Positions 1 through 64,000 of a DNA stretch of 64,000 bases are shown here, piece by piece. The translations under genes and the position numbers were made by a program. Within the stretch, counting starts at the first letter, position 1, and every line of letters starts with the position of its first letter. The notes beneath the pieces are model-generated. The model did not search any database, was not told where the DNA came from, and saw nothing but the letters and a program-made list of their open reading frames with translations. The stretch comes from an uncultured Rhodospirillaceae bacterium (lineage in GTDB: Bacteria; Pseudomonadota; Alphaproteobacteria; SP197): the NCBI GenBank assembly GCA_937880925.1, contig CALGGB010000312.1, positions 60 to 64,059 on the forward strand. The letters are read 5' to 3'.

Positions 1-16
1 ACCCCCCAAAACATTT

Positions 17-340
17 ATGTACAAAACTCGTTTTGCCACCAACACCACAGCTCCCCAGGAAGTTGATATTGCTTGCGGCTTATTAGAATCCTACGTCTTG
101 GCTTTAGAATGTAAAGTTACCAATGATGAAACTAATTCGGTTAAAAGAATAAATGATGTTCTAAAGAAATCATCATCCTGGAAGGCGCATTGGGGGAGCT
201 TCGTAGAAACAGCTGCACTTCTTCAGGGCGTTATAAAACCGACCGATGTTCAGCGTCTAACAGACCAGGGAGTGCATGTTTTCTGGTCTCACGACCTAGA
301 GCGTTTTTCTGAATGGATTTCGGCCCGCACTGAATCCTAA
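17..340 (+). CDS. hypothetical protein encoded in an AT-rich island
   Basis: ORF of 107 aa lies in a ~340-nt segment of roughly 40% GC, against ~67% for the rest of the window. I recognise no conserved motif. The ORF may be truncated by the window edge. Confidence 0.3.
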
Positions 341-347
341 TATAAGC

Positions 348-1892
348 TTGTGTGGATTTGTTTCGTGCCGTACCGGTGCCGAAAACGCCCGGAGGGCACG
401 TTTGAACAGCGATTACCTTTACCGCCTGCGTGAGGAGTGGTTCGGCAACATCCGCGGAGATGTGCTGGCCGGGCTCGTGGTGGCGCTGGCGCTGATTCCT
501 GAAGCCATTGCCTTTTCCATCATCGCGGGCGTCGATCCCAAGGTCGGGCTTTACGCCAGCTTCTCGATCGCGGTGATCTCGTCCTTTGCCGGCGGGCGGC
601 CGGGGATGATCTCGGCGGCGACGGCGGCGACGGCCGTGCTGATGGTGACGCTGGTTGCCGATCACGGCCTGCAATACCTGCTGGCCGCCACGGTGCTGGC
701 CGGGCTGTTGCAGATGGTGATGGGCGCGCTGCGCCTGGGCCATCTGATGCGCTTCGTCTCGCGCTCGGTGCTGACCGGCTTCGTCAACGCGCTCGCCATC
801 CTCATCTTCATGGCGCAACTGCCCGAGCTGATCGGCGTGCCGTGGCTCACCTATGTGATGGTCGCGGGCGGGCTGGCGATCATCTACCTGTTCCCGCACG
901 TCACGAAAGCCATCCCCTCGCCGCTCGTCTGCATCGTCGTGCTGACCGCGCTGACCCTGGGGTTCGATCTGGACCTGCGCACCGTGGGCGACATGGGCGA
1001 ACTGCCCGTCACCCTGCCGGTGTTCCTGCTGCCCGACATCCCATTGACCCTGGAGACGCTGCTGATCGTGCTGCCCTATTCGGCGGCGATCGCGGTGGTC
1101 GGCCTGCTGGAATCGCTGATGACCGCCTCCATCGTCGACGAGCTGACTGACACATCCAGCAACAAGAACCGCGAGTGTATCGGCCAGGGCCTCTCCAATT
1201 TCTTCACCGGCTTCATCGGCGGCATGGCCGGCTGCGCCATGATCGGCCAGTCGGTCATCAACGTGAAATCGGGCGGGCGCGGGCGGCTCTCCACCTTCTG
1301 CGCCGGCATCTTCCTGCTGATCCTGTGCGTGGTGCTGGGCGATCAGGTGAGCCGCGTGCCCATGGCGGCGCTCGTGGCGATCATGATCATGGTCTCCATC
1401 GGCACCTTCTCCTGGACCTCGATCGCCAACCTGCGCCACCACCCGAGGAGCTCGTCCATCGTGATGCTGGCGACCGTCGTCACGGTGGTCGCCACGCACA
1501 ACCTGGCGATCGGCGTGCTGGTCGGCGTGCTGCTGTCGGGCATCTTCTTTTCCTGGAAGATCGCGCAGATCTTCCGCGTCACCTCGACGCTCTCGGAGGA
1601 CGGCATGACACGCACCTACGTGGTGGAGGGCCAGGTGTTCTTCGCCTCGGCCGACGCCTTCCTTGCCGCCTTCGACTTCCGCGAGGCGCTGGAGAAGGTG
1701 GTGATCGACGTTTCCCGCGCGCACATCTGGGACATCTCCAGCGTCGCCAGCCTCGACACCGTGGTGCTGAAGTTCCGCCGCGAGGGTGCCGAGGTGACGC
1801 TGATCGGGCTCAACGACGCCAGCGAGACGATCGTCGACCGGCTCGCCATCCATGACAAACTGGGCGCCATCGACCGCCTGATGGGGCACTGA
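348..1892 (+). CDS. SulP family inorganic anion (sulfate) permease with C-terminal STAS domain
   Basis: About 11 TM segments are followed by a STAS-like C-terminus (…[16 protein letters not shown]…). The N-terminal motif [25 protein letters not shown] is typical of SulP. The true start is probably the TTG at 402, preceded by GGAGGG; the ORF as given opens at a TTG at 348. Confidence 0.8.
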
Positions 1893-1894
1893 CC

Positions 1895-2749
1895 ATGACA
1901 CGCATCATCGCGCTGATCGACGGCTCGACCTATTCACGCAGCGTCTGCGACCATGCCGCGTGGATCGCGGCGCGCACGCAAGCCGGCATCGACCTGCTCC
2001 ATGTCCTGGGCCGGCGCGACACCGCCAGCGCGCCGGTCAATCTTTCGGGGAACCTCGACGCCAACACGCGCGACAGCCTGCTGGAAGAACTGGCGAGTCT
2101 CGACGAGCAGAAGGCCAAGCTGGCGCTGAAACGCGGCCGCCTGATCCTGGAGGATGCCCGCGCGCGTCTGGCCGAGGACGGCGTGGAGGAGGTCAGCGCC
2201 AGGCTGCGCCACGGCGATATCGTGGAGACCGTGCAGGAGTTCGAGGCCGGCGCCGATCTCATCGTCATCGGCAAGCGCGGCGAGGGCGCCGATTTCGCCC
2301 GCCTGCATCTGGGCAGCAACCTGGAACGGGTGGTGCGCGCCAGCCACAAGCCGGTGTTTGTCGCCTCGCGCGCCTTCAAGCCGATCGAGACCTGCCTGAT
2401 CGCCTTCGACGGCGGCACCAGCGCCATGAAGGCGATCGACCACGTCGCCGGCTCGGCCCTGTTTGCCGGCCTTGCCTGCCGCCTGCTGATGGTGGGCAGC
2501 GATGGGCCTGCCGCCCGGAAGAAGCTGGACGACGCCGCGGCCCTGCTGCGCGCCGGCGGTCATGACGTGGAGGCCAATATCCTTCCGGGCCAGCCCGATG
2601 CCGTGATCGCGGCCGAGGTCGAGGCCCGCGCCATCGGCCTGGTGGTGATGGGCGCCTATGGCCATTCACGCATCCGCAGCCTGATCATCGGCTCGACCAC
2701 CAGCGAGATGATCCGCTCCTGCCTGGTGCCGGTCATGCTGTTCCGCTGA
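1895..2749 (+). CDS. universal stress protein (tandem UspA domains)
   Basis: 284 aa with two Usp-like halves (IIALIDGS… and …LIAFDGGTSA…) and a C-terminal GSTTSEMIRSCLVPVMLFR motif. Confidence 0.75.
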   Translation: MTRIIALIDGSTYSRSVCDHAAWIAARTQAGIDLLHVLGRRDTASAPVNLSGNLDANTRDSLLEELASLDEQKAKLALKRGRLILEDARARLAEDGVEEVSARLRHGDIVETVQEFEAGADLIVIGKRGEGADFARLHLGSNLERVVRASHKPVFVASRAFKPIETCLIAFDGGTSAMKAIDHVAGSALFAGLACRLLMVGSDGPAARKKLDDAAALLRAGGHDVEANILPGQPDAVIAAEVEARAIGLVVMGAYGHSRIRSLIIGSTTSEMIRSCLVPVMLFR

Positions 2750-2767
2750 AACTCGCGTTCCTCCGTC

Positions 2768-2968
2768 CTACGCCGAACGACGCAGGGCGGACGGGTTGTC
2801 GTTGATCGCATCGAGCGTGGCCTCGCAAAGGCCCTCGCGGGTGAGGCCGATGTCGCGCAGGGTGCGCATGTCCATGCGTGCCGCGGCGATCCGGGAGCGG
2901 CGGCGGACGGCGGCGTGGCGGCGATGCTCGACCAGCATCACGACGCGGTCGAAAAACACGGGCAACAT
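2768..2968 (-). CDS. DUF1127 domain small protein
   Basis: 66-aa ORF containing the hallmark MRTLRDIGLTR motif of DUF1127 proteins. Confidence 0.55.
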   Translation of the reverse strand: MLPVFFDRVVMLVEHRRHAAVRRRSRIAAARMDMRTLRDIGLTREGLCEATLDAINDNPSALRRSA

Positions 2969-3152
2969 GGGAAGTCTCCTTGGGTTGGCGCCGGTACCGC
3001 TGCGGTCCCGACCGGGCCCTTATCGGCTCTGAGGGTTTCGGCCGGGCGTCGCCGTCCCGCCTTTGTTGTTTCAAATGTTTCCGGGGTCGTGCTGGCATAC
3101 CCCCGGTCGTCTAGGATCATCGCCAGCCCTAGCAGCAGCACCGGAGTGCGCC

Positions 3153-3548
3153 ATGCCCCATCTGATTCTCGAGTATTCGGAAAACCTGGAGGGCGAACTC
3201 GACATCGCCGCCATGGTCCGCACGGTCCATGCCGCGGGCTGCACCTGTCCCACGGTCGCCACCGCGGCGCTCAAGACCCGCGCCATCGGCTATCGCCACC
3301 AGCTCTGCGCCGACGGCGACCCCGCCTACCGCTTCGTCGCGCTCACCATGCGCCTGCTCAGCGGACGCAGCCCCGCCCAGAAACAGGAGATCGGCGACAT
3401 CCTTTACGGCGCCCTGCAGCAGGCAACCGCCGGGGTCGATCGCAGCGCGGGTTTTGCCCTGTCGCTGGAACTCGCCGACATGGACGGGGCGACCTACCGC
3501 AAGGAGAACAACTTCGAGGCCGTCTGGGCGGCCAGGGCAGCGCAATAG
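3153..3548 (+). CDS. 5-carboxymethyl-2-hydroxymuconate isomerase family protein
   Basis: Begins MPHLILEYSENLE, the characteristic CHMI N-terminus, and is ~131 aa. I use the ATG at 3153 as start; the longer ORF from 3063 has no support. Confidence 0.65.
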   Translation: MPHLILEYSENLEGELDIAAMVRTVHAAGCTCPTVATAALKTRAIGYRHQLCADGDPAYRFVALTMRLLSGRSPAQKQEIGDILYGALQQATAGVDRSAGFALSLELADMDGATYRKENNFEAVWAARAAQ

Positions 3549-3596
3549 CCTGATCCTATCTTGTGGTGGATTGGCATAGGGAAACAGTGACAGCCT

Positions 3597-4790
3597 TTGC
3601 GGCATCGCTCGCCATATGGGCACACATCCCTATCGAAGCCCGTTTCACCGCCCAGGAGTTCTGTTTTGGTTTCCCTCGACATTGCCGGTTCCTCCAAAAA
3701 GCCCCGTATCGTGGTGCGCAACCGCAGCGGCGACACCATCGACCTGCCCGCCTTGTGGCTGCGCGAGCGCGCCCAGGATGCCAGCCAGGTCGATGCGGTC
3801 ACCGGCCAGCGCCTGATGGATCCGCACATGCTGCCGCCCGACCTCAGCCTGTCCGAGGCGCGCTGGGTCGACGACCGGCTGCAGCTTTCCTTCAGCGACG
3901 GCTATCGCGGTACCTTCGATCCGGCACCCCTGCTGGCCGACATCGTGATGGACGACGGCTGTCCCGAAGCCGCGCCCTGGCATGCCGGCGACGTGCCGCA
4001 GGTGCGCGTTTCCTGGCCCGCGATCGCCGAGGACGACGCAGCCATGGCCGCGGCCCTGGAGCGCTTCCTGGCTTCCGGCTTCCTCATCCTCACCGGCACG
4101 CCCCGCAAGCCCGATGCCACCCTGGAGATCGCCGGGCGCTTCGGCACGGTGCGCGAGACCAATTTCGGGCGCCGCTTCGAGGTCGCCTCCAGGCCCGGCT
4201 CCAACGATCTGGCCTATCGCCCCGATGCGCTGGGACCCCATACCGACAACCCCTACCGCGTGCCGGTGCCGGGCATTCAGATCCTTCACTGCCTGGAGAA
4301 CGCCACTTCCGGCGGCCTCTCGACCCTGGCCGACAGCCTGAGCGCAGCCGCCATGCTGCGCGCCGAGGACCCCGAGGGTTTTGCCATGCTGGCCGAGATC
4401 CCGGTGCGTTTCCGTTTCCGCGACGAAGAGGCCGATCACGTCACCCTGCGCCCGGTGATCGAGACCGACGGCGAGGAGCGCATGACCGGGCTGCACTACA
4501 GCCCGCGCCTGGATTCCCTGCCGCTGCTCGAGGAGGCCGACCTGCAGATCTATCAGGGCGCGCGCAAGCGCCTGGCCGAGCTGCTGGCCGGGCCGGAACT
4601 GCAGATCCGCTTTGCCCTGCAGCCGGGCGAACTGCTGATGTTCGACAACAACCGCATCGTCCACGGCCGCACCGCCTTCGACCCCGAGGAAGGCCCGCGC
4701 CGCCTGATCGGCTGCTACATCGACCGCGACGGCCCGCGCAGCCTCTATCGTGTGCTGGCGGCCGGGCCGGGCCAGCGCAAGGCGGCCTGA
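3597..4790 (+). CDS. TauD/TfdA-family Fe(II)/2-oxoglutarate dioxygenase (gamma-butyrobetaine hydroxylase-like)
   Basis: A DUF971-like N-terminal domain precedes a TauD-fold C-terminus carrying the HTDNPY…HxD-type motif region (…LGPHTDNPYRVPVPGIQILHCLEN…). The start is uncertain. Confidence 0.65.
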   Translation: MRHRSPYGHTSLSKPVSPPRSSVLVSLDIAGSSKKPRIVVRNRSGDTIDLPALWLRERAQDASQVDAVTGQRLMDPHMLPPDLSLSEARWVDDRLQLSFSDGYRGTFDPAPLLADIVMDDGCPEAAPWHAGDVPQVRVSWPAIAEDDAAMAAALERFLASGFLILTGTPRKPDATLEIAGRFGTVRETNFGRRFEVASRPGSNDLAYRPDALGPHTDNPYRVPVPGIQILHCLENATSGGLSTLADSLSAAAMLRAEDPEGFAMLAEIPVRFRFRDEEADHVTLRPVIETDGEERMTGLHYSPRLDSLPLLEEADLQIYQGARKRLAELLAGPELQIRFALQPGELLMFDNNRIVHGRTAFDPEEGPRRLIGCYIDRDGPRSLYRVLAAGPGQRKAA

Positions 4791-4848
4791 GGCGGCGCGC
4801 CTTTTTTAAGGACTCGCGGGCGGGGCGGCGGCGCGGCAGGATGGGGCG

Positions 4849-5370
4849 ATGAGCGATGCGCCCCTGACCCTGACCCTGCCACTGCTGCCGCTGACCCGCG
4901 AGGCCTTTGCGCCCTTCGGCCAGGCCGTGCCGCGCCCCACAGGCGCCCCGACCTCCTTTGGCGAGAGCTTCGATTGCTGGTTCGGCGTCGGCACCCTCCA
5001 TGGTGCCGACCTGCGCCTGGGCCAGGTGGTTGCGCGACGGCCCTGCGACGGCCGCATCACGGCCATGGAGCGCCACCCCGACATCGAGATGCTGATGCCC
5101 GCGACCGGGCCGCTGATCCAGGTCGTGGCGCCCGGCCGCGACCTTGGCGATGCCCGGGAGCGGCCCTGCGCCGAGGAGGCGGTCGCCTTCCTGATCGAAC
5201 CCGGCGAGGCCGTGGTCGTGGCGCCCGGCGTGTGGCATGCCGCGGCCCTGCCGGCGGCCGGGGAAACCCTCTACTGGTTCGCGGGTCTGCCCCACGCGCC
5301 CGAGCCGGGCCGCCAGGACTGGCCGTGGATCGCCTTTGCCGGGGGTGCCGGCGTGCGCCTGCAGGACTGA
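4849..5370 (+). CDS. ureidoglycolate lyase (AllA) family cupin protein
   Basis: Carries LPL..EAFAPFG, ERHPD and GVWH motifs that align to AllA-type ureidoglycolate lyases; 173 aa. Confidence 0.55.
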   Translation: MSDAPLTLTLPLLPLTREAFAPFGQAVPRPTGAPTSFGESFDCWFGVGTLHGADLRLGQVVARRPCDGRITAMERHPDIEMLMPATGPLIQVVAPGRDLGDARERPCAEEAVAFLIEPGEAVVVAPGVWHAAALPAAGETLYWFAGLPHAPEPGRQDWPWIAFAGGAGVRLQD

Positions 5371-5450
5371 ACGGTCCGGCCGGCACGCATCTGGCACGGG
5401 GTGTGCAAGACGGACATCCCGTTCCCCAACAAGCCTTCAGGGAGAAACCC

Positions 5451-5957
5451 GTGAACCGATTCCTCGATCGCCTGAGCGCTCTTGCCGTTGCGCTGGTTAT
5501 TGCCTCAACCGCAATCCCGGCAACCGCCGCCGACCTGCCCGAACCCACCGGGGAGGTCATCCTGACCGTCAGCGATCGCGCCGGCGATACCGTGGCGCGT
5601 TTCGACCGTGCCATGCTGGAGGCCCTGCCCCAGACCACGGTGGCGACCTCGACCGACTGGACCGACGGCCAGCCGGTCTTCACCGGCCCCCTGGCACGTG
5701 ACGTGCTGGCCGCCGCGGGCGTCTCGGGCACCATCGTCGATGCCGGCGCGCTCAACGACTACCATGTCACCTTTCCCGCGGCCGACTTCGCCGACTGGGA
5801 CGTCATCCTGGCGATGACCATGGACGGCACGCCGCTTTCGGTGCGCGACAAAGGGCCGATCTGGATCGTCTATCCGCGCGACGATAATCCCGGACTCGCC
5901 AATCCGGAGGTCAACTCCCGCTGGGTCTGGCAGCTCCAGAGCCTGACCCTCGACTGA
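5451..5957 (+). CDS. periplasmic protein of unknown function (signal peptide), encoded immediately upstream of the hybrid sensor kinase
   Basis: GTG start with a GGAGA RBS 6 nt upstream. The N-terminus (NRFLDRLSALAVALVIASTAIPATAADLPEPTG) is a Sec signal peptide. The gene ends 4 nt before the kinase gene. Confidence 0.5.
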   Translation: MNRFLDRLSALAVALVIASTAIPATAADLPEPTGEVILTVSDRAGDTVARFDRAMLEALPQTTVATSTDWTDGQPVFTGPLARDVLAAAGVSGTIVDAGALNDYHVTFPAADFADWDVILAMTMDGTPLSVRDKGPIWIVYPRDDNPGLANPEVNSRWVWQLQSLTLD

Positions 5958-5961
5958 TCCC

Positions 5962-8508
5962 GTGACCGCGCCGCTCGCCACACGTCATCGCACGCTGCTG
6001 GGGGCGATCGCCCTCCTGCTGGTGGCGATGGCCGTGGCGGCCGGCACCCTGCTGGACCGCGAGCGGTCCATGCAGCAGCTTTCCAAGGAGCAGGTCTACT
6101 GGTCGGTCGCCCAGGCCGAAATCGAGCTTTACCGCTTCGTGACCGCGCTGGAGGCCTTCGGGCGGGGCGAACCCGGCATTGACCACGCGGATGTCGTGCA
6201 GCGCTTCGACATCTTCTGGAGCCGCATGGGCCTGTTCGAGGGCGGCGATATCGCACAGCGCGTCCTGTCCTTCGAAAATGCCGCCGAGGCCGTCGAGGCC
6301 GCCCGCCAGGTGATGATCGCCGAGGAAGCCGCGGTGATGAACCTGGAGGCCGGCAACGGGGCGAAAATCTCACGCCTGCACGAACGTTTCGAAGAGGCCG
6401 GCCTTGCACTCCATCGCCTGGCCGTGGCGGTGAACCAGGCCGAGATTGCCCTGCTCGCCGACCTCCGCGAACAGCTGCGCGCCGAGGTCTTTTCCCTGAT
6501 CGCCATCGTCGGCGGCATGGTCTCGGGCGGCGCCGTGCTCGTCCTGCTGCTGCTGCGCGAGAACCGGCGCAACCGGGCCCTGGCGCTGTTCAACCGCCAG
6601 TTCGTTGCCGCTTCCGATGCCTCGACCTCGGCCATCATGCTGTGCCGGCGTCAGGACGACCGCATGATCGTGGACTACGCCAACGCCGTCTTCCGGCGCC
6701 TGGCCGGCCAGGGCGAGGTCGTGGGGGCCGAACCTTCGATCCTCTTCTCGCGGCGCCTGAGCCCGGCCTTCACCGCTCCTCTGGAGGACGCGCTGGCGCG
6801 CGGTGAGCCGGTGGTCGGCCTTGACCTGCCGTTGGAGCGCGCCGGCACACGCCTGTGGCAGCGCCTGCAGGTGACGCCGGTAGCCGGCGACGAGGGCCGC
6901 ATCGATGCCCTGATGATCAAGATGGACGACGTCACCCCGGAAGTGGAGGGCCGGCGCCAGATCGAGGACGCGCGCGACGAGGCGATGCGCGCCAACGCCG
7001 CCAAGTCGCGCTTCGTCGCGGTGATGAGCCACGAGATTCGCACGCCCATGAACGGTGTGCTCGGCGCCCTGGGCCTGATCGCCCAGCGCAACCACGATGG
7101 CGAGCTCGACGGCCTGATCGGCACCGCGCAGGCCAGCGGCGAGGCCCTGCTCGCCATCCTCAACGACGTGCTCGACATCACGCGCATGGAGGCCGGCCAG
7201 CTTCGGCTCGATCCGGCGCCGCTCGACCTTGCCGGCCTGGTGCGCTCGGTCGCCGATGCCTGGTCGCCGCTCGCCGCCGAGAGGGGCGTTGCGCTGGTCT
7301 GGCATATGGCGCCGCAGGTGCCGCCCCATGTGACGGCCGACGCCGCCCGTCTGCGCCAGATGCTGGTCAACCTGGTCGCCAATGCCGTGAAGTTCACCGA
7401 CGCCGGACAGATCGCCATCGAGATCGCCATGAGCACAGGCTCACCGGCAACCGTGCGCTTCGAGGTGCGCGACAGCGGCCCTGGCATCGATCCCGCCGAT
7501 TTCGGCCGGCTGTTCCGCGAATATGACCAGATCGCCCAGCACGGGCGCGGCGGTACGGGTCTGGGCCTTGCCATCGTGCGGCGCCTGGCCGAGCTGATGG
7601 ACGGCAGCGTCGGCGTCGATTCGGTACCCGGCCAGGGCAGCACCTTCCATTTCGAGCTGCCCCTGCCGGCGGCGGAAGCCCCGCCCGCCCGCCCGGCACA
7701 GGCCGATTTCGCGCTGCAGGGCATCGACGTCCTGGTCGCCGAGGACAACGCGACCAACCGGCTGATCGTCTCCGAGATCCTCAAGGACCTGGGCTGCAGC
7801 GTGCGTCTGGCAACCAACGGCGCCGAGGCCGTGGCCATGGCCCGGGACCCGGTTCCCGACATCGTCCTGATGGACATCGCCATGCCGGAGATGGACGGCC
7901 ACGAGGCCCACGCCCGCCTGCGCGCCGCATCGGGCCGTCTTGCCCGCGTGCCGGTGGTGGCGCTGACCGCCTATGCCATGGCCGACGAGGTGGCAGGCTT
8001 CCTGGCCGAAGGCTTCGATGCCGTGCTGCCCAAGCCGGTGGGACGCGAGGCACTGGGCGAGACCCTGCAGCGCCTGGCCGGGCGGCCCGCGCCGGCGCCG
8101 GCGGCCTCTCCCGCAGCTTGCCCGGGAACCGCCGGCGCGGTCGACCGGGAGGTCCTGAACGCTCTGCTCGCCAGCCTGGGAAGCGAGACTTCCGCCCAGC
8201 TCGTCGGGAGTTTCCTTGACGATGTCGGCGCCGCCCTGATCCGTATCGAGGAAGCGCTCGGCGAGGGCAACCTCGCGCGGCTGGAACGCGACAGCCACAT
8301 TCTTTCGGGCCTTGCGCCGACCTTCGGCCTGATACCCCTGTCGCAGGCGGCGCGCGCCCTTAACCGCGCCTGCCGCGCAGGCGACCAGGAAACCGCCCTG
8401 GCCCAGGCCAGGCTGCTGGTGCCCTGCGGCCGGGAGGGTCTTGCCGCATTCCGCAAGGTGACCGTGGAGGCGGGTTTTGCGACACTGTCGCACGCCACCA
8501 CGGCATGA
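5962..8508 (+). CDS. hybrid sensor histidine kinase / response regulator with C-terminal Hpt domain
   Basis: Two TM segments flank a ~150-aa periplasmic loop. They are followed by a HisKA H-box (MSHEIRTPMNGVLG), HATPase_c N/G boxes, a REC domain (VLVAEDNATNRLIV…DIVLMDIAMPEMDG) and an Hpt-like C-terminus (…LERDSHILSGLAPTFGL). Confidence 0.9.
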   Translation: MTAPLATRHRTLLGAIALLLVAMAVAAGTLLDRERSMQQLSKEQVYWSVAQAEIELYRFVTALEAFGRGEPGIDHADVVQRFDIFWSRMGLFEGGDIAQRVLSFENAAEAVEAARQVMIAEEAAVMNLEAGNGAKISRLHERFEEAGLALHRLAVAVNQAEIALLADLREQLRAEVFSLIAIVGGMVSGGAVLVLLLLRENRRNRALALFNRQFVAASDASTSAIMLCRRQDDRMIVDYANAVFRRLAGQGEVVGAEPSILFSRRLSPAFTAPLEDALARGEPVVGLDLPLERAGTRLWQRLQVTPVAGDEGRIDALMIKMDDVTPEVEGRRQIEDARDEAMRANAAKSRFVAVMSHEIRTPMNGVLGALGLIAQRNHDGELDGLIGTAQASGEALLAILNDVLDITRMEAGQLRLDPAPLDLAGLVRSVADAWSPLAAERGVALVWHMAPQVPPHVTADAARLRQMLVNLVANAVKFTDAGQIAIEIAMSTGSPATVRFEVRDSGPGIDPADFGRLFREYDQIAQHGRGGTGLGLAIVRRLAELMDGSVGVDSVPGQGSTFHFELPLPAAEAPPARPAQADFALQGIDVLVAEDNATNRLIVSEILKDLGCSVRLATNGAEAVAMARDPVPDIVLMDIAMPEMDGHEAHARLRAASGRLARVPVVALTAYAMADEVAGFLAEGFDAVLPKPVGREALGETLQRLAGRPAPAPAASPAACPGTAGAVDREVLNALLASLGSETSAQLVGSFLDDVGAALIRIEEALGEGNLARLERDSHILSGLAPTFGLIPLSQAARALNRACRAGDQETALAQARLLVPCGREGLAAFRKVTVEAGFATLSHATTA

Positions 8509-8518
8509 CGGAGCGATC

Positions 8519-9928
<1,410 letters not shown>

Positions 9929-9940
9929 CCTCCCCGATCG

Positions 9941-9953
9941 TTGCATTCCGCAA
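9941..9953 (+). promoter_or_regulatory. candidate LuxO/NtrC-type activator binding site TTGCATTCCGCAA
   Basis: Matches the Vibrio LuxO box TTGCA-N3-TGCAA at 12 of 13 positions. It lies ~120 nt upstream of a sigma-54 promoter-like element. Confidence 0.4.
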
Positions 9954-10070
9954 AGTCCGGCGTTGCGAAGCGCCAAGCCGTGGCAGGTCGGGTGGCATCA
10001 GTCATGCCAACCTGATCGCTACCTCTCGGAAAACTGTAGATATTTCAACAATTTGAAGATTCGTGCCGTG

Positions 10071-10086
10071 TGGCACAGGACTTGAA
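10071..10086 (+). promoter_or_regulatory. sigma-54 (-24/-12) promoter-like element TGGCAC-N5-TTGAA
   Basis: TGGCACAGGACTTGAA has a perfect -24 GG context and a TTGA in place of the -12 TTGC. It sits ~75 nt upstream of the secreted-protein ORF and directly downstream of the luxO-like gene. Confidence 0.45.
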
Positions 10087-10161
10087 ACTCCCGTCACAAC
10101 CAAGCCGTCCCGGCTGGAAGACATCACGGCGCCGCACGGCGCTCTCAACGGGAGTACACAC

Positions 10162-10639
10162 CATGAAGACCTTCGTTTCGGCTACCGCCTTTGCCGCCTT
10201 TGTCGCGATCGCCGCCGGCTCGGCCATGGCCGACTCCTCAAAAAGCAGCACGGGCGATGTACGCCTGACCGGCACGATGCCCGCAATCTGCGAGATCGAC
10301 GTCGACACCAAGAACACCGCCATCGACATGCAGGAAGGCGCCAAGAAGCAGGTCGTCGCCGAGATCACCGAGACCTGCAACGACCACGAGGGCTACACGA
10401 TCAGCTTCACCTCGGAGAACGAGGGCAAGATCGTCCATGGCGAGAGCGGCCAGGGCATCGGCTACACCGTGAGCTACGACAGCGCCAGCAACAGCGCCCT
10501 CGACAAGAGCCTGATCGTGAACCGCGCCAAGGAAGGCTATGGCGTCGAGCATGACCTGATCGTCGACATGTCGGGCAGCAACGACCGCGTCGCCGGCACC
10601 TACCGCGACACCATCACGATCCAGATCGCCGCGAAGTAA
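10162..10639 (+). CDS. secreted protein, spore-coat-U (SCPU)/Csu-pilin-like domain
   Basis: A strong signal peptide (MKTFVSATAFAAFVAIAAGSAMA|D) and a GGGAG RBS are present. The size (~159 aa) and the C-terminal …AGTYRDTITIQIAAK resemble the SCPU-domain ending aGtYtDtvtvtv. Assignment is from memory of the family pattern. Confidence 0.45.
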
Positions 10640-10690
10640 GCGAGAACCCACCGGGTCGCCGTACCTCCCCCAACAGGTGCGACCCGGACC

Positions 10691-10772
10691 GGAGCCGCGG
10701 TTGCTCGCGCTGCCGCGGCTCCACACTACCGCGCCGCGGTCCCTCACCCGGGACCGCGGCGTCGGCCGTTTT
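10691..10772 (+). terminator. tandem GC-rich hairpins between convergent genes (bidirectional terminator region)
   Basis: GGAGCCGCGG-N12-CCGCGGCTCC is a 10-bp stem. It is followed by GCCGCGGTCCC-N6-GGGACCGCGGC and then gtcggccgTTTT. Confidence 0.5.
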
Positions 10773-10778
10773 GGGGGC

Positions 10779-11876
10779 TCAGTCTGCCCGGCCGCCGCGC
10801 ACGACGTAGTCGTAGCTCGCCGGCATGGGCAGGGCCGCCAGGCGGCCGAGGTCGCGGGCGGCATGAAACGGCCAGTAGGCGTCCATGAGCGAGGCGGTGG
10901 CGATCAGCGCCATGTCGGCCTCGCCCTTCTTGATGATGGCGTCGGCCTGCCCGGCCGTAGCGATCTGGCCGACTGCCGCGGTAGCGATCCCGGCCTCCGT
11001 GCGGATGCGGTGGGCGAACGGCACCTGGTAGCCCGGGCCGTAGGGGATGTCCTCCACCGGCACGGCGTAGCCCGAACTGCAGTCGATGAGGTCGACGCCT
11101 TCCTTTTTCATCATCTCGGCGAGCACCACGGAGTCCTCAAGGGTCCAGCCGCCTGGCGCCCAGTCGACGCAGGAGATGCGTACGGCCAGCGGCATGGCAT
11201 CGGGCATCACGGCGCGGCAGGCGCGCACCAGCTCCATGGGAAAGCGTGAGCGGCCCATGAAGTCGCCGCCCCAGCGGTCGCTGCGGTCGTTGACCAGCGG
11301 ACTCATGAACTGGTGGGCGAGATAGCCGTGGGCGGCATGAATCTCGATCATGTCGAAGCCTGCCGCGATGGACCGGCGCGCGGCCTCACCGAAAGCCGCG
11401 ATGACCTCGGCGATGCCGGCCTCATCCAGCGCCGTAGGCGTGTGGACAAGCGCGCCGCCCGGACCATCGAAGGGTCTGGCGACGCTGGAGACGGTCTGCC
11501 AGGCGCCCTCCTCGGCCGTGAGCGTGCGGTCGCCCTGCCAGGGCACAGTGGCATTGGACTTGCGCCCGGCATGGGCGATCTGCATGCAGCTTGCAGCACC
11601 ATTGGCCCGGATCGCCGCGGTGATCTGGGCCAGCTTCTCGATGTGATCGTCCTTCCAGATGCCAAGACAGCCCGGCGTAATGCGCCCGCGCGCCTCGACG
11701 CCCGAGGCCTCGGCGATCACCAGACCTGCGCCGCCCACGGCGCGGCTGGCCAGATGCACGAGGTGCCAGTCGCTGGCAAAGCCGTCATCCGAGACGTACT
11801 GGCACATCGGCGAGATGCCGATGCGGTTGCGCATCGTCAGGCCGCGCAGCGTGAGGGGAGCGAAGAGATCGGTCAT
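10779..11876 (-). CDS. NADH:flavin oxidoreductase, Old Yellow Enzyme family
   Basis: Starts MTDLFAPLTLRGLTMRNRIGISPMCQY, the OYE N-terminal signature, and HGAHGYLAHQFMSP is its active-site region. I take the ATG at 11876 (AGGAAC RBS) as start; the ORF from 11942 is an upstream extension. Confidence 0.85.
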   Translation of the reverse strand: MTDLFAPLTLRGLTMRNRIGISPMCQYVSDDGFASDWHLVHLASRAVGGAGLVIAEASGVEARGRITPGCLGIWKDDHIEKLAQITAAIRANGAASCMQIAHAGRKSNATVPWQGDRTLTAEEGAWQTVSSVARPFDGPGGALVHTPTALDEAGIAEVIAAFGEAARRSIAAGFDMIEIHAAHGYLAHQFMSPLVNDRSDRWGGDFMGRSRFPMELVRACRAVMPDAMPLAVRISCVDWAPGGWTLEDSVVLAEMMKKEGVDLIDCSSGYAVPVEDIPYGPGYQVPFAHRIRTEAGIATAAVGQIATAGQADAIIKKGEADMALIATASLMDAYWPFHAARDLGRLAALPMPASYDYVVRGGRAD

Positions 11877-12002
11877 GGGGGATGTTCCTGAAGGGACGGG
11901 CTGGGCGCACACCGATAACGCGCGACGGCGGGCCGCGTCCATCGCGGCATCGCGCGGCCACGGCCAAACGCGTTAAGGTGGCCGTCCCAGCGCGGAGCCG
12001 CC

Positions 12003-13301
12003 ATGAACGTTCCCAGCCGTCTTGAACGTCCCGCGACACGCCGCGGCCTGCTCGCATGGAGTCTGTTCGACTGGGCCAATTCGCCGACGCCGACCATCGT
12101 CATCACCTTCATCTTCGCACCTTATTTCGCGCGCGGCGTGGTCGGCGACGAGACCCGGGGGCTGGAGCTGTGGAGCTGGGGCATGGCGGCCTCGGCGCTG
12201 ATCATCGCGCTGATCTCGCCGATCACCGGCGCTATCGCCGACGCGGCTGGGCGGCGCAAACCCTGGGTCGGCGGCTTCACCGTGCTGACCGTGATCGCCA
12301 CCGCCCTGCTCTGGTTTGCCGAGCCCGATGCGGCCTGGACCATACCCGTGCTGGTCCTGGTGGTGCTGGTCAACATCGGCTTCGAGACCTCGACCGTCTT
12401 CTACAACGCCATGCTGCCCGATCTTGCCCCGCCCCATCGCATGGGCCGGCTTTCGGGCTGGGCCTGGGGGCTGGGTTATGCCGGCGGCATCGCCTGTCTG
12501 GCGCTGGCGCTGGTCGTCTTCATTCTGCCCGATCAGGCGCCCTTCGGCTTGGACGAGGTTCCATCGGGTGGTGTGCGTGTCGCGGCCCTGCTGGCGGCGG
12601 GCTGGCTGATCGTCTTTGGCTGGCCGATGTTCGTCTTCACGCCCGACCGCCCCAGTGCCCGGCTGCCCGTGACCACCGCGATCGCGCGGGGATGGCGGCG
12701 CCTGATCGAAACCGGGCGGGAGCTTTCCCGCCACAAGCAGATCCTGCGTTTCCTCGCCGCGCGCCTGCTCTACATCGACGGCCTCAACACGCTTTTTGCG
12801 CTCGGCGGCATCTATGCCGCCACGGCTTTTGCCATGACCGAGGAGGACGTGCTGATCTTCGCGGTCTGTCTCAACGTCACCGCCGGCCTGGGCGCGGCGG
12901 GTTTTGCCTGGCTTGACGACTGGCTGGGCCCCAAGCAGACCATCGTCATCGCCCTGCTCTGCCTTTGCGTCTGCGGCGGCGGCATCCTGATCGTGGAGGG
13001 TGTCACCTGGTTCTGGATCCTGGGCATGGCGCTGGGCATCTTCATCGGCCCGGTGCAATCGGCCAGCCGCAGCCTGATGGCGCGCATGGCCCCACCGGAG
13101 ATGACCGGCGAGATGTTCGGCTTCTTCGCGCTTTCGGGAAAGGTGACGAGCTTCATCGGCCCCCTGATGGTCGGCACCGTCACCGCGCTCTCCGGCAATG
13201 CGCGCCTGGGCATGAGCGTCATCGTCGTGCTGATGCTGGCGGGCCTTGCCATCCTGCTGACCGTGAAGGCGCCCAGGGGCCGCCGCGCCGCGCCGGAGTA
13301 G
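12003..13301 (+). CDS. MFS transporter (UMF1/Atg22-like family)
   Basis: 12 predicted TM helices. The N-terminus LAWSLFDWANSPTPTIVITFIFAPYF is typical of the UMF1 family. Confidence 0.75.
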   Translation: MNVPSRLERPATRRGLLAWSLFDWANSPTPTIVITFIFAPYFARGVVGDETRGLELWSWGMAASALIIALISPITGAIADAAGRRKPWVGGFTVLTVIATALLWFAEPDAAWTIPVLVLVVLVNIGFETSTVFYNAMLPDLAPPHRMGRLSGWAWGLGYAGGIACLALALVVFILPDQAPFGLDEVPSGGVRVAALLAAGWLIVFGWPMFVFTPDRPSARLPVTTAIARGWRRLIETGRELSRHKQILRFLAARLLYIDGLNTLFALGGIYAATAFAMTEEDVLIFAVCLNVTAGLGAAGFAWLDDWLGPKQTIVIALLCLCVCGGGILIVEGVTWFWILGMALGIFIGPVQSASRSLMARMAPPEMTGEMFGFFALSGKVTSFIGPLMVGTVTALSGNARLGMSVIVVLMLAGLAILLTVKAPRGRRAAPE

Positions 13302-13304
13302 GAC

Positions 13305-14528
13305 CTAGCCTTCGCCGCGCATGAGCCTGGGCAGGCGACCGACCGTGCCCATGGCATGGCGCATGAAGAGGCGCTTCAGCGGCGGAATCCGCTCGACGGC
13401 GCCGAGGCCCAGGTCGCGCGCCAGCGCCACGGGGGGGATCGCATTGGAGAACAGGCGGTTCAGCCCGTCGGTCACCGCCACCAGAGAGAAGGTATCGACA
13501 CGGCGGCGGCGCGCGTAGTCGGCAAGCGCCACGGCATCGCCGGGATCGAGGCCCAGGCGGCGGCTGTCGCCCAGCACCTCTGCCAGCACGGCGACATCGC
13601 GGATGCCGAGGTTGTAGCCCTGACCGGCGATGGGATGGATGCGATGGGCGGCATCGCCCACCAGCACCAGGCGTGGTGCGGTCGCATGATGCGCCAGCAC
13701 CAGGGTCAGCGGATAACTCCACACCGGCCCGGTGACCTTCAGGTCACCCAGGAAATCGCCGAAACGCCAGGCGATCTCCTCCAGAAAGGCTGCCGGTTCG
13801 AGCTGCAGCACGCGCTGCGCGATCGCGTCCTTCTCGGTCCAGACCAGCGAGGAGCGGTTGCCAGGCACAGGCAGGATCGCGAAGGGCCCACCGGGCAGAA
13901 AGCGCTCGTGCGCGATGCCGCGATGGTCGCGCTCGTACTCGACGGTGCAGACGATCCCGGTCTGGCCATAGGCGATGGTGCGGTGCCCGATGCCGGCCAT
14001 GGTGCGCACACCCGACATCGCGCCGTCGCAGGCCACGACCAGCGAACAACGCAGCACACGGCCGTCATCGATTGTCAGGTTTGCGCCCGTGCCGTCGCGC
14101 TCCATCGCGGTCACGCTGGCCGGCGCCAGCACGGTGATGCCCGGCTCGTCCGCCACGGCGGCATCGAGCGCGCGGCGGATATAGCGGTTCTCCAGGATGT
14201 AGCCCAGCGGATGGTCGCCGACGTCCTTGTGGTCGTAATGCAGGAACAGGGGCGCATCGCGGTCGCTGACGCGGATCTCCAGGATCGGCTGGGCATGGGG
14301 CACCATGGCGTCCCAGGCGCCCAGGTTATCCAGCACCAGCCTGGATCCCCAGGCGATGGAGGAGACACGGCCGTCGAAGCCGTCGCCCGAAAGCACGGCC
14401 GGCTCCTCACGCTCGATCATGGTCACGGAATGGCCCGCCCGGGCGAGTGCCAGGGACGCCGTCAGGCCGTTCATGCCGCCACCGACGACGGCGATATCGC
14501 TACGTTCGATCATGGCCCCATTCAACAC
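13305..14528 (-). CDS. FAD-dependent monooxygenase, UbiH/UbiF/Coq6 family
   Basis: GxGxxG FAD motif (DIAVVGGGMNGLTASLALARAGH) plus DG and GD motifs (ACDGAMSGVR; LVGDAAHRIHPIAGQG). Confidence 0.8.
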   Translation of the reverse strand: MLNGAMIERSDIAVVGGGMNGLTASLALARAGHSVTMIEREEPAVLSGDGFDGRVSSIAWGSRLVLDNLGAWDAMVPHAQPILEIRVSDRDAPLFLHYDHKDVGDHPLGYILENRYIRRALDAAVADEPGITVLAPASVTAMERDGTGANLTIDDGRVLRCSLVVACDGAMSGVRTMAGIGHRTIAYGQTGIVCTVEYERDHRGIAHERFLPGGPFAILPVPGNRSSLVWTEKDAIAQRVLQLEPAAFLEEIAWRFGDFLGDLKVTGPVWSYPLTLVLAHHATAPRLVLVGDAAHRIHPIAGQGYNLGIRDVAVLAEVLGDSRRLGLDPGDAVALADYARRRRVDTFSLVAVTDGLNRLFSNAIPPVALARDLGLGAVERIPPLKRLFMRHAMGTVGRLPRLMRGEG

Positions 14529-14613
14529 CCGCGGCGCCCCCGCGCCAAGCCGTCTGGTCGTCCCGCACCGGCGGTGCTAGGGAGGTTGCGCACCGGGCGG
14601 GGGAGATGAGGAC

Positions 14614-15975
14614 ATGGCGCAGCACTGGCACGAGATGACGGCAATGGCCCTGGGCGCTGGGATCGCCGCTGGCGCCGTCGACCCCGTGGACCTTGCCGAG
14701 AACTTCCTCGCGCGCATCGCCGAACACGACAGCGATCACCTGATCTTCATCCGCATGGACCCCGCGCGCACCCGCGCCGAGGCCATGGTGGCGCGCGAAC
14801 GGGCGAAGGCCGGCACCCGGCGCGGCCCGCTCGATGGCGTCCCCGTCTCCTGGAAGGACCTGGTCGATGTCGCGGGCATGGAGACGACCATGGCCGCCCG
14901 GGCGCTGGCCGGCCGCGTGCCCGAACACGACGCCCCGCTGCTTGTGCGCGCGACCAATGCCGGCATCGTCTTCCTCGGCAAGACCAACATGACCGAGTTC
15001 GCCTTCTCAGGGCTCGGCATCAACACCACCCACGGCACCCCGCCCAACGCGCGCGACCCGAAGACGCCACGCATCCCCGGCGGTTCCTCCTCCGGCGCAG
15101 GCGTGGCGGTCGCCAGCGGCCTCGGCCCCATCGGCATCGGCAGCGATACCGGCGGCTCCGTGCGCATCCCCGCCAGCCTCAACGGCGTCGTGGGGCTGAA
15201 GACCACCATCGGCGCGCTCGACACCACGGGCGTGCTGCCGCTCTCGCCCCTGCTCGACACCATCGGCCCGCTGACCGCCGATGTCGCCGACGCCGCGGCG
15301 ATGTGGTCCGTGCTCTCTGGCACGGCCATGGCCGACCTTGCCGGCGCCGACCTCAGGGGCCGCCTCTTCGTCGCGGTCGACGCGCCGCTGTGGAAGGACG
15401 TCGACCCCGGCGTCGACCGCGCCTGCCGCGCCGCCGTGGCGAAGCTGGAGGCCGCGGGCGCCCGCGTCGTCTGGCAGGATGTGCCGGAACTGGCCGAGGC
15501 CATGGAGGCGATGATCTCCATGGGCGGCCTCGTCACCGCCGACGCCTGGGCCTGCTGGGGCGGCCTCGTCGAATCCGACCCCACGGCGATCTACAAGTAC
15601 ATGCTGCCGCGCTTCCAGTCGGGCACGAAGCAGACCGGCTACGGCCTGCTGCGCCTGATGCGCCGCCTGGACGAACTATCGGCCAGCATGCACAGGAAGC
15701 TCGCCGGCTGCGACGCCATGATCGCCCCCACGGTTTCGGCGAGCCCGCCCGCCATCGCCGACCTGATCGACGACGAGGCTGCCTACACACGTGCCAACAT
15801 GATGGCCCTGCGCAACACCACGCCCGGCAACCTGACCCGGGTCTGCGCGCTGACCCTGCCCTGCGGCGCCGACGACAACGGCCTTCCCGCCGGCCTCATG
15901 CTGATGCAGCGCCCCAACCAGGAAGGCGCCCTGCTGCGGCTGGGCAAGGCGGTGGAAACGGCGCTGGCGGGATGA
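14614..15975 (+). CDS. amidase (amidase-signature family)
   Basis: The amidase signature stretch GGSSSGAGVAVASGLGPIGIGSDTGGSVRIPAS and a catalytic Ser-cisSer-Lys region are present. Confidence 0.85.
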   Translation: MAQHWHEMTAMALGAGIAAGAVDPVDLAENFLARIAEHDSDHLIFIRMDPARTRAEAMVARERAKAGTRRGPLDGVPVSWKDLVDVAGMETTMAARALAGRVPEHDAPLLVRATNAGIVFLGKTNMTEFAFSGLGINTTHGTPPNARDPKTPRIPGGSSSGAGVAVASGLGPIGIGSDTGGSVRIPASLNGVVGLKTTIGALDTTGVLPLSPLLDTIGPLTADVADAAAMWSVLSGTAMADLAGADLRGRLFVAVDAPLWKDVDPGVDRACRAAVAKLEAAGARVVWQDVPELAEAMEAMISMGGLVTADAWACWGGLVESDPTAIYKYMLPRFQSGTKQTGYGLLRLMRRLDELSASMHRKLAGCDAMIAPTVSASPPAIADLIDDEAAYTRANMMALRNTTPGNLTRVCALTLPCGADDNGLPAGLMLMQRPNQEGALLRLGKAVETALAG

Positions 15976-16922
15976 CCTCGCCCCACGACAACACACCCGC
16001 CGACCCGCGGGTCGAGGCAGCGCGCGAGTTTGCCCGGCCCGAGCCGCCGGGACGCCATCCGCACCTGATCGGCATCCTGCTGATGCTCGTGGGCCTGACG
16101 CTGATCACCAGCTCGGACGCGGTCGCCAAGTTGATGACGGAAGCGATGCCGGTCTTCCAGATCATGCTGTTCCAGGCCTGCGGTCTCGTCATCCTGGCGC
16201 CCCTTGTGGCGCGGCGAGTGAACCCGCTCGCCATCCTCGCCACGCCCGACCTGAAGCTGCAGATCGTGCGCTCGGTCTGCCAGCTCGCCAGCGGCCTCAG
16301 CTTCTATCACGGCCTGAAGGTGCTGCCCTTCGCCGACCTCGTCGCCATCCTCTTCATCGGGCCCCTGGTGCTGACCGCCATGGCCCATGTCGTGCTGGGC
16401 GAGCGCGCCGGGCCGCGCCGCTGGGCGGCCTGCGCGGTGGGCTTTGCCGGGGCGCTGGTGATCGCGCGCCCGGGCGGCGGCGGCATGGGCTGGGCGGCGC
16501 TGTGGCCGGCCGCGGCGGTGACCTTCTGGTCGGCCTACATCATCATCACGCGGCACATCTCGGCGCGCAATGGCACGGCCAACCTGATGCTGTGGGCCTC
16601 CCTTGCCTCCCTCGCGGTGCTGGCGGTGGTGGTCGTCACCGTGCCGGGCTCCTGGCAGATGCCGCAGGGCTGGCAGTGGCCGGCGCTGGCAGCCATCGCC
16701 CTGCTTTCGGCGGCAAGCAACGGCGTCACCATCCGCGCCTTTTCCATCGCGCCCGCCTCGCTTCTGGCACCCTTCTCCTATTTCGAGATCGTCGGCGCGA
16801 CCTTCTACGGCTACGTCATCTGGCACCACTTCCCCGACATCTGGACCTGGACCGGCACGGCGATCATCGTTGCGGCCGGGCTTTACGTTTACCGCCGCGA
16901 AGCCGCGGCGGCGCGGACGTGA
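15972..16922 (+). CDS. DMT superfamily transporter (EamA domains), paralog 1 of 3
   Basis: 10 TM helices with two EamA repeats. Its ATG overlaps the amidase stop (ATGA). Confidence 0.75.
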   Translation: MTSPHDNTPADPRVEAAREFARPEPPGRHPHLIGILLMLVGLTLITSSDAVAKLMTEAMPVFQIMLFQACGLVILAPLVARRVNPLAILATPDLKLQIVRSVCQLASGLSFYHGLKVLPFADLVAILFIGPLVLTAMAHVVLGERAGPRRWAACAVGFAGALVIARPGGGGMGWAALWPAAAVTFWSAYIIITRHISARNGTANLMLWASLASLAVLAVVVVTVPGSWQMPQGWQWPALAAIALLSAASNGVTIRAFSIAPASLLAPFSYFEIVGATFYGYVIWHHFPDIWTWTGTAIIVAAGLYVYRREAAAART

Positions 16923-17806
16923 CCGCTGCCACCCTGCCCGCGCGCACGCCGCTGCTGGGCATCGCGCTCTACATGGTCGCGATCACCCTGGTCGTGGCGG
17001 CCAACACCACGGGCAAGATCGCCATGGGCGGGCTGCCGGTGTGGCAGGTGGTGCTGGCCCAGGTCTCGGGCCTGTTCTTTGCCTCCATGCTGGTCGGGCG
17101 CACCCTGCGCGTCGACCGCCTGATCGGCGCGACACGGCAGCCCGGCCTGGAGGTCCTGAGGACCTGCTGCCAGATGGGGGCCGCGCTGTGTTTCTACATG
17201 GGCCTGCGCGCCATGCCGCTGGCCGACATCACAGGCATCACGCTGCTGCTGCCGCTGGCCATCACCGCACTGGCCGCGCTGACGCTCGACGAACAGGTTG
17301 GCTGGCGGCGCTGGTGCGCCTGCGGTGCGGGTCTTTTCGGCGCCCTGCTGATCGCCCGGCCGGGTTTCGAGGGCGCCCAGCCCGCGGCTCTCTGGCCCCT
17401 TGGCACCGTGGTGCTCTTTGCCTGCTACACCGTGCTGACGCGCCGACTGTCCTCTGAGGACTCGACGCCGACGCTGATGATCTGGGCCTCGCTTGCCACC
17501 GTCATCGTGCTGGGGCTGGCATCTCCCCTCTATTGGGTCTGGCCCACGCACGAGGGGTGGGCGGGTCTGGTCGGGGTCTGCATCTTCTCCGGCATCGCCA
17601 ACAGCGCACGGATCAAGGCGCTGGCCCTGGCGCCGGCCTCGCTGCTTGCCCCCTTCGGCTATACCCAGATCGCGACCGCAACAGTTGTCGGCTTCATCGT
17701 CTTCCACGAACTGCCCGACGGCCTTTCCTGGATCGGCATCGCCGTGGTGGTGGGCAGCGGCCTTTATGTCTGGCACCGTGAGCGCAGGAGAGAGGCACGA
17801 TCATGA
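16919..17806 (+). CDS. DMT superfamily transporter (EamA domains), paralog 2 of 3
   Basis: GTG start overlapping the preceding stop (GTGA). It is homologous to its neighbours (…WRRWCACGAGLFGALLIARPG…). Confidence 0.7.
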   Translation: MTAATLPARTPLLGIALYMVAITLVVAANTTGKIAMGGLPVWQVVLAQVSGLFFASMLVGRTLRVDRLIGATRQPGLEVLRTCCQMGAALCFYMGLRAMPLADITGITLLLPLAITALAALTLDEQVGWRRWCACGAGLFGALLIARPGFEGAQPAALWPLGTVVLFACYTVLTRRLSSEDSTPTLMIWASLATVIVLGLASPLYWVWPTHEGWAGLVGVCIFSGIANSARIKALALAPASLLAPFGYTQIATATVVGFIVFHELPDGLSWIGIAVVVGSGLYVWHRERRREARS

Positions 17807-18741
17807 GCGTACGACCGGGACTTCCGCCGGAGGCGGTGGGGCGGCCGCGGGATGCCGCGGGCAGCGTCGCCAATCCGCATCTGGCCGGCATCCTGCTGAT
17901 GCTGGCGGCGATTGTCCTGATCAACCTCAGCGACACCGCCGCCAAGCTCACCATCGACACGATCACGGTCTTCCAGGTTGCCCTGGTGCAGGTCCTGGGC
18001 CTGATGGCCTGCGGCATGATCGCCGCGCGCAGCGCCAACCTGCCGCGCATCATGGCGACCCCCAACTGGCGCATGCTGGTCGTGCGCTCGGCCTGCCAGT
18101 TCGGCGCCGGGCTCTGCTACTACAAGGGCCTGCAGCTGCTGCCGCTGGCCGATGTCATCGCCATCATCCTGCTGGGACCGCTGGCGACGACGGCGCTGGC
18201 CGCCCTGGTGCTGAAGGAACAGGTCGGACCGCGCCGCTGGGCGGCCTGTGTCGCGGGCCTGGTCGGGGCGATGCTGATCATCCGTCCGGGCATGGGCGCG
18301 GAGTCGGGCGGCATCGGCCTTGCGGCGTTGTGGCCCATGGGCTGCGTCACGCTCTATTCGATCTACGTCATCATGACGCGCCGGCTGTCGGCGACCAACC
18401 GCACCAGCACGCTGATGTGCTGGGGGGCGAGCGTGGGCACCGTGGTGTTGCTCGCGACCGCCCCGCTCTACTGGATCTGGCCGGACTGGACGATCTGGCT
18501 GGGCCTGGGCGCGGTGGCGGTGCTCTCGGGTGCCAGCAACGGCCTGCGCATCCGCGCCCTGGGTTTTGCCCCGGCCTCCGTCCTGGCGCCCTTCGGTTAT
18601 GCCGAGATCGTCGGCGGCACGATCCTGGGGCTGATCGTCTTCGGCACCTTCCCCGACGGCTGGTCCTGGGCCGGCATCGCCGTCATCGTCGGCGCCGGCC
18701 TCTACGTCTGGCACCGCGAACGCGCGAAGGCGCGGGCCTGA
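17803..18741 (+). CDS. DMT superfamily transporter (EamA domains), paralog 3 of 3
   Basis: ATGA overlap with the previous gene. It has the same architecture and conserved blocks as the other two (…PRRWAACVAGLVGAMLIIRPG…). Confidence 0.75.
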   Translation: MSVRPGLPPEAVGRPRDAAGSVANPHLAGILLMLAAIVLINLSDTAAKLTIDTITVFQVALVQVLGLMACGMIAARSANLPRIMATPNWRMLVVRSACQFGAGLCYYKGLQLLPLADVIAIILLGPLATTALAALVLKEQVGPRRWAACVAGLVGAMLIIRPGMGAESGGIGLAALWPMGCVTLYSIYVIMTRRLSATNRTSTLMCWGASVGTVVLLATAPLYWIWPDWTIWLGLGAVAVLSGASNGLRIRALGFAPASVLAPFGYAEIVGGTILGLIVFGTFPDGWSWAGIAVIVGAGLYVWHRERAKARA

Positions 18742-19095
18742 GGGACGTCCGCGGGCGGAGACGCACATCACCGACCGTCATCCCGGACAAGGCGCCCCCA
18801 ATCAAGTCGGGGGCAGGCTCCGCGCCGCAGATCCGGGACCTATGCCGGAACGCAATCAATGGCGCCGGCGCTTGTGTAGGCGTTCCGGCATGGGTCCCGG
18901 GTTCCGCGCTTCGCACGGCCCCGGGATGACGGGAGATCGAGGGGCGCGTACGCCGCGCATTCATGTGGCCTACCCCTGCCCCTCTGCCCGAGTCCTGTGC
19001 ATTGCACTGCACAATGAAACGGCAGGAGTCCTGACCTGCTCCGTCGCACGATTCCCAAGCCATTGATTCAACTTGCTCTTTTTTCCCGGCCGAAC

Positions 19096-19110
19096 TGGCA
19101 CATCGCTTGA
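19096..19110 (+). promoter_or_regulatory. sigma-54 promoter-like element TGGCAC-N5-TTGAA upstream of amtB
   Basis: TGGCACATCGCTTGAA lies ~85 nt upstream of the amtB ATG. It has the same deviant -12 (TTGA) as the element at 10071. Confidence 0.45.
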
Positions 19111-19195
19111 AATAGCGACTCCCGTCGGCTGCGCATGCTGCGCGGCCTATTCGGGGAGACAGCCGCAAAGAGCGGCATCACGGGGAGAAGACATC

Positions 19196-20506
19196 ATGCG
19201 CAAGTTCCTGCCACCCGGGCTCATCGCCCTTGCCGCTCTGCTGGTGCTGCCCTCGCTGGCGCACGCCGAGGTCGATGCTGAAACAGCCTACATCCTCAAT
19301 ACCTTCTCATTCCTGGTTAACGGCGCCCTGGTCATGTGGATGGCCGCCGGTTTCGCCATGCTGGAAGCCGGAATGGTGCGGACCAAGTCCGTGGCGACGA
19401 TCTGCCTCAAGAACGTCGTCCTCTTCGCGATCGCGGGCATCGCTTACTACGCCGTCGGTTACAACCTGATGTACGACGGGGTCGATGGGGGTTTCATCGG
19501 CTCGATCGGGCTCTGGGGGGCTAGCGACGAGGGCGCGGCAGAAGGCATCTTTGAAGGCTACGCCGCGTCCTCGGACTGGTTCTTCCAGATGGTCTTTGTC
19601 GCCACCGCCGCCTCGATCGTTTCGGGCGCGGTTGCCGAGCGGATCAAGCTGTGGTGCTTCCTGGCCTTCACCGCCGTTCTGACCGCGGTCATCTACCCCA
19701 TCGAGGGTGCATGGCAGTGGGGCGGCGGCTGGTTTTCCGAGATGGGTTTCTACGATTTTGCAGGCTCGACCATCGTGCATTCGACCGGCGGCTGGGCGGC
19801 GCTCACCGGCGTCCTGATCCTTGGCGCGCGTCGCGGCAAGTACGGCGAAAAGGGTGAGATCCGCCTGATGGCGCCCTCCTCCCTGCCGCTGGCAACCCTG
19901 GGTACCTTCATCCTTTGGCTGGGCTGGTTCGGCTTCAACGGCGGTTCGCAGCTTGCCCTGGGTTCGGGCATGGATGCGGTTGCCATGGCCAACATCTACG
20001 CCAACACCTGCGTTGCCGCGATGGGCGGCGTCGTGGTTGCGGCCATCGCCACCCAGCTCATCTACCGCAAGGTCGACCTGACCATGGTGCTCAACGGCGC
20101 GCTGGCGGGTCTCGTCTCGATCACGGCCGGTCCCGACACGCCGGGCCTGGGCGGCGCCATCCTGATCGGCGGCGTCGGTGCGGCGATCGTGATGGTCGGC
20201 GTGCCCCTGCTCGACAAGCTGAAGATCGACGACGTGGTGGGCGCCATTCCGGTCCATCTCTTCGCCGGCATCTGGGGCACCATGGCGGTTCCCCTCACCA
20301 ACCCCGACACGTCCTTTGTCACGCAAGGCATCGGTGTCGTGGCCATCGGCGCCTTTGTCGCCGTGGCCAGCGCCATCGTCTGGATGCTGCTGAAGGCCAC
20401 CGTCGGTCTGCGGGTTTCCGCCGAGGACGAGGAGACCGGTCTCGACCGGGTCGAACTCGGCATATCCGCCTATCCGGAGTTCAGCCGCGACTCGATCGCG
20501 GTCTGA
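19196..20506 (+). CDS. amtB: ammonium transporter AmtB
   Basis: Signal peptide is followed by the Amt signatures (…NGALVMWMAAGFAMLEAGMVRTKS…, …DFAGSTIVHSTGGWAALTGVLILGAR…) and 11 TM helices. Confidence 0.9.
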   Translation: MRKFLPPGLIALAALLVLPSLAHAEVDAETAYILNTFSFLVNGALVMWMAAGFAMLEAGMVRTKSVATICLKNVVLFAIAGIAYYAVGYNLMYDGVDGGFIGSIGLWGASDEGAAEGIFEGYAASSDWFFQMVFVATAASIVSGAVAERIKLWCFLAFTAVLTAVIYPIEGAWQWGGGWFSEMGFYDFAGSTIVHSTGGWAALTGVLILGARRGKYGEKGEIRLMAPSSLPLATLGTFILWLGWFGFNGGSQLALGSGMDAVAMANIYANTCVAAMGGVVVAAIATQLIYRKVDLTMVLNGALAGLVSITAGPDTPGLGGAILIGGVGAAIVMVGVPLLDKLKIDDVVGAIPVHLFAGIWGTMAVPLTNPDTSFVTQGIGVVAIGAFVAVASAIVWMLLKATVGLRVSAEDEETGLDRVELGISAYPEFSRDSIAV

Positions 20507-20539
20507 CCCTGCGGCATTTCTCCTGGCCGCAGATCACCT

Positions 20540-20581
20540 GGGCCCGCCCCCGCCATCCCCGGGGGGCGGGCCCCTTTTTCT
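20540..20581 (+). terminator. rho-independent terminator of amtB
   Basis: GGGCCCGCCCCC-gccatcc-GGGGGCGGGCCC is a 12-bp perfect stem, followed by CTTTTTCT. Confidence 0.8.
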
Positions 20582-20628
20582 GGCCGAGGCGAATCTGAAC
20601 GCCTGAGCCGCTCGTGGCGACCCAATCG

Positions 20629-21474
20629 TCAGCCATCGATCCCGAGAGTCTGAAGCAGCGCGTCATCGACGCCCGCACCGGGCAGTCCCCGCTCCCGCCG
20701 CAAGCGGGCCACCGCCGCCAGGGTGCGCGGCCCGATCAGGCCATCGGCCGCGCCGCATTCATCAAAACCGGCATCCTGAAGGGCGCGCTGCAGCGCCACC
20801 ACGGTTGCGGCAGGCCAGTCTCTCCTGTCCTGCCCCAGCACGCGCCTGACCTTCTCCAGCCACGCCCGCCGGTCCGCCAGGCCATGGCTGCCGCCGTTGA
20901 TTCGCCGGGTCAGCGCAACGAGATCGTCGCGGTCACAAAACCGGTTGAGACCGCGCCACGACCAGAAGCCGCAGGCAACCGCCAGGGCATGGTCCGGCGC
21001 GGCGGCAAGATCGGGGGCGGCCTCCAGATCGATCCCGGCGCGCCTTCCGGTTTCGCGGTAGGCCGCACGCCCGGTGAGCTGGATGTAGCCGCGGCCGCGG
21101 AACGCCCAGCCGTCGCCGGACGTCTCCCCGCCATTGCCCATGCGTCCGCCATAGACCCGGTTGGCGAGGCGCTCGGGCTGCCCGGCAAAGGGAGCGGCTT
21201 CCTCCGGCCCGGTAAAACGTGACGGCCAGACCGCGCACAGCCGTGCGGCGCTGTAGCGCAGGTTCTCCTCCAACGCGGTCAGTCCAGCCGATTCATGGCC
21301 GATCTGGGCAAGGAAAAACTCAAGGCGCGGACCCGTGATGGCGTGGCGCGCCAACAGGTCATCGCCTTGCCCGGCCATGGCATCCAGATGCGCCCGGACA
21401 CCACGGGGGAAAAGCGCCGCCAGGCGCGCGCGATCCAGCATCGTCAGTCCTTTCTCCATCGAGAGAAGGAACAA
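20629..21474 (-). CDS. glycoside hydrolase family 19 (phage-endolysin-like lysozyme/chitinase) with C-terminal peptidoglycan-binding domain
   Basis: GH19 catalytic block FFLAQIGHESAG … NRVYGGRMGNGGETSGDGWAFRGRGYIQLTGRAAY. The C-terminal PG_binding_1-like repeat is LQRALQDAGFD…DGLIGPRTLAAV. Confidence 0.6.
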   Translation of the reverse strand: MFLLSMEKGLTMLDRARLAALFPRGVRAHLDAMAGQGDDLLARHAITGPRLEFFLAQIGHESAGLTALEENLRYSAARLCAVWPSRFTGPEEAAPFAGQPERLANRVYGGRMGNGGETSGDGWAFRGRGYIQLTGRAAYRETGRRAGIDLEAAPDLAAAPDHALAVACGFWSWRGLNRFCDRDDLVALTRRINGGSHGLADRRAWLEKVRRVLGQDRRDWPAATVVALQRALQDAGFDECGAADGLIGPRTLAAVARLRRERGLPGAGVDDALLQTLGIDG

Positions 21475-21670
21475 ACTAGCAACATACCTGCGTCAGAGGC
21501 AAAATCGGCCGGCACGCGGCACCGGGGCCGGGCATCTGCCCACAAAGGAGGCCCAAGGCTTCAAGCGAATCACTAGGAGTCCAAGCTAATTAACGGACTC
21601 CAAACGATCATTTTGCCTCCGCCCTTTGGACCATGCTAAGGTCTGCTCCCAAGCGCACGGACGTCTTGCC

Positions 21671-22864
21671 ATGATCAGCGACCGTCTCGACCTGCTGACG
21701 GACTACCCCTTTCCCCGCCTCGACGCTCTGCTCGAGGGGTTGCCCCTGCCTGCGGGCGTGATCCAGCCCAACCCGATGTGGATCGGCGAGCCCAAACACG
21801 CCGTGCCCGAGCTGGTGAAGGCGCCGCTCGCCTCCCGCTTTGCCGACTACAACCGTTATCCCCCGATCGAGGGCACGCCCGGCCTGCGCGAGGCGATCGC
21901 TGCCTGGCTCGACCGCCGTTATCGCCTGCCGGAGGGTTTCATCGACCCCCACGGCGGCATGGTGATGCCGGTGGCGGGATCGCGCGAGGGCCTGTTCCTG
22001 ATCGCCCATGCCGCCGTGCCGGAAACCAAAAACGGCAAGCCGCCGGTCGCCATCGTGCCCAACCCGTTCTACCAGCCCTACAAGGGCGGTGCGGTGACCG
22101 CGGGCGCGGAGATCTTCTATCCGCCCTGCACGCGCCAGACCGATTTCCTGCCTGATCTGGATGCGATTCCCACCGGCATCCTGGAGCGCGCGGCGATCTT
22201 CTATCTGTGCTCGCCGGCCAATCCCCAGGGCACGGTAGCGAGCAAGGACTACCTCGCCCGCGCCGTGGCGCTGGCGCGCCGCCACGACTTCCTGCTCGTC
22301 TCCGACGAGTGCTACGCCGAGATCTACGACAAGACGCCGCCCACCGGCGCGCTGGAGGTCTGCGCCGAAACCGGGAGCCTGGCCAATGTCGTCGTCTCCC
22401 ATTCGCTGTCCAAGCGGTCGAGCTGCGCGGGCCTGAGGAGCGGCTTCATGGCCGGCGACCCGGCGTTCCTGAAGGCCTTCATCCGCCTGCGCAAATACGC
22501 CGCGGCCTCCTCCTCCTTTGCGACCTACGAGGCCGCCGAGGCGCTGTGGCGCGACGAGGCCCATGTCACCGCCAACCGCGATCTCTACCGCGCCAAGATC
22601 GACGTCGCCGAGCGCATCCTGGGCAACCGCTTCGGCTTCTACCGGCCTCCCGGCGGTTTCTTCCTGTGGCTCGACGTCGGCGACGGCGAGGCCGCGACGA
22701 AGAAGCTGTGGCGCGAGGCCGGCGTGAAGGTTCTGCCCGGCGCCTATCTCGCCGCAACCGGCGAGGGCGGCGCCAACGATGCCGCGCCCTATATCCGCGT
22801 GGCGCTGGTCAACGATCTCGAAACGACGCGCGCGGGGCTCGCCGCGATCGCAGAGACCTTGTGA
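21671..22864 (+). CDS. dapC: succinyldiaminopimelate aminotransferase (DapC-type class I aminotransferase)
   Basis: Starts [21 protein letters not shown], typical of DapC. The PLP-lysine region is [18 protein letters not shown] use the ATG at 21671. Confidence 0.7.
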
Positions 22865-22875
22865 GGAGCCCGGTC

Positions 22876-25338
22876 ATGGCCACCCGCACCGCACCCGCAC
22901 CCCGCCTCCGCCTGTTGCCCGACCCGGCCCTGGATTGGCTGAAGAAACGCACGACGGAGCTGGCCGGCGGCCTTTGCGCCGCGCTCGCCCTGTGGCTGCT
23001 GCTGGCGCTGGTTTCCTGGGAGCCGACCGACCCATCGTTCAACCGCGCCGCCGACGGCGCCGTGCTCAACCTTGCCGGCCGCGCCGGCGCCTATGGCGGC
23101 GAGGCGATGCTCGCCTGGTTTGGCCTGGCCGCGGGCCTGCCCGTGCTGGTGCTGGCGGCCTGGGCGCGCCGCCTGCTGGTGCGTCACCGCCTGCCGCGGC
23201 CCGTGCTCTCGGCACTGCTGACGCCGGTCGCCATGGTTCTGATCGGCCTTGCCCTGGCGCTGCTGGGCTGGCCCCGGCCCGATGGCCTGCCTGCCGGTGC
23301 CGCCGGCCTGATCGGCGGCCTCACGGCGATCCAGCTCGTGGAACTTCCCTGGCTTGCCACCGTGCCGCCGGCTCTGCCGGGCCTGCTCGCCCTGATCCTG
23401 GGCCTGACCGCCCTTGTCTTCGCCATGGCCCTGCCCTGGCGCGACGTCACCACCGCCGCGCGCACGGCCCAAAGCGGCAGCCGCATGCTGGCCGGCCATA
23501 TCTCGGCCTTCGCGCCGGTCGCTGCCGACGCCGCGCGCGGCAGCCTGGAGTGGCTCAAGGCGCGCCGCCTGGGCCAGATCGACGAGCGCGAGGACATCCC
23601 CGCGGGCAGCCAGCCGCCCGAGGAGGACGAGGACTGGGAGGAGGAGGACGAGGCCGAGGAGGCCGTCGAGGAAAGCGCCCCCGCCGCCCGTGGCCGTGCC
23701 GAACCCCGCCTGACCGGCCGCGCCAGCGCGCCCGAGAAGACCACCCGTGTCGCCCCGCGCCAGGATGTCGAAAAGCCGAAGAAAAAGAAGAAGCCGGTAC
23801 AGACCACCTTCGCCTTCGAGCCCGGCGAAGGTTTTGTCCTGCCGCCCATGGATCTGCTCTCGGAGGTCGACCAGAGCCAGAGGAAGAAGGTCGACGAGGA
23901 AGGCCTGGAGCAGAACGCACGCATGCTTGAAAGCGTGCTCAACGATTTCGGCATCCGTGGCGAGATCGTCGACGTGCGCCCCGGCCCCGTGGTCACGCTC
24001 TACGAACTGGAGCCCGAGGCCGGCATCCGCGCCAGCCGCGTCATCGGCCTGGCCGACGACATCGCGCGCAACATGTCGGCGGTCAGCGCCCGCGTCGCCG
24101 TGGTCCCGGGCCGCACCGTGCTGGGCATCGAGCTGCCCAACGTGCACCGCGAGACCGTGGCCCTGCGCGAGCTGCTGGAGGATGCGAGCTACACCAAGGG
24201 CGGGCCGAAGCTGCCCATTGCGCTCGGCAAGGAAATCTCCGGCGTGCCCGTGGTCGAGGACCTGGCGATGATGCCGCACCTGCTGGTCGCGGGCACCACG
24301 GGCTCGGGCAAGTCGGTTGCGGTCAACGCCATGATCCTGTCGCTGCTCTACAAGCTGACGCCCGAGGAATGCCGCCTGATCCTGATCGACCCGAAGATGC
24401 TGGAGCTTTCGGTCTACGACGACATCCCGCACCTGCTGGCGCCCGTGGTCACCGAGCCGGGCAAGGCCGTGATGGCGCTGAAGTGGACCGTGCGCGAGAT
24501 GGAGAACCGCTACCGCTCCATGCAGAAGGTCGGCGTGCGCAACATCGACGGTTTCAACAAGCGCGTCGCCGAGGCCGATGCCAAGGGCCTGGCGCTGACC
24601 CGCACCGTGCAGACCGGCTTCAACGCCGAGAGCGGCGAGCCGGTGTTCGAGGAAGAGGTCATCGCCGACAAGAAACTGCCCTACATCGTCGTCGTGGTCG
24701 ACGAGATGGCCGACCTGATGCTGGTCGCCGGGCGCGACATCGAGGGCGCCATCCAGCGCCTGGCCCAGATGGCGCGCGCCGCGGGCATCCACATCGTGAT
24801 GGCGACGCAACGCCCCTCGGTCGACGTCATCACCGGCACGATCAAGGCCAACTTCCCGAGCCGCGTCAGCTTCCACGTCACCAGCAAGATCGACAGCCGC
24901 ACGATCCTGGGCGACCAGGGCGCCGAGCAGCTTCTGGGCAAGGGCGACATGCTGTTCATGCGCGGCGGCGGACGCGTCACGCGCATCCACGGCCCCTTCG
25001 TCGGCGACGACGAGGTCCAGCAGGTCACCGCCTACCTGAGGAGCCAGGGCAAACCCGACTACATCGAATCCATCACCGAGGAGACCTTCGAGAACGCCAT
25101 GGAGATCGGCGGCTTCGATTCGGGAAGCGACGGCAAGGAGCAGCAGCTCTACGACCAGGCCGTGTTCCTGGTGACGCGCGAGCAGAAGGCCTCCACCAGC
25201 TTCATCCAGCGCCACCTGAAGATCGGCTACAACCGGGCGGCCAGCATCATCGAGCAGATGGAGCGCGAGGGTGTGGTCAGCCCCGCCAACCACGTCGGCA
25301 AGCGCGAGGTCCTGGCGGGCGCCCCGCCGGAGCGTTGA
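22876..25338 (+). CDS. ftsK: DNA translocase FtsK
   Basis: The N-terminal membrane domain and a Pro/Glu-rich linker are followed by the FtsK motor. Walker A is [11 protein letters not shown]. The C-terminal gamma winged-helix is …[38 protein letters not shown]. Confidence 0.9.
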
Positions 25339-25429
25339 GGTGCGGGCGGTGACGGCGCAACTCGGCGAAGCAGTCACGGCCTGCGACAATCGTCACTGGC
25401 GCCCACAATTCCGGGCAAAATTCCGTTGA

Positions 25430-26434
25430 TTGGCCCAGCAGCCCCTTGCCGTTGCCCGTTCGCGGGAGCAGAACGGTTCAGGGGCGATTCACCGGGCGTT
25501 TGACGCGATGTTCCAGATTTACCTGCCGATTGCGGAGATGTCGGTCGACATCTTCCTGCTGCTCGGCATGGGTGGGGTGATCGGCTTCCTTTCGGGACTC
25601 TTCGGCGTCGGCGGCGGATTCCTGATCACACCTCTGCTGATCTTCATCGGCGTGCCCCCGCCCGTGGCCGTGGGCTCCTCGGTCAACCAGGTCGTGGCGG
25701 CCTCGGTTTCGGGCGCCATCGCCCATTGGCGGCGCGGCAACATCGACTTCAAGATGGGCACCGTGCTGCTGGTCGGCGGCGTCGCCGGGTCGCTTGCCGG
25801 TATCCTGCTGTTCAACATTCTGGAATCCCTTGGTCAGATCGACCTGGTGATCCAGCTTTCCTACGTCGTCATGCTGGGCGGCGTCGGCGCATTGATGCTG
25901 GTGGAATCGGGCCGCGCCATCCTGATGCGCCGGCGCGGCGGCGGCGGGCGGCGCAAGAAACACGTCCACACCTGGATCCACGGCCTGCCCCTGAAGATGC
26001 GCTTCCGCACCTCCAGGCTCTACATCTCGGCCCTGCTTCCGCTGGGCATCGGGTTCGCCGTGGGTATCCTTGCCGCCCTGATGGGCGTGGGCGGCGGCTT
26101 CTTCCTGGTGCCCGCGATGATCTATCTGCTGGGCATGCCGGTCTCCATCGTGATCGGCACCTCGCTCTACCAGATCACCGTGGTCGCGGGCGCCACCACC
26201 TTCCTGCATGCGGTCTCGGGCCAGACGGTCGATGTCGTGCTGGCAGGCCTGCTGACCCTGGGCGCGGTCGTGGGCGCCCAGCTCGGCACCCGCTTCGGCG
26301 CGGGCCTGAAAGGCGAGGAGCTGCGCGGCCTGCTTGCCATGCTGGTGCTGATCGTCTGCGGCGCCCTGTTCTGGGAGCTGGTCGCCCCGCCGACGGAGTT
26401 CTTCAACCTCTCCACCCTGACGGTGTCGCCGTGA
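25430..26434 (+). CDS. TSUP family membrane protein (sulfite exporter TauE/SafE)
   Basis: Two repeats of the GxGGG TSUP motif (LFGVGGGFLITP and LMGVGGGFFLVP). The true start is probably an internal Met near 25508. Confidence 0.75.
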   Translation: MAQQPLAVARSREQNGSGAIHRAFDAMFQIYLPIAEMSVDIFLLLGMGGVIGFLSGLFGVGGGFLITPLLIFIGVPPPVAVGSSVNQVVAASVSGAIAHWRRGNIDFKMGTVLLVGGVAGSLAGILLFNILESLGQIDLVIQLSYVVMLGGVGALMLVESGRAILMRRRGGGGRRKKHVHTWIHGLPLKMRFRTSRLYISALLPLGIGFAVGILAALMGVGGGFFLVPAMIYLLGMPVSIVIGTSLYQITVVAGATTFLHAVSGQTVDVVLAGLLTLGAVVGAQLGTRFGAGLKGEELRGLLAMLVLIVCGALFWELVAPPTEFFNLSTLTVSP

Positions 26435-27180
26435 ACGCCCGCGCAGCCCTTCTGGCCCTTTGCCTGGCCGCCCTCTGCGCGCTGGGCCCCGGCCGCGCGG
26501 GGGCCCAGGAACTCGTCGCCGACCTGTCGGACCATCTCATCGCCATCGATTCCGAGTTCACCGGCACCGACCTGCTGGTCTTCGGCGCGATCGAGGGCGA
26601 GGGCGACATCGTCGTCCTGGTCCGTGGACCACGCTCCAGCGTGGTGGTGCGTGAGAAGGCCCGCGTCTTCGGCATCTGGCTCAACGCCAGCTCGGTCACC
26701 TTCGACAACGTGCCGTCCTTTTATGCTCTGGCGACCTCTCGGCCGCCCGAAGAGATGCTCGATGCCGACATGCGCCGGCTCAACGAGATCGGCCTCGACC
26801 AGCTTCGCCTGGAACCCGAACCGGGCACCGACATCGCCGACATCGCCGATTTCCGTGATGCCCTGGTCCACCTGCGCCAGAAAATCGGCCTCTACAGCTC
26901 CGAGCCAGGCAAGGTGAGCTTCCTGGGGCCGCGCCTGTTCCGCACGGCCATTCACTTCCCCGCCGCCGTGCCGGTGGGGCGTTACACGGTGGATGTCATT
27001 CTGGTGCGCGACGGCCAGGTGGTGCAGTCCTTCAGCCCGCCGCTGACCGTCGACAAGGCGGGCCTTGGCGCCGATATCTTCGACTTCGCCCACAACGACG
27101 CGGCGCTCTACGGCCTGCTGGCGGTGATCGGCGCGGCGATCGCCGGTTTCCTGGGCAGCCTGCTGTTCCGCCGTCCCTGA
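26431..27180 (+). CDS. TIGR02186-type conserved hypothetical protein, partner of the TSUP gene
   Basis: GTG start overlapping the TSUP stop (GTGA). It has a signal peptide and a C-terminal TM segment. The family assignment is from recalled synteny only. Confidence 0.5.
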   Translation: MNARAALLALCLAALCALGPGRAGAQELVADLSDHLIAIDSEFTGTDLLVFGAIEGEGDIVVLVRGPRSSVVVREKARVFGIWLNASSVTFDNVPSFYALATSRPPEEMLDADMRRLNEIGLDQLRLEPEPGTDIADIADFRDALVHLRQKIGLYSSEPGKVSFLGPRLFRTAIHFPAAVPVGRYTVDVILVRDGQVVQSFSPPLTVDKAGLGADIFDFAHNDAALYGLLAVIGAAIAGFLGSLLFRRP

Positions 27181-27339
27181 GGCCTGTGCGCCGCGGCGCA
27201 GCCAGACGGCGACAGGGCCCGGCGCCATCGGTTATCATGCGGAGGTCGCATTGCAGTGCCGGGAACGCCGCCTGCCTCTGCGAAGGCCGCACGACGGGCA
27301 AGGCCCGGCGGCAACGGTTCAACCACGCACCGGGACTCC

Positions 27340-27846
27340 ATGAGCGACGACACATCGACTGCCACCTCCCGCGCCAGCCATGTTGCCGGGCAGGTCAAGT
27401 TCCTCGTCTGCGTCGATGGCTCGCCGCCGTCCAAGGTGGCGGTCCACTATGCCTGCAAGCGGGCCAAGAACACCGAAGGGCGCGTCGCCCTGCTCCACGT
27501 CGTGCAGCCCGCCGACTTCCGCCAGTGGTCGGGCGTCGAGGAAATGATGCGCGAGGAACGCCGTGGCGAAGCCGAGGCCCTGCTCCAGGACCTGGCCGCC
27601 GACGTCAACGGCTGGGCCGGGATCATGCCGGAGCTGATGGTCCGCGAGGGCCGCATCGGCGACGAGATTCTCTCGGTGATCGATGAGGACCGCAGCATCG
27701 ACCTGTTGTGCGTGGGCTCCAATCCGGCGGAAGGGCGCGGCAAGCTGGTTTCCTTCCTGGCCGGACATCTGGCCGGAAGGCTGACGATCCCGCTGATCAT
27801 CGTGCCCGGCACGCTCTCGGACGAGCAGATCGTCAACATCACCTGA
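27340..27846 (+). CDS. universal stress protein (single UspA domain)
   Basis: FLVCVDGSPPSKVAVHYA … and a C-terminal …LVSFLAGHLAGRLTIPLIIVPG Usp motif. Confidence 0.7.
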   Translation: MSDDTSTATSRASHVAGQVKFLVCVDGSPPSKVAVHYACKRAKNTEGRVALLHVVQPADFRQWSGVEEMMREERRGEAEALLQDLAADVNGWAGIMPELMVREGRIGDEILSVIDEDRSIDLLCVGSNPAEGRGKLVSFLAGHLAGRLTIPLIIVPGTLSDEQIVNIT

Positions 27847-28042
27847 GGCGGCCGGAGCCCTGCGCGGGACGCATGCCCGCCATGCGCGGGACGCCGCCGT
27901 TCCATGTTTGTCCTTGACCCTGTGACCGGGATCACTAAGTGATGACCACGCGCGAACCTTATCCCGGGTTGGCGCATTCATGCTGGCGGGGAGGTCCATC
28001 CTTGCCGCGGCCCCTGACGGCCCGATCGAACGGAGTCCTGTC

Positions 28043-28597
28043 GTGTTTATCCAGACCGAAGATACGCCCAATCCCGCGACGCTGAAGTTCCTGCCCGGCC
28101 GGGCGGTGATGACCAGCGGCAGCGCTGATTTTGCCGACGCCAGCGCCGCGGAGGTCTCGCCCCTGGCGCGCCGCCTGTTCGACGTCGAGAACGTCGAGGG
28201 TGTCTTCCTGGGCGGCGATTTCGTCTCGGTGACCAAGGCCGAAAGCGGCGACTGGCGCCTGATGAAACCGGCCCTGCTGGGCGTCATCATGGAGCACTTC
28301 ATCTCCGGCAAGCCGGTGATCGAGGGCAGCGCCGTGGCGGCCGAAGAGAGCTTCGGCGAAGACGACGCCGAGATCGTCTCCCAGATCAAGGAGCTGCTGG
28401 AAACCCGCGTGCGTCCCGCCGTCGCCAACGACGGCGGCGACATCGTGTTCCGCTCCTATGACAAGGGCATCGTTCACCTGGTGATGCAGGGCGCCTGTGC
28501 CGGCTGCCCCAGCTCCACCATGACATTGAAAATGGGCATCGAGAATTTGCTCAAACACTACATTCCCGAGGTCGTGGAGGTTCGCCCGGTCCAGTAG
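28043..28597 (+). CDS. NifU-family Fe-S cluster assembly protein (Nfu-N + NifU C-terminal domain)
   Basis: GTG start giving MFIQTEDTPNPATLKF, the Nfu N-terminal signature. The C-terminal CAGCPSS is the CxxC motif. Confidence 0.8.
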   Translation: MFIQTEDTPNPATLKFLPGRAVMTSGSADFADASAAEVSPLARRLFDVENVEGVFLGGDFVSVTKAESGDWRLMKPALLGVIMEHFISGKPVIEGSAVAAEESFGEDDAEIVSQIKELLETRVRPAVANDGGDIVFRSYDKGIVHLVMQGACAGCPSSTMTLKMGIENLLKHYIPEVVEVRPVQ

Positions 28598-28673
28598 CGA
28601 GCCGGGCTGCTCCCTTGCCGGCGATCGGGGGATCGCCGGGCACGACCTGCAGCGCGCAGGGGGAAGAGACGAC

Positions 28674-29606
28674 ATGTTGAAACGACTTTTGTTGGGTGCG
28701 GCCCTGGTTGCCGTGGCCATGCCTGCGGAGTCCGCCAATGTGGCCTGGCCGGGAGCACCCGTTGCCACGCTCGATCAGGCTGACGCCGCGGCTGTTCTGC
28801 CCACCCGTTCCCGCGCTGGGGATACGGCGGTGTTGCCCCGGGGCGATGCGGCGACGCTCGATGCCCTGCTTTCGGCAGCCGGGCTGCGCGTCGCCCAGGT
28901 CCGCAGCGGCGCCAGCGCCGTGCCGCGGCTCTATGTCGAATCCATGCCCACCGACATGGCCCAGATCGACCAGGCCGCCGAGCGCAAGCGCATCTTCATC
29001 AAGGTCATGCTGCCGCTGGTCCTGGCGGCCAACGAGCGTCTGATCGCCGACCGCGCCGAGATCGCCTATCTCTCCAGCCGCATGGAAATGGGCGATGCCC
29101 TGAGCGAACCCGAAGCCCGCTGGCTCGCGGCCATGCTGGAGCTGTTCCATGTCGAGGACGGCGATCTGGCCGAACTGCTCGCGCGCGTCGATGTCATCCC
29201 GCCATCCCTGGCGCTGGCCCAGGCCGCCCAGGAATCGGGCTGGGGCACCTCGCGCTTTGCCCATGAGGGCAATGCCGTGTTCGGCCAGCGCACCTGGGAA
29301 GAGGGTGCCGGCATCGCCCCCGAAGGGCTCAACGATCCCGGTTTCGAAGTCCAGGCCTTCAACGGCCTGAAGGATTCGGTCTTTGCCTATCTGGTGAACC
29401 TCAACCGCCACCCGGCCTACCAGCACCTGCGCGAATTGCGCACGGCGATGCGTGAAGAAGGCATCGAGCCCGACGGCATCACCCTGGCCGCGGGCCTGGA
29501 CGACTATGCCGAGGAGCCCGATTACATCGGCAAGATCCGCGCCCTGATCAGCGTCAACAACCTGACCGATTTCGACGGCGCCCGCCTGGCAGACGCCGCC
29601 GACTGA
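28674..29606 (+). CDS. glucosaminidase-domain (Bax-like) protein, secreted
   Basis: Signal peptide plus a mannosyl-glycoprotein endo-beta-N-acetylglucosaminidase block: LALAQAAQESGWGTSRFAHEGNAVFGQ. Confidence 0.65.
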   Translation: MLKRLLLGAALVAVAMPAESANVAWPGAPVATLDQADAAAVLPTRSRAGDTAVLPRGDAATLDALLSAAGLRVAQVRSGASAVPRLYVESMPTDMAQIDQAAERKRIFIKVMLPLVLAANERLIADRAEIAYLSSRMEMGDALSEPEARWLAAMLELFHVEDGDLAELLARVDVIPPSLALAQAAQESGWGTSRFAHEGNAVFGQRTWEEGAGIAPEGLNDPGFEVQAFNGLKDSVFAYLVNLNRHPAYQHLRELRTAMREEGIEPDGITLAAGLDDYAEEPDYIGKIRALISVNNLTDFDGARLADAAD

Positions 29607-29636
29607 TCGCTGGCGGCGCGCTCCTGGCGCAGGTTC

Positions 29637-30707
29637 CTACTCCTCGCCGCCGGGCACCAGGAAGGGCATGCCGAACCAGCGGAAGCGGCCGTCGGCCGTC
29701 GGCAGCGTGCAGTTGAGGCGCGAGCGGCCCGGCGGGAAGGGCCGCGCCAGGCGAACCTCCACGCGCCGCCCCAGCAGTTCCAGCGAAAGACTGTCATCGT
29801 GCGAGGCAAAGCAGGCCAGGCGGTCGAGCCGGCCGGCGCTTTCGCCGACCGTAAAGCCGATGGCCGGCGGATTGGCCGTGCCCGAACCCGGCTGGATCAG
29901 CATGTCGGGCGGCAGCACGTCACTCACCTCCAATGGCAGCGCGTCGATGATCGTATCGAAGCGGTCGGGTTCGCCGTAACGCTCGTTGAGGGCAAAGCGC
30001 GGCAGGGTGAACATGTCGCTGCCGGCTGTCGCCACACCCGAGTACTGGCCGAAGGCCGCGATGTAGCCGGCATCCTCGACCATGGCGGCAAGCTCGGCGC
30101 TGTATTCCCCGTAAGGGTAGGCAAAGACCTCGGGCACATGGCCCAGTTCGGACAGGAAGGCCGCCGTCATGCGCGCGAGGTCCTCCTCCATGGCGCCACG
30201 CCCCTGCACCGCCATGTGGGCGTGGCTCGCGCTGTGGGCGCCGATCGTGACACCGGCATCCTCCATGACGCGCAGTTCGTCCCAGGTCAGGGCGCCGGGT
30301 ACCTGGCCCACCGCATCGGTGTTGACGAAGATCGTGAAGGGCAGGCCGGCGGCCTGCAGGCGCGGAAAGGCTTCCGTGTAGATCGAGCGATAGGCGTCAT
30401 CGATGGTGATCGCGACCGTACGGTCGGGCAGCACTGTGCCATCGCGCAGCGCCGCGACGACCTCGTCCAGCGGCAGGACGTGGTAGGCCCCGGAGGTCAG
30501 CTTGGCGATGTGCTCGTCGAACTGGGCCAGACGAATGCTGGTCGAGGGATAGGCGTCTTCGCCGAAGCGGTGGTACATCAGAACAACGGCGCCGCTGGGG
30601 GACGTGGCGGCCGACTGGGCGGCGGCGCGCATACCGCCCCCGGCCATGGCCGCCGCGACCACCAGGCAGCAAGCCGCCACCCGCAGACAAGAAGAGGCAG
30701 AACCCAT
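29637..30707 (-). CDS. polysaccharide deacetylase (CE4) family protein, secreted
   Basis: Signal peptide MGSASSCLRVAACCLVVAAAMAGG when started at 30707. CE4 motifs are TIDDAY, HSASHAHM and LTWDEL. Confidence 0.65.
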   Translation of the reverse strand: MGSASSCLRVAACCLVVAAAMAGGGMRAAAQSAATSPSGAVVLMYHRFGEDAYPSTSIRLAQFDEHIAKLTSGAYHVLPLDEVVAALRDGTVLPDRTVAITIDDAYRSIYTEAFPRLQAAGLPFTIFVNTDAVGQVPGALTWDELRVMEDAGVTIGAHSASHAHMAVQGRGAMEEDLARMTAAFLSELGHVPEVFAYPYGEYSAELAAMVEDAGYIAAFGQYSGVATAGSDMFTLPRFALNERYGEPDRFDTIIDALPLEVSDVLPPDMLIQPGSGTANPPAIGFTVGESAGRLDRLACFASHDDSLSLELLGRRVEVRLARPFPPGRSRLNCTLPTADGRFRWFGMPFLVPGGEE

Positions 30708-31290
30708 GGGCCCTCTGAACGATACCGCCCTCGACACCCTGTTCCGCAAGGCGCGCACGTTCCATCGCTGGAGCGACCGCCCGGTCGAGGACACCACGCT
30801 GAAAGCACTGTGGGACCTGGCACGCATGGGTCCGACCAGCGCCAATTGCTCGCCCATACGCATCGTCTTCGTCAAAAGCGCCTCCGCCAAGGAACGCCTG
30901 CGTCCCCATGTTGCGGAGGGCAATATCGCATCCGTCATGTCTGCCCCCGTGACAGCCATCTTGGCCCACGATCTCGACTTTTACGAGCGTCTGCCCGAAC
31001 TGTTCAATGCCGATGCCGTGAGCTGGTTCAAGGGCAAGCCCGGCGCCGAACCGACCGCCTTCCGCAACGGCAGCCTGCAGGGCGCTTATGTCATGCTGGC
31101 GGCCCGCGCCCTGGGCCTGGATTGCGGCCCCATGTCGGGCTTTGACAACGCGGGGGTCGATGGCGCGTTCCTGGGCCATCAGCCGCGCTGGCGCTCCAAC
31201 TTCATCTGCAACCTTGGTTATGGCGACGAGCCGGACATGCGTCCGCGCAACCCGCGCCTGGCCTTCGATGAGGCCTGCGCCATTGTCTGA
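30706..31290 (+). CDS. nitroreductase family protein (RutE-like malonic semialdehyde reductase)
   Basis: MGPLNDTALDTLFRKARTFHRWSDRPV… matches the RutE/YdjA-type nitroreductase N-terminus. 194 aa from the ATG at 30706. Confidence 0.7.
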   Translation: MGPLNDTALDTLFRKARTFHRWSDRPVEDTTLKALWDLARMGPTSANCSPIRIVFVKSASAKERLRPHVAEGNIASVMSAPVTAILAHDLDFYERLPELFNADAVSWFKGKPGAEPTAFRNGSLQGAYVMLAARALGLDCGPMSGFDNAGVDGAFLGHQPRWRSNFICNLGYGDEPDMRPRNPRLAFDEACAIV

Positions 31291-31297
31291 ATCTGCC

Positions 31298-31852
31298 TCA
31301 GCCCATCATCGCGGTGCCGGCCGCCCGGTCGGAGAGCACCGGCAGGCGGCGTGGCGCAAAGAGCTGGTAGTGCCACCATTCGTTGACGTACCAGTCGAAG
31401 CCCGCTGCGGTCATGATGCCCAGCAGCAGCAGCCGATTGGCCCGCTGCTGCGGAGTCGGTGTGGTTGCGTCGTGGTGGCCGTTGGGCGTGAGATCGTCGA
31501 CCGGGCCGCCCATGTCGATTTCGGCGCCGGCGGCATCGATCAGCGTGACGTCGACCGCCGCACCGCGGCTGTGGGGCGAACCGCGCCGGGGATCGGCGAC
31601 ATAGGCCGGGTCCGGTGTGTGGTTCCACAACGCCCATTGCGCTTCGGACGGACGAAAGGCATCGGTTATCTTCAGGCGCAGACCCTGGACCGCGGCGTGA
31701 TCGATCGCCTTGCGCAGGCAGGCGGCAGCCTCGGGATGCAGCCAGCAGCGCGGGTTGGCGTAGATCGCCCTGCCCATGAAGTTGTCGGCGTGGCCATAGA
31801 CCAGATCGACCTCCACATCCCATTCCGGCGGGGCGATTGCGACCAGCAGCAT
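31298..31852 (-). CDS. ddpX: D-alanyl-D-alanine dipeptidase (VanX/DdpX, peptidase M15D)
   Basis: SEAQWALWN…HSRGAAVDVTLID…EWWHY are the VanX-type Zn ligand and catalytic motifs. The start is the ATG at 31852. Confidence 0.75.
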   Translation of the reverse strand: MLLVAIAPPEWDVEVDLVYGHADNFMGRAIYANPRCWLHPEAAACLRKAIDHAAVQGLRLKITDAFRPSEAQWALWNHTPDPAYVADPRRGSPHSRGAAVDVTLIDAAGAEIDMGGPVDDLTPNGHHDATTPTPQQRANRLLLLGIMTAAGFDWYVNEWWHYQLFAPRRLPVLSDRAAGTAMMG

Positions 31853-31908
31853 GAAGGCTTCTCCCAGGCATGGCGTGGGGAGGCTATCACGGCGCGGGGC
31901 CGCTTCGC

Positions 31909-33027
31909 ATGAGGGTGCTCGCACTCGACACCTGCCTTGCCTCCTGCTCGGTCGCCCTGGCCGAGGACGGTAATGTCGCGGCCTTTGCCGCCGAGCCGAT
32001 GCGGCGGGGCCATGCCGAGCGCATCGTGCCCATGGTGCAGGAGGTGATGGCGCGGGCCGGCCGTGATTTCGGCGATCTTGACCTGATGGCCGTCACCGTG
32101 GGGCCCGGGAGCTTTACCGGCGTGCGCGTGGGCCTTGCCGCCGCGCGCGCCATGGCCATGGTGGCGTGCAGGCCGCTTGCCGGCTTCGGTGTGCTGGAGG
32201 CGCTGGCCCATGCCGTGCCCGCCGAACGGCTGGAGGGGCAGCGCCTGCTGGTCGCCCTCGATGCCCAGCGCGGCGAACTCTACCTGCAGGACTTCGATGC
32301 CCGCCGCCGGGCCCTGGCCCCGGCCCGGCTCGGCAACCGGCTGGACCTTGTCGCGCCCCTGGAACCTTGCCTGGTGGTGGGCGACGGCGCCGGCGCCTTT
32401 GCCGGATTCGCCGGCTGCACCATCGACGAGAGTGTCCTTCTGCCCGATGCGCGCGCCGTTGCGGCCCTGGCCATACAACGTTACGGCTCCGGCGGCATGG
32501 GCCTGCCCGAAGCCATGCCCGCGCCGGTCTATCTGCGCGAGGCCGATGCCAAGCGGCCCGATGATGTCGCGCCGGTGGTGCTGCGCCGCGAGGGCGCAGA
32601 GGCCGCCGGGGTGCTCGCCGAGCTTCACGCGCGGTGCATGGACGATCCCTGGAGCGAGGCCTTTCTCGCCAGGTTCCTGGCCCAGGACGGCGCCGTTGCG
32701 ATTCTGGCGCGCCTGCGCAGCGATGACACGCCGGTGGGCTTTGCCCTGCTGCGCACCGTCGCCGACGAGGCCGAGCTGCTTTCCATCGGCGTGCTGCCGC
32801 AGCGGCGGCGCGAGGGCATCGCGCAGCGCCTGCTGGCGGGCTGCTACGACCGCTGCCGGGCCGGCGCCATTGTCCGCCTGCACCTGGAGGTGGCCGAGGA
32901 CAACACGCCCGCCCGCCAGCTCTATGCCCGCGCCGGCTACCTGCCGGTGGGCCGCCGCAAGGGTTACTACGCGCGCGATGAGGGCGACCCGGTCGACGCC
33001 CTGACCCTGGCGCGCGCCGTACCCTGA
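31909..33027 (+). CDS. tsaB: tRNA threonylcarbamoyladenosine protein TsaB fused in-frame to a RimI-like GNAT acetyltransferase domain
   Basis: Residues 1-~230 are TsaB/YeaZ (MRVLALDTCLASCSVAL…GPGSFTGVRVGLAAARAMA). The C-terminal ~150 aa are GNAT (…ELLSIGVLPQRRREGIAQRLL…LEVAEDNTPARQLYARAGY). No in-frame stop or ATG separates the two parts. Confidence 0.7.
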   Translation: MRVLALDTCLASCSVALAEDGNVAAFAAEPMRRGHAERIVPMVQEVMARAGRDFGDLDLMAVTVGPGSFTGVRVGLAAARAMAMVACRPLAGFGVLEALAHAVPAERLEGQRLLVALDAQRGELYLQDFDARRRALAPARLGNRLDLVAPLEPCLVVGDGAGAFAGFAGCTIDESVLLPDARAVAALAIQRYGSGGMGLPEAMPAPVYLREADAKRPDDVAPVVLRREGAEAAGVLAELHARCMDDPWSEAFLARFLAQDGAVAILARLRSDDTPVGFALLRTVADEAELLSIGVLPQRRREGIAQRLLAGCYDRCRAGAIVRLHLEVAEDNTPARQLYARAGYLPVGRRKGYYARDEGDPVDALTLARAVP

Positions 33028-33036
33028 GGCCGGACC

Positions 33037-33309
33037 TCAGCCCTGCGTGGCCATCGCGCAGCGCGCCGCGCCGCTCTCGGCGACCGGCACGATCTCGAAG
33101 CGGGCAAGGTCGCACCAGGCGGCGACCCAGCGCTGCAGCAGGGTGACATCCTCGCAGGCCATGACCTGAAAGCAGCGACCGAGATCGGCCGAAACCCAGC
33201 TTGCGACATAGTCGAGGCCCTCCGGCATCTGCCGGCCGCGCTCTTCCAGGCGGCGGTAGATCGCCGCGGCGTCGCCATTGTTGAAGTGCTCGATCACCAT
33301 GAACTGCAT
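33037..33309 (-). CDS. DUF3303-like small protein
   Basis: MQFMVIEHFNNGDAAAIYRRLEERGRQMPEGLDYVASWV resembles the DUF3303 family pattern, from memory. Confidence 0.45.
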   Translation of the reverse strand: MQFMVIEHFNNGDAAAIYRRLEERGRQMPEGLDYVASWVSADLGRCFQVMACEDVTLLQRWVAAWCDLARFEIVPVAESGAARCAMATQG

Positions 33310-33418
33310 GCCATCGTCCTCACGCCAGATCCCCGCAATGACCGGCACAGGAGCATTCCGGAGCCGCCGAACAAGATCTTGACTGTGTGCTTACGTCATG
33401 TCCTGCATCCATTCCGGT

Positions 33419-33715
33419 CTAGCGTACGCGCAGGCGCAGTCGCCAGACGCCGGAATCCCCGGACTCTTGAACCAGCGAGAGAACTTCGTGGCCATGTTCC
33501 TTCACGGAACGGGGAACATTCGACAATGGCTCGCCGTCATTGAGGCGAACTTCGGCAACCTGCCCCGATTCCATGCGTTCGATAAGGAGTTTTGTCTTCA
33601 CGAACGTCAAAGGGCAGACATCGCTTGTAATGTCCAAGAAAACATCGTAATTCACATCTTCCTCATCTTGAGCGCATGTGGTGTTGCCTGCGGTGCCTGT
33701 CACTGGATGTTCCAC
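33419..33715 (-). CDS. TusA-like sulfurtransferase (SirA/YedF fold)
   Basis: Conserved CPxP motif (DITSDVCPLTFVKTK). The gene sits in a locally lower-GC stretch, divergent from mucR. Confidence 0.5.
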   Translation of the reverse strand: MEHPVTGTAGNTTCAQDEEDVNYDVFLDITSDVCPLTFVKTKLLIERMESGQVAEVRLNDGEPLSNVPRSVKEHGHEVLSLVQESGDSGVWRLRLRVR

Positions 33716-33771
33716 TGTGTCAAATTGAGAATCAACAACCTTAGCACGAACTTTATGACAAGGAGACGACC

Positions 33772-34188
33772 ATGCCCGGTTCCGCCGAGCTGCTCGAGCT
33801 GACCACGGAAATCGTCGCGGCCCACGTCGCGAACAACGAGATCTCCGCGGGCGACCTGCCCGGATTGATTGAACAGGTTTACGGCGCCCTTGCCCGTATC
33901 GCTTCCGGTAACATGCCGGCTGCGGTTGCCGAGCGTCCCGAACCTGCCGTGTCGATCAAGAAGTCCATTGCTCCCGACTATATCGTTTGTCTGGAGGACG
34001 GAAAGAAGCTGAAGATGCTGAAGCGCTACATCAAGACGCGCTACGATCTGACGCCCGATGAATACCGCGCCCGCTGGGGCCTGCCCTCGGACTATCCCAT
34101 GGTTGCCCCCAACTACGCTGCCCAGCGCAGCGAACTGGCCAAGAAGATCGGCCTGGGCAGCCGCGGCGGCCGCCGCAAGCGCGTCTGA
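33772..34188 (+). CDS. mucR: MucR/Ros family zinc-finger transcriptional regulator
   Basis: SIKKSIAPDYIVCLEDGKKLKMLKRYIKTRYDLTPDEYRARWGLPSDYPMVAPNYAAQRSELAKKIGLG is the Ros/MucR C2H2-like domain almost verbatim. An AT-rich upstream region fits MucR autoregulation. Confidence 0.85.
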   Translation: MPGSAELLELTTEIVAAHVANNEISAGDLPGLIEQVYGALARIASGNMPAAVAERPEPAVSIKKSIAPDYIVCLEDGKKLKMLKRYIKTRYDLTPDEYRARWGLPSDYPMVAPNYAAQRSELAKKIGLGSRGGRRKRV

Positions 34189-34331
34189 TCCAGGCCGCGC
34201 GGGCCGGCCATCGGGCCCCTTGCGGAGAGCTTCCGCGAAGGGTTCACGGCGGGTCCTGCAGAAGTTAGAGTCGGCGCGTCGCCACCGGGCGGCGCGCCGA
34301 TCTTTTTTCTCAAGGGTCGGGTCAGGACAGG

Positions 34332-34763
34332 GTGATGAATTCACGCATCGAACAGGCTTGCATCGACAAGGGTCTGAAGATGACCGAGCAGCGGCGGGTC
34401 ATCGCGCAGATTCTTTCGGAGGCCGAAGACCATCCCGATGTCGAGGAGGTCTATCGCCGTGCCAGCGAGGTCGATCAGAAGATATCGCTGGCCACGGTCT
34501 ATCGCACCCTGCGCCTGTTCGAGGACAACAGCATCATCCAGAGCCACGATTTCGGCGGCGGGCGCGCCCGCTATGAGGCCAGCGACGACGACACGCATCA
34601 CGATCACCTGATCGATGTCGAGACCGGCAAGGTGATCGAGTTCTTCGATGAGGAACTGGAGGCGCTGCAGGAGAAGATCGCCAAGCGTCTGGGTTACCGC
34701 ATCGTCGATCACAAGCTCGAACTGTTCTGCCTGCCGCTGAAGCGACGGGGTGGCCATGACTGA
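34332..34763 (+). CDS. irr: Fur family transcriptional regulator, Irr-like
   Basis: Fur-fold DNA-binding helix (LATVYRTLRLFEDNSII) and the HHDH metal/heme motif (DDDTHHDHLID). Confidence 0.7.
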   Translation: MMNSRIEQACIDKGLKMTEQRRVIAQILSEAEDHPDVEEVYRRASEVDQKISLATVYRTLRLFEDNSIIQSHDFGGGRARYEASDDDTHHDHLIDVETGKVIEFFDEELEALQEKIAKRLGYRIVDHKLELFCLPLKRRGGHD

Positions 34764-34784
34764 GATCACGGTCCCCCGGCAGGC

Positions 34785-35621
34785 ATGAACGATCCCAAAA
34801 TGCAGGACGCCGCCCCGCTTGATGCCGGCATCCGGCTCGGGCCCTTCGAGCTGCGCATGGCGCGCGACGAGGCCGATGTCCTTGCCGTCCAGCGCCTTCG
34901 CTACCGCGTCTTCTATGAGGAGATGAAGGCCCGGCCCATCGGCACGATGGAAGCGGAGAGACGCGACTTCGATGCCTTCGACGAGATCTGCGATCACCTG
35001 CTGGTGACCGATTCCAAGCGCAGCGGCGAGGAGGCCGTGGTCGGCACCTATCGCCTGCTGCGCCGCTCCGTGGCCGAGCGTCACGGCCGCTTCTACACGG
35101 AAGACGAATACGACATCTCCAAGCTGCTGGCCGTCGAAGGCGAACTGGTGGAGCTGGGGCGCAGTTGCGTCGACATGAACTACCGCGCCGGCGCGGTGGT
35201 GCAGGCGCTGCTGCGCGGCCTGGTCGCCTATGTCACCCAGTACGACATCGGCCTGATGTTCGGCTGTGCCAGCCTGCACGGCACCGATCCGGACGAGCTG
35301 GCCCTGCCGCTTTCCCATCTCCACCACCATCTGCGCGCGCCCGAGCACCTGCGCGCCCGGGCCCTGGAGAGCCGCTACGTCGAGATGAACCGCCTGCCGA
35401 TCGAGGCGGTCGATCCCAAGGCGGGTGCGGCCAGCCTGCCGCCCCTGATCAAGGGTTACGCGCGCGCAGGCTGCCGCTTTGGCGACGGCGCCGTGATCGA
35501 CGAGCAGTTCAACACCACCGACGTCTGCGTGGTGCTCGATCTGAAGGCGGCCGACGACAAGTACCGCGCCCGCTACAGCCGCGACGAACAGGAGCAGGCC
35601 GAGGGCGCGGAGGAGGCATGA
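34785..35621 (+). CDS. olsB: ornithine-acyl-ACP N-acyltransferase OlsB (GNAT-like)
   Basis: Hemolysin-like GNAT fold (…LAVQRLRYRVFYEEM…GTYRLL…ELGRSCVD…). The gene is immediately followed by an acyltransferase gene with overlapping ATGA. Confidence 0.75.
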   Translation: MNDPKMQDAAPLDAGIRLGPFELRMARDEADVLAVQRLRYRVFYEEMKARPIGTMEAERRDFDAFDEICDHLLVTDSKRSGEEAVVGTYRLLRRSVAERHGRFYTEDEYDISKLLAVEGELVELGRSCVDMNYRAGAVVQALLRGLVAYVTQYDIGLMFGCASLHGTDPDELALPLSHLHHHLRAPEHLRARALESRYVEMNRLPIEAVDPKAGAASLPPLIKGYARAGCRFGDGAVIDEQFNTTDVCVVLDLKAADDKYRARYSRDEQEQAEGAEEA

Positions 35622-36487
35622 ACGTCACCCTGGCTGTCGTTCGCCTGCTGTTTTATGTCGGCCTGACCCTGCCCTGCATGCCGATCCAGGCGGTTCTGGT
35701 GGCGATCGGCGCGCGCGCCTCGGTCGGTTTCGCCCAGGGGTATCATCGCCTCGTCTGCCGCATCTTCGGCATCCGCCTGGACGTGCGCGGACGTGTCGCC
35801 AGACAGAAGCCGCTGCTGATCGTGGCCAACCACACCTCCTATCTCGACATCGAGATCCTGGGCGCCCTGGTGCGCGGCAGTTTCGTCGCCAAGGCCGAAG
35901 TCGCGACCTGGCCCATGTTCGGCTGGCTGGCCAAGCTGCAGCGCACCGTCTTCGTCGACCGCCGCCCGACCCAGGCCGGAAAGCAGAAGGACGCCATCAC
36001 CGCCCGCCTGGAAAAGGGCGAACGGCTGATCCTGTTCCCCGAAGGCACGACCAGCGACGGCAACCGGGTGCTGCCCTTCAAGCGCGCCCTGTTCGCGGTC
36101 GCCCAGCAGCGCATCGACGACAAGCCGCTGGCCGTGCAGCCGGTCTCCATCGCCTACTCCGGTTTCTCCAACCTGCCGATGGACCGCGACATGCGGCCGA
36201 CCTTTGCCTGGTACGGCGACATGGAACTGATGCCCCATGCCTGGCGCTTTCTGGGCGCGGGCACCCTGACCGTGGTCGTGCAGTTCCATCCTGCCGTGAC
36301 CATTGAGGATGCCGGCGGCGACCGGCGCAAGCTAGCCGAGATGTGCGAGGAGACGGTTTCCGATGGCGTTTCGGTGGCTCTGGCCGGAGCCCTGCCCGCC
36401 AAGACGCAGCGCCGGTTCGCCAGCCTGCGGCGCAAGGCCGGCGGCAAGGATGGCGGCAAGACCGCCGAACCTTCCGTCCGGGGCTGA
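35617..36487 (+). CDS. olsA: lyso-ornithine lipid O-acyltransferase OlsA (PlsC family)
   Basis: PlsC HX4D motif (VANHTSYLDI) and the FPEGTTS motif. Its ATG overlaps the olsB stop. Confidence 0.75.
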
Positions 36488-36733
36488 ACCGGAGCGCCGC
36501 AACAGGGCGTCATCGCGCCGTCGCAGTGATCTGGCACAAGGCTGCCACGCGGGCTTGTCAATTGACTCTGCCTGCGGGGCTAAGGCATTCTCGACCCTTC
36601 TCCCCGGCAATCCCGCGCGGGGCAGCAACGTGTCAGCAGGCGCATTCTTGTCAGGCGAACTTTCGTCGGCCGCATGAGCGACACCACACGCACGAACAGG
36701 CGACGCCGCTAGGCGTCGACAGCGCGACCCCGC

Positions 36734-38107
36734 TTGCCAAAGAAACTCTTCATCAAGACCTATGGCTGCCAGATGAACGTCTACGACTCCGGTCGTATGG
36801 CCGATCTGCTGGCGCCGCTCGGCTATGAATCCACGCTCTCGCCCGAGGGCGCGGACCTGGTCATCCTCAACACCTGCCACATCCGCGAGAAGGCCGCAGA
36901 GAAGGTCTATTCCGAACTCGGCCGGCTGCGTCCGCTGAAGGAAGAGCGTGCGCAGAGGGGCGGGCGCATGATGATCGCCGTGGCCGGCTGCGTCGCCCAG
37001 GCCGAGGGCGAGGAGATGATCCGCCGCGCCCCCGTGGTCGACCTGGTCGTCGGGCCGCAGACCTATCACCGCCTGCCCGAGCTGGTCGCACGCGCCCACC
37101 GCAGCGCCGGCGCCGTGCTCGATACCGACTTCCCGCCCGAATCGAAGTTCGACCACCTGCCCGAAACCCAGGCGGTGGATGGGCCCACGGCCTTCCTCTC
37201 GATCCAGGAGGGTTGCGACAAGTTCTGCACCTTCTGCGTCGTGCCCTATACGCGCGGCGCGGAGTTCTCGCGTCCCGCCGGCGCAATCCTCACCGAAGCG
37301 CGCCGCCTCGTTGCCTCGGGCGTGGTCGAGCTCACCCTGCTGGGCCAGAACGTCAACGCCTGGCATGGCGAGGGCACCGACGGCGGTCCCTGGAGCTTCG
37401 GCCGCCTGCTGCGGGCGCTCGCCGACGTGCCGGGGCTGGAGCGGCTGCGTTACACCACCTCCCACCCGCGCGACATGGACGACGACCTGATCGCGGCCCA
37501 TGGCGAGCTGGAACAGTTGATGCCTTACCTGCACCTGCCGGTGCAGTCGGGTTCCGACAGCATCCTGAAGGCGATGAACCGGCGTCACACCGCTGACGAC
37601 TATCGCCGTCTGGTCGAGCGCATCCGTAAGGCGCGCGCCGACATCGCCATGTCCTGCGATTTCATCGTCGGCTTCCCCGGCGAAAGCGATGCCGATTTCG
37701 CCGCGACGCTCAAGCTTGTGAGCGACGTCGGCTATGCCTCGGCCTTTACCTTCAAGTACAGCCCGCGCCCGGGAACACCGGCGGCCGGCGAGAACCTGCA
37801 GGTGCCCGAGAACGTCAAGAGCGAGCGCCTGGCCGCGCTGCAGCAGCTTCTGGGCGCCCAGCACGATGCCTTCAACCACGCCACGGTCGGACGCACCCTG
37901 CCGGTGCTCTTCGAAAGGGTCGGGCGCCGTCAGGGTCAGCTCATCGGCCGTTCGCCCTATCTCCAGGCGGTTTATGCCATGGCCGACGGCGACCTGATGG
38001 GCCGCATCGTTCCGGTCACCATTCTCGAGGCCAAGCCCAATTCGCTGGCCGGCGTTCTTGCGCCCTCGGGCGCTGCTGTGAGCCACCATGCGGAGGTCGG
38101 CGCGTGA
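36734..38107 (+). CDS. miaB: tRNA-2-methylthio-N6-dimethylallyladenosine synthase MiaB
   Basis: TTG start giving [15 protein letters not shown]. The radical-SAM CxxxCxxC (CDKFCTFC) and a TRAM domain are present. Confidence 0.9.
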
Positions 38108-39084
38108 AAAGCGGTGAGGCCGGCGGCGCCACGCCGCGTTACCTTTCGTTCGACGACAACGGCCTTGTCCCCCAGCTTTTCGGCGACCACGACCGCCACC
38201 TGGCGCGCATCGAACAACGCCTGGGGGTGGCGCTGTCATCCCGCGGCAACCAGATCGCCGTCTCCGGCCCGGAGGGTTCGGCCGATACGGCGGTGGCGGT
38301 GCTCAACGCGCTCTACGCGCGGCTCAAGACCGGCCTTCCGGTATCGCTGGCCGAGGTCGATGCCGCCGTGCGCATCGCCAACGAACCCGCGGTCGAGGGC
38401 GAACCGACCAACCTGATCGAGATCAAGACGCCCAAGCGGCGCATCACGCCGCGCTCGCGCAACCAGGCGCGATATCTCCAGACCCTGGCCGACAACGAGC
38501 TGGTCTTTGCCTTAGGCCCGGCGGGTACCGGCAAGACCTATCTGGCCGTCGCGATGGCGGTTGCCATGATGGAGGCCGGGCGCGTCGACCGCATCGTGCT
38601 GTCGCGCCCCGCGGTCGAGGCCGGCGAACGCCTGGGCTTTCTGCCCGGCGATCTGCGCGAGAAGGTGGATCCCTACCTGCGTCCGCTCTACGACGCCCTG
38701 CACGACATGCTTCCGGGCGAAAAGGTCGCGCGCAAGCTCGCCAGCGACGACATCGAGGTCGCCCCGCTTGCCTTCATGCGCGGCCGCACGCTGTCCAATG
38801 CCTTTGTCATCCTGGACGAGGCGCAGAACACCTCGGCCGTGCAGATGAAGATGTTCCTGACGCGCCTGGGCGAGAACGCGCGCATGGTCGTCACCGGCGA
38901 CCTCAGCCAGATCGATCTGCCGCCGGGCCAGACCTCGGGCCTGGCCGACGCCCTGGACGTGCTGAAGGATGTCGAGGGCATCGCCATGGTGCGTTTCACC
39001 CATGTCGACGTGGTGCGCCACGAGCTGGTGACGCGCATCGTGCAGGCCTATGACGGGCGCCCCAAGCAGGGCAATACACGCTGA
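38104..39084 (+). CDS. ybeZ: PhoH-like ATPase (YbeZ)
   Basis: Walker [13 protein letters not shown] and the PhoH family blocks. It is in the conserved miaB-ybeZ-ybeY-ybeX-lnt order. Confidence 0.9.
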
Positions 39085-39626
39085 TGGACACGGGCTCTCC
39101 CTCCAGTACGACCGCCAGGCGGGCGGGGCCGATCACGATCGATCTGGCGCTGGACGACCCTGCCTGGCTCGAGGATCTGCCCGACGCGGAGGCGCTGGCC
39201 ACGCGTGCGGCAACCGCGGCCCTGGATGCCGCCTGCCCCGGCCCCGCACTGGCCATGGCCCTGGTGCTTTCCGACGATGCCCGGCTGCAAGAGCTGAACC
39301 GCCAGTGGCGCGCCATCGACAAGCCGACCAACGTGCTCTCCTTTCCCGCACAGGAGCTGGTTGCGGGCCAGACGCCGCGACGCGAACCGGGCATGCCCGC
39401 GGAGCTGGCGATCGAACTGGGCGATGTCATCGTCGCGCACGCCACGATGAAACGCGAGGCGCGGGAGGCCGCGCGGCCTCTTGGGCATCATCTCTGCCAT
39501 CTGGTGGTGCACGGGACCCTGCACCTGGTGGGCTACGACCATGAGGCCGATGACGAGGCCGACTTGATGGAAACCATGGAACGCAACGTGCTGGCCGGGC
39601 TCGGCATCCCGGACCCATACGTCTGA
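39084..39626 (+). CDS. ybeY: rRNA maturation endoribonuclease YbeY
   Basis: HLVVHGTLHLVGYDHE is the H3xH5xH zinc motif. Confidence 0.9.
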   Translation: MDTGSPSSTTARRAGPITIDLALDDPAWLEDLPDAEALATRAATAALDAACPGPALAMALVLSDDARLQELNRQWRAIDKPTNVLSFPAQELVAGQTPRREPGMPAELAIELGDVIVAHATMKREAREAARPLGHHLCHLVVHGTLHLVGYDHEADDEADLMETMERNVLAGLGIPDPYV

Positions 39627-39636
39627 GGAGAAAACG

Positions 39637-40515
39637 GTGGCCGATCGATCTACGAGCAATGGTGGATCCCAGGCGGGGTTCACCGGCTGGCTGCGCCGCC
39701 TGATCGGCGGGCGTGGCGGCGAGAGCCTGCGCGAGACCGTGGAGGAGTTGCTGGAGGGTTACGAGGAGGACGGCGAACGTCTCTCGGACACGGAACGGTC
39801 GATGCTGGTCAACCTGCTGAAGTTCGGCGAACTGCGGGTCGACGACATCATGGTGCCGCGTGCCGATATCGTGGCCCTGGAGGAGGCGACCCCGCTGCAG
39901 GGCGTTGTTGAGCAGGTGAGGAAGGAAGGCCACTCGCGCCTGCCGGTCTATCGCGAGACGCTCGACGATGTCGTCGGCATGATTCATGTCCGCGACCTGC
40001 TCGATTGCTGGGGTGCGGAACCGCCGGGCCCGGCGCTTTCCAGCCTGGTGCGCCAGGTGCTGTTTGTTCCGCCCTCGATGCCGGTGCTTGATCTGCTGAT
40101 CAAGATGCGGAGTTCGCGCATCCATATGGCGCTGGTGGTCGACGAATACGGCGGCATCGACGGACTGGCGACCATTGAGGATCTGGTCGAGCCGATCGTC
40201 GGCGAGATCTGGGACGAACACGATACCGACGATCAGGACCATCTCGTCGAGCGGCCCGGCGGCGTTCTGGAGGCCAGTGCGCGCACCACGGTCGAGGAAC
40301 TGGAGGAGCGCACCGGCATTGACCTGCTGCCCGAGGATCGCGAGGAGGACATCGACACCCTGGGCGGCCTGGTGGTCGATATGCTGGGCCGCGTCCCGGC
40401 ACGCGGTGAACTGATCCGCCACGAGAGCGGCATGGAGTTCGAAATCGTCGATGCCGACCCGCGCCGCATCAAGCGCCTGCGCGTGCGCGGAGCCCCGCCC
40501 AGGCCTGATGCCTGA
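39637..40515 (+). CDS. corC: CBS-pair/CorC-HlyC domain protein (CorC/YbeX)
   Basis: Tandem CBS domains and a C-terminal transporter-associated domain (…LIRHESGMEFEIVDADPRRIKRLRVR). Confidence 0.85.
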   Translation: MADRSTSNGGSQAGFTGWLRRLIGGRGGESLRETVEELLEGYEEDGERLSDTERSMLVNLLKFGELRVDDIMVPRADIVALEEATPLQGVVEQVRKEGHSRLPVYRETLDDVVGMIHVRDLLDCWGAEPPGPALSSLVRQVLFVPPSMPVLDLLIKMRSSRIHMALVVDEYGGIDGLATIEDLVEPIVGEIWDEHDTDDQDHLVERPGGVLEASARTTVEELEERTGIDLLPEDREEDIDTLGGLVVDMLGRVPARGELIRHESGMEFEIVDADPRRIKRLRVRGAPPRPDA

Positions 40516-42100
40516 GTCCGCTGCGAAGGTCCCGGGGCTCGACGGTTTGCCCGAGTGGCTGGCCGCCTTGGGCGGCTGGCGCCGGCTGGGCCTGGCGCTG
40601 CTGCTGGGTGTGCTTCTGGCCACGGCCATGCCGCCCTTCTACGTGCTGCCCGGCGCCATGGTGGCTCTCACAGGGTTCGTCTGGCTGCTCGACGGCGCGG
40701 CGACGGCGCGGCGGGCCTTTCTCGACGGCTGGGCTTTCGGTGCGGGCTTCAGCGGCGCGGGCCTTTACTGGATCGCAAACGCCTTGCTGGTCGATGCTGC
40801 CGCCTTTGGCTGGATGGTGCCGTTTGCCCTGCTGGCGATAGCCTTCGGGTTTGGCCTGTTCGCCGCATTTGCCGCGTGCCTGGCGCGCATCTGGCCGCGC
40901 GGCGCCGGCCGCATCCTTGCCTTTGCCGCCGCCTGGCTCATTCTGGAGTGGCTGCGAAGCTGGATTCTGACCGGGTTTCCCTGGAACCTGCTGGGTACCG
41001 CCTTGGCAGTCGCCCCGGAGTTGCTGCAGACCGCCGCCTGGGGCGGGCCGTGGCTGCTTTCGGCCCTGGTTCTGGCGGCGGCCTTGTTGCCGGCCCTGGC
41101 GGTTGGCGCGCCTGCGCCCCGCAGACGCCGGGCCATGTTTGGCGGCCTGCTCGCCAGCCTTGTCCTGCTCGCCGGGTTGTTCGGGCTGGGCGCATGGCGC
41201 ATGGCGCAGTTCCCGGCAACCTATGCGTCCGGCATCACCCTGCGGCTGGTGCAACCCGCCATCGACCAGGCGGAGAAGTGGCGCAGCACCCTGCGGGATT
41301 CGCATTTTGCGACGCATATTGATCTCAGTTTGTCGCAATCTGCAGTTGTGCCGGATCTGGTGATCTGGCCGGAGGCTGCGATTCCATGGCAACTGCTGGC
41401 CGATCCCGCCGAACGTGCACGGGCCGGCAGTGTGCTGAGAGGGGATGGCCTGCTGCTTGCCGGCGGTGTGCGTTTCGAGCGTGATGCCGGCGGCATCCCA
41501 CTTCCCTTCAACAGCCTGATCGCGCTTGACCGTGATGGCGACCCGGTCGCGTTCTACGACAAGCGCCACCTGGTGCCCTTCGGTGAATACGTTCCCCTGC
41601 GCGGCCTGCTGCCCATCGACAAGATGACCCCGGGTGCGATCGACTTCATTTCGGGCACCGGCCCGGAAGTGCTGGCGCTTGGAAAAATCCCGCCGTTTCG
41701 CCCACTTATCTGTTACGAGGTGATCTTTCCCGGAGAAATCCAGGGGCAGGCCGCGCGGCCCGACTGGCTGCTCAACATCACCAACGACGGCTGGTACGGC
41801 GTCTCCACCGGACCCTATCAGCACTTCCAGGCCGCACGGATGCGCGCCGTGGAGCAGGGCCTGCCGCTCGTGCGGGCGGCCAACAACGGCATTTCCGGCG
41901 TCATCGACCCGGTCGGCCGGGTCCTGGCGCACCTCCCGCTCAACGCCGTGGGCGTGCTCGATGCGCCCCTTCCCGCACCCCTTTCCGGCCCGACGCTCTA
42001 TGCCCGGCTGGGCGACTGGACCCTGCTTGCCGTTCTGTTTCCTGCAATCCTCCACTTGGCGTGGCGCTTGCGTTGTCTGCGACGTGAGGACGACCGGTAG
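40508..42100 (+). CDS. lnt: apolipoprotein N-acyltransferase Lnt
   Basis: N-terminal multi-TM region followed by a CN-hydrolase domain (…ICYEVIFPGE…NDGWYG…). I use the ATG at 40508, which overlaps the corC end. Confidence 0.85.
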   Translation: MPESAAKVPGLDGLPEWLAALGGWRRLGLALLLGVLLATAMPPFYVLPGAMVALTGFVWLLDGAATARRAFLDGWAFGAGFSGAGLYWIANALLVDAAAFGWMVPFALLAIAFGFGLFAAFAACLARIWPRGAGRILAFAAAWLILEWLRSWILTGFPWNLLGTALAVAPELLQTAAWGGPWLLSALVLAAALLPALAVGAPAPRRRRAMFGGLLASLVLLAGLFGLGAWRMAQFPATYASGITLRLVQPAIDQAEKWRSTLRDSHFATHIDLSLSQSAVVPDLVIWPEAAIPWQLLADPAERARAGSVLRGDGLLLAGGVRFERDAGGIPLPFNSLIALDRDGDPVAFYDKRHLVPFGEYVPLRGLLPIDKMTPGAIDFISGTGPEVLALGKIPPFRPLICYEVIFPGEIQGQAARPDWLLNITNDGWYGVSTGPYQHFQAARMRAVEQGLPLVRAANNGISGVIDPVGRVLAHLPLNAVGVLDAPLPAPLSGPTLYARLGDWTLLAVLFPAILHLAWRLRCLRREDDR

Positions 42101-42234
42101 GGCGAATTGCGCAACCGGGCGGTGCTGGCATCGCCCCATTGAATTGCGTATCGCTTCGCGCCGACGGCCAGGTGCGGGGCCGACCCGTCCGACGCAGCCG
42201 ATGAACGGGAACAGGCAAGGAAAACGGAATCATT

Positions 42235-42651
42235 ATGGCAAGCAAACCCAATCCGATCGACGTGCATGTCGGCGGCCGCGTGCGGCTTCGCCGGACCCTT
42301 CTGGGCATGAGCCAGGAGAAGCTGGCCCAGGCGCTCGGCCTGACCTTCCAGCAGATCCAGAAGTACGAGCGCGGCGCCAACCGGATCGGTTCCAGCCGCC
42401 TGTTCAAGCTGTCGCAGATCCTCGACGTGCCGGTCAGCTTCTTCTTCGACGACATGACCGCCGTCACGGCGACCGAAGGCGGGGCCACCGCCCCGGCCGA
42501 TGCGCCCGAGGATCCCTCCGGCCCCGATACCCTGACCAAGCGCGAGACTCTGGAACTGGTGCGCGCCTATTACCGCATCCCCGACGAGCGGCTGCGCCGC
42601 AAGGTCTTCGAGCTGGTCAAGGCCGCAGGCCCCAAGGACGCCGAGGCCTGA
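42235..42651 (+). CDS. XRE-family helix-turn-helix transcriptional regulator (alphaproteobacterial conserved, between lnt and metK)
   Basis: HTH block LRRTLLGMSQEKLAQALGLTFQQIQKYERGANRI and an acidic Pro-rich C-terminus. Confidence 0.7.
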   Translation: MASKPNPIDVHVGGRVRLRRTLLGMSQEKLAQALGLTFQQIQKYERGANRIGSSRLFKLSQILDVPVSFFFDDMTAVTATEGGATAPADAPEDPSGPDTLTKRETLELVRAYYRIPDERLRRKVFELVKAAGPKDAEA

Positions 42652-42654
42652 TCG

Positions 42655-42700
42655 AAAAGGGTGCTCGCGCGGGCCCAAGGGCCCGCCAACACCCCTTTTT
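42655..42700 (+). terminator. rho-independent terminator after the HTH regulator gene
   Basis: AAGGGTG…GCGGGCCCaaGGGCCCGC…CACCCCTTTTT is a nested GC hairpin followed by a T5 run. Confidence 0.7.
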
Positions 42701-42798
42701 GCCCTTGACCCGACCTTCGCCGATGGGGGAGTGTCCGGCTGTCCTTGCGCGCCCGCGCAGGGTTGAGCCGTTGTGTTTCAATGCCATGGGAGGATTGG

Positions 42799-43962
42799 GT
42801 GGCCAGGAAATCTTACCTGTTCACGAGTGAGTCGGTCTCGGAAGGCCATCCCGACAAGGTTTGCGACCGCATCAGCGATGCCGTGGTCGATGCCTATCTG
42901 GCCGCCGACCCGCACGCCCGTGTCGCCTGCGAAACCCTGACCACGACCAACCTGATCGTGATCGCCGGCGAGGTCCGCGGACCCCACGAGGTGATCGGGC
43001 GCGTCGAGGAACTGGCGCGCAATGCGGTCAAGGCGATCGGCTACGAACAGGACGGCTTCCACTGGAAGAATGCCAAGGTCCAGGTCCACCTGCACGAGCA
43101 GTCGGTCGACATCGCCCAGGGCGTGGACTCCGGCGGCAACAAGGCCGAGGGCGCCGGCGACCAGGGCATCATGTTTGGCTACGCCTGCCGCGAGACCGAG
43201 GCGCTGATGCCCGCGCCGATCCACTTCTCCCACCAGATCCTGAAGAAGCTGGCCGAGGCCCGCCACGCCGGCAAGGTCAAGCTCGGTCCCGACAGCAAGA
43301 GCCAGGTGACCCTGGAATATCACGACGGCAAGCCGGTGCGCGCGACCTCCGTGGTCGTCTCGACCCAGCACGACGAGGACCTCTCCACCGACCAGGTGCG
43401 CGAGATCGTGCGCCCCTATGTCGAGAGCGTGCTGCCCGCCGGCTGGATGTGCCCGGAGGACCGTTTCTACGTCAACCCGACCGGCCGCTTCGTCATCGGC
43501 GGCCCGGACGGCGACGCCGGCCTGACCGGACGCAAGATCATCGTCGACACCTATGGCGGTGCCGCACCCCACGGCGGCGGCGCCTTCTCGGGCAAGGACC
43601 CCTCGAAGGTCGACCGCTCGGCGGCCTATGCCTGCCGCTACCTCGCCAAGAACGTCGTTGCCGCCGGCCTGGCCGACAAGTGCACGATCCAGATCTCCTA
43701 CGCCATCGGCATTGCCGATCCGCTGTCGGTCTATGTCGACACCCATGGCACGACGCAGGTCGACGAGGCGCGCATCGAAACCACCCTGCGCGAGGTCATG
43801 GACCTGACACCGCGCGGCATCCGCAACCACCTCAGCCTCGACCGCCCGATCTACGAGCGGACCGCGGCCTATGGCCACTTCGGCCGCGCGCCCGAGGCCG
43901 ACGGCGGTTTCTCCTGGGAAAAGACGGATCTGGCCGACGCGCTCAAGAGCGCGCTCGCCTAG
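42799..43962 (+). CDS. metK: S-adenosylmethionine synthetase MetK
   Basis: GTG start giving (M)[32 protein letters not shown] and DTYGG motifs are present. Confidence 0.9.
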
Positions 43963-43971
43963 AGGCTTTTC

Positions 43972-44694
43972 ATGAACGACCGGCCGCATCCGCCCACGGT
44001 CGATGCCCGCGGGCAGGATCGGCGTGTCTATGGCCGCCGCAAGGGCCATGACCTGACGCCCCGGCGCCAGGGTCTGGTCGATGACCTGCTGCCCCGGTTG
44101 CGCCCCGAGATCGGCGCCGACGGCAGCGTCGATCTCAAGGGCCCGGTCGCCGGGCGCGACCGGTTGTGGCTGGAGATCGGCTTTGGCGGCGGCGAGCACC
44201 TGGCCTGGCAGGCTGCCGCCAATCCCGATGTCACCGTGATCGGCGCCGAACCCTATCTCAACGGTGTGGCCAGCCTGCTCGCCACGGTCGATGACGACAG
44301 GCTTGCCAACGTGCGCATCATCGATGACGACGTGCGGCCCCTTCTGGAAAGCCTGGCCCCGGCGTCGCTTGAACGCATCTTCGTGCTCTTCCCCGATCCC
44401 TGGCCCAAGGCGCGCCATCACAAGCGGCGCATCGTGAACACCTGGACCACCGAGCGTTTCGCCGAGCTGCTGGTCGATGGCGGCGAGCTGCGCCTGGGCA
44501 CCGACATCATGGACTATGCGCGCTGGATGATGGCGACGGTCTGGCCCCATCCCGCCTTTGCCTGGACCGCGCGCCGCCCGGGCGACTGGAAGAACCGGCC
44601 CGACGACTGGCCGGGCACGCGCTACGAGGCCAAGGCGCGCAAGGCCGGCCGCACGCCCGTGTTCATGACCTTCCGGCGCAAGCCGCGGGCCTGA
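43972..44694 (+). CDS. trmB: tRNA (guanine46-N7)-methyltransferase TrmB
   Basis: EIGFGGGEH SAM-binding motif and LFPDPWPKARHHKRR. Confidence 0.9.
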   Translation: MNDRPHPPTVDARGQDRRVYGRRKGHDLTPRRQGLVDDLLPRLRPEIGADGSVDLKGPVAGRDRLWLEIGFGGGEHLAWQAAANPDVTVIGAEPYLNGVASLLATVDDDRLANVRIIDDDVRPLLESLAPASLERIFVLFPDPWPKARHHKRRIVNTWTTERFAELLVDGGELRLGTDIMDYARWMMATVWPHPAFAWTARRPGDWKNRPDDWPGTRYEAKARKAGRTPVFMTFRRKPRA

Positions 44695-44710
44695 AGCCGG
44701 GCAGCCGAAC

Positions 44711-45595
44711 TCAGCTCTGTGCCGACTTCCTGACCACCCAGCGCGGCCGGAAGGAGCGCGCCTGGGTGATCTGGGCAAGGAAGGCGGGCAGCGAGCCGGT
44801 CTCCCAGAGATGGCCGAGCGGGCTGTGGTCCTTCACGCCCGGGATCGGCAGCGTCTGGGCGCCGAGAATTCCTGCAAAATGCTCGGCTTGAACGCGGTCG
44901 ATCCTGTGGTCGCGGGTATAGACGAAGACGATCTCTGGATGGTTGGCCGTGCAGCAGGCGCAGATCGGGTCGTAGGCATGGGCCGGGCCGTCGCCCTCCA
45001 GCAAACGCGTCACGTCCCAGGCGGCCCGGCCACCGATGCAGATCGTGCGGTTGGCCCCGGCCATCAGACCGAACCAGACCGACGGCAGGCCGCCCATGCT
45101 GGCGCCGATGGCAACCACGCGCTTGTAGCTGGCGGCAGGAAAATCCCGCTGCACGGCGGCGACGAGGCCCGGGAAGTCCTTCCCATAACCCGGCAGGCCG
45201 CCGCGGAAATGGTGCTTGGCGGGATCCGCCAGGATCAGGATATCGAAGGATTCCGGCGCCAGGCACTGCACGAAACCGACATTGGGGATCATCAGCCGGC
45301 CCAGCCGGCCGGCAAAGCCCACCAGCAGGGTCTTGGCCGCACTGGGATAGGCGGGATCGCTGAACAGCAGGACATCGGCCGCAATCCGGTTGCGCTGGAA
45401 GCTGCGCGGTTCCTGGCCCGCCATCCTGCGGGTGACGCTGCGCCTGGCGTAGGCCGCGGCCAACTCGGGATCGTCCAGGCGACGGCCCAGTTCGGCGTAT
45501 TCCATCGGCGTCAGCATGTCCTCGATCTGGTTGAAGACCATGCCGCGGCGCCGGGATTCGGCCCCGGTCAGGCGCTCAAGCGCCAGATCAAGCAT
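44711..45595 (-). CDS. alpha/beta-hydrolase-fold protein (putative thioesterase/hydrolase), last gene of the ACP-P450 operon
   Basis: GxSxG nucleophile elbow (VVAIGASMGGL). It overlaps the upstream ACP gene by 8 nt. There is no closer family assignment. Confidence 0.45.
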   Translation of the reverse strand: MLDLALERLTGAESRRRGMVFNQIEDMLTPMEYAELGRRLDDPELAAAYARRSVTRRMAGQEPRSFQRNRIAADVLLFSDPAYPSAAKTLLVGFAGRLGRLMIPNVGFVQCLAPESFDILILADPAKHHFRGGLPGYGKDFPGLVAAVQRDFPAASYKRVVAIGASMGGLPSVWFGLMAGANRTICIGGRAAWDVTRLLEGDGPAHAYDPICACCTANHPEIVFVYTRDHRIDRVQAEHFAGILGAQTLPIPGVKDHSPLGHLWETGSLPAFLAQITQARSFRPRWVVRKSAQS

Positions 45596-45869
45596 CGGCG
45601 CGGTTCGCCGCGATGTAACCGACCAGGCCGTCGAGCGTCTCCAGTTCGGGCAGCAGTTCAGGATCGAGTTCGATGCCGACGGCCTCCTCGATCTCCATCA
45701 GCACTTCCAGGGTCGAAAGGCTGTCGAGTTCCAGGTCGGCAAAGACGATCACGCGCTCGGGCTCGTCGCGCAGGCGGGCATAGGCCGGGTCGTTGAGCAG
45801 TCCGATGGAGCGGTGCAGCGCCTCGATCGCGAGCAATCGGATGGCCGGGCGGTCGAGCGTTGCGGTCAC
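45588..45869 (-). CDS. acyl carrier protein (discrete, non-AcpP)
   Basis: 93 aa, acidic, with the phosphopantetheine attachment motif DLELDSLSTLEV. Confidence 0.75.
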   Translation of the reverse strand: MTATLDRPAIRLLAIEALHRSIGLLNDPAYARLRDEPERVIVFADLELDSLSTLEVLMEIEEAVGIELDPELLPELETLDGLVGYIAANRADA

Positions 45870-46891
45870 GGGCAGACCTCCAGGTCAAGGCGGGCGGGAA
45901 TGGCGAAGATGTCGTCGACGCGGGCCTGGCAATCCAGCGCGCCCACGGTGGTGGGCAGACCGCGCAGATAGAGACCGATCGCGGCCCAGGCCTCCAGCGC
46001 GATCGGGCGGCCAAGACAGGTATGCGCACCGGCGCCGAAGAACTGGGCGCGCTCACGCGGGTCGGCGGTCTCCCCGAAGGCACGCAGCATGATGCGCACC
46101 CGGTCCCCGGGCGCCAGCGTCAGACCCTCCACGATCGCGGACTCGTGCGCCATACGCTCGATGTAGGGCACACCCGTGGAGGAGGGCAGATCGGGCCAGT
46201 CGAGCGCGGCGAAAGGCATCCCCTGCCCCGCCGCCAGCACGTCGCGCAGGCTGTAGGCCAGGGTGCCGGTGAGCGCATCGCGCCCCAGGATCATCATGGC
46301 GAGCTTCTGGCCGACATCGGCCTGGTCGCTGACGCCGGATGCCTCGATCCGGGCGCGCGGGGCGGCAACCTCGGCCTCGGCGCGCTTGCGCTTGGCGATG
46401 CCCATGCCGCGGCTGAAGATGCGCGAGATCAGGGAATCGGCATCGAAGCCGGTGTCCGCCACGGCAATCAGCGCACCCATGAAATCGGCGACGAAGGGCT
46501 CCACCGCCTGCGCCATCAGCTCCACCTGGCCGGGCTGCCCAAGACAACCGAAATGCAGGGCGACCCGCTCCGCCATGGTCGAGAGCACGGCGCTGCGTCG
46601 CCGCGCGAGCTGGCCCGCGATCGCCTTGCGCGCGTTCGCATGCTGAGGTCCGTGCAGGCACAACGGGATGTGGCCGAAGGCCAGGCGCAGGTTGGAGAAA
46701 TCCAGCCCGAAGCGCTCCTCAAGCTCGCCATAGAGTTCGACATAGGGCGGCGGGCTGAGCGAACCATGGGTCAGGAAGGCCCGGCAGGCGGCCGCCTCAT
46801 CGACGACCCACGCACCGAGCCTTGCGTCCCAGGTCGCCGCCTCGCCTTGCTTATCCTCGATGACACTCACCTGTTCACCCCACGCACCCAA
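45866..46891 (-). CDS. cytochrome P450 family protein (short, ~341 aa)
   Basis: C-terminal Cys-pocket FGAGAHTCLG (FxxGxHxCxG) and an ExxR-like K-helix. It is ~60 aa shorter than typical P450s. Its stop overlaps the ACP start (ATGA). Confidence 0.65.
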   Translation of the reverse strand: MGAWGEQVSVIEDKQGEAATWDARLGAWVVDEAAACRAFLTHGSLSPPPYVELYGELEERFGLDFSNLRLAFGHIPLCLHGPQHANARKAIAGQLARRRSAVLSTMAERVALHFGCLGQPGQVELMAQAVEPFVADFMGALIAVADTGFDADSLISRIFSRGMGIAKRKRAEAEVAAPRARIEASGVSDQADVGQKLAMMILGRDALTGTLAYSLRDVLAAGQGMPFAALDWPDLPSSTGVPYIERMAHESAIVEGLTLAPGDRVRIMLRAFGETADPRERAQFFGAGAHTCLGRPIALEAWAAIGLYLRGLPTTVGALDCQARVDDIFAIPARLDLEVCP

Positions 46892-46979
46892 CGGCTGCTG
46901 TCAGGTGCCCTAGAGCGGATCACGATTCCGCAGAAAGATGATTTGCTCTAGGCCAATCTCGGCAGGATAGCAGGGGGAG

Positions 46980-47849
46980 TCAAACGCGCTCTGCCAGCGT
47001 GGCGCGTGCGGTCATCGCTAGTCCGCCCTGCGGCGTCTCCGCCCAGAGTTCCAGTTCGCCCGCCCCGGCGGGCTTGCCGCGCAGCACGAAGGGCGCGGTA
47101 TCGAACAGCGGCGCCACCGCGCGGAAGGAAAAAGCCGCCAGCGTCCGGCCGCCGCCATGCTCCAGCGCCAGGTCGGCGAGCAGGGTGGCGGTCAGCGGGC
47201 CGTGGAAGACGAGGCCGGGATAACCCTCGACATCGCGGCAGTAGTCGCGGTCGTAGTGGATGCGGTGGCCGTTGAAGGTGAGCGCGGAGTAGCGGAACAG
47301 CAGCACCGGCGAGGGTGTCACCGTGCGGGAGAAGACGGCATCGCCCGGGGGCGCCTGGGGTACGAGCGCCGGTGCACCTGGTGCCGGGTCCTCGCGATAG
47401 ACGATGTCGTGCTCCTCCCAGAAGCGTTCGGCGCCATCGGGGCCGGCAAGGCCGTGGCGCACGGTGACGAAACACAGGGCACCGGTGCGGCCGTGTTTGA
47501 CGGTGACATCGCGGATCGTGGAGTGGCGCATGACCGCCTCGCCCAGACGCAGCGGCGCCGAGAAACCAAAACGTCCTCCGGCCCACATGCGCCGGGGCAG
47601 GTCGACTGGCGGCAGGAATCCGCCGCGCCGGGCATGGCCGTCGCGGCCCAGACCGGAAAGCGCGACCGCCTCGTTGAAGTAGATCCAGTGCCACAGCGGC
47701 GGCAGGGCATCGCCCTCGGCGGGCTCCTGCCTGTGATCGAGCGTCGCGGCCATGCGCCGTGCCTGGCCCACGGCCAGAACATCCTGGTGCCTCTCGCTGC
47801 GCCCGATCCAGCCGCGCAGGACCTCCTCATCGGTCGTGGAAGTATTCAT
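46980..47849 (-). CDS. MaoC-family hot-dog (R)-hydratase/dehydratase (FAS1-like dehydratase N-domain + MaoC domain)
   Basis: PLWHWIYF…WAGGRF in the N-terminal half. The C-terminal half is hot-dog-like (…FHGPLTATLLADLA…). Confidence 0.55.
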   Translation of the reverse strand: MNTSTTDEEVLRGWIGRSERHQDVLAVGQARRMAATLDHRQEPAEGDALPPLWHWIYFNEAVALSGLGRDGHARRGGFLPPVDLPRRMWAGGRFGFSAPLRLGEAVMRHSTIRDVTVKHGRTGALCFVTVRHGLAGPDGAERFWEEHDIVYREDPAPGAPALVPQAPPGDAVFSRTVTPSPVLLFRYSALTFNGHRIHYDRDYCRDVEGYPGLVFHGPLTATLLADLALEHGGGRTLAAFSFRAVAPLFDTAPFVLRGKPAGAGELELWAETPQGGLAMTARATLAERV

Positions 47850-49177
47850 CGGCCTGGCCCTTCCATCAGGTCACGGAACCGGAAGGCCAGCGTGGCATCG
47901 CCGTGCAGCAACAGTGCCAGCAGGCGCGCATCACCGCCGCAATCAAGGAACTTTGCACCCACAGCATCGCTGTCCATCGGCTTGGCAAGACCGCCGCGGA
48001 CATCGGCGATGGTGGCGCTCGTTGTGCTGCCGTCGGCCATGGTCAGGCTGACGCTGTCGGGATGGGCCGGGCTCATGTCCTCCAACTCGCCATCCACCGT
48101 GTAGGCATCGATCGCAAGGCGCGTCATCAGGCCGCGCACGCGATTGTCGCGCAGCGCCTCCTCCTCGAAGGTCGCGGGCCCGATGGTCCCATGGACCAGG
48201 GCAGCGGCAACGCAGTAACGCACGCTGAAGCGGGCCTGCGCCGCGTTCCGGGGATCGAGGAAGCCGGCGACGCGGAAGAACGGTTCGGGCAGGGCGATGG
48301 TGCCTGCATGAACCGCCCCGGCATCAAAACCCGGTGCGGCGGCAAGCTGCAGGGCCGCCTCGATGGCGCGATGGGTGTAGGCGCAACTTGGCCAGGGCTT
48401 GCGCAGGGCCGGATCGGTCTCCATCGCACTGGGGCCGCAGGGCATGGCCGACCCACCCGCGCCATAGAGCGCCAGGAAGCCGTGCGGTCCCTCGCCCAGG
48501 GTGGCGTTGGCACTGACACCGGCCTCGACCAGCAGGGCCGCCTCCAGGCCGGCGCGGGCCGCAAGACCGGCATGAACCGGCTTGGCATGGCTGCCGAACT
48601 GCAGCTTCAGCCCGCCCGAGGAACTGCTCGCCAGGGCGAGCGCCATGGCGGTCTGCGCACCATCCAGCCCGAGCAGGCGCGCGGCCCCGGCGGCCGCACC
48701 GATCGGCCCGATGGTCGCGGTGGCGTGCCAGCCCGCCAGGTAGTGGTTGTAGCCGCCCAGCGCGCGGCCGCAGCAGACGATGGCGTCGTAGCCCGCCAGA
48801 TAGGCCGCCAGCAGCGAACCCAGGGAAACCTGGCGCAGGTTCGAAAGCGCCATCAGGCCGGGCACGATGGGTGCGCTGGGATGGGTCGAGCCGGGGATTT
48901 CATAATCGTCAAAATCCAGCACATGGGCCGCCGCGCCGTTGACCAGCGCCGCGGCACCGGCGGCAAGCGTTACGCCCGGCACGATGGTCGCGGCCGGGCC
49001 GCCGGCACCCGAGCGCGCCATGGCCTGCGCGATCACGCCGGGAAGCGGGTCGCTGCGCGCCGCCAGCATGCAGGCCAGCGTGTCGATGAGGCAAAGGCGC
49101 GCCTGCAACACGGCTTCGGGCACCGACGCCAGGCTCGCCACACGCGCGCCCAGCGCGGCAAAGAACGGTTCGCTCAT
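47846..49177 (-). CDS. MmgE/PrpD family protein (2-methylcitrate dehydratase-like)
   Basis: 443 aa with the MmgE/PrpD N-terminal motif (…LCLIDTLACMLAARSDP…). It overlaps the MaoC gene by 4 nt. Confidence 0.75.
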   Translation of the reverse strand: MSEPFFAALGARVASLASVPEAVLQARLCLIDTLACMLAARSDPLPGVIAQAMARSGAGGPAATIVPGVTLAAGAAALVNGAAAHVLDFDDYEIPGSTHPSAPIVPGLMALSNLRQVSLGSLLAAYLAGYDAIVCCGRALGGYNHYLAGWHATATIGPIGAAAGAARLLGLDGAQTAMALALASSSSGGLKLQFGSHAKPVHAGLAARAGLEAALLVEAGVSANATLGEGPHGFLALYGAGGSAMPCGPSAMETDPALRKPWPSCAYTHRAIEAALQLAAAPGFDAGAVHAGTIALPEPFFRVAGFLDPRNAAQARFSVRYCVAAALVHGTIGPATFEEEALRDNRVRGLMTRLAIDAYTVDGELEDMSPAHPDSVSLTMADGSTTSATIADVRGGLAKPMDSDAVGAKFLDCGGDARLLALLLHGDATLAFRFRDLMEGPGR

Positions 49178-49193
49178 GCTCTTTCCCTAAACT

Positions 49194-50201
49194 CTAGCGC
49201 GGGGCGGCGGCACGCGGCTTGCGCTGGGCCTTCATGATGCGCGCTGTTGCTTCTGGCGTCCCATCGTGAAAGCTGCCCGCCCAGAGATCGCCCGGAACGA
49301 CGCCGGTGCCGTAGTTGCAGTTGAAGTAACGATGATGGAGCTGGTGGTAGTAGCTCGCCAGATCGATCACCTTGCGCCCCTTCACCTGAAGATCGGCAAA
49401 GCCGATGTGGCTGGTGATACCACCCAGCACCAGGTGGTTGAAGAGATAGAACATGTGGATCGGGTGGCTGACGATCACCAGGTGGATAAGCGTGCTGCTG
49501 AAATAGAGCAGGTGTTCCAGCGGGTGCATGGCAAGGCCCGACCAGGGCCCGACCGCGATGTTCTTGTGGTGGATGGCGTGTGCAAAGCGATAGAGCGGCG
49601 GCCAGTGTAGCAGCCGGTGGATGAGGTAGAAGTGCGCCGATTCCCAGAGGTACAGCAGGGGAAAGAGCGCGGCGAACCACAACGGATTCGCCGCCCAGCC
49701 CAGCAGCGGCGTAAGGCCGGACGCCCAGGCCCAGAGTAGCAGGCATTGCAGGCTCGTCCAAAGGACGACACCGCTTGCCAGCGTCAGGAACATGTTGTCG
49801 AGGACCTGGTCGCGCCACAGGAACTTCGTGTCGTCGCGGGCAAGATCACGCCCGGAATAGCGGTGGTGGCTGCCCTGGCGCCCCAGGGTGTGGAAGTAGA
49901 GGTGCAGGCCGCCGGCGTAGGCAATCGTCAGCCCCAGATTGAGCGCCAGCAGGTGCAGCATCCAGCCGGGCGCAAGGCTCGCACAATCGGTGAGATCCGG
50001 TGCGAGCCAGAACCAGATGACCAGCGCCAGGCCAACATAGAGCGCCTCCAGCGACAGGACATAACCCCGGCCCAGCAACCAGGTGAGCGCGGCCAGAGGC
50101 CGCGGCGGCCAGGAAAGGAACCCTGGTCCCGGCGTGATGGGGACATCAGGCTGGAAGGCCCAGGCGGGGGCAGTGGGGGCGGACGGCTTGGCGCGCTTCA
50201 T
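49194..50201 (-). CDS. fatty acid hydroxylase / sterol desaturase superfamily membrane protein
   Basis: His boxes HRLLHW, HAIHH and HQLHHRY, plus TM helices. I use the ATG at 50201 (MKRAKPSAPT); the upstream extension of the ORF is Ser/Arg-rich and unsupported. Confidence 0.7.
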   Translation of the reverse strand: MKRAKPSAPTAPAWAFQPDVPITPGPGFLSWPPRPLAALTWLLGRGYVLSLEALYVGLALVIWFWLAPDLTDCASLAPGWMLHLLALNLGLTIAYAGGLHLYFHTLGRQGSHHRYSGRDLARDDTKFLWRDQVLDNMFLTLASGVVLWTSLQCLLLWAWASGLTPLLGWAANPLWFAALFPLLYLWESAHFYLIHRLLHWPPLYRFAHAIHHKNIAVGPWSGLAMHPLEHLLYFSSTLIHLVIVSHPIHMFYLFNHLVLGGITSHIGFADLQVKGRKVIDLASYYHQLHHRYFNCNYGTGVVPGDLWAGSFHDGTPEATARIMKAQRKPRAAAPR

Positions 50202-50310
50202 CGTGCAATGCTCCAGGGTGCCCGGCTTGTCCGGGCATCGCAGCATTCTGTGACCGGCCATGGCTTCTTGACCATGCATGGAATTCTGATGATCGTCATT
50301 CCCCGGAGGA

Positions 50311-51240
50311 ATGACGGTGCGCCCCAAACTGCCTTCCCTGCCTGCTCTTGCCGCCTTCGAGGCGGCGGTGCGCCATGGTTCCTTCACGCTGGCCGCGCGC
50401 GAACGCAACGTGCAGCAGCCCGCGATCAGCCGGCGCATCGCCGAGCTGGAAGACGAACTGGGGGTCACCCTGTTTGATCGTACCCGTCCGAACCTGCGCC
50501 TGACCGCCGACGGCGAACGTCTGGCTGCCGCGGTCGGCCACGGCCTGGGTCACATCGCGCAGGCGGTCGCCCTGATTCGCGAGCGCGGCGCGCGGCCCGG
50601 TCTGGTGGTCGACGTCACCATCGGCTTTGCCAGTTGCTGGCTGCTGGCGCGTATGGCGGGCTTCCGGGCCCTCTATCCCGACATCGAGATTCAGGTCACG
50701 ACCCGCGACGGCAACCGCGCCTTCGATGCCGAGCGCAGCGACGTCATCGTGCTGTTCAGCGATGACGAGGAACCGGGCGCCATCAACCGCAAGATTTTCG
50801 GCGAGACCCTGTTTCCGGTCGCCAGCCCGGCACTGGACACGGCAGGCCCGGCCATGACGCCGGACGACCTGCTGCAATCGCGCCTGCTCTTCCTGCGCGA
50901 TCGCATGCACGGCGGCGACTGGGCCCTGCTGCTGGAGGACAAGGGGTTGGCCGCCCCGGCGCCGCAGGCCGACGCCGAGTTCAACAGCTACATCGTCTAT
51001 CTGCAGGCGATCCTCAACGGCGAGGGTATCGGGCTGGGCTGGTCACACCTGATGGACGACCTGCTGGCCGCCGGGCGGCTGCAGCGTGTCGGCACCCTGG
51101 CGCGCACGACGCCGCGCGGCTACGTCTGCGTTCTGCCCGCAGGCAGGACGCCGCGCCCGGAGGCGCTTGCCTTTGTCGACTGGGTGACCGCGCAGGCCGG
51201 GGCGGCCACGTCAGCGGTCAGGGCTCCAGGAAGCCCATGA
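50311..51240 (+). CDS. LysR family transcriptional regulator, divergent from the hydroxylase operon
   Basis: LysR HTH ([40 protein letters not shown]) plus a substrate-binding domain. Confidence 0.85.
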
Positions 51241-52210
51241 TCTCCTCGACCTGCTTCTGGATCGGCTCGGCGATGGCGCGCGCCCGTTCGGCGCCGTCGC
51301 GCAGCACGCCGTCAACGTAAGCAGGATCGCCCATCAGGCGCTTCATCTCCTCGCCGATCGGGCCGAGCTTCTCGACCGCAAGGTCGGTGAGTTCGCCCTT
51401 GAAGGCACTGAACTGGGCATCGGCGAACTTCTCGACCACGGCCTGGCGCGTGCTGTCGGCAAGGGCGGCGTAGATGGTGATCAGGTTGGCCGCCTCGGGG
51501 CGGTTCTCCTGATCGTAGGTGACGCCGGGTTCGCTGTCGGTGCGCGCCTTGCGGAACTTCTGGGCGATGGCGTCGCGCCCGTCGGTGAGGTTGATGCGCG
51601 AATACTCGCTGACATCGGACTTCGACATCTTCTTGGTGCCGTCGCGCAGCGACATGACGCGCGTCGCCTCGCCCGTGATCACGGGCTCGGGCAGGGGGAA
51701 GAACTCCGCGCCGTACTGGCGGTTGAAGGCGCCGGCGATGTCGCGCGCCAGTTCCAGATGCTGCTTCTGGTCCTCGCCCACGGGGACGTGGGTGGCGTGA
51801 TAACCTAGGATGTCGGCGGCCATCAGCACGGGATAGCCGTAAAGCCCCAGGCTCGCCTGATCCTTCTGCTTGCCGGCCTTCTCCTTGAACTGGGTCATGC
51901 GGTTGAGCCAGCCCAGCGGCGTCAGGCATGAGAGCATCCAGGCAAGCTGGCTGTGCATGCGCACGCGGCTCTGGTTGAAGATGACGCAGCGTTTGGGGTC
52001 AAGGCCCGCGGCAAGGAAACCCGCGGTCACTTCGCGCGTGGCGCGGCGCAGTTCGTCGGGCTCGTAGGGCAGCGTGATCGCGTGCAGATCGACGATGCAG
52101 TAGATGCCCTCGAAATCGTCCTGCATGGCCACGAAGCGCTTCAACGCCCCGAGGTAATTGCCAAGGTGCAGGTTGCCGGTCGGCTGGATGCCGGAAAAGA
52201 CCCGGTTCAT
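51218..52210 (-). CDS. trpS: tryptophan--tRNA ligase TrpS
   Basis: [21 protein letters not shown] (HIGH motif region) and KMSKS (KMSKSD). Start is the ATG at 52210; the gene is 331 aa. Confidence 0.9.
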
Positions 52211-52323
52211 GTCTGGCTCCGTTGCGCGATGGCGCGCGTGATCAGGTGTGGGAAGGCGCGCGTCATCAGGTCCGCGATGGCGGGCGTTATCGTATGCGCC
52301 CGGTGGACGGTCAAGCAGGCCGC

Positions 52324-53001
52324 TCAGGCCAAGGGCGGGCGGCGACCGAAGATCGCCGTGCCGACGCGGACATGGGTCGCACCGAAGGCGACGGCCACGG
52401 CATAGTCGCCCGACATGCCCATGGAAAGCTGGACGAGATCGTTGCGCCTGGCGATCTCCGCCAGCAGGGCAAAGTGGTGGCTGGGTTCCTCTTCCACCGG
52501 GGGGATGCACATCAGGCCGACGACATTGAGCCCGGCCTCCCGCGCCGCCGCCACCAGGGCGTCGGTCTCCTCGGGCAGGCAGCCGGCCTTCTGGGGCTCC
52601 TCTCCAGTGTTGACCTGGACGAAGCAGGCGGGATGACGGTCCTGCTTCTCCACCTCCTTGGCCAGTGCCTTGACCAACTTCTCACGGTCGATGCTCTCGA
52701 TGACATCGAAGAGCGCGACGGCTTCCCTGGCCTTGTTGGTCTGCAGCGGGCCGATCAGGTGGAGCTCGATATCGGGAAAGCGCGCCTTCAGCGCCGGCCA
52801 CTTGGCCTCGGCCTCCTGCACGCGGTTCTCGCCGAAGACACGCTGGCCGGCTTCCAGAGCGGGGAGGATGCGTTCGGCCTCATGGGTCTTGGAGACCGCG
52901 ACCAGCGTCACGGCATCGCCATCGCGGCCGGCATCGCGCGCGGCCTGCGCGATCTCGGCCTGTACGGCGGCAAGGTTTTCGGCGACGTCCTGATTGCTCA
53001 T
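52324..53001 (-). CDS. yggS: YggS family pyridoxal-phosphate homeostasis protein
   Basis: The PLP-lysine region [13 protein letters not shown] and the overall YggS/PROSC pattern. Its ATG overlaps the stop of the last sulfotransferase gene (ATGA). Confidence 0.85.
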
Positions 53002-53834
53002 GCTTCCTCGTCCAGATAGCCAAAGCGGCGCATTACCGCGCCGTGGTCGGCCTCGATGCGTGCGCGCTGCTTGTCGCTGAGGATAGCGCGCCAGCCGCCC
53101 GAACGTCCCTTGCGGAAGAACTTCTCCTGCTTTTCCGAACGCTCGCCGAAGCCCTTGCGGCTTTCCTGGCGCGTCAGCTTGTCGAAGGCGGTGTTCTCGA
53201 TCGCTTTCCTGACCACCGAGGCCGGCACATCCAGATGGAGGAAGGTCACGACCTGGCCGAAGGTCTGCTTGGGCCGGGCGAGCATGTCCTCGTAGCGCAC
53301 ATGGGTCACCGTCGCGCCCTCCTGAGCCGTCCAGCTCGAGACGTGCTGCGACCAGGTGCCGAGGAACTCCGCCACGCCCTTGTCCCCGACCTCGGTCATG
53401 GCGTCGGCCGTCGCCATGCTCTCGATCGTGGAGTCGATGGTGACGCCCAGGTGATCGGCATAGGAGACCACGACGTCGCGCGGGTCGCGCACGATGTAGA
53501 TCGCGCCCAGGGTGAGATCGGGATCGTGACTGGGCGTGCCCGAGAGGCCCGTGAGCATGGAGTGGGTCTTGACCAGCACGGTGCCGGGTCTGCTTTCGGC
53601 CATGGCGCGCTGCACGCGCGGGCGCAGGCGCACCACATCCTCGGCGTCCATCTCCTCCCAGGGTTTGGTAAGGAAAGGTTCGTAGTAGCGCCGCCCGGCA
53701 TCCATCATCGCGGTCCTGGAGATGGCGTTGAGATCGAGCGGTCCGCCGCGGTCATGGATGACGTTGTGCAGGAAGGCGCGCATCCAGGTGTTGCCGGATT
53801 TGGGATAACTCGCCAGCCAGAGAATCTTGCCCAT
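52998..53834 (-). CDS. PAPS-dependent sulfotransferase family protein, paralog 1 of 10 (subtype B)
   Basis: Starts MGKILWLASYPKSGNTW (5'-PSB motif) and has a VKTH catalytic His, IVRDPRDV (3'-PB) and FFRKGRSGGWR. Start is the internal Met of ORF 52998..53930, overlapping the stop of paralog 2 (TGATG). Confidence 0.85.
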   Translation of the reverse strand: MGKILWLASYPKSGNTWMRAFLHNVIHDRGGPLDLNAISRTAMMDAGRRYYEPFLTKPWEEMDAEDVVRLRPRVQRAMAESRPGTVLVKTHSMLTGLSGTPSHDPDLTLGAIYIVRDPRDVVVSYADHLGVTIDSTIESMATADAMTEVGDKGVAEFLGTWSQHVSSWTAQEGATVTHVRYEDMLARPKQTFGQVVTFLHLDVPASVVRKAIENTAFDKLTRQESRKGFGERSEKQEKFFRKGRSGGWRAILSDKQRARIEADHGAVMRRFGYLDEEA

Positions 53835-54670
53835 CACACAGCCTCGGGCAGGTAGCCGAAACGCGCCATCTGCTGGCCGTGGCGATCGATGATGCGCTGG
53901 GCCTGTTCGCTCGTGAGGTCGCGGCGCCATGCGCCAACCCCGCCGCCCCCGAAAAAACGCCTCTTCTCGCTGGCACTCTCGACAAACCCCTCCTCGCGCT
54001 CCTGGTCGCGCAGGTTTTCGATATCGCTGTGGGCAATGGCACGCTCAAGCCGTTCGGACGGCACATCCAGGCCCAGGAATCGGGTCAGGCCGCCGAAGGC
54101 GGCGACCGGGTCGGCGACCATGTCCTCGTAGCGCATGACATGGATGCGGGGATGGGGTTGCTGCGTCCAGCTCTTCACGTTCTGCGACCAGCCGCCCTGG
54201 AGATAGGGAAACACATCGCGGAAACGTTTGGTCACGTAGTCCTTGCGCGCCATCACCTCGATCGTCTGGTCGATGGTCGTGCCGTTGTGCCGGGCATAGG
54301 ACTGGGCGACATCCAGCGGATTGCGCACGATGTAGATCGCGCCCGAGAGCACATCCTGGGCAAACGGCGGCACGCCTTCCCAGGGCAGCAATGCGGCATG
54401 GGTCTTCATGAAGATGGTGTCGGGACCCAGCCCCGCGACATGGCGCTGGGCGGCATGGCGCAGGCGCGCGACATGTTCGTAGGACCAGGTGCTGTCGTCG
54501 CTGTCATCGACCGCGCGGTACCATTCGCCTGCGGTGTCGCCGGTCGAGAGCTTGCCGATCTCGGCCAGCGGCACGGGTTCCTTGCTGTTGGTGAACAGGT
54601 TGACGAGGAAGATCCGCGTCCAGGTGTTGCCCGATTTCGGGTAGCTGGCCAGCATCAGAAGATTGCCCAT
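53834..54670 (-). CDS. PAPS-dependent sulfotransferase family protein, paralog 2 of 10 (subtype A)
   Basis: MGNLLMLASYPKSGNTW, MKTHAAL, IVRNPLDV, FFGGGGVGAWRRDL, C-terminal MARFGYLPEAV. Confidence 0.85.
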   Translation of the reverse strand: MGNLLMLASYPKSGNTWTRIFLVNLFTNSKEPVPLAEIGKLSTGDTAGEWYRAVDDSDDSTWSYEHVARLRHAAQRHVAGLGPDTIFMKTHAALLPWEGVPPFAQDVLSGAIYIVRNPLDVAQSYARHNGTTIDQTIEVMARKDYVTKRFRDVFPYLQGGWSQNVKSWTQQPHPRIHVMRYEDMVADPVAAFGGLTRFLGLDVPSERLERAIAHSDIENLRDQEREEGFVESASEKRRFFGGGGVGAWRRDLTSEQAQRIIDRHGQQMARFGYLPEAV

Positions 54671-54679
54671 GGTCGGCTC

Positions 54680-55516
54680 CTAACGCTCCCCGGGAAGGTA
54701 GTCGAAGCGCGCCATCTGCTCGCCATGGCTCTTCACGATGGCATCGACCTGCGCCGCGCTCAGGGCCTCGCGCCAGCCGCCGGCACGGCCGGAGCGGAAG
54801 AATCGATCCTGTGCCGGCGTGCGCTCGACGAACCCTGCCCTGGCCTCCATCGCGGCGACCTTGTCGAAGGCGGCGTTGTCAGCCGCCCTGCGCACGCTCG
54901 CCTCGTCGGTCTCGATACGCATGAAGCGGGCAAGGGCAAGGAAGCTTCCGGCCGGGTCGGCCAGCATGTCTTCGTAACGCATGACATGGAGCTGGGGTGA
55001 GGCCTGGGTCGTCCAGCTTGCGACATGCTGGGACCAGGAACCCATGACCTCGTTGACATTGGTGGCGTTGGTCGGCGTGCGGAACATGCTCTGGCCCATC
55101 AGCGCGATAATGGCGTCGATCTCCACGCCCTGGTGATGGGCATAGGAGACCGCGACATCAAGCGGATTGCGCACGACATAGATCGCGCCGTGGCTGACCG
55201 CCATGTTGATCGACGGCACGCCGTGGTCGCGCACGAAGGCGCTGTGGGTCTTGACCGGAACGATGCCGGGGCCGGTGGCGGCGATGCGCTCCTGAACCTT
55301 GGGGCGCATGCGCGCGATCTCGGCCGGGCTCCATTGCTGCCAGGGTCGCCGATCGACAAGCGCGAACCCCGCCGTGCCCGGTTCGGCGAGCGTTGCCTCC
55401 CCGACCCGGTTGATGTCGACCGGTGCGCCATCGCCCTTCAGCAGATTGGCAAGGAAGATGCGGACCCAGGTGTTGCCCGACTTGGGGTAGCTGGCGAGCC
55501 AGAGAATGCGTCCCAT
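54680..55516 (-). CDS. PAPS-dependent sulfotransferase family protein, paralog 3 of 10 (subtype B)
   Basis: MGRILWLASYPKSGNTW, VKTHSAF, VVRNPLDV, FFRSGRAGGWR, C-terminal MARFDYLPGER. Confidence 0.85.
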   Translation of the reverse strand: MGRILWLASYPKSGNTWVRIFLANLLKGDGAPVDINRVGEATLAEPGTAGFALVDRRPWQQWSPAEIARMRPKVQERIAATGPGIVPVKTHSAFVRDHGVPSINMAVSHGAIYVVRNPLDVAVSYAHHQGVEIDAIIALMGQSMFRTPTNATNVNEVMGSWSQHVASWTTQASPQLHVMRYEDMLADPAGSFLALARFMRIETDEASVRRAADNAAFDKVAAMEARAGFVERTPAQDRFFRSGRAGGWREALSAAQVDAIVKSHGEQMARFDYLPGER

Positions 55517-55518
55517 GG

Positions 55519-56379
55519 CTACCAGCCCTCCGGCACGTAGCCGAAGCGGGTCATCTGCGCCCGGTGGCGCGCAACGATGGCGCGGGCCTCTGCCTCGGGC
55601 AGGTCGCGCTTCCAGGCATCGACGCCGCCACGTCCGAAGAAGGCCTGCTCACCCCCCTTGCCGAACAGGTTCTTCGTACCGCTGCGGCCGAACTCGCCGT
55701 CGCGCGTTTCCAGTTCCTTGAGCACCGGCAGTGCGCTGTTGGCAAGCGCCCGCTCGAAGCGTTCTCCAGTCGCCTCAAGCCCCAGGAACCGGCAGATGCC
55801 GCCGAAGCCCTCCTGAGGCTTCGCCACTATGTCCTCGTAACGCACGACATGAAGGCGGGGATGGGGCTTTGCGGTCCAGCTCGCGACATGCTGGGACCAG
55901 CCGCCCAGGAGATACTCCACCTCATCGGCCGAACGCGTGAGCATGAAATCGCGCGTGCCCATGGTTTCGACCATGCGCGCGGTGGCGACCTTGCTGTGGC
56001 GGGCATAGGACGGCGCCACGTCGAGCGGGTTGCGCACGATGCAGATGGCGCCGGCCATCAGTTTGGGCGCGAACGGCGGCAGTCCCGCCATCGGCAACAG
56101 TGCGGCATGGGTCTTCATGAAGGCGGTATCGGGCACCATGCCGGCAATATTCTCCTGCACCCGGTGGCGCATCGCGGCGACCTCGCCGGTGGTCCAGGCG
56201 GAGGGATCGCGCGCGTCAAGCTGGCGGTACCAGACCATGGCGACGTCGGAGGCCGAAAAGCGGCTGGCCTCCGAAGGCAGGATCGGCTCGGAGCGGTTGG
56301 CAAACAGGTTGGCAAGGAAGATGCGAAGCCAGGTGTTGCCGGACTTGGGGTAGCTCGCGAGATAGACGATGGCCGACAT
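55519..56379 (-). CDS. PAPS-dependent sulfotransferase family protein, paralog 4 of 10 (subtype A)
   Basis: MSAIVYLASYPKSGNTW, MKTHAAL, IVRNPLDV, FFGRGGVDAWKRDL, C-terminal MTRFGYVPEGW. Confidence 0.85.
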   Translation of the reverse strand: MSAIVYLASYPKSGNTWLRIFLANLFANRSEPILPSEASRFSASDVAMVWYRQLDARDPSAWTTGEVAAMRHRVQENIAGMVPDTAFMKTHAALLPMAGLPPFAPKLMAGAICIVRNPLDVAPSYARHSKVATARMVETMGTRDFMLTRSADEVEYLLGGWSQHVASWTAKPHPRLHVVRYEDIVAKPQEGFGGICRFLGLEATGERFERALANSALPVLKELETRDGEFGRSGTKNLFGKGGEQAFFGRGGVDAWKRDLPEAEARAIVARHRAQMTRFGYVPEGW

Positions 56380-56388
56380 GGCGACAGC

Positions 56389-57225
56389 CTACCAGCCATC
56401 GGGCAGATAGCCGAAACGGGCCATCTGGACACGGTGGCGCGCCACGATGCGGCGCGCCTGGGCTTCACTGAGATCGCGGCGCCAGGCATCGACACCGCCA
56501 CCGCCGAAAAAGGGCGTCGTCTCGTCTGGCCGTTCGGCGAAACCGTCGCGCGCCTCCATGGTGCGCAGCAGATTGATATCGCTGTTGGCGATGGCGCGCT
56601 CGAGGCGTTCGGGTGCGATGTCGAGACCCAGGAAACGCGCGACGCTGCCGAAGACCGAACGCGGCTGGGTGACCATGTCCTCGTAGCGCAGGACGTGGAT
56701 GCGCCGGTTCTTCTCGCGCGTCCAGCTCGCCACGTTCTGCGACCAGCCGCCCTGAAGATAGGGCAACACGCCCTTGGCGCGTGGCGGCACATAGTCCGCC
56801 CGCTCCATGACGTTGATGATGTTGTCGATGGGGATGGCGCTGTGGCGGGCATAGGAGGGCGCGATGTCGAGCGGATTGCGCACGATGCAGATCGCTCCCA
56901 GCGTCACCTCCGGGGCAAGCGGGGGCAGGCCGGCCATCGGGGCGAGCGCGGCGTGGGTTTTGACAAAGGCGGTGTCGGGTGTCTGCGCCGCGATGTAGCG
57001 CTGGACGTCATGGCGCAGCCTGGCGATATCCGCCAGGGTCCAGCTTGCCGGGTCGCGCTTGTCGACTTTTGTGTACCAGATCTCGGTGTTGTCGGCGGTT
57101 GTCCTTTCGCTGACCAGGTCCAGGGGGACAGGCTCGTCGCTGTCGCTGTAGAGGTTGAGCAGGAACAGGCGCAGCCAGGTGTTGCCGGACTTGGGGTAGG
57201 AGGCCAGGAAGACGATGTTGCCCAC
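56389..57225 (-). CDS. PAPS-dependent sulfotransferase family protein, paralog 5 of 10 (subtype A)
   Basis: MGNIVFLASYPKSGNTW, VKTHAAL, IVRNPLDI, FFGGGGVDAWRRDL, C-terminal MARFGYLPDGW. Confidence 0.85.
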   Translation of the reverse strand: MGNIVFLASYPKSGNTWLRLFLLNLYSDSDEPVPLDLVSERTTADNTEIWYTKVDKRDPASWTLADIARLRHDVQRYIAAQTPDTAFVKTHAALAPMAGLPPLAPEVTLGAICIVRNPLDIAPSYARHSAIPIDNIINVMERADYVPPRAKGVLPYLQGGWSQNVASWTREKNRRIHVLRYEDMVTQPRSVFGSVARFLGLDIAPERLERAIANSDINLLRTMEARDGFAERPDETTPFFGGGGVDAWRRDLSEAQARRIVARHRVQMARFGYLPDGW

Positions 57226-57228
57226 GGT

Positions 57229-58065
57229 TCAGCCTTCTTCGGGCAGATAGCCGAAGCGGGCCATCTGCGCGTGATGCTTCTCGACGACGCGGGCAACCTG
57301 TTGGGAGCTCAGCACATCGCGCCAGCCCCCGGCCCGGCCTTCGCGAAAGAAGCTCTTCTGGATTTTCGTCTTTTCCCAGAAACCGGAGCGTTCCTCCTGG
57401 CGGCGCAGTTCCTTGAACGAGGCGTTCTTGATCGCCTTGCGCAGCGCCTGGCGCGTCACCGGGATGCCGAGAAACTTCACCAGTCCGCCAAAGGCCGTCT
57501 GGGGATCGGCCAGCATGTCCTCGTAACGCATGACGTGGAGACCGGGATTGGGCCGGGCCGTCCAGCTTTCGACATGCTGGCTCCAGTTGCCCATGGGTTC
57601 GGCAACCGTGGTGTGGGTGGTGGGCGGCTCGTGGTTGTCGAGATTGAGTACCTCGATCGCCTTGTCGATCGGCAGGCCCTGGTGATCGGCAAAGGAAGGC
57701 ACGACATCGAGCGGATTGCGCACCAGGTAGATCGCGCCCGCTGTGACCGAAAGGTTGATCGTGGGATGTCCGTGGGCCTGCATGACCGCCAGGTGGGTCT
57801 TGGAGAACAGGTTGCCGGGCTGGGTCGAGGCGATCCAGGCCTGCACCCGGGGGCGCAGGGCGGCGACCTGCGCGGGTGTCCATTCCTGCCAGGGACGTTC
57901 CTCGAAGCGCACGAAGTTGGCTGTGGCCGCCTCGTTGGACGAAAGCTTGTCCATCTTGTTGATGTCGTAGGCACCGTCGCCACCAGCAAACAGGTTGTGC
58001 AGGAAGGCCCGCGTCCAGGTGTTGCCGGATTTCGGGTAGGACGCGATCCAGACGATCTTGCCCAT
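57229..58065 (-). CDS. PAPS-dependent sulfotransferase family protein, paralog 6 of 10 (subtype B)
   Basis: MGKIVWIASYPKSGNTW, SKTHLAV, LVRNPLDV, FFREGRAGGWR, C-terminal MARFGYLPEEG. Start is the internal Met of ORF 57229..58164. Confidence 0.85.
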   Translation of the reverse strand: MGKIVWIASYPKSGNTWTRAFLHNLFAGGDGAYDINKMDKLSSNEAATANFVRFEERPWQEWTPAQVAALRPRVQAWIASTQPGNLFSKTHLAVMQAHGHPTINLSVTAGAIYLVRNPLDVVPSFADHQGLPIDKAIEVLNLDNHEPPTTHTTVAEPMGNWSQHVESWTARPNPGLHVMRYEDMLADPQTAFGGLVKFLGIPVTRQALRKAIKNASFKELRRQEERSGFWEKTKIQKSFFREGRAGGWRDVLSSQQVARVVEKHHAQMARFGYLPEEG

Positions 58066-58067
58066 GA

Positions 58068-58907
58068 TCAGGCCTCCTCTGGCAGGTAGCCGAAGCGGGC
58101 CATCTGCTCGCGGTGATCGGCGATCACGCGGGCGGCCTGCCGGGCCGTCAGTTCCTGTCGCCACTGCCCGGCCGTACCCTTGCGGAAGAACGCCTTCTGA
58201 TGGGCCGGTTTTTCGGAGAAACCGTGTTCTTCTTCCTGCTTGCGCAGGCTCTTGAACGAAGCGTGTTCGATGGCGCGTTCAATCCGCTTGCGATCGAAGC
58301 GCTGGCCCAGATAGCCGGTGATGCCGGTGAAGGTTTTCACCGGCTGCTCCAGCAGATCCTCGTAGCGCATGACATGGACCCCCCGGTTCGTCTGGCCCGT
58401 CCAGCTTGCGACGTGCTGGGACCAGCTTGCCATGTGCTCGCTGACATTGCGTTCGTTGGTCGGCGTCGAGAACCCATCCGTTCCCATGATGGCGATGGCG
58501 GTATCGACGGCACAGGCCTGGAAGTCGGCAAAGGAAAGCACGATGTCGAGCGGGTTGCGCACGATGTAGATCGCCCCGGCGCTGACCGCCATGTTGACGG
58601 TTGGATGGCCGTTGATCGTGGTCAGCGCGTTGTGGGTCTTGCAGAAGACTGTGCCCTCTGCGCTGTCGGCGATCATCTTGTGGACGCGCGGGCGCATGCG
58701 CGCGATGTCGGCGGCCTTCCATTGCGCCGGCGGGCGCGGATCGGCGATGCGGTACCAGCCGATCGCCGATTCACCCTGGGCGAACATGCCGCTGGGACGG
58801 TCGACCGCCAGCGGCCGGGCGGCATCGTGCATCAGGTTGTCGAGGAAGGCGCGCACCCAGGTGTTGCCGGACTTGGGGTAGGAGGCGAGCCAGACGATGT
58901 TGCTCAC
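58068..58907 (-). CDS. PAPS-dependent sulfotransferase family protein, paralog 7 of 10 (subtype B)
   Basis: MSNIVWLASYPKSGNTW, CKTHNAL, IVRNPLDI, FFRKGTAGQWR, C-terminal MARFGYLPEEA. Confidence 0.85.
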   Translation of the reverse strand: MSNIVWLASYPKSGNTWVRAFLDNLMHDAARPLAVDRPSGMFAQGESAIGWYRIADPRPPAQWKAADIARMRPRVHKMIADSAEGTVFCKTHNALTTINGHPTVNMAVSAGAIYIVRNPLDIVLSFADFQACAVDTAIAIMGTDGFSTPTNERNVSEHMASWSQHVASWTGQTNRGVHVMRYEDLLEQPVKTFTGITGYLGQRFDRKRIERAIEHASFKSLRKQEEEHGFSEKPAHQKAFFRKGTAGQWRQELTARQAARVIADHREQMARFGYLPEEA

Positions 58908-59752
58908 GATGCCTCCCCTTGGGCCAGATAACCAAAGCGGGCCATCTGTTTGCCGTGGTCTGCGGCGATGCGGGCCGCCTGCTCCTGCGTGAGACTGTCG
59001 CGCCAGCCGCCGGCGACGCCGCGGCGGAAGAAACGCTCCTGGGCGGGCGAGCGTTCGTCGAAGCCGTCGCGGTCCTCCAGGGCACGCATGGTGGCAAAGG
59101 AGGTGTTGGCGATGGCGCGGTTGATCCGTTCCAGCGAGGCATCGAGCTTCAGGAAGTCGACCACCGCGCCGAAGGCCTTTTTCGGATTGGCATGGAGATC
59201 CTCGTAGCGCACGACGTGGATGGCGGGACTGGGCCGGGCGGTCCAGCTCGCGACATGCTGGGACCAGCTTCCCATCGGTTCGGCGACCTGGTTGTCACCC
59301 GCGGGCACCTCCAGGTTGGCGGTCGCCAGCGACGTGATGGCGGCGTCCACGGTGATGCCATGAAAGTCGGCAAAGGAAAGGGCGACATCGCGGGGATCGC
59401 GCACGATGTAGAGCGCACCGGCGGTGACCGACATCTCGATCGTGGGCACGCCGTGGATCAGAAGCAGCGGCAGGTGAGTCTTGCAGAAGACGCTGCCCGG
59501 ATGGGAGGCGGCGATGGTCTTCTGCACGGCAGGGCGCATGCGCGCGAGCTCGGCAGAGGTCCATTGTGTCGGCGGGCGGCGGTCCAGTGTCTGGTACCAG
59601 TGCAGGGAGGATGCGCTGGCCGAAATTCGGCCACCACGCGTGGCCGACAGCGGCAACGGCTTTTCGGCATCGGCGAAGATGTGATGCAGGAACGCGCGCA
59701 GCCAGGTGTTGCCAGACTTCTGATAGGAGGAAAGCCAGATGATGTTACCCAT
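58904..59752 (-). CDS. PAPS-dependent sulfotransferase family protein, paralog 8 of 10 (subtype B, variant PSB motif SYQKSGNTW)
   Basis: MGNIIWLSSYQKSGNTW (P to Q in the 5'-PSB loop), CKTHLPL, IVRDPRDV, FFRRGVAGGWR. It overlaps paralog 7 by 4 nt. Confidence 0.8.
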   Translation of the reverse strand: MGNIIWLSSYQKSGNTWLRAFLHHIFADAEKPLPLSATRGGRISASASSLHWYQTLDRRPPTQWTSAELARMRPAVQKTIAASHPGSVFCKTHLPLLLIHGVPTIEMSVTAGALYIVRDPRDVALSFADFHGITVDAAITSLATANLEVPAGDNQVAEPMGSWSQHVASWTARPSPAIHVVRYEDLHANPKKAFGAVVDFLKLDASLERINRAIANTSFATMRALEDRDGFDERSPAQERFFRRGVAGGWRDSLTQEQAARIAADHGKQMARFGYLAQGEAS

Positions 59753-59791
59753 GGCCCGGCCCCCCGCACGCGCGGTGATCGCTGCGACACC

Positions 59792-60643
59792 TCACCCGTC
59801 GTACCCTTCGGGGATGTAGCCGAAGCGGGCCATCTGCTCGCGGTGTACGGCGACGACCCGGTGAATCTGCTCAGGGCTGAGCACATCGCGCCAGCCGCCG
59901 GCGCGGCCTTCGCGGAAGAAATGTTGCTGGGCGGCCGAGCGTTCGGGGAAGCCTTCGGTTTCCTCCTGCTTGCGCAGCTCCTTGAAGTCGGAGTGGCGCA
60001 CGGCCCGCTCCAGGCGCTCTTCGGTGGCTTCCAGGCGCAGGAAGGCTGTCACCTTGCGGAAGGTGCCTACGGGATCGGCGATCAGATCCTCGTAGCGCAC
60101 GATGTGGAGACCGGGCCCGGGTCTGGCGGTCCAGCTCAGGACGTTCTGCGACCAGCTTCCCAGGACCTCGTTGATGCCCTCGTCGACCCGCGGCATGACC
60201 AGGCTGTCGGTCGCCATCAGGGTGATCGCCTTGTCGATCGTGATGCCTTCGAAATCGGCGAACGAGATCGCCACGTCGAGCGGATTGCGCACGATGTAGA
60301 TCGCCCCGGTGGAAACCTGCAGGTTGACCGTGGGATGGCCGGCGATGCGCATGACCGGCGCGTGGATCTTGCAGAAGACGGTGCCCTGGTGGCCCTCGGC
60401 GATCAGCTTCTGGGCCGGTGCACGCATGCGGTCGATGTCGGCCACACTCCACTTCTCGGGTGGGCGCGGATCGAGCGGCAGGAACCATTTCAGGGTCGTT
60501 GCGGCCGTGGTGATGCCGCCGCCGCCCATTTCCTTCAGCGGCAGGGGCTCGCGCGCATTGGTGAACAGGTTGTGCAGCAGCGCGCGCATCCAGGTGTTGC
60601 CGGATTTCGGGTAGGAGGCCAGCCAGATGATGTTGCCCATCAC
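59792..60643 (-). CDS. PAPS-dependent sulfotransferase family protein, paralog 9 of 10 (subtype B)
   Basis: MMGNIIWLASYPKSGNTW, CKIHAPV, IVRNPLDV, FFREGRAGGWR. Either Met may be the start; the second gives an ATGA-type overlap with paralog 10. Confidence 0.85.
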   Translation of the reverse strand: MMGNIIWLASYPKSGNTWMRALLHNLFTNAREPLPLKEMGGGGITTAATTLKWFLPLDPRPPEKWSVADIDRMRAPAQKLIAEGHQGTVFCKIHAPVMRIAGHPTVNLQVSTGAIYIVRNPLDVAISFADFEGITIDKAITLMATDSLVMPRVDEGINEVLGSWSQNVLSWTARPGPGLHIVRYEDLIADPVGTFRKVTAFLRLEATEERLERAVRHSDFKELRKQEETEGFPERSAAQQHFFREGRAGGWRDVLSPEQIHRVVAVHREQMARFGYIPEGYDG

Positions 60644-61488
60644 GCCACCGCCGAGTGGTCAGCCTTGAGATAGCCAAAGCGCTGCATCTGGATGCGATGG
60701 CGCTGCTCGATGGCCCGTGCCAGTTCGCCCGCCAGCTCGCGCCGCCAGGCGCCGGCCACGCCCTTGCGGAAGAAGCGGTCCGCATGGCCGGGGCGCTCGC
60801 GGAAGCCGCGCTTCTTCTCCTGATCGGCAAGCGCCTTGAAGGAACTGTTGCGCAGCGCCGCATTGAGCCTGGGCGCAGGCACATCCAGGCCCAGGAACCG
60901 GGTGACGCCGGTGAAACACCTGATGGTGTCGCGCAGCATGTCCTCGTAGCGCACGACATGGAGTCCCGGACTCGCCTGCGCGGTCCAGCTTTCGACATGC
61001 TGGGACCAGCTCCCGATGACATCGGGCATCATGGCGGCGCTGGCGTCGGTGTGCGCGTTGTCAGTGGCCATCAGTTCGACGATGCGTTCGTGGGACTGAC
61101 CCAGGTGATGGGCAAAGGAAAGCGCGACATCGCGGGGATCGCGCACGATGTAGATCGCGCCGGCGGTGACACCCATGTCGATGGTGTCGGCGCCGTAGAT
61201 GTGCAGCAAGGCGCTGTGGGTCTTGACGAAGCGGGAGCCCGAGGCCGCCCCGGCGAGGCTCTGCTGGACCTTGCCGCGCAGACCGATCGCCTGCTCGACC
61301 GTCAGGCTGTCGGCCGGCTTGCCCGCGATTCCGGCGTAGAGCGCGGGATCGACATCGCCCCCGGTCAGTTCGTCGAGCCGGTTGATGTCATGCGGCGACG
61401 GCGCGGCCAGCATCAGGTTGTGCAGGAAGGCGCGCATCCAGGTGTTTCCCGACTTCGGGTAGGAGGCGAGCCAGACGATTTTTCCCAT
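60640..61488 (-). CDS. PAPS-dependent sulfotransferase family protein, paralog 10 of 10 (subtype B), first gene of the array
   Basis: MGKIVWLASYPKSGNTW, VKTHSAL, IVRDPRDV, FFRKGVAGAWR, C-terminal MQRFGYLKADHSAVA. Confidence 0.85.
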   Translation of the reverse strand: MGKIVWLASYPKSGNTWMRAFLHNLMLAAPSPHDINRLDELTGGDVDPALYAGIAGKPADSLTVEQAIGLRGKVQQSLAGAASGSRFVKTHSALLHIYGADTIDMGVTAGAIYIVRDPRDVALSFAHHLGQSHERIVELMATDNAHTDASAAMMPDVIGSWSQHVESWTAQASPGLHVVRYEDMLRDTIRCFTGVTRFLGLDVPAPRLNAALRNSSFKALADQEKKRGFRERPGHADRFFRKGVAGAWRRELAGELARAIEQRHRIQMQRFGYLKADHSAVA

Positions 61489-61599
61489 GATTCCCGGCGT
61501 TTGGCTGCGGCGGAGTGAGCCGGGACATCTAGCATGAAGGCGGCCGCAGGGGCCAGCCCCGGACCATCATGATGCTCCGCGCCATCCCGGACGCAGGGC

Positions 61600-61630
61600 A
61601 AAAAGAAAGGGGCGGTCCGAAGACCGCCCC
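61600..61630 (-). terminator. rho-independent terminator of the porin gene (minus strand)
   Basis: On the minus strand GGGGCGGTC-ttcg-GACCGCCCC is followed by TTTCTTTTT. It separates the porin gene from the sulfotransferase array. Confidence 0.75.
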
Positions 61631-61653
61631 TTCCCGATCGGATCTGGTGAAGC

Positions 61654-62859
61654 TTAGAAGCTCACCATGATGCCGGCACCAGCGAAGTACGAGTCGTACT
61701 CCCGGCTGGCAGCGCCATCGTTGAACTGATCGAAGCCGACAGTACCGGTGACGGCAATGCCCGGGCCCATGTCGTACTGGGCCTGGACGCGGTAGGCATC
61801 GAACTTGTCGGTGACACCATTACCCGCACCGGCAATCGGACCGGCCGCGACGCCAAGGGCGCCCGGAGCGAAATCGGTCTCAGCGTGCAGCCAGTAAGCA
61901 CCCATCGACCAGGCGCCGTCCGACCAGTACGCAATACCGAGGTCCATCGCCCACTGATCGGTGCCCGCGAAGCCACGCATGTTGGACACGTTCAGGTACG
62001 AACCACCGAAGCCCCAGTTGCCGTAGTACAGAACCAGGCCGGCGTTGTAGGCCTCATGATCCTTGGCCTGGATGCTCGGGCTGACCGTGCTGCCGACTGC
62101 CTGGTCATAACCCAGGGCAACCGTCACGCCCAGATCGCCGATCTCGCCGTCGTAACGGCCGGCAATCGACCACTCTTCGGCCAGCGCGGGAGCGGTACCG
62201 GTGCTCGCCGTGCGGGTGCCGAGGAAGTAACCGCCGCCCGAACGGGCTTCGCCCTGGCTCGGCGCATAGCTGATGCCGAACTGGAAGCCGTTGAAGACCG
62301 GGGTGAAGTACATCAGCTGCGCATCGTCGCCCGTCATACCGGGGAAGGTCGCGAACGTGGCATAGCCAGCGCCAGCGGCCGTACGGCCGGTTGCCGAGAA
62401 GAACTGCGACAGACCGTTGGTGAAGACGGTCGCCGAGTTCGCCCCGAACAGGTAGTTCAGGTAGGGAGCCGCGGTCGCCATCGAGTACGACACGGGATCG
62501 TCGTTGCCGACACGGAACGTACCGAACGAGCCCTCGAGGTAGACGTAGGTCTCGTCCTGCTGGTCGCCCTGGGTCTCACCCTCGAGCTCGAAGCGGACAC
62601 CAACCTCGAGACCATTGTCGAGGACGGTCTTGCCCTTGAACTGGATCTCGCCGTCGAAGACGATGCGGTTGTCGTAGCGGTTGAAACCGGGCTGTGCCGG
62701 CAGGGATGCCGTCGCGGCGTTCGAATCGTTGTCGCCGATCCAGGTAGCCCAATTCTGATAGCCACCAACGTTCAGCTCGATCGGATCGGCCGCCTGCGCC
62801 TGCTGCGCGACGAGACCCGCCGAGACAAGCGCCGTGGTTCCAAGAAGAACCTTCTTCAT
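61654..62859 (-). CDS. outer-membrane porin (alphaproteobacterial porin family)
   Basis: Signal peptide MKKVLLGTTALVSAGLVAQQAQA, a Gly/Tyr-rich amphipathic beta-strand pattern and a C-terminal …GAGIMVSF with terminal Phe. I use the ATG at 62859. Confidence 0.7.
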   Translation of the reverse strand: MKKVLLGTTALVSAGLVAQQAQAADPIELNVGGYQNWATWIGDNDSNAATASLPAQPGFNRYDNRIVFDGEIQFKGKTVLDNGLEVGVRFELEGETQGDQQDETYVYLEGSFGTFRVGNDDPVSYSMATAAPYLNYLFGANSATVFTNGLSQFFSATGRTAAGAGYATFATFPGMTGDDAQLMYFTPVFNGFQFGISYAPSQGEARSGGGYFLGTRTASTGTAPALAEEWSIAGRYDGEIGDLGVTVALGYDQAVGSTVSPSIQAKDHEAYNAGLVLYYGNWGFGGSYLNVSNMRGFAGTDQWAMDLGIAYWSDGAWSMGAYWLHAETDFAPGALGVAAGPIAGAGNGVTDKFDAYRVQAQYDMGPGIAVTGTVGFDQFNDGAASREYDSYFAGAGIMVSF

Positions 62860-63224
62860 TTGCGCAAACCTCCTAGGACTGCTCATTTGCCAAGCGTCTT
62901 TCCAGGATTGGAAAGAAGACCGATGTCCGATCCCCCGATCCCCTGCCCTGTTGTTCCCTTCGCGGGAAACGCCAGTGCAGGGGCCTCAATATCGAAGTGA
63001 CCGTCTGCCGGTTTCGCGAGCACAAGCTAACAAGCCGGGCACCGGTGCTCCACAGCAAAAGCGGGGTGTTGTGGTCTTTGCGGCGCACTGTTGCATTCTT
63101 GCACCAGAAGGTGGCCCGGAAACGGCCGCATTATATAGGTGATATGGCGCTTGCCCGCACGGCGCTCCTGCGCCAAGGTGCGGCCGTCCACAGCCTAGGG
63201 CCTGCGTTGACCTTGTCCAGCATC

Positions 63225-63806
63225 GTGTTTCCGTTCGAATCGCTTCGCCGCATCCTGACGCGGAGCGGTCTAGTCCTGCCGCTGGCTGCCGCCGGCCTGC
63301 TGTTCGTGCTTTCGGGTTGCAGCACGGCCACCTACGACGGCATCGAGGATACGACGCGTTGTCCGGAGGGCCGCTGCCCCGATGTCGACGATCCCAACCG
63401 CCAGACCGTGTTCGGCACGGGCGGCATCGGTACCCTGTTCTCGGACGGCGACTCGGCCGATCAGGGCGGTGGCGGCAGCGGCATCGGCGTCAACGCCTTC
63501 CTGTGGCGCGCTTCGCTCGACACCTTCGCGTTCCTGCCGCCGTTTTCGGCCGATCCGCTGGGCGGCGTCATTATTTATGACTGGTACGCGCCGGCCGAGA
63601 CCCCTGGCGAACGCCTGAAGGTGACGGTCTATATCCTCGACACCCGGCTGCGCGCCGATGCGGTGCAGGTCAATGTCTTCCGCCAGCTCCGCGGCGCCGA
63701 CGGCAGCTGGTACGACGCCGCGGTCGAGGAAGGCACCAATGCCGCGCTCGAGGACGCCATTCTCACCCGCGCCCGCCAGCTCCGCATCGCACAGCTCGGC
63801 CAGTAA
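63225..63806 (+). CDS. DUF3035-like lipoprotein
   Basis: Lipobox LAAAGLLFVLSGC in the lipoprotein signal. A Gly-rich region and a conserved C-terminal domain (…YILDTRLRADAVQVNVFRQ…) follow. The start is uncertain: I chose the GTG at 63225, and the ORF is open from 62997. Confidence 0.5.
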   Translation: MFPFESLRRILTRSGLVLPLAAAGLLFVLSGCSTATYDGIEDTTRCPEGRCPDVDDPNRQTVFGTGGIGTLFSDGDSADQGGGGSGIGVNAFLWRASLDTFAFLPPFSADPLGGVIIYDWYAPAETPGERLKVTVYILDTRLRADAVQVNVFRQLRGADGSWYDAAVEEGTNAALEDAILTRARQLRIAQLGQ

Positions 63807-63916
63807 GGCCCGCAGGCAGACCCATCGCGCCACGCGGCCATCGCCTGTTGGCGTCGGCGCTGCGCATGGTTTAGCTTGCGCCACCCCGCAACAGATGAAG
63901 GCCGCGCCGCACCGTC

Positions 63917-64000
63917 ATGGCACGTGAACGCTACAATTTCCGCGAGGCCGAGCCCCGCTGGCAGAAGGCGTGGGAGGCGGCCGGCAGCTTCGAGGCCGGG
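63917..64000 (+). CDS. leuS: leucine--tRNA ligase LeuS, N-terminal fragment (continues beyond window)
   Basis: MARERYNFREAEPRWQKAWEAAGSFEAG matches the LeuS N-terminus (ERYN.REAEP.WQ). Confidence 0.6.
   Translation, partial: MARERYNFREAEPRWQKAWEAAGSFEAG

Follow-up and report, generated by a model that had tools for sequence, protein, structure and literature searches.

The question raised by this locus is what a LuxO-type site and a sigma-54 promoter control directly downstream of a luxO-like gene in a G+C-rich alphaproteobacterium. LuxO is among the best-studied bacterial signal integrators, and to our knowledge essentially all that is known of it comes from the Vibrionaceae. The whole stretch of DNA analysed, referred to below as the window, is 64 kb long. 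The box, promoter and ORF coordinates given in an earlier reading of the letters (the sequence-only reading) were all recovered by a coordinate check, and the features of the locus are as follows.

5451..5957, + strand: gene for a 168-aa protein with a signal-like N-terminus and a Pfam PF00174 match; 4 nt before the kinase gene
5962..8508, + strand: gene for a membrane-bound hybrid histidine kinase, by Pfam domains and hydropathy
8519..9928, + strand: gene for a LuxO-like sigma-54 enhancer-binding response regulator of 469 aa, by NCBIfam, PDB match and motifs
9941..9953, no strand assigned: UAS box 1, TTGCATTCCGCAA, a LuxO-type inverted repeat, by consensus match and conservation
9964..9977, no strand assigned: UAS box 2, TTGCGAAGCGCCAA, by conservation; orthologue consensus TTGCGAAGCGGCAA
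10043..10055, + strand: tentative IHF-like site, TTTCAACAATTTG, one mismatch to WATCAANNNNTTR
10071..10086, + strand: sigma-54 type promoter TGGCAC-N5-TTGAA, TGGCACAGGACTTGAA, by conservation
10097..10162, + strand: predicted 5′ UTR of about 66 nt, with two small hairpins and a Shine-Dalgarno sequence
10163..10639, + strand: gene for an SCPU/Csu-pilin-like protein of 158 aa (ATG at 10163, stop codon at 10637-10639)
10647..10770, no strand assigned: three strong G+C-rich hairpins, a probable bidirectional terminator region
10779-11942, − strand: neighbouring OYE-family gene, convergent to the pilin-like gene

The position of the pilin-like ORF is that of the sequence-only reading, while its length is 158 aa and not the 159 aa given there.

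The sensor operon and its regulator

The regulator carries the Pfam domains Response_reg, Sigma54_activat, AAA_lid_14 and HTH_8, that is, a REC, an AAA+ and a Fis-type HTH part as in Vibrio LuxO. A Walker A motif (GESGTGKE), a Walker B motif and an HTH ending in SPSTLYRK were recognised; the loop reads GSFTGA, not GAFTGA, and the helix SPST(L/I)YRK is common to relatives from Aeromonas, Enterovibrio and Azospirillum. The best PDB match is LuxO of Photobacterium angustum (5EP0, 457.6 bits, against about 318 bits for NtrC1, 4l4u and 1ny5), and the protein bears the JGI name 'repressor protein LuxO'. The NCBIfam model LuxO_transreg_Vib (NF041946) gave 599.8 bits and the next, NtrC, 390. The name luxO used by the sequence-only reading holds in that LuxO is by far the best family, and goes too far in that 599.8 bits misses the curated equivalog cut-off of 800 bits. 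On these profiles the protein is best described as LuxO-like, not as a certified LuxO equivalog, and in this, as in its G+C-rich alphaproteobacterial host, it departs from the Vibrio system.

The kinase shows, in order, two TM segments around a periplasmic region of ~140 aa (hydropathy maxima around residues 9-33 and 174-200), then PAS, HisKA, HATPase, REC and Hpt domains by Pfam. Among NCBIfam models it comes closest to hybrid kinases of the TorS, BarA and LuxQ types without reaching any of their cut-offs, and the periplasmic region has no Pfam match. As judged from its domains, the kinase is a complete phosphorelay predicted to pass phosphate to the LuxO-like regulator. A hybrid kinase with an Hpt relay is also the input of Vibrio LuxO, although there the Hpt protein is the separate LuxU and here the Hpt domain is fused to the kinase. 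At one related locus (L080), an apparent Hpt-type protein, read by eye, is encoded upstream. Among the annotated genes, which cover part of the window, none was recognised as coding for an autoinducer synthase.

The 168-aa protein, encoded at the head of the sensor operon, has an Oxidored_molyb-like domain (PF00174, E = 7.7e-07) behind a signal-like hydrophobic N-terminal segment, and is a possible periplasmic co-sensor. At another locus (L077), a LuxO box and a sigma-54 promoter precede a secreted-protein gene whose likeness to the 168-aa protein lies in size and N-terminal sequence.

Boxes, promoter and their conservation

Box 1 lies shortly after the luxO stop codon (9926-9928), as the sequence-only reading had pointed out, and differs at one of the 10 specified positions from the Vibrio consensus TTGCA-N3-TGCAA; its centre is at about −150 relative to the predicted start. 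Box 2 begins 23 nt after the start of box 1, about two helical turns, and has TTGC and GCAA arms that stand one base further apart than those of box 1, which takes it off the 13-nt consensus. Counted back from where the −24 element begins, the boxes start at 130 and 107 nt. The promoter has an exact −24 TGGCAC and exact spacing, while its −12 element is TTGA instead of the TTGC of the canonical TGGCAC-N5-TTGCW. The TTGAA form of the −12 element is also found in the window at 19096, 5′ of amtB, a classical sigma-54 target. The start of transcription is predicted at about 10096-10098.

The tentative IHF-like site is placed in an A+T-rich dip, where the GC content falls to 0.46 at 10000-10099 from a background of ~0.67. 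When the alignment was read by eye, TCAA-N4-TTR was kept in 7 of 8 orthologues and the IHF consensus was matched perfectly in two loci (L090 and L117); the column identity of the site in the six-locus alignment is only 0.65. Two activator dimer sites, a bend or IHF-like site and a −24/−12 promoter make up NtrC-type promoters such as glnAp2, with which the locus shares the general architecture and from which it differs in activator subfamily, DNA site and physiological output.

In Vibrio, too, the target adjoins luxO. The site is the same TTGCA-N3-TGCAA there and here, usually in two copies ~80-150 nt 5′ of a −24/−12 promoter (PMC10162802, PMC10328515). ChIP-seq sites of V. cholerae LuxO read ttgcaaaatgcaa, ttgcaatttgcaa and ttgcattttgcaa (PMC10328515), and the UAS of V. 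fischeri is TTGCAWWWTGCAA, at about −130 (PMC10162802).

Conservation was followed in an ortholog set of eight loci, the window included, with 63-100% protein identity; column identities are from an earlier alignment of six loci. In that alignment box 1 has a mean column identity of 0.92, with 9 of 13 columns invariant; box 2 scores 0.90 with 8/14 such columns, and the sigma-54 element 0.92 with 12/16. The spacer between boxes and promoter comes to 0.56, and 3 of its 64 columns are invariant. Box 1 is the exact Vibrio consensus in five of the eight loci and has one mismatch in three, among them the window, whereas TGGCAC and CTTGAA are invariant in all eight. Since boxes and promoter have been kept while the spacer diverged, they are, on this alignment evidence, phylogenetically footprinted and more than chance matches.

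The same pairing was found at a distance. In 24 metagenomic or assembly loci of other lineages (172 kb), whose target homologues are 31-41% identical, there are nine box-plus-sigma-54 pairs, eight of them directly 5′ of an SCPU-like gene, and the LuxO boxes of the distant homologues stand 82-131 nt 5′ of the promoter. The recurrence spans unrelated genomic contexts and differing G+C content. For instance, at locus L116 two boxes and TGGCAC-N5-TTGAT head an operon of an SCPU gene, a PapD chaperone gene and an usher gene. At locus L106 the SCPU-like gene is divergent from a luxO-like gene of its own, and the genes that follow encode a PAS kinase and one protein each of the REC and Hpt types. The box pairs are spaced 21-23 nt in both of these loci as well. 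An SCPU-like gene within 6 kb of a luxO-like gene was found at none of 80 reference-genome loci, so the physical linkage is lineage-specific.

It is unlikely, although this alternative survives best, that promoter and boxes are real and serve another enhancer-binding protein, a SypG-like paralogue or a member of the NtrC family, the luxO-like gene being an incidental neighbour. The sites of SypG, a LuxO paralogue of V. fischeri, overlap those of LuxO, and SypG directly activates protein-coding biofilm genes (PMC10162802). The syp system resembles this locus in its LuxO-family activator, sigma-54 promoters, LuxO-like upstream sites and protein-coding surface or biofilm genes (PMC10162802). It can be added for this alternative that box 2 is off the LuxO consensus, and that at most box-bearing distant SCPU-like loci the sequence examined contains no luxO-like gene. 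Nevertheless, the exact LuxO consensus of box 1 in most orthologues argues for LuxO, and the SypG motif TTCTCANNNTGMDWN fits worse (PMC10162802); by its published description, SypG acts on polysaccharide genes through that motif, whereas here the LuxO consensus precedes a pilin-like target. A luxO-like gene adjoins the target in all window-clade loci that reach far enough upstream, and does so independently in L106. Moreover, the boxes are enriched near luxO-like genes in general, as 12 perfect LuxO boxes were observed near the 80 such genes against 1.3 expected, among them sites 90-110 nt 5′ of luxO itself in Magnetovibrio and Thalassospiraceae.

That the motifs are chance or non-functional strings, the gene owing its expression to a sigma-70 promoter that escaped recognition or to transcripts running on from the kinase and luxO genes, is quite improbable, even though the window by itself would allow it. 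One LuxO box with at most one mismatch occurs in the 64 kb where 1.46 are expected, and sigma-54-like patterns are common in this G+C-rich DNA, with 12 in the window against 8.7 expected. In Markov-1 simulations, a chance box 40-260 nt 5′ of a sigma-54-like site had an expectation of 0.055 per 64 kb. The motif evidence of the window alone is therefore weak and no more than suggestive, and it is the comparison of loci that carries the case. The −12 element is non-canonical, and since the terminator scan found no intrinsic terminator between luxO and the pilin-like gene, read-through transcription could contribute. Against chance stand boxes and promoter that are invariant or nearly so over eight loci beside a diverged spacer, and the recurrence at the distant homologues; in addition, the promoter scan found no sigma-70-like site across 9700-11000.

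Two other pairs in the window were considered and rejected. One, a box and promoter on the minus strand at 9192 and 9116, has two mismatches in each element, lies entirely inside the luxO coding sequence and was put down to chance. The other, at 19002/19096, was discarded as a LuxO target, as its two-mismatch boxes resemble TGCA-rich NtrC-type repeats and the pair belongs to amtB.

The predicted transcript and its pilin-like product

The leader contains hairpins at about 10101-10117 and 10128-10143, the first with two of its six pairs showing compensatory changes, and a Shine-Dalgarno sequence GGGAG at 10150-10154 that is invariant in the eight orthologues. Terminator scan and folding revealed no terminator in the stretch from 10097 to the ATG (10163), which is therefore to be read as an mRNA leader and not as an sRNA. 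An anti-Shine-Dalgarno helix (10087-10094 with 10148-10155) was rejected as part of the leader of the sigma-54 transcript because its 5′ arm is upstream of the predicted start, and it is kept solely as an idea about read-through. Downstream of the gene, the hairpins at 10647..10770 fold with an MFE of −95.7 kcal/mol (z = −7.2 against shuffles) and the last is followed by GUUUUG; a simple terminator scan made no call there.

No Rfam family, Qrr (RF00378) included, matched 9000-11500 at a permissive E-value threshold or any part of the window at gathering score, which agrees with the sequence-only reading, where no Qrr-like sequence had been recognised. Rfam Qrr was also absent from 13 luxO-like loci (Enterovibrio, Parasalinivibrio and Aeromonas included), a set chosen for greatest similarity to the regulator of the window, which may consist of LuxO-like paralogue loci and gave no positive control for Qrr. 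The sequence-only reading had placed the element at the exact position of a Vibrio qrr gene. This was inaccurate, because the ancestral qrr1 is upstream of luxO and divergent (PMC3352281, PMC10162802, PMC10328515), whereas the target here is downstream and on the same strand. The related locus L106 does place its pilin-like gene in a qrr1-like divergent position. In ChIP-seq of Vibrionaceae, LuxO is found almost exclusively at qrr genes (PMC10328515), while the target here encodes a protein instead of a Qrr sRNA.

It is hardly probable that the promoter yields a regulatory RNA analogous to Qrr, with the leader as an sRNA or part of a dual-function transcript and the ORF secondary: promoter type and luxO adjacency do mirror qrr1 and two conserved leader hairpins show some compensatory changes, but the leader folds no better than shuffles (z = −0.31), runs to the ATG unterminated and matches no Rfam family, and the invariant Shine-Dalgarno sequence and ATG with a strongly conserved, well-folding ORF mark the protein as the selected product.

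The pilin-like gene is monocistronic. Its product has a hydrophobic N-terminus, read from the sequence as a signal peptide ending in AMA at residue 23 (AMA|D), cysteines at positions 43 and 72 that are invariant or nearly so, and the C-terminus ...AGTYRDTITIQIAAK, with the motif AGxYxDTITxxI. The mature N-terminus, GDVRLTGTMPAI, with its alternating hydrophobic residues, is suggestive of polymerisation by donor-strand exchange. The Pfam SCPU profile (PF05229) aligned with the window protein over profile positions 9-137 of 138 and gave 16.5 bits (E = 0.011), under the gathering cut-off of 22.4 bits. It matched 39 of 87 homologues at E ≤ 0.01 (best 6.3e-8), and its threshold was passed by the homologues of L106 (30.4 bits) and L116 (27.8 bits).

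The AF2 model reached a pLDDT of 87.2 with 45 sequences, against 36 with eight close sequences. In a Foldseek search of the PDB, its top matches were Acinetobacter CsuA/B (7zl4_B with E = 2.3e-4, 6fqa and 6fm5), followed by the pilins SafA, Caf1, PsaA and CfaB; the top matches have E of ~2e-4 and TM scores of only 0.46-0.54. PDB sequence searches with three profiles gave nothing significant, the best being the SCPU-domain protein 8cio (E = 0.14), so the link to CsuA/B is by fold comparison only. The secreted SCPU/Csu-like protein proposed by the sequence-only reading is borne out by homologues and fold and not by its own profile score. Given the modelled fold and the homologues, it is a divergent SCPU-family protein.

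With the archaic chaperone-usher Csu pili of Acinetobacter baumannii the protein shares, besides CsuA/B as best structural match of the model, a similar size, a signal peptide, a pair of cysteines and the motif G-x-Y-x-D-T-(I/V)-T at the C-terminus, and the homologue of L116 sits in an operon of subunit, PapD chaperone and usher. The likeness has limits: sequence identity is only ~15%, the Pfam threshold is not reached by the window protein, and its gene is an orphan, as tblastn with the chaperone and usher of L116 found neither gene in the 64-kb window. Chaperone and usher genes are both near the homologues of L091, L093, L095 and L116, and in L110 only a chaperone gene was found beside the homologue. 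The csu genes are controlled by the OmpR-type BfmRS system and are not known to depend on sigma-54.

Proposed mechanism and wider meaning

Taken together, the footprinted motifs, their recurrence at distant homologues, the pilin fold and the lack of a recognisable Qrr strengthen, on computation, the sequence-only proposal of a candidate direct LuxO target, and the locus is probably a direct target of a LuxO-family activator. To the full mechanism below, in which the LuxO-like regulator drives the pilin-like gene through boxes and sigma-54 promoter, we assign a probability of roughly 0.7. What it says of DNA binding by the adjacent regulator, of phosphorylation as the activating step, of IHF, of the start site and of the task of the protein is inferred from the Vibrio LuxO, SypG and NtrC paradigms.

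From the hybrid kinase (5962-8508), phosphate would travel through the REC and Hpt domains of that protein and reach the LuxO-like regulator (8519-9928), whose predicted phosphorylation site is Asp52. Dimers of the phosphorylated regulator would then occupy the inverted repeats at 9941-9953 and 9964-9977 and form an active AAA+ oligomer, which an A+T-rich, IHF-like bend near 10043-10055 may deliver to sigma-54 RNA polymerase at TGGCAC-N5-TTGAA (10071-10086). ATP hydrolysis would open the promoter, and transcription from near 10097 would give a monocistronic mRNA of ~0.6 kb, with a leader of ~66 nt and its end at the hairpins of 10647-10770. It would encode a pilin-like protein of the Csu/SCPU type that is exported by Sec and probably serves as a fibre subunit or as part of a surface coat. 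As there is no intervening Qrr sRNA, the LuxO-like regulator would act directly on a structural gene.

A wider reading may be offered tentatively, at somewhat less than even odds. LuxO-family phosphorelays outside the Vibrionaceae would form a widespread Qrr-free pathway. Its ancestral output would be to activate surface and biofilm genes directly through sigma-54, with archaic Csu/SCPU pilin genes as a recurrent core target and PilZ, receiver-only, STAS and sugar-epimerase genes as further candidate targets. The Qrr layer would then be a later insertion in the Vibrionaceae, and the lineage of the window would have captured an orphan pilin-like gene beside luxO. An anti-Shine-Dalgarno sequence between −12 and +1 would silence read-through from luxO, so that only enhancer-activated transcripts are translated.

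Full-text literature searches found no paper that describes a link between a LuxO-type regulator and a pilin-like gene. Here the same LuxO site and promoter type are wired to such a gene, and the arrangement recurs in unrelated lineages, a full chaperone-usher operon included. As far as the sequences tell, this points to LuxO relatives outside Vibrio as direct activators of genes for surface structures. If confirmed, it would provide a first defined target for many LuxO-like regulators of the Rhodospirillales and other non-Vibrio groups, and it would connect a phosphorelay of the quorum-sensing type with structures of adhesion and biofilm, the archaic chaperone-usher pili. The role that LuxO played before the Qrr sRNAs would thereby become testable.

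Regulator and target protein

The target gene lies behind three close-packed plus-strand genes in a window which has a local G+C of ~0.67 and which appears to be chromosomal by its gene content, for example the presence of ftsK and amtB.

Features of the locus
5451-5957, plus strand: 168-aa protein with signal-like N-terminus and Oxidored_molyb-like domain (domain match and translation)
5962-8508, plus strand: 848-aa hybrid histidine kinase with two transmembrane segments, then PAS, HisKA, HATPase, REC and Hpt
8519-9928, plus strand: 469-aa response regulator with REC, sigma-54-interaction AAA+ and Fis-type HTH
9926-9928, plus strand: luxO-like stop codon
Between this stop and the target ATG: intergenic region, 234 nt
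9941-9953: box 1, TTGCATTCCGCAA
9964-9977: box 2, TTGCGAAGCGCCAA
10071-10086: sigma-54 element, TGGCACAGGACTTGAA
10150-10154, plus strand: Shine-Dalgarno GGGAG
10163 (ATG) to 10639 (end), plus strand: target ORF, 158 aa
10647-10770: three strong hairpins 3' of the target gene, G+C-rich and very stable (-95.7 kcal/mol, z=-7.2), occupying the gap to the next gene
Past the hairpins, convergent with the target gene: Old-Yellow-Enzyme-family gene

The sar RNA model gave a weak, chance-level match to one of these hairpins. By analogy with LuxP, the partner of LuxQ, the product of 5451-5957 may partner the sensor kinase in the periplasm.

LuxO is clearly the best match of the regulator in profile and structure searches, with 599.8 bits against the NCBIfam Vibrio LuxO model (NtrC, 390) and 457.6 bits against the best matched solved structure, LuxO of Photobacterium angustum (NtrC1, ~318). 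The JGI pipeline also names it LuxO; as it falls under the 800-bit equivalog cut-off of the curated LuxO model, it is termed LuxO-like here. Its nearest genome-encoded relatives are from Azospirillum and other Rhodospirillales (about 60-64% identity), followed by those of Aeromonas and Enterovibrio (54-59%), and the HTH helix SPST(L/I)YRK is common to the regulator and these groups.

No match for the 158-aa protein was found in Pfam and NCBIfam at default thresholds. The resemblance to SCPU (PF05229), the Csu-type archaic chaperone-usher pilin family, which the sequence-only reading had proposed, was recovered at relaxed thresholds as the only consistent match (E=0.011), with an alignment covering almost the entire profile, but its 16.5 bits stay under the 22.4 cut-off. 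SCPU was likewise matched at relaxed thresholds by six of eight close relatives. An exhaustive profile search gave 732 family representatives at E<=1e-3, almost all of 150-170 aa, and 39 of 87 sampled members matched SCPU (best 6.3e-8). The AlphaFold model, obtained from a 45-sequence alignment, was confident (pLDDT 87.2), and Foldseek against the PDB placed CsuA/B, the major subunit of the archaic chaperone-usher Csu pilus, first; nearly all matches ranked after it are other chaperone-usher pilins. With E about 2e-4 and TM 0.46-0.54, the best matches indicate a fold-level, not a close, resemblance. The N-terminus of the protein looks like a signal peptide ending AMA, two cysteines are conserved, and the C-terminal motif is AGxYxDTITxxI. 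Profile matches and model together identify it as a divergent SCPU/Csu-type pilin-like protein, and its gene is an orphan subunit gene, no chaperone or usher gene being detectable in the 64-kb window.

Conserved motifs and promoter

The two LuxO-type boxes and the sigma-54 element, all three noted on first reading, are indeed present in the intergenic region. Taken alone they exceed chance only weakly: the window holds one LuxO-type box at <=1 mismatch against 1.46 expected in shuffled sequence and 12 sigma-54-like strings against 8.7 expected, and chance would supply 0.055 properly spaced combinations of a box with a downstream sigma-54-like site per 64 kb. Comparison across loci provides what we regard as the decisive evidence. 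Only eight close relatives of the protein were found among 5.8 billion clusters, and upstream DNA was recovered for seven further versions (63-89% protein identity), giving an alignment of eight loci with the window. Four islands are conserved amid diverged spacer: box 1, box 2, the sigma-54 element and the Shine-Dalgarno with the ATG. Column identities, computed on a 6-locus alignment, averaged 0.92 for box 1 (9/13 columns invariant), 0.90 for box 2 (8/14) and 0.92 for the sigma-54 element (12/16), and 0.56 for the spacer between boxes and element (3/64). All eight aligned loci have the same TGGCAC and CTTGAA in the sigma-54 element, and at box 1 five of them match TTGCA-N3-TGCAA perfectly. 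An IHF-like string, TCAA-N4-TTR, tentatively an IHF-type site, is found in the A+T-rich dip of the enhancer-promoter interval in 7/8 loci, with weaker conservation than the islands.

The -12 element has the odd form TTGA. That the promoter nevertheless works is supported by the invariance of this form among orthologues, by the same TTGAA at 19096 ahead of amtB, by the similar TTGAT at the distant locus L116 and by the absence of a sigma-70-like promoter from a scan of 9700-11000. The amtB promoter, TGGCACATCGCTTGAA (19096-19111), is a second sigma-54-type element with a non-canonical -12, ~140 nt 5' of the ammonium transporter gene (19235-20506; PF00909, E=6e-97), and serves as an internal comparator of promoter form for the source organism. 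TGCA-rich repeats at ~19002-19025 could be NtrC sites.

The 66-nt leader (predicted start ~10097) contains two small hairpins, which covariation supports modestly. In the stretch from the -12 element to this start, ACTCCCGT (10087-10094) is a perfect complement of ACGGGAGT (10148-10155), which includes the Shine-Dalgarno sequence. In predicted folds the latter is sequestered in luxO read-through RNA and free in sigma-54-initiated RNA. The 5' arm is largely conserved in 7/8 orthologues, three with single mismatches, and lost in one (L086). Speculatively, this pairing might be a device to silence read-through transcripts.

LuxO boxes at other loci

The LuxO-like protein and the DNA site seem to occur together: perfect LuxO boxes are enriched around 80 luxO-like genes (12 in 897 kb; 1.3 expected). 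In four loci of Magnetovibrio and Thalassospiraceae, a perfect TTGCAAAATGCAA lies 90-110 nt 5' of the luxO-like start codon (L029:5889-5901, L040:2656-2668, L042:5910-5922, L048:5912-5924), with no sigma-54 element near it; it looks like an autoregulatory site of the kind described for Vibrio luxO.

Near other luxO-like genes, LuxO-type boxes with sigma-54-like promoters, perfect in some loci and with up to two mismatches in others, precede protein-coding genes of Rhodospirillales, Rhizobiaceae-group, Nisaea, Oleispira and Aeromonadaceae.

Boxes with promoters ahead of protein-coding genes
L025:1540-1640
L061:1947-2115
L078:9759-9890
L053:9854-9935
L068:8535-8650
L082:785-865, minus strand
L077:1973-2100
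L041:3781-3900
L047:3678-3790
L084:5292-5400

Read from their N-termini, the products appear to be receiver-only, PilZ-like, NAD-dependent epimerase, small secreted, STAS and H-NOX-like proteins, and no sRNA gene was evident in the promoter-proximal sequence of these ten sites. The gene behind the L077 box and promoter encodes a secreted protein similar in size to the 5451-5957 product.

Judged by sequence comparison, the recurrence of the wiring in distant homologues is the strongest result. Metagenome contigs scanned with the family alignment, with further homologue look-ups, gave 24 non-redundant loci (172 kb) whose proteins share 31-41% identity with the window protein. In this DNA a LuxO box is paired with a sigma-54 promoter nine times, eight of them directly upstream of an SCPU-like gene; the boxes, most of them perfect, start 82-131 nt ahead of the -24 element. 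L106, of lower G+C than the window as judged from sequence, carries a compact module (2484-7236) of luxO-like (minus), SCPU, PAS histidine kinase, separate receiver and Hpt (minus) genes. Its SCPU gene, above the Pfam threshold, and its own luxO-like gene (50% identity) are divergent. The region between them has two boxes with starts 23 nt apart, the first degenerate and the second perfect, together with an A+T-rich stretch and TGGTAC-N5-CTGCT; by analogy, the pilin gene is in a qrr1-like position. A second pair (L106:1474-1590) lies 5' of an unannotated 162-aa ORF. In L116, two boxes with starts 21 nt apart and TGGCAC-N5-TTGAT stand at the head of an operon that encodes an SCPU subunit, a PapD-type chaperone and an usher of ~800 aa. 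Metagenome contigs L091, L093 and L095 have chaperone-usher operons, each with two or three paralogues of the SCPU-like subunit gene; neither box nor element was seen upstream of the examined subunit gene in L091 and L095, so that LuxO-type control extends to only some family members.

Proposed mechanism and known systems

The LuxO, SypG and NtrC paradigms are well established, and by analogy with them the following mechanism is most likely. Phosphate would pass from the kinase, by way of its REC and Hpt domains, to residue Asp52 in the regulator, which would bind the two boxes, oligomerize and contact sigma-54 holoenzyme at 10071-10086, helped by a DNA bend, to open the promoter. Transcription would start at about 10097 and yield a monocistronic mRNA with the 66-nt leader. 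The cognate activator of the boxes may instead be a paralogue rather than the neighbouring luxO-like product.

With the neighbouring product as activator, the locus would work like a LuxO/qrr promoter, whose defining output, Qrr, it lacks. In V. cholerae, LuxO ChIP-seq peaks are essentially confined to qrr1-4 and contain ttgcaaaatgcaa, ttgcaatttgcaa and ttgcattttgcaa (PMC10328515), and V. fischeri qrr1 has two upstream TTGCAWWWTGCAA sites, one at about -130 (PMC10162802). The nearest functional precedent is SypG, a LuxO paralogue which directly activates biofilm polysaccharide genes (PMC10162802). Full-text literature searches, of incomplete coverage, found no link between LuxO-type regulators or sigma-54 and SCPU/Csu genes, and no characterisation of LuxO-like regulators in Alphaproteobacteria.

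For this locus the comparative signal is of unusual clarity and points towards a general regulon without Qrr. As box and promoter recur at homologues of 31-41% identity, the association of LuxO-type enhancers with this pilin family predates the lineage of the window and extends beyond it.

Follow-up and report, generated by a model that had tools for sequence, protein, structure and literature searches.

Organization of the Locus

The window, the whole stretch of DNA analyzed here, comprises 64,000 nucleotides from an uncultured Rhodospirillaceae bacterium. A preliminary description had proposed a six-gene minus-strand operon with a divergent regulator at this locus. All seven open reading frames exist, with matching coordinates and strands, and GC3 is 0.82–0.85 in the reading frame of each. 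The features are as follows.

50311–51240, plus strand: divergent LysR-family regulator (GcvA-like), with HTH_1 and LysR_substrate domains
49194–50279, minus strand: membrane di-iron fatty-acid hydroxylase/desaturase-superfamily protein (PF04116, His boxes)
47846–49177, minus strand: MmgE/PrpD-family protein, 443 aa (Pfam N and C domains)
46980–47849, minus strand: itaconyl-CoA hydratase-like double hot-dog hydratase, 289 aa (PDB 8KHG/8HUC match)
46955–46983, minus strand: promoter-like element, conserved in the upstream-region alignment
45866–46891, minus strand: mini cytochrome P450 (P450 fold, heme-thiolate loop)
45588–45869, minus strand: acyl carrier protein (ACP), 93 aa (PF00550)
44711–45595, minus strand: Ser-Asp-His protein, 294 aa (GxSxG...D...H pattern, unclassified family)

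Overlaps of 4–8 nt had been reported at the gene junctions, and three of the five are of this kind: PrpD/MaoC (4 nt, 47846|47849), P450/ACP (4 nt, 45866|45869), and ACP/hydrolase (8 nt, 45588|45595). The other two are gaps. The fatty-acid hydroxylase and PrpD genes are separated by 16 nt (49178–49193), with a ribosome-binding site, GGGAAAGAG, and the MaoC and P450 genes by 88 nt, or by 109 nt if the P450 starts at the conserved GTG at 46870. Since no terminator-like site was found in the intergenic gaps of the six-gene block, this organism may transcribe all six genes together. The P450 is 341 aa long from TTG 46891 and 334 aa from GTG 46870. The TTG probably lies seven codons upstream of the true start: a close relative (L037) keeps the GTG, whereas its TTG is disrupted.

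A Conserved Three-Gene Cassette

The conserved unit at this locus is a P450-like gene followed by the ACP gene and the Ser-Asp-His protein gene, joined by 4- and 8-nt overlaps. We detected this cassette, which many Alphaproteobacteria carry, at 23 loci in genomes and about 40 in metagenomes; the 23 loci among 185,579 species genomes come from a peptide-pattern scan and represent a lower bound. The ACP gene is adjacent to the P450-like gene, at most 2 kb away, in all 23 genome loci, which supports the functional link suggested earlier between a free-standing ACP and a short P450. It lies within 2 kb at 30 of the 40 metagenome loci, and six of the other ten are truncated at a contig end or close to one. 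The proposal that the GxSxG protein belongs with this pair is borne out by the presence of its family at 18 of the 23 genome loci. The association is kept despite rearranged gene order in Sphingomonadales and other distant variants (L026–L029, L066, L068, L071, L074), and unrelated genomes repeat the 4-nt and 8-nt overlaps. The three cassette genes are shown to be translationally coupled and inherited together across Alphaproteobacteria. Two loci that carry the P450 and ACP genes (L016, L019) have neither a hydrolase nor a condensation domain.

In an alignment of the window, L037, and L007, about 110 nt located 5' of the P450 gene are conserved, whatever gene precedes them. A promoter-like arrangement, TTGACT (46983–46978), a 17-nt spacer, and GAGATT (46960–46955), lies within this conserved stretch, and its TTGACT overlaps the stop codon of the gene before it. 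A scan with the E. coli promoter consensus gave this arrangement no score. The conservation suggests that the cassette has its own candidate promoter region.

The discrete ACP noted in the preliminary description was confirmed by a PF00550 (PP-binding) match at 4e-08, and the best NCBIfam matches of this 93-aa protein are all acyl carrier proteins. The phosphopantetheine site, LE(L/V/I)DSL, is invariant in the alignment of carrier orthologues. When the carrier profile was compared with the PDB, ACPs accounted for all 60 of the matches listed and peptidyl carrier proteins for none of them. Judged by its sequence, the cassette carrier is a dedicated, type-II-like ACP.

The Ser-Asp-His Protein

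The third gene product had been called an alpha/beta hydrolase. The GxSxG...D...H pattern is present (G164-A-S166-M-G168, D233, and H257), together with a CxC motif at 212/214, whereas no Pfam or NCBIfam model matches the protein. Its PDB matches are marginal: they are all solved alpha/beta hydrolases, aligned at the nucleophile elbow, with E values spanning 0.012–0.03 (best 0.012–0.019). The family is large: 1,976 representatives fall within E ≤ 1e-3 and 284 within ≤ 1e-30, and Pfam assigns no domain to 60 of 64 diverse members. We therefore place the protein in an unclassified family with a resemblance to alpha/beta hydrolases and treat that fold as putative.

Members of this family adjoin carrier proteins in other contexts too. 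Within cassette variants, the third gene is swapped for a condensation domain fused to the C-terminal side of the carrier, with HHxxxDG intact (L010, L035/36, L039–41), or an ordinary Abhydrolase_1 protein stands in for it (L025). We infer that, once the carrier is loaded, the Ser-Asp-His protein acts on it as a thioesterase or acyltransferase. Alternatively, it might itself be the loader, an acyltransferase priming the holo-ACP from acyl-CoA, lipid, or another carrier, which would make the cassette self-sufficient. The cassette offers no other loader candidate, the family always occurs beside carrier proteins, and alpha/beta-hydrolase-type aminoacyl/acyl shuttles of the CmaE/SyrC type exist. 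We nevertheless consider a loading role doubtful: the gene comes after the ACP gene, like thioesterase and condensation domains, and its substitute, a condensation domain, sits in a donor-side T-C arrangement. It is also kept alongside dedicated AMP-binding ligases (L042–44, L064, L083/84), and with both proteins coexisting at these loci, the Ser-Asp-His protein is therefore not the loader there.

A Mini-P450 without the ExxR Motif

The assignment of the 341-aa protein as a P450 is supported by profile, model, and fold searches, but not by Pfam, which gave no match at E ≤ 0.1 and likewise found no domain in any of 41 homologue clusters (305–358 aa). The family profile matched 183 PDB sequences at E ≤ 0.01 (best 7e-11), and all 60 among the matches listed are P450s. 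The AlphaFold2 model computed with the alignment reached a pLDDT of 91.3 and a pTM of 0.88. A Foldseek search of the PDB returned 1,423 matches at E ≤ 0.001, of which all 50 listed are P450s with TM scores of 0.6–0.7. Profile and model together identify a genuine P450 fold. The heme loop FGAGAHTCLG, reported previously, is indeed present, and the heme-thiolate loop FFGAGAHxCLGR (Cys292) is invariant in the family alignment. The shortness of the protein is a conserved family trait, rather than the mark of an N-terminally truncated pseudogene.

The family is reduced in several elements. The K-helix ExxR motif is missing from the alignment; in an hhalign comparison with a normal P450, a 9-residue deletion falls exactly on 'CLEEVLRF', and residues 222–242 of the model contain no helix. 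Further reductions affect the meander, which is shortened, and the F/G region. The I-helix reads G203-R-D205-A, and Ala replaces its Thr in most family members.

The loss of ExxR, the shortened meander, the I-helix Ala, and the lack of a redox partner gene in the cassette would fit a protein that is not a monooxygenase, acting as a heme-dependent non-redox enzyme, a peroxygenase, or a non-catalytic carrier-binding partner. We regard this as unlikely. The Cys loop and all conserved heme-propionate-type residues (H84, R88, R246, and H290) are invariant, the P450-fold model is confident, and some members (L031) retain D-T-T in the I-helix. P450eryF also lacks the I-helix Thr, and it is common for bacterial class I P450s to draw on redox partners whose genes lie elsewhere. 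From sequence and model, the mini-P450 is predicted to be functional.

ExxR is otherwise near-universal among P450s. CYP157-type P450s, in which it is degenerate, are full-length with a substituted motif; the mini-P450 likewise departs from ExxR, but here the K-helix segment itself is deleted. In a P450 without the ExxR/meander 'ERR triad', heme binding might be poor, or the role might be other than that of an oxygenase.

Proposed Modular Organization of the trpS–trmB Slot

We propose, with a probability of roughly 85%, that the locus has a modular architecture, in which three separable units are juxtaposed in a variable slot bounded by trpS and trmB. One unit would consist of the LysR and di-iron hydroxylase genes. 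A second would pair the MmgE/PrpD protein with the itaconyl-CoA-hydratase homologue, as a putative fragment of C5-dicarboxylate metabolism, and the third would be the three-gene cassette, autonomous and preceded by a promoter-like region of its own.

Comparison with close relatives reveals a mosaic block. In L037 and L038 (79–80% identity), the order is a sulfotransferase array, yggS, trpS, P450-ACP-hydrolase, trmB, and metK; the trpS...trmB-metK backbone is kept without any of the LysR, fatty-acid hydroxylase, PrpD, and MaoC genes. In L007 (83% identity), trpS is followed by PrpD, the hydratase, an opposite-strand GNAT gene that parts PrpD-MaoC from the P450, and then the cassette. None of the LysR, hydroxylase, PrpD, and MaoC genes occurs among more than 20 distant cassette loci, and all-against-all clustering of the neighbours of 25 loci yielded no recurrent families besides the three cassette genes. 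The expected gene-neighbourhood co-occurrence thus holds for the P450, ACP, and GxSxG genes and fails for the other four.

The annotated "MaoC dehydratase" matches FAS1_DH_region in Pfam (8.6e-10), and MaoC itself only below threshold. Its match to the PDB itaconyl-CoA hydratase 8KHG/8HUC (E 1.5e-73, residues 8–277) marks it as a close homologue of this enzyme. It does not belong to the cassette and is absent from L037 and L038. The PrpD/MmgE call was upheld (MmgE_PrpD_N 6e-45, MmgE_PrpD_C 1e-24); the protein scores far under the NCBIfam cut-offs for 2-methylcitrate dehydratase, and among solved structures it comes closest to IDS epimerase (2e-46) and IRG1/cis-aconitate decarboxylase. Its presence, previously judged unexpected, is accounted for by its overlapping partner being an itaconyl-CoA hydratase homologue, as ich and an MmgE/PrpD gene are known to occur together in itaconate/methylsuccinate clusters (PMC12290011). 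Of the degradation cluster ich, mmgE/prpD, mcd, ict, and ccl (PMC12290011), the two overlapping genes mirror the ich and mmgE/prpD pair. In contrast to that cluster, the nearest solved relative of the PrpD-family protein here is IDS epimerase, and the gene calls between the sulfotransferase genes and metK (window ~41,100–56,900) include no CoA transferase, citramalyl-CoA lyase, or acyl-CoA dehydrogenase.

The membrane hydroxylase/desaturase was correctly recognized (FA_hydroxylase PF04116, 8.5e-16; His boxes HxxxxH, HAIHH, and HQLHH); NCBIfam and PDB searches gave no match. It is 335 aa long from 50201 or 361 aa from 50279 (JGI gene call). By its distribution it is a lineage-specific insert, absent from L007, L037, and L038. 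The LysR gene, also called correctly (HTH_1, LysR_substrate), matches the NCBIfam GcvA and choline-sulfate regulator models below their cut-offs. It occurs only together with the hydroxylase gene and is absent from the same three relatives.

The preliminary description had instead read all six genes as one LysR-controlled operon for a single oxidative pathway that tailors or cleaves an acyl-ACP-bound lipid. The shared strand, the short gaps (16 and 88–109 nt) without a terminator-like site, and the divergent LysR gene upstream agree with this. We consider it very improbable, given that in the 79–83% relatives the four extra genes are partly or wholly absent, or an opposite-strand gene stands between them and the cassette, that the distant loci lack them, and that the upstream region of the cassette is itself conserved. 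The expected substrates also differ: the hydratase homologue works on CoA esters of C5 dicarboxylates, and characterized MmgE/PrpD enzymes use free C4-dicarboxylate-type acids (PMC12290011). The six genes are not one pathway or obligate operon; three of them form a self-contained, uncharacterized cassette of a P450, an ACP, and an unclassified, putative serine hydrolase, and the remaining three have no relation to it and adjoin it by chance in this lineage.

Proposed Mechanism and Comparison with Known Systems

By analogy with known systems, the cassette may tether, oxidize, and off-load its substrate, a scheme to which we give even odds. A carboxylic acid, probably an acyl chain, would be attached to the holo-ACP as a thioester by an enzyme whose gene lies elsewhere, with an adenylating ligase, such as adjoins the cassette in Devosia-like genomes, or the fatty-acid synthase as the candidate loader. 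The reduced F/G lid of the mini-P450 should leave the active site open to a docked carrier, so that the P450 would oxidize the substrate while tethered. The Ser-Asp-His protein would then free the product, either hydrolyzing it off the carrier or passing it on to an acceptor. As read, the pathway is incomplete, because the cassette encodes no loading enzyme, phosphopantetheinyl transferase, or ferredoxin/reductase.

The earlier analogy to carrier-protein-dependent P450s such as BioI (CYP107H1), which takes an ACP-tethered acyl chain, is reasonable: the Foldseek matches listed include its ACP complexes 3EJB and 3EJE. BioI is a full-length P450 (404 aa in the PDB) that uses the housekeeping ACP and belongs to the bio operon, whereas the cassette has a dedicated ACP, no bio genes nearby, and a sequence relation to BioI only at the superfamily level. 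A BioI-like pimeloyl-ACP route to biotin, in which the P450 cleaves a long acyl-ACP and the hydrolase acts like BioH, would suit the ACP-type carrier, the lowest rmsd of the BioI-ACP complexes among the matches listed, and the Ser-Asp-His nature of BioH-type enzymes, but is barely credible with bio genes in none of about 25 neighbourhoods, a rare and patchy distribution (at least 23 loci in 185,579 species genomes), a hydrolase that Pfam links to neither the BioH nor the BioG family, and BioI no more similar than hundreds of other P450s.

NikQ/NikP1/NikP2 and NovI/NovH are systems for "off-line" tailoring on carrier proteins. In the trio for beta-hydroxytyrosine, the OxyD P450, the BpsD A-T protein, and the Bhp thioesterase, the substrate is likewise oxidized while tethered and then released (PMC11727664). 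The cassette resembles this trio as a small operon of a P450, a carrier, and an alpha/beta-hydrolase-type protein with a presumed release role. It differs in that its carrier is free-standing without an adenylation domain and ACP-type rather than PCP-type, its P450 is 50–90 residues shorter and lacks ExxR, its hydrolase family has no Pfam membership, and it occurs in Alphaproteobacteria outside any antibiotic gene cluster.

The two-gene variant, a mini-P450 with a T-C didomain, is reminiscent of the glycopeptide Oxy P450s and the condensation-like X domain that recruits them (for example PDB 6M7L); both bring together a P450, a carrier, and a condensation-fold domain. Unlike in that system, no multi-module NRPS is involved, the carrier is ACP-like, and the condensation domain keeps the catalytic HHxxxDG. 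Chain A of 6M7L is among the best P450 profile matches, and chain B is among the matches of the T-C protein.

Gene calls and junctions

The block contains seven genes at the following window positions:

50311–51240, plus strand: LysR regulator
49194–50279, minus strand: fatty-acid hydroxylase
47846–49177, minus strand: PrpD-family protein
46980–47849, minus strand: MaoC-like hydratase
45866–46891, minus strand: short P450-like protein (mini-P450)
45588–45869, minus strand: acyl carrier protein (ACP)
44711–45595, minus strand: Ser-Asp-His protein (putative hydrolase)

All seven open reading frames (ORFs) proposed in the preliminary description were found at these positions, and their codon-position GC follows the pattern of real genes (GC3 of 0.82–0.85, in a sequence of 68% GC). 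Gene junctions overlapping by 4–8 nt had been claimed. The overlaps were recovered for PrpD/MaoC (4 nt), P450/ACP (4 nt), and ACP/hydrolase (8 nt), but hydroxylase and PrpD are separated by 16 nt that include a good ribosome-binding site, and MaoC and P450 by 88 nt. Pfam searches likewise supported most of the assignments, with matches to PP-binding, MmgE/PrpD N and C, FA_hydroxylase, FAS1_DH_region (accompanied by a weak match to MaoC), and LysR, but the "P450" and the "alpha/beta hydrolase" were unmatched, and NCBIfam gave no further match for either.

An inverted repeat, GGAAT-N13-ATTCC, lies at 50280–50302, flanked on one side by the start of LysR (50311) and on the other by the most upstream of the candidate hydroxylase starts (50279), and may represent a LysR-type binding site. 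An Rfam naRNA4 hit at 45561–45629, inside the ACP/hydrolase overlap, reached 25.7 bits (E 0.22), below the gathering score of 59.5, and was judged to be due to chance.

Comparison with close relatives

The window sequence matches a JGI metagenome contig (L004). Three close relatives have their backbone in common with the window and differ from it exactly in this block.

Gene content of the window and its close relatives (locus; identity of the P450-like protein; genes)
Window; 100%; trpS, LysR (divergent), hydroxylase, PrpD, MaoC, P450-ACP-hydrolase
L007; 83%; trpS, PrpD, MaoC, an opposite-strand GNAT gene, P450-ACP-hydrolase; without LysR and hydroxylase
L037/L038; 79–80%; sulfotransferase array, yggS, trpS, P450-ACP-hydrolase, trmB, metK; without LysR, hydroxylase, PrpD, and MaoC

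The block had been read as a single six-gene operon and pathway under LysR control. This reading is contradicted by L037/L038, in which four of the genes are missing, and by L007, which lacks two and carries an opposite-strand gene within the block. Distant loci retain only the P450-ACP-hydrolase cassette, so the proposed six-gene co-occurrence does not extend to them either. We therefore regard the six genes as three separable units, with a probability of about 0.85 for this modular architecture, and the "six-gene pathway" as a lineage-specific juxtaposition. Here, three close relatives sufficed to resolve a "six-gene operon" into its three parts, which advises caution in taking same-strand gene runs for pathways.

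Approximately 110 nt located 5' of the P450 gene can be aligned in the window, L037/L038, and L007, whatever gene precedes, and this stretch contains TTGACT-N17-GAGATT, the TTGACT of which overlaps the MaoC stop codon in the window. The cassette evidently keeps this upstream region when it moves. In the upstream alignment, no conservation is seen for the TTG at 46891, and the GTG at 46870 is conserved and preceded by a GGGGTGAA/GGAGTGGA motif, suggesting that the P450-like protein is probably 334 aa long, as in its 334-aa relatives. A consensus promoter scan found no promoter. Terminator-like sites (five, close to the 2.9 expected from shuffled controls) were all intragenic with none between genes, and transcriptional read-through is thus possible in the organism of the window.

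The PrpD and MaoC-like pair

The "MaoC dehydratase" is strongly homologous to itaconyl-CoA hydratase (PDB 8KHG/8HUC), matching it over residues 8–277 with an E-value of 1.5e-73. The nearest relatives of the PrpD-family protein are IDS epimerase and IRG1/cis-aconitate decarboxylase, and its scores against 2-methylcitrate dehydratase models were far under the cut-offs. An itaconyl-CoA hydratase gene (ich) beside an MmgE/PrpD gene is a known arrangement of itaconate/methylsuccinate clusters, whose MmgE/PrpD member acts as an (S)-(R)-methylsuccinate isomerase (PMC12290011). The PrpD gene, previously considered unexpected in this context, is therefore explained by its overlapping partner and not by the ACP or the P450. 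The genes called on L004, from the sulfotransferase genes to metK, include no CoA transferase (ict), citramalyl-CoA lyase (ccl), or acyl-CoA dehydrogenase (mcd), and the pair is at most a fragment or variant of the itaconate/methylsuccinate pathway.

Distribution of the cassette

A word-indexed search recovered 41 clusters of P450-like homologues of 305–358 aa, none with a Pfam domain. Loci of the family numbered 23 in a scan of one genome per species and about 40 in a metagenome scan, and the named hosts are Alphaproteobacteria:

Rhodobacterales: Seohaeicola, Citreimonas, Palleronia, Pseudorhodobacter
Hyphomicrobiales: Prosthecomicrobium hirschii, Devosia, Bauldia, a Bradyrhizobium MAG
Further hosts: Geminicoccaceae, Sphingomonadales

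One 272-kb contig (L013, CAVXNU010000021.1) belongs to a MAG labeled "uncultured Bacillaceae". Its cassette and flanks are organized as in L009/L003, an alphaproteobacterial MAG from the same study, and for this reason the label is probably wrong.

The proposed link between ACP and P450 was borne out by profile searches, in which an ACP gene occurs within 2 kb of the P450-like gene in all 23 genome loci; the Ser-Asp-His family is represented in 18 of these loci. The ACP is present in 30 of the 40 metagenome loci, and six of the other ten break off at a contig end or close to one. Both the 4-nt and the 8-nt overlaps recur in unrelated genomes. Two loci (L016 and L019) consist of P450 and ACP alone, and distant variants keep the association in the order P450-hydrolase-ACP, with the ACP on the other strand, or ACP-P450-hydrolase. 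Clustering the neighboring ORFs of 25 loci revealed no other recurrent neighbor family, whether loader, redox partner, PPTase, or bio genes. Literature searches for P450s that are minimal or lack ExxR, and for a P450-ACP-hydrolase trio, found nothing specific.

The mini-P450

Single-sequence searches of the P450-like protein yielded marginal P450 matches, and Pfam PF00067 gave none at E ≤ 0.1. The family profile, in comparison with the PDB, matched 183 sequences at E ≤ 0.01 (best 7e-11), and all 60 of those listed are P450s. The single-sequence AlphaFold2 model was unusable (pLDDT 45.8), and we used instead the model built with a 35-sequence alignment, which reached a pLDDT of 91.3 and a pTM of 0.88. 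Foldseek gave 1,423 PDB matches for this model at E ≤ 0.001, and the 50 listed are again all P450s, with TM values of 0.6–0.7. As modeled, the protein has the overall P450 fold.

The heme loop noted in the preliminary description is invariant across the family as FFGAGAHxCLGR, with F285, G286, G288, H290, Cys292, and G294 identical in all 35 sequences. H84 and R88 (C-helix), R246, and G203 and D205 (I-helix) are also invariant. By comparison with P450cam, we take H84, R88, R246, and H290 to be the heme-propionate and thiolate positions. In the I-helix stretch that corresponds to the acid-alcohol pair (A/G)Gx(D/E)T, most members have Ala after D205, and a few, such as L031 (GKDTT), have Thr. 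No invariant Glu exists anywhere in the family alignment that could represent the K-helix ExxR of the ERR triad. In the model, a helix is missing between the I-helix (190–221) and the strand at 243, and the place of F/G is taken by one long helix. The hhalign alignment with a normal-length P450 agrees, placing a 9-residue deletion exactly over the K-helix CLEEVLRF, with further deletions of 7 and 6 residues in the meander and of 12 and 13 in the F/G region. The family-wide conservation of length, the invariant residues, and the confident model lead us to reject an N-terminally truncated pseudogene.

To our knowledge, the smallest characterized P450s are approximately 350–370 aa long. ExxR counts as a defining signature of P450s; a conserved family that lacks it, and whose fold is confident, would indicate the extent to which the P450 core can shrink, and would also offer a compact scaffold to which the substrate is presented by a carrier protein. 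In a survey of Proteobacteria, proteins went forward to family assignment only if they had ExxR as well as CXG, and short proteins lacking both were set aside as fragments (PMC9148083); under that rule, the mini-P450 family would go unclassified.

At another locus (L079:4776–7014), a normal-length P450 of 383 aa keeps both ExxR (ECLR) and the Cys loop of the family, as FGAGAHLCLGR. Its gene is divergent from a Ser-Asp-His family gene and adjoins a radical SAM/SPASM gene. The mini-P450s may have a full-length relative in this protein, and its position beside the Ser-Asp-His gene suggests that association with the Ser-Asp-His family came first, with pruning to the mini form following in the same lineage.

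The carrier protein and the Ser-Asp-His family

The ACP matches PF00550 (4e-08) and has an invariant D49-S50-L51 with the serine characteristic of type II acyl carrier proteins. The 60 PDB matches listed for its profile are all acyl carrier proteins, with no peptidyl carrier protein among them, which favors an acyl chain or a similar carboxylic acid over an amino acid as the cargo.

For the third protein, a word-indexed search found 12–13 close relatives, and the family was exposed by an exhaustive profile search, with 1,976 representative clusters passing E ≤ 1e-3 and 284 passing E ≤ 1e-30. Among 64 diverse members, 60 are without a Pfam match; G164, S166, G168, and D233 are each kept by at least 90% of the 64, and H257 by all, giving the order Ser-Asp-His with a GxSxG elbow. 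The PDB profile matches are alpha/beta hydrolases only, aligned at the nucleophile elbow (E 0.012–0.03). The earlier assignment as an alpha/beta hydrolase is thus supported by the elbow and the conserved Asp and His, but not by a significant profile match (best PDB E 0.012–0.019), and the protein is best described as alpha/beta-hydrolase-like, with its fold unproven.

In several lineages (L010, L035/36, L039–41), a condensation domain with an intact HHxxxDG motif stands in for the third protein and is fused behind the carrier; this is the donor-carrier position in NRPS logic. One locus (L025) has an ordinary Abhydrolase_1 protein in its place. Devosia-like contigs (L042–44 and L064) contain, divergent from the P450 cassette, a fatty-acid-CoA-ligase-like AMP-binding ligase of 542 aa followed by a second pair, an ACP paralogue and a Ser-Asp-His paralogue (L042:3146–5983), and this ligase could be what loads the carrier in the system. 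In L083/84, two Ser-Asp-His paralogues accompany a carrier, a formyltransferase-like gene, and an AMP-binding ligase; L083:578–5803 encodes an 84-aa carrier, a 237-aa paralogue, a Formyl_trans_N protein, a 72-aa ORF, a 292-aa family member, and the ligase. The persistence of the family beside a dedicated loader and its exchange with off-loading domains suggest that the Ser-Asp-His protein removes or transfers the cargo. With no Pfam home and a carrier protein alongside in most sampled contexts, the family is one for which assigning a role would annotate many genes.

A fragment downstream of the cassette in L012 resembles a thioesterase by eye; it has no Pfam match and was not counted. The ACP-hydrolase fusions P0050 and P0110 were set aside as evidence, since they could be frameshift artefacts of the 8-nt overlap.

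Proposed mechanism and known systems

We consider a tether, oxidize, and off-load mechanism to have roughly an even chance of being correct. An enzyme outside the cassette would load a carboxylic acid on the ACP, the mini-P450 would oxidize the tethered substrate, and the Ser-Asp-His protein would release the product. Judging from the secondary structure of the model, the reduced F/G lid may let the carrier dock.

The nearest precedent is the Bhp/BpsD/OxyD trio, which forms beta-hydroxytyrosine (PMC11727664). As in that trio, the P450 gene is coupled to a carrier gene, here in 23 of 23 genome loci with the 4-nt overlap conserved. Unlike that trio, the cassette lacks an adenylation domain in the window and most loci, and a separate adjacent AMP-binding gene is found only in L042–44 and L064. 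The candidate for the part of the releasing thioesterase is the conserved Ser-Asp-His protein after the ACP, replaced in variants by a condensation domain or Abhydrolase_1. For an acyl chain borne on an ACP, the precedent is BioI, structures of which are among the Foldseek matches. The preliminary description was largely correct in its observations, and its BioI-type idea was a good lead. The part of the block that merits attention is the three-gene cassette, a novel form of carrier-protein-dependent P450 tailoring in which the P450 is structurally atypical and the partner family unclassified.

A broader and more tentative reading, which we think less likely than not, is that the mini-P450s are an unrecognized structural class of heme-thiolate enzymes specialized exclusively on substrates that a dedicated ACP delivers, making an oxidized metabolite with the Ser-Asp-His family in Alphaproteobacteria. 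The class so defined would comprise proteins of 305–350 aa without the K-helix/ExxR and with a pruned F/G lid; their partner would be the unclassified, carrier-associated Ser-Asp-His family of approximately 2,000 sequence clusters. If it is true, the metabolite might be a hydroxylated acyl product, sulfated by neighboring sulfotransferases in the lineage of the window and in a Devosia MAG.

Neighboring sulfotransferases

Ten tandem sulfotransferase paralogues of 278–311 aa, with mutual identities of 38–59%, occupy 52998–61488 of the window on the minus strand. The N-terminal motif is SYPKSGNTW in nine of them and SYQKSGNTW in the tenth, and at least five are annotated as Sulfotransfer_1 by JGI. 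Parts of the array are shared by L037/L038 and L007. In the Devosia MAG, the cassette is directly preceded, approximately 100 nt upstream, by a same-strand Sulfotransfer_1 gene (L024:3–983; 5.6e-25). Together with the array in the window, this arrangement, which occurs only in these lineages, hints at a possible link between hydroxylation and subsequent sulfation.

Follow-up and report, generated by a model that had tools for sequence, protein, structure and literature searches.

Why would a bacterium keep ten sulfotransferase genes back to back, and what do their products act on? PAPS-dependent sulfation has been worked out well for animals and plants but is poorly charted in bacteria; there, to our knowledge, just a few isolated sulfotransferases with known substrates have been studied. 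The locus described here, from an uncultured Rhodospirillaceae bacterium, is a conserved core-genome site where their number has risen to ten, every copy distinct and maintained. The copies are members of a well-known enzyme family, and their back-to-back layout is an old one that related genomes share. The array and its neighbors (Table 1) lie in the window, which is the whole 64-kb stretch of DNA that was analysed.

Table 1. Features of the sulfotransferase (ST) array and its flanks, in order of predicted transcription; positions are those of the window.
Feature	Position	Strand	Description
Porin	61654..62859	-	Outer-membrane porin (Porin_4), 401 aa, immediately upstream of the array; PF13609 E 1.3e-33
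Hairpin	61600..61634	-	Intrinsic-terminator-like, GGAAGGGGCGGUC-UUCG-GACCGCCCCUUUC followed by a U run, ~20 nt past the porin stop
Leader	61489..61599	-	Terminator to ST10 start, ~110 nt
ST10	60640..61488	-	Sulfotransferase paralog, 282 aa, first array gene; PF00685 E 4.8e-27
ST9	59792..60643	-	283 aa, GTG start, 4-nt overlap with ST10; PF00685 E 3.3e-29
ST8	58904..59752	-	282 aa; PF00685 E 3.6e-34
ST7	58068..58907	-	279 aa; slowest-evolving, most ancestral-like copy
ST6	57229..58065	-	278 aa; PF00685 E 1.1e-29
ST5	56389..57225	-	278 aa; window-specific triplet ST5/ST4/ST2; PF00685 E 2.9e-25
ST4	55519..56379	-	286 aa; 8-residue insertion ahead of the FF(R/G)xG motif; PF00685 E 2e-24
ST3	54680..55516	-	278 aa; PF00685 E 1.3e-27
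ST2	53834..54670	-	278 aa; PF00685 E 3.5e-27
ST1	52998..53834	-	278 aa, final array gene; PF00685 E 2.2e-28
yggS	52324..53001	-	PLP-binding protein of the YggS family, 225 aa; TIGR00044 E 1.2e-50

Ten minus-strand open reading frames follow one another from 52998 to 61488, where the original prediction had placed them. The longest frames for ST1 and ST6 are 310 and 311 aa; if each of these two starts instead at an internal ATG in line with the starts of the other copies, all ten come to the predicted 278-286 aa. These frames are backed by GC3 values of 0.79-0.87, and long plus-strand frames (e.g. 888 aa, 55423-58089) were rejected as high-GC shadows. The tight packing first described, with 2-39-nt gaps and 1-4-nt overlaps, is borne out by junctions of -4, 39, -4, 2, 3, 9, 2, 9 and -1 nt from ST10 to ST1, the last being an overlap of the ST1 start with the ST2 stop; at the other end of ST1, its stop and the yggS start share 4 nt. 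Because the gaps span -4 to 39 nt, ST1 overlaps yggS and a search of the array's minus strand turned up no terminator-like site, the ten genes and yggS are predicted to form one long transcription unit, running from ST10 to ST1 and into yggS, with yggS apparently translationally coupled to the last copy. The overlap with yggS is repeated in two related arrays (L085 and L088), and yggS lies downstream of a sulfotransferase gene in about 30 loci. The operon first proposed therefore holds for its ten tightly packed genes but not in its extent, as the unit runs on into yggS and stands behind a terminator-capped porin gene. At least 14 metagenome contigs encode the exact ST8 protein, and two of them show all ten genes; the array, being present in independent metagenome assemblies, is therefore no assembly artefact.

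The gene reported to adjoin the array is indeed a Porin_4 gene, its start called at the same place in metagenome contigs, and a same-strand porin lies within 1 kb upstream in 28 of the 70 homologous loci with enough flank. The hairpin that follows it folds at -32.9 kcal/mol (z -2.6), and 30 of 31 porin-sulfotransferase junctions in other genomes have a counterpart with a T-rich tail. Expression of the array could start from a promoter in the leader or come from read-through. No match to the sigma-70 consensus was found in the leader, and in three other loci (L042, L046 and L091) its equivalent is only 19-22 nt long, too short to accommodate a promoter. Whether through terminator read-through or from a weak promoter in the 110-nt leader, the array would probably be expressed at a low level relative to the porin.

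The array occupies a syntenic slot shared among genomes, in the order leuS, DUF3576, porin, sulfotransferases, yggS and trpS. Related metagenomic genomes carry 5, 8, 8, 10 and at least 10 copies in this slot, and a large array is not unique to this genome. Most other Alphaproteobacteria have 1-4 copies there. Parvibaculum indicum, Kiloniella spongiae, Pelagibius and Acidiphilium rubrum are relatives in culture that carry 1-3 copies; the only Sneathiella entry in this set is a MAG. The idea that the same array might recur in related genomes is thus supported by 5-10 copies in the same slot; none of those arrays has been characterised, and no literature on such sulfotransferase arrays was found. 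In five single-copy relatives the sulfotransferase gene is directly followed by cysD and a cysN/cysC fusion, an order that lends indirect support to PAPS dependence. As expected from the earlier remark that sulfate-activation genes are missing nearby, no cysD, cysN, cysC or cysQ lies within the 64-kb window. The window and related loci hold housekeeping genes only, and not the NRPS surroundings of a glycopeptide cluster. The operon encodes no inner-membrane importer or exporter; this, and the absence of a PAPS-synthesis or PAP-phosphatase gene from the 64-kb window, were counted against small-molecule acceptors, which are discussed below.

All ten proteins match Pfam PF00685 (Sulfotransfer_1, E 1e-24 to 1e-34) with scores of 87-119 bits against a gathering cutoff of 22, so that the profile check proposed with the original prediction places 10 of 10 in the family; their Pfam matches are limited to PF00685 and PF13469. 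An AlphaFold model (pLDDT 93) has the sulfotransferase alpha/beta fold, with StaL and the cytosolic SULTs as nearest solved folds, and PDB sequence matches for ST8 are SULT1A1/1A3 and Teg12. Together with a ten-way alignment, these results confirm the fold and motif set claimed earlier, including the retention of catalytic residues in every copy. S9, Y10 and K12-W17 of the 5'-phosphosulfate loop do not vary among the ten copies or 60 homologs. K89 and H91 of the catalytic KTH, which align with the hLPl block of SULT1A3, are likewise invariant among the ten, as are R116, P118, D120 and S124 of the 3'-phosphate motif, W161-S162-Q163, M268, R270, F271 and Y273, and the C-terminal F239-F240-G243-W248 of the 3'-phosphate-binding element. 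The PAPS-contacting blocks are almost invariant, with small deviations (P11Q in ST8, KIH for KTH in ST9, and, in ST2, ST5 and ST9, an N for the H of the WSQ(H/N)V block). No signal peptide or membrane segment was found in the ten copies, whose cofactor loop begins at residue 9. These enzymes are soluble sulfotransferases of the cytosolic-SULT/StaL structural class, and PAPS-dependent sulfo-transfer is predicted from what every copy retains: the PAPS-binding lysine of the PKSGNTW loop, the RNPxDxxxS and FFRxGxxGxWR motifs, and the catalytic histidine of KTH.

Other assignments were rejected. The ten copies do not match the Stf0-type profile of the family that includes LpsS and mycobacterial Stf0. 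The PAPS-independent aryl sulfotransferases (ASST) are periplasmic beta-propellers, whereas the fold here is of the P-loop-like sulfotransferase type and the N-terminus leads straight into the cofactor loop, with neither propeller nor signal peptide. Four sulfotransferase copies and the porin returned no PADLOC-DB profile match to a known anti-phage defence protein.

The paralogs are 38-58% identical in pairs (mean 45%), close to the ~40-60% first estimated, while positional orthologs among genomes are collinear and 53-72% identical. ST10 best matches the first array gene of L088 (55%) and L085 (54%) and is 85% identical in the close relative L092; ST1 is orthologous to the genes that close the L085 (68%) and L088 (63%) arrays. 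Between these ends, ST9 has a 60% ortholog (L088_c), ST6 is 60-63% identical in L085, L087 and L088 and 90% in L092, and ST3, the best-conserved copy among distant arrays, reaches 70-72% in L085, L087 and L088. ST5, ST4 and ST2 all correspond to one slot ('g') in L088 and L085, ST5 being 55-58% identical to the other two (58% to ST2). Against L092, dN/dS is 0.14-0.24 for ST10, ST9 (0.14), ST8, ST7, ST6 and ST3, similar to yggS (0.14). The lineage-specific multiplication of ST5, ST4 and ST2 is accompanied by higher values of 0.41-0.49, and every copy stays well under 1. Because collinear orthologs are 53-72% identical, against 38-58% for paralogs, and dN/dS is low, the array is old and maintained under purifying selection, which strengthens the earlier view of old diversified copies over recent amplification. 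Nine of 13 orthogroup-specific positions fall within residues 44-51 and 93-105, the latter stretch just past His92. By this alignment the copies differ mainly in loops beside the catalytic histidine, in ways conserved within each orthologous slot, which suggests that the ten enzymes probably have ten distinct acceptor or regio-specificities.

Most likely the locus serves as a set of cytoplasmic sulfotransferases that differ in their small-molecule acceptors, a tentative choice with somewhat less than an even chance of being right, the acceptor class being taken solely from similarity of fold. PAPS produced elsewhere in the genome would supply each enzyme with a sulfo group for the hydroxyl or amine of its preferred acceptor. 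The acceptors would most likely be phenolic, alcoholic or steroid/terpenoid-like metabolites, or xenobiotics, and the array would be a bacterial sulfo-conjugation battery by analogy with the SULT families that have expanded in animals and plants. More speculatively, the porin might admit substrates or sulfate.

The main rival is envelope sulfation, in which the enzymes, working on the cytoplasmic side of the inner membrane, would modify several positions of an envelope glycoconjugate such as the LPS core or O-antigen, a glycolipid or the capsule, with porins and surface glycans co-adapted, for example under phage pressure or through sulfate replacing phosphate surface charge. This would account for the conserved porin-sulfotransferase adjacency, for porin-sulfotransferase pairs duplicated as units in one lineage, and for porin and sulfotransferase copy numbers that are highly variable even in close relatives, as is typical of surface-related loci. 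It also suits L087, where LPS/polysaccharide genes replace the porin and the 5-copy array adjoins Glyco_transf_9, a Wzx-type flippase, GT4 and two more sulfotransferase-like genes, and L068, where the sulfotransferase gene sits between an OMP and GT1. The genes at both loci were also counted against small-molecule acceptors, as was the strong conserved porin link, which could point to the cell envelope. We nevertheless consider envelope sulfation unlikely, as the fold is clearly nearer to small-molecule than to carbohydrate sulfotransferases, the leuS-lptE surroundings are a generic conserved block, and neither the window nor L085, L088 or L092 has a glycosyltransferase or polysaccharide export gene (or any NRPS or PKS gene) beside the array. 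Rhizobial LpsS, moreover, is annotated as Stf0-family (PMC12445080), whereas the ten copies match only PF00685 and PF13469.

It is still less probable that one secondary metabolite or osmolyte is modified by all ten enzymes in turn, each adding one sulfate. The copies are kept together and predicted to be co-transcribed, but scaffold-biosynthesis genes are absent from the 64-kb window and the flanks of related arrays, and the variable copy number (1, 2, 5, 8 or 10 among relatives, and 8 versus at least 10 between close relatives) fits a fixed pathway poorly. RaxST, which sulfates RaxX, provides the model for sulfation of Tyr, Ser or Thr in the adjacent porin or another exported protein or peptide before export. 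The duplicated pairs, in which porins diverge faster than sulfotransferases, lend this some appeal, but it is made very improbable by inconsistent porin:sulfotransferase ratios (1:10 in the window, 4:1 in L058), by inspected translations in which no acidic Tyr motif is evident in the porin N-terminal region, and by closest folds that are small-molecule enzymes. Redundant dosage amplification, or decay of duplicates without functional diversification, could be read into the lineage-specific multiplication of ST5, ST4 and ST2, with its higher dN/dS; it is hardly to be expected of ten intact, catalytically complete copies with so little mutual identity, slot-specific orthologs across genera and dN/dS well under 1 throughout.

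Small-molecule conjugation, if acceptors differ among the copies, would mean that bacteria have a counterpart to the SULT families that serve eukaryotes in detoxification and conjugation, and the array would offer at least 10 new regio- or substrate-selective sulfation biocatalysts; envelope acceptors would instead imply a new kind of surface charge modification in aquatic and soil Alphaproteobacteria, which are themselves widespread. The enzymes are tied to an outer-membrane pore; some relatives also link them to a dedicated PAPS supply. Porin, terminator and sulfotransferase(s) may even form a previously unrecognised alphaproteobacterial module, in which the pore and a variable cytoplasmic battery cooperate, either in 'phase-II' conjugation of pore-entering compounds or in envelope sulfation that matches the porin, with a copy number of 1-10 tuned by habitat; we regard this as conceivable but doubtful.

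Sulfotransferase genes beside dedicated PAPS-synthesis modules are known from rhizobial Nod-factor sulfation (nodH with nodPQ) and from the Bacteroides SULT and cysDNC cluster that makes cholesterol sulfate. The sulfotransferase-cysD-cysN/C order of the five single-copy relatives resembles these in gene arrangement, whereas the window and the large arrays have no adjacent cys genes. The Synechocystis synechan xss cluster (PMC8205485) and the Pontiella sulfated-exopolysaccharide clusters (PMC7356697) are reported to hold several sulfotransferase genes at one bacterial locus as well, but scattered among glycosyltransferase and Wzx/Wzy export genes, whereas the array is a back-to-back run of ten paralogs that lacks them. 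Sinorhizobium meliloti LpsS, an LPS sulfotransferase, is likewise alphaproteobacterial and performs PAPS-dependent sulfation of an envelope component, but its annotation as Stf0-family (PMC12445080, Table 1) sets it in a different family. StaL and Teg12/13/14 (PDB 2ov8, 3mgb, 3nib), are encoded inside NRPS glycopeptide clusters and target one scaffold, whereas the array has ten copies, belongs to no biosynthetic cluster and sits among core-genome housekeeping genes, and its enzymes are only 17-24% identical to StaL/Teg12. Animal and plant SULT/SOT enzymes (SULT1A1, SULT2A1, Arabidopsis SOT18) are eukaryotic, carry an N-terminal extension of ~40 residues before the cofactor loop and are transcribed singly, whereas the array is bacterial, polycistronic and coupled to yggS, with a porin in front.

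Ten intact, ancient and individually conserved sulfotransferase (ST) genes of the cytosolic SULT/StaL class lie in a row on the minus strand in the ORF listing (Table), with ST10 first and ST1 last. The longest possible ORFs of ST1 and ST6 would encode 310 and 311 aa; started instead at the internal ATG that lines up with their paralogs, both fall within the 278–286 aa seen across the array. Each matches Pfam Sulfotransfer_1 (E 2e-24 to 3.6e-34, far over the gathering score), and none of the ten has a matching NCBIfam model. A ten-way alignment contains 49 invariant columns, and the genes are separated by junctions of -4, 39, -4, 2, 3, 9, 2, 9 and -1 nt. The original prediction had described ten consecutive, tightly packed sulfotransferase ORFs retaining the full signature motif set and the catalytic residues, and had proposed a profile search to confirm the fold; all of this is borne out. 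The minus-strand frames are supported by a GC3 of 0.79–0.87 in a sequence of 66% G+C. Two long plus-strand ORFs opposite the array fail the coding-frame screen (GC3 > 0.78 / GC2 < 0.60) that the minus-strand frames pass, and are therefore regarded as shadows of the high-GC coding strand and not as genuine genes. An assembly artefact is ruled out, since at least 14 metagenome contigs, assembled independently, encode a protein identical to ST8, and two of them carry all ten genes with the same neighbors.

Table. Positions of features in the window (nucleotides) and of conserved motifs in the ten-way ST alignment (residues)
Feature	Position	Strand	Remark
SulP-family sulfate permease	300-1892		with STAS domain
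TauD-family (TauD-like) dioxygenase	3591-4790
TauE/SafE-family (TauE-like) exporter	25430-26434
Six-gene insertion	44711-51240		between trpS and trmB-metK
ST10-ST1 array	52998-61488	-	ten ORFs
Antisense ORF	55423-58089	+	888 aa, opposite array
Antisense ORF	58919-60673	+	584 aa, opposite array
Hairpin then U run	61600-61634	-	strong; ~20 nt past porin stop codon
Porin_4 gene	61654-62859	-	upstream of array, same strand
5'-phosphosulfate loop	S9, Y10, K12-W17		invariant
KTH	K89, H91		invariant
3'-phosphate motif	R116, P118, D120, S124		invariant
WSQ	161-163		within invariant columns
FFxxG...W	239-248		within invariant columns
MxRFxY	C-terminal		within invariant columns

The array forms one tightly packed unit with yggS at its end, behind a terminator-capped porin gene. 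A leader of 110 nt runs from the porin hairpin to ST10, the first 4 nt of yggS (TIGR00044, E 1e-50) are shared with the end of ST1, and trpS follows after a 113-nt gap. Beyond the porin, whose sequence finds no relative in the PDB, DUF3576 is found in the window, and leuS, lptE and a likely holA are seen in metagenome contigs. A consensus scan for sigma-70 promoters and terminators found no promoter and, on the minus strand, no terminator, array interior included. Because it overlooked the clear hairpin and U run behind the porin, little weight can be put on its negatives in this window, those inside the array among them. An Rfam search of the whole window is negative, and PADLOC returns no defense-system match. 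The remainder of the 64 kb holds core-genome genes (MetK, TrmB, Lnt, CorC, YbeY, MiaB, MucR, FtsK, an ammonium transporter and others). The six-gene insertion encodes a LysR regulator, a fatty-acid hydroxylase family member, PrpD/MmgE, a MaoC-like dehydratase and two ORFs without a Pfam match; it is missing from two related loci, L085 and L088, where trmB-metK directly follows trpS.

Fold comparison gives figures of 16–19.5 for small-molecule sulfotransferases (StaL 19.5, mouse SULT3A1 and human SULT1B1 19.4, SULT7A1 19.1, plant LGS1 and SOT18 17.5–17.8), 13–14 for tyrosylprotein sulfotransferases, 13.9 for the olefin-synthase ST domain, 11–12 for heparan sulfate 3-OST and NDST, and 10–12 for mycobacterial Stf1 and Stf9. 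The ten proteins begin right at the strand and cofactor loop, and their lack of a signal peptide or membrane segment indicates that they are cytoplasmic. The enzymes are predicted to be PAPS-dependent. As originally noted, sulfate-activation genes are absent nearby: the 64-kb window contains no cysD, cysN, cysC or cysQ. The permease, dioxygenase and exporter in the Table are its only sulfur-related genes, 27–52 kb from the array and without an obvious connection to it. Five single-copy relatives (L009, L018, L022, L038, L054) carry a conserved cysN/cysC-type gene between the ST gene and yggS. In L054 (10001-13660), the ST overlaps cysD by 4 nt (NF003587, E 2e-97) and a cysN/cysC fusion follows (NF004035, E 5e-174). 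Such an order is what one would expect if an enzyme that uses PAPS brought its own cofactor supply, a kind of layout also seen in nodPQ/nodH. The cysN/C-like protein of L038 has no detectable GTPase domain.

The ST family is large: of 8,000 candidate database proteins scored, more than 7,000 reach E <= 1e-20. A scan of GTDB species representatives yielded 79 loci with up to 48% identity to ST1, too little for any of them to be the source species. Most belong to Alphaproteobacteria (Rhodospirillales-like groups, Parvibaculum, Sneathiella, Kiloniella, Pelagibius, Acetobacteraceae, Stellaceae and Hyphomicrobiales), and a smaller share to Lysobacterales. With the related arrays L085, L087 and L088, found later, the set comprises 82 loci, in which the largest tandem block is one copy in 68, two in eight, three in two and four in one. 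Extra sulfotransferases in L047, L052 and L080 were only apparent and were dropped on HMM re-check. Large arrays occur in closer relatives and share the syntenic position porin, STs, yggS, trpS: L085 (GCA_002722885.1, "Rhodospirillaceae bacterium") has eight copies, L088 (GCA_040262975.1) ten, L087 (a 3.75-Mb contig) five, and the close relatives L092 and L093, whose ST7 orthologs are 87 and 86% identical, eight and at least ten. The search for the same array in related genomes, proposed with the original prediction, recovered arrays of five or more copies at this position in these five loci. A different multi-sulfotransferase locus occurs in Lysobacterales/Rudaea of the Gammaproteobacteria (L065 6466-9982, L053, L066, L077, L078), where two proteins of 550–630 aa, each combining TPR repeats with a Sulfotransfer_3 domain, are encoded upstream of a lone ST homolog.

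Short deep branches make the neighbor-joining tree a rough guide only, and orthology was therefore called from identity matrices and collinearity. The matrices show collinear orthology between the array and the ten gene positions (a to j) of L088: ST10 corresponds to gene a (55%), ST9 to c (60%), ST8 to d (53%), ST7 to e (59%), ST6 to f (60%), ST3 to h (72%) and ST1 to j (63%), and ST5, ST4 and ST2 all correspond to the single slot g (49–51%). The array therefore already had seven or eight distinct slots, if not more, before these genomes diverged. Recent amplification is contradicted both by these orthologs and by a paralog identity of 38–58% (mean 45%), in agreement with the earlier reading of the copies as old. 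ST5, ST4 and ST2 arose by a later, lineage-specific multiplication; homologs in other genomes are closest to ST7, ST6 or ST1, and never to these three. Against L092, dN/dS is 0.14–0.24 for ST10, ST9, ST8, ST7, ST6 and ST3, similar to yggS (0.14) and below the porin (0.28). The best L092 matches of ST5, ST4, ST2 and ST1 are just 58–69% identical, with dN/dS of 0.34–0.49, which indicates that the promoter-distal half of the array turns over faster.

Of the 70 loci with enough flank, 28 have a porin gene on the ST strand within 1 kb upstream; yggS lies downstream in about 30 loci. Single-linkage clustering of neighbor ORFs gave chained and high-GC shadow clusters. At 30 of 31 porin-to-ST junctions a GC-rich hairpin with a T-rich tail stands right after the porin stop, 19–210 nt from the ST start. 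The distance is just 19–22 nt in L042, L046 and L091, too short for a promoter, which implies expression by read-through. L091 (1-12000 of a 1.33-Mb contig, ERZ25069580) contains four tandem porin-ST pairs, one of them inverted, each with the conserved hairpin between its genes. Identity rankings are congruent between its porins (56–71%) and STs (65–89%), arguing that the pair was duplicated as a unit, and a phage-type integrase, a TrwC relaxase, a Mu-like transposase and a Gp49/HTH toxin-antitoxin-like pair at the borders point to a mobile context. Porins alone are multiplied in L058 and L080, and both genes in L063, L027 and L008. The linkage of porin and ST is thus tighter than passive synteny would need. 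In L090 (4769-8648), which has no porin, three tandem Transposase_31 genes directly precede a two-copy ST block and yggS.

Position analysis of eight orthogroups from six arrays identifies 13 positions conserved within a slot and differing between slots. Nine fall in two segments (ST7 residues 44-51 and 93-105), the latter starting right after the catalytic His92, and the others are ST7 residues 73, 128, 159 and 234; the PAPS-contacting blocks are almost invariant. In characterized SULTs the acceptor pocket is formed by residues beside the catalytic histidine and adjacent loops. Each copy may therefore have its own acceptor or regiospecificity, and the acceptors are more likely to be small molecules than polysaccharides. 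The paralogs are too diverged, and their orthologs too slot-specific, for dosage amplification alone to account for the array.

The main rival to cytoplasmic sulfation of different small molecules is envelope sulfation, for which the porin link speaks, as do the OMP and GT1 neighbors in L068 and the LPS-type genes beside the five-copy array of L087. There (1-8100), an LPS/polysaccharide-type cluster with Glyco_transf_9, a Wzx-like flippase, GT4 and Methyltransf_21 takes the porin's place, together with two distant sulfotransferase-like genes and a DUF4096 transposase fragment. The 64-kb window itself contains no glycosyltransferase, polysaccharide-export, NRPS or PKS genes. Joint action of all copies on a single polysulfated product is unlikely, as copy number is too variable and scaffold genes are not present.

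The original prediction held an array of this size to be unfamiliar among described bacterial sulfation systems, and full-text literature searches likewise found neither tandem arrays of bacterial PF00685 sulfotransferases nor a porin-sulfotransferase module or ST-yggS operon described. As enzymes, the ten are unremarkable representatives of a well-known family; the novelty lies in their architecture, age and linkage. The synechan cluster (PMC8205485) and the Pontiella locus (PMC7356697) also contain several sulfotransferases, but as components of polysaccharide clusters, and LpsS, which sulfates rhizobial LPS, is an Stf0-family enzyme (PMC12445080).
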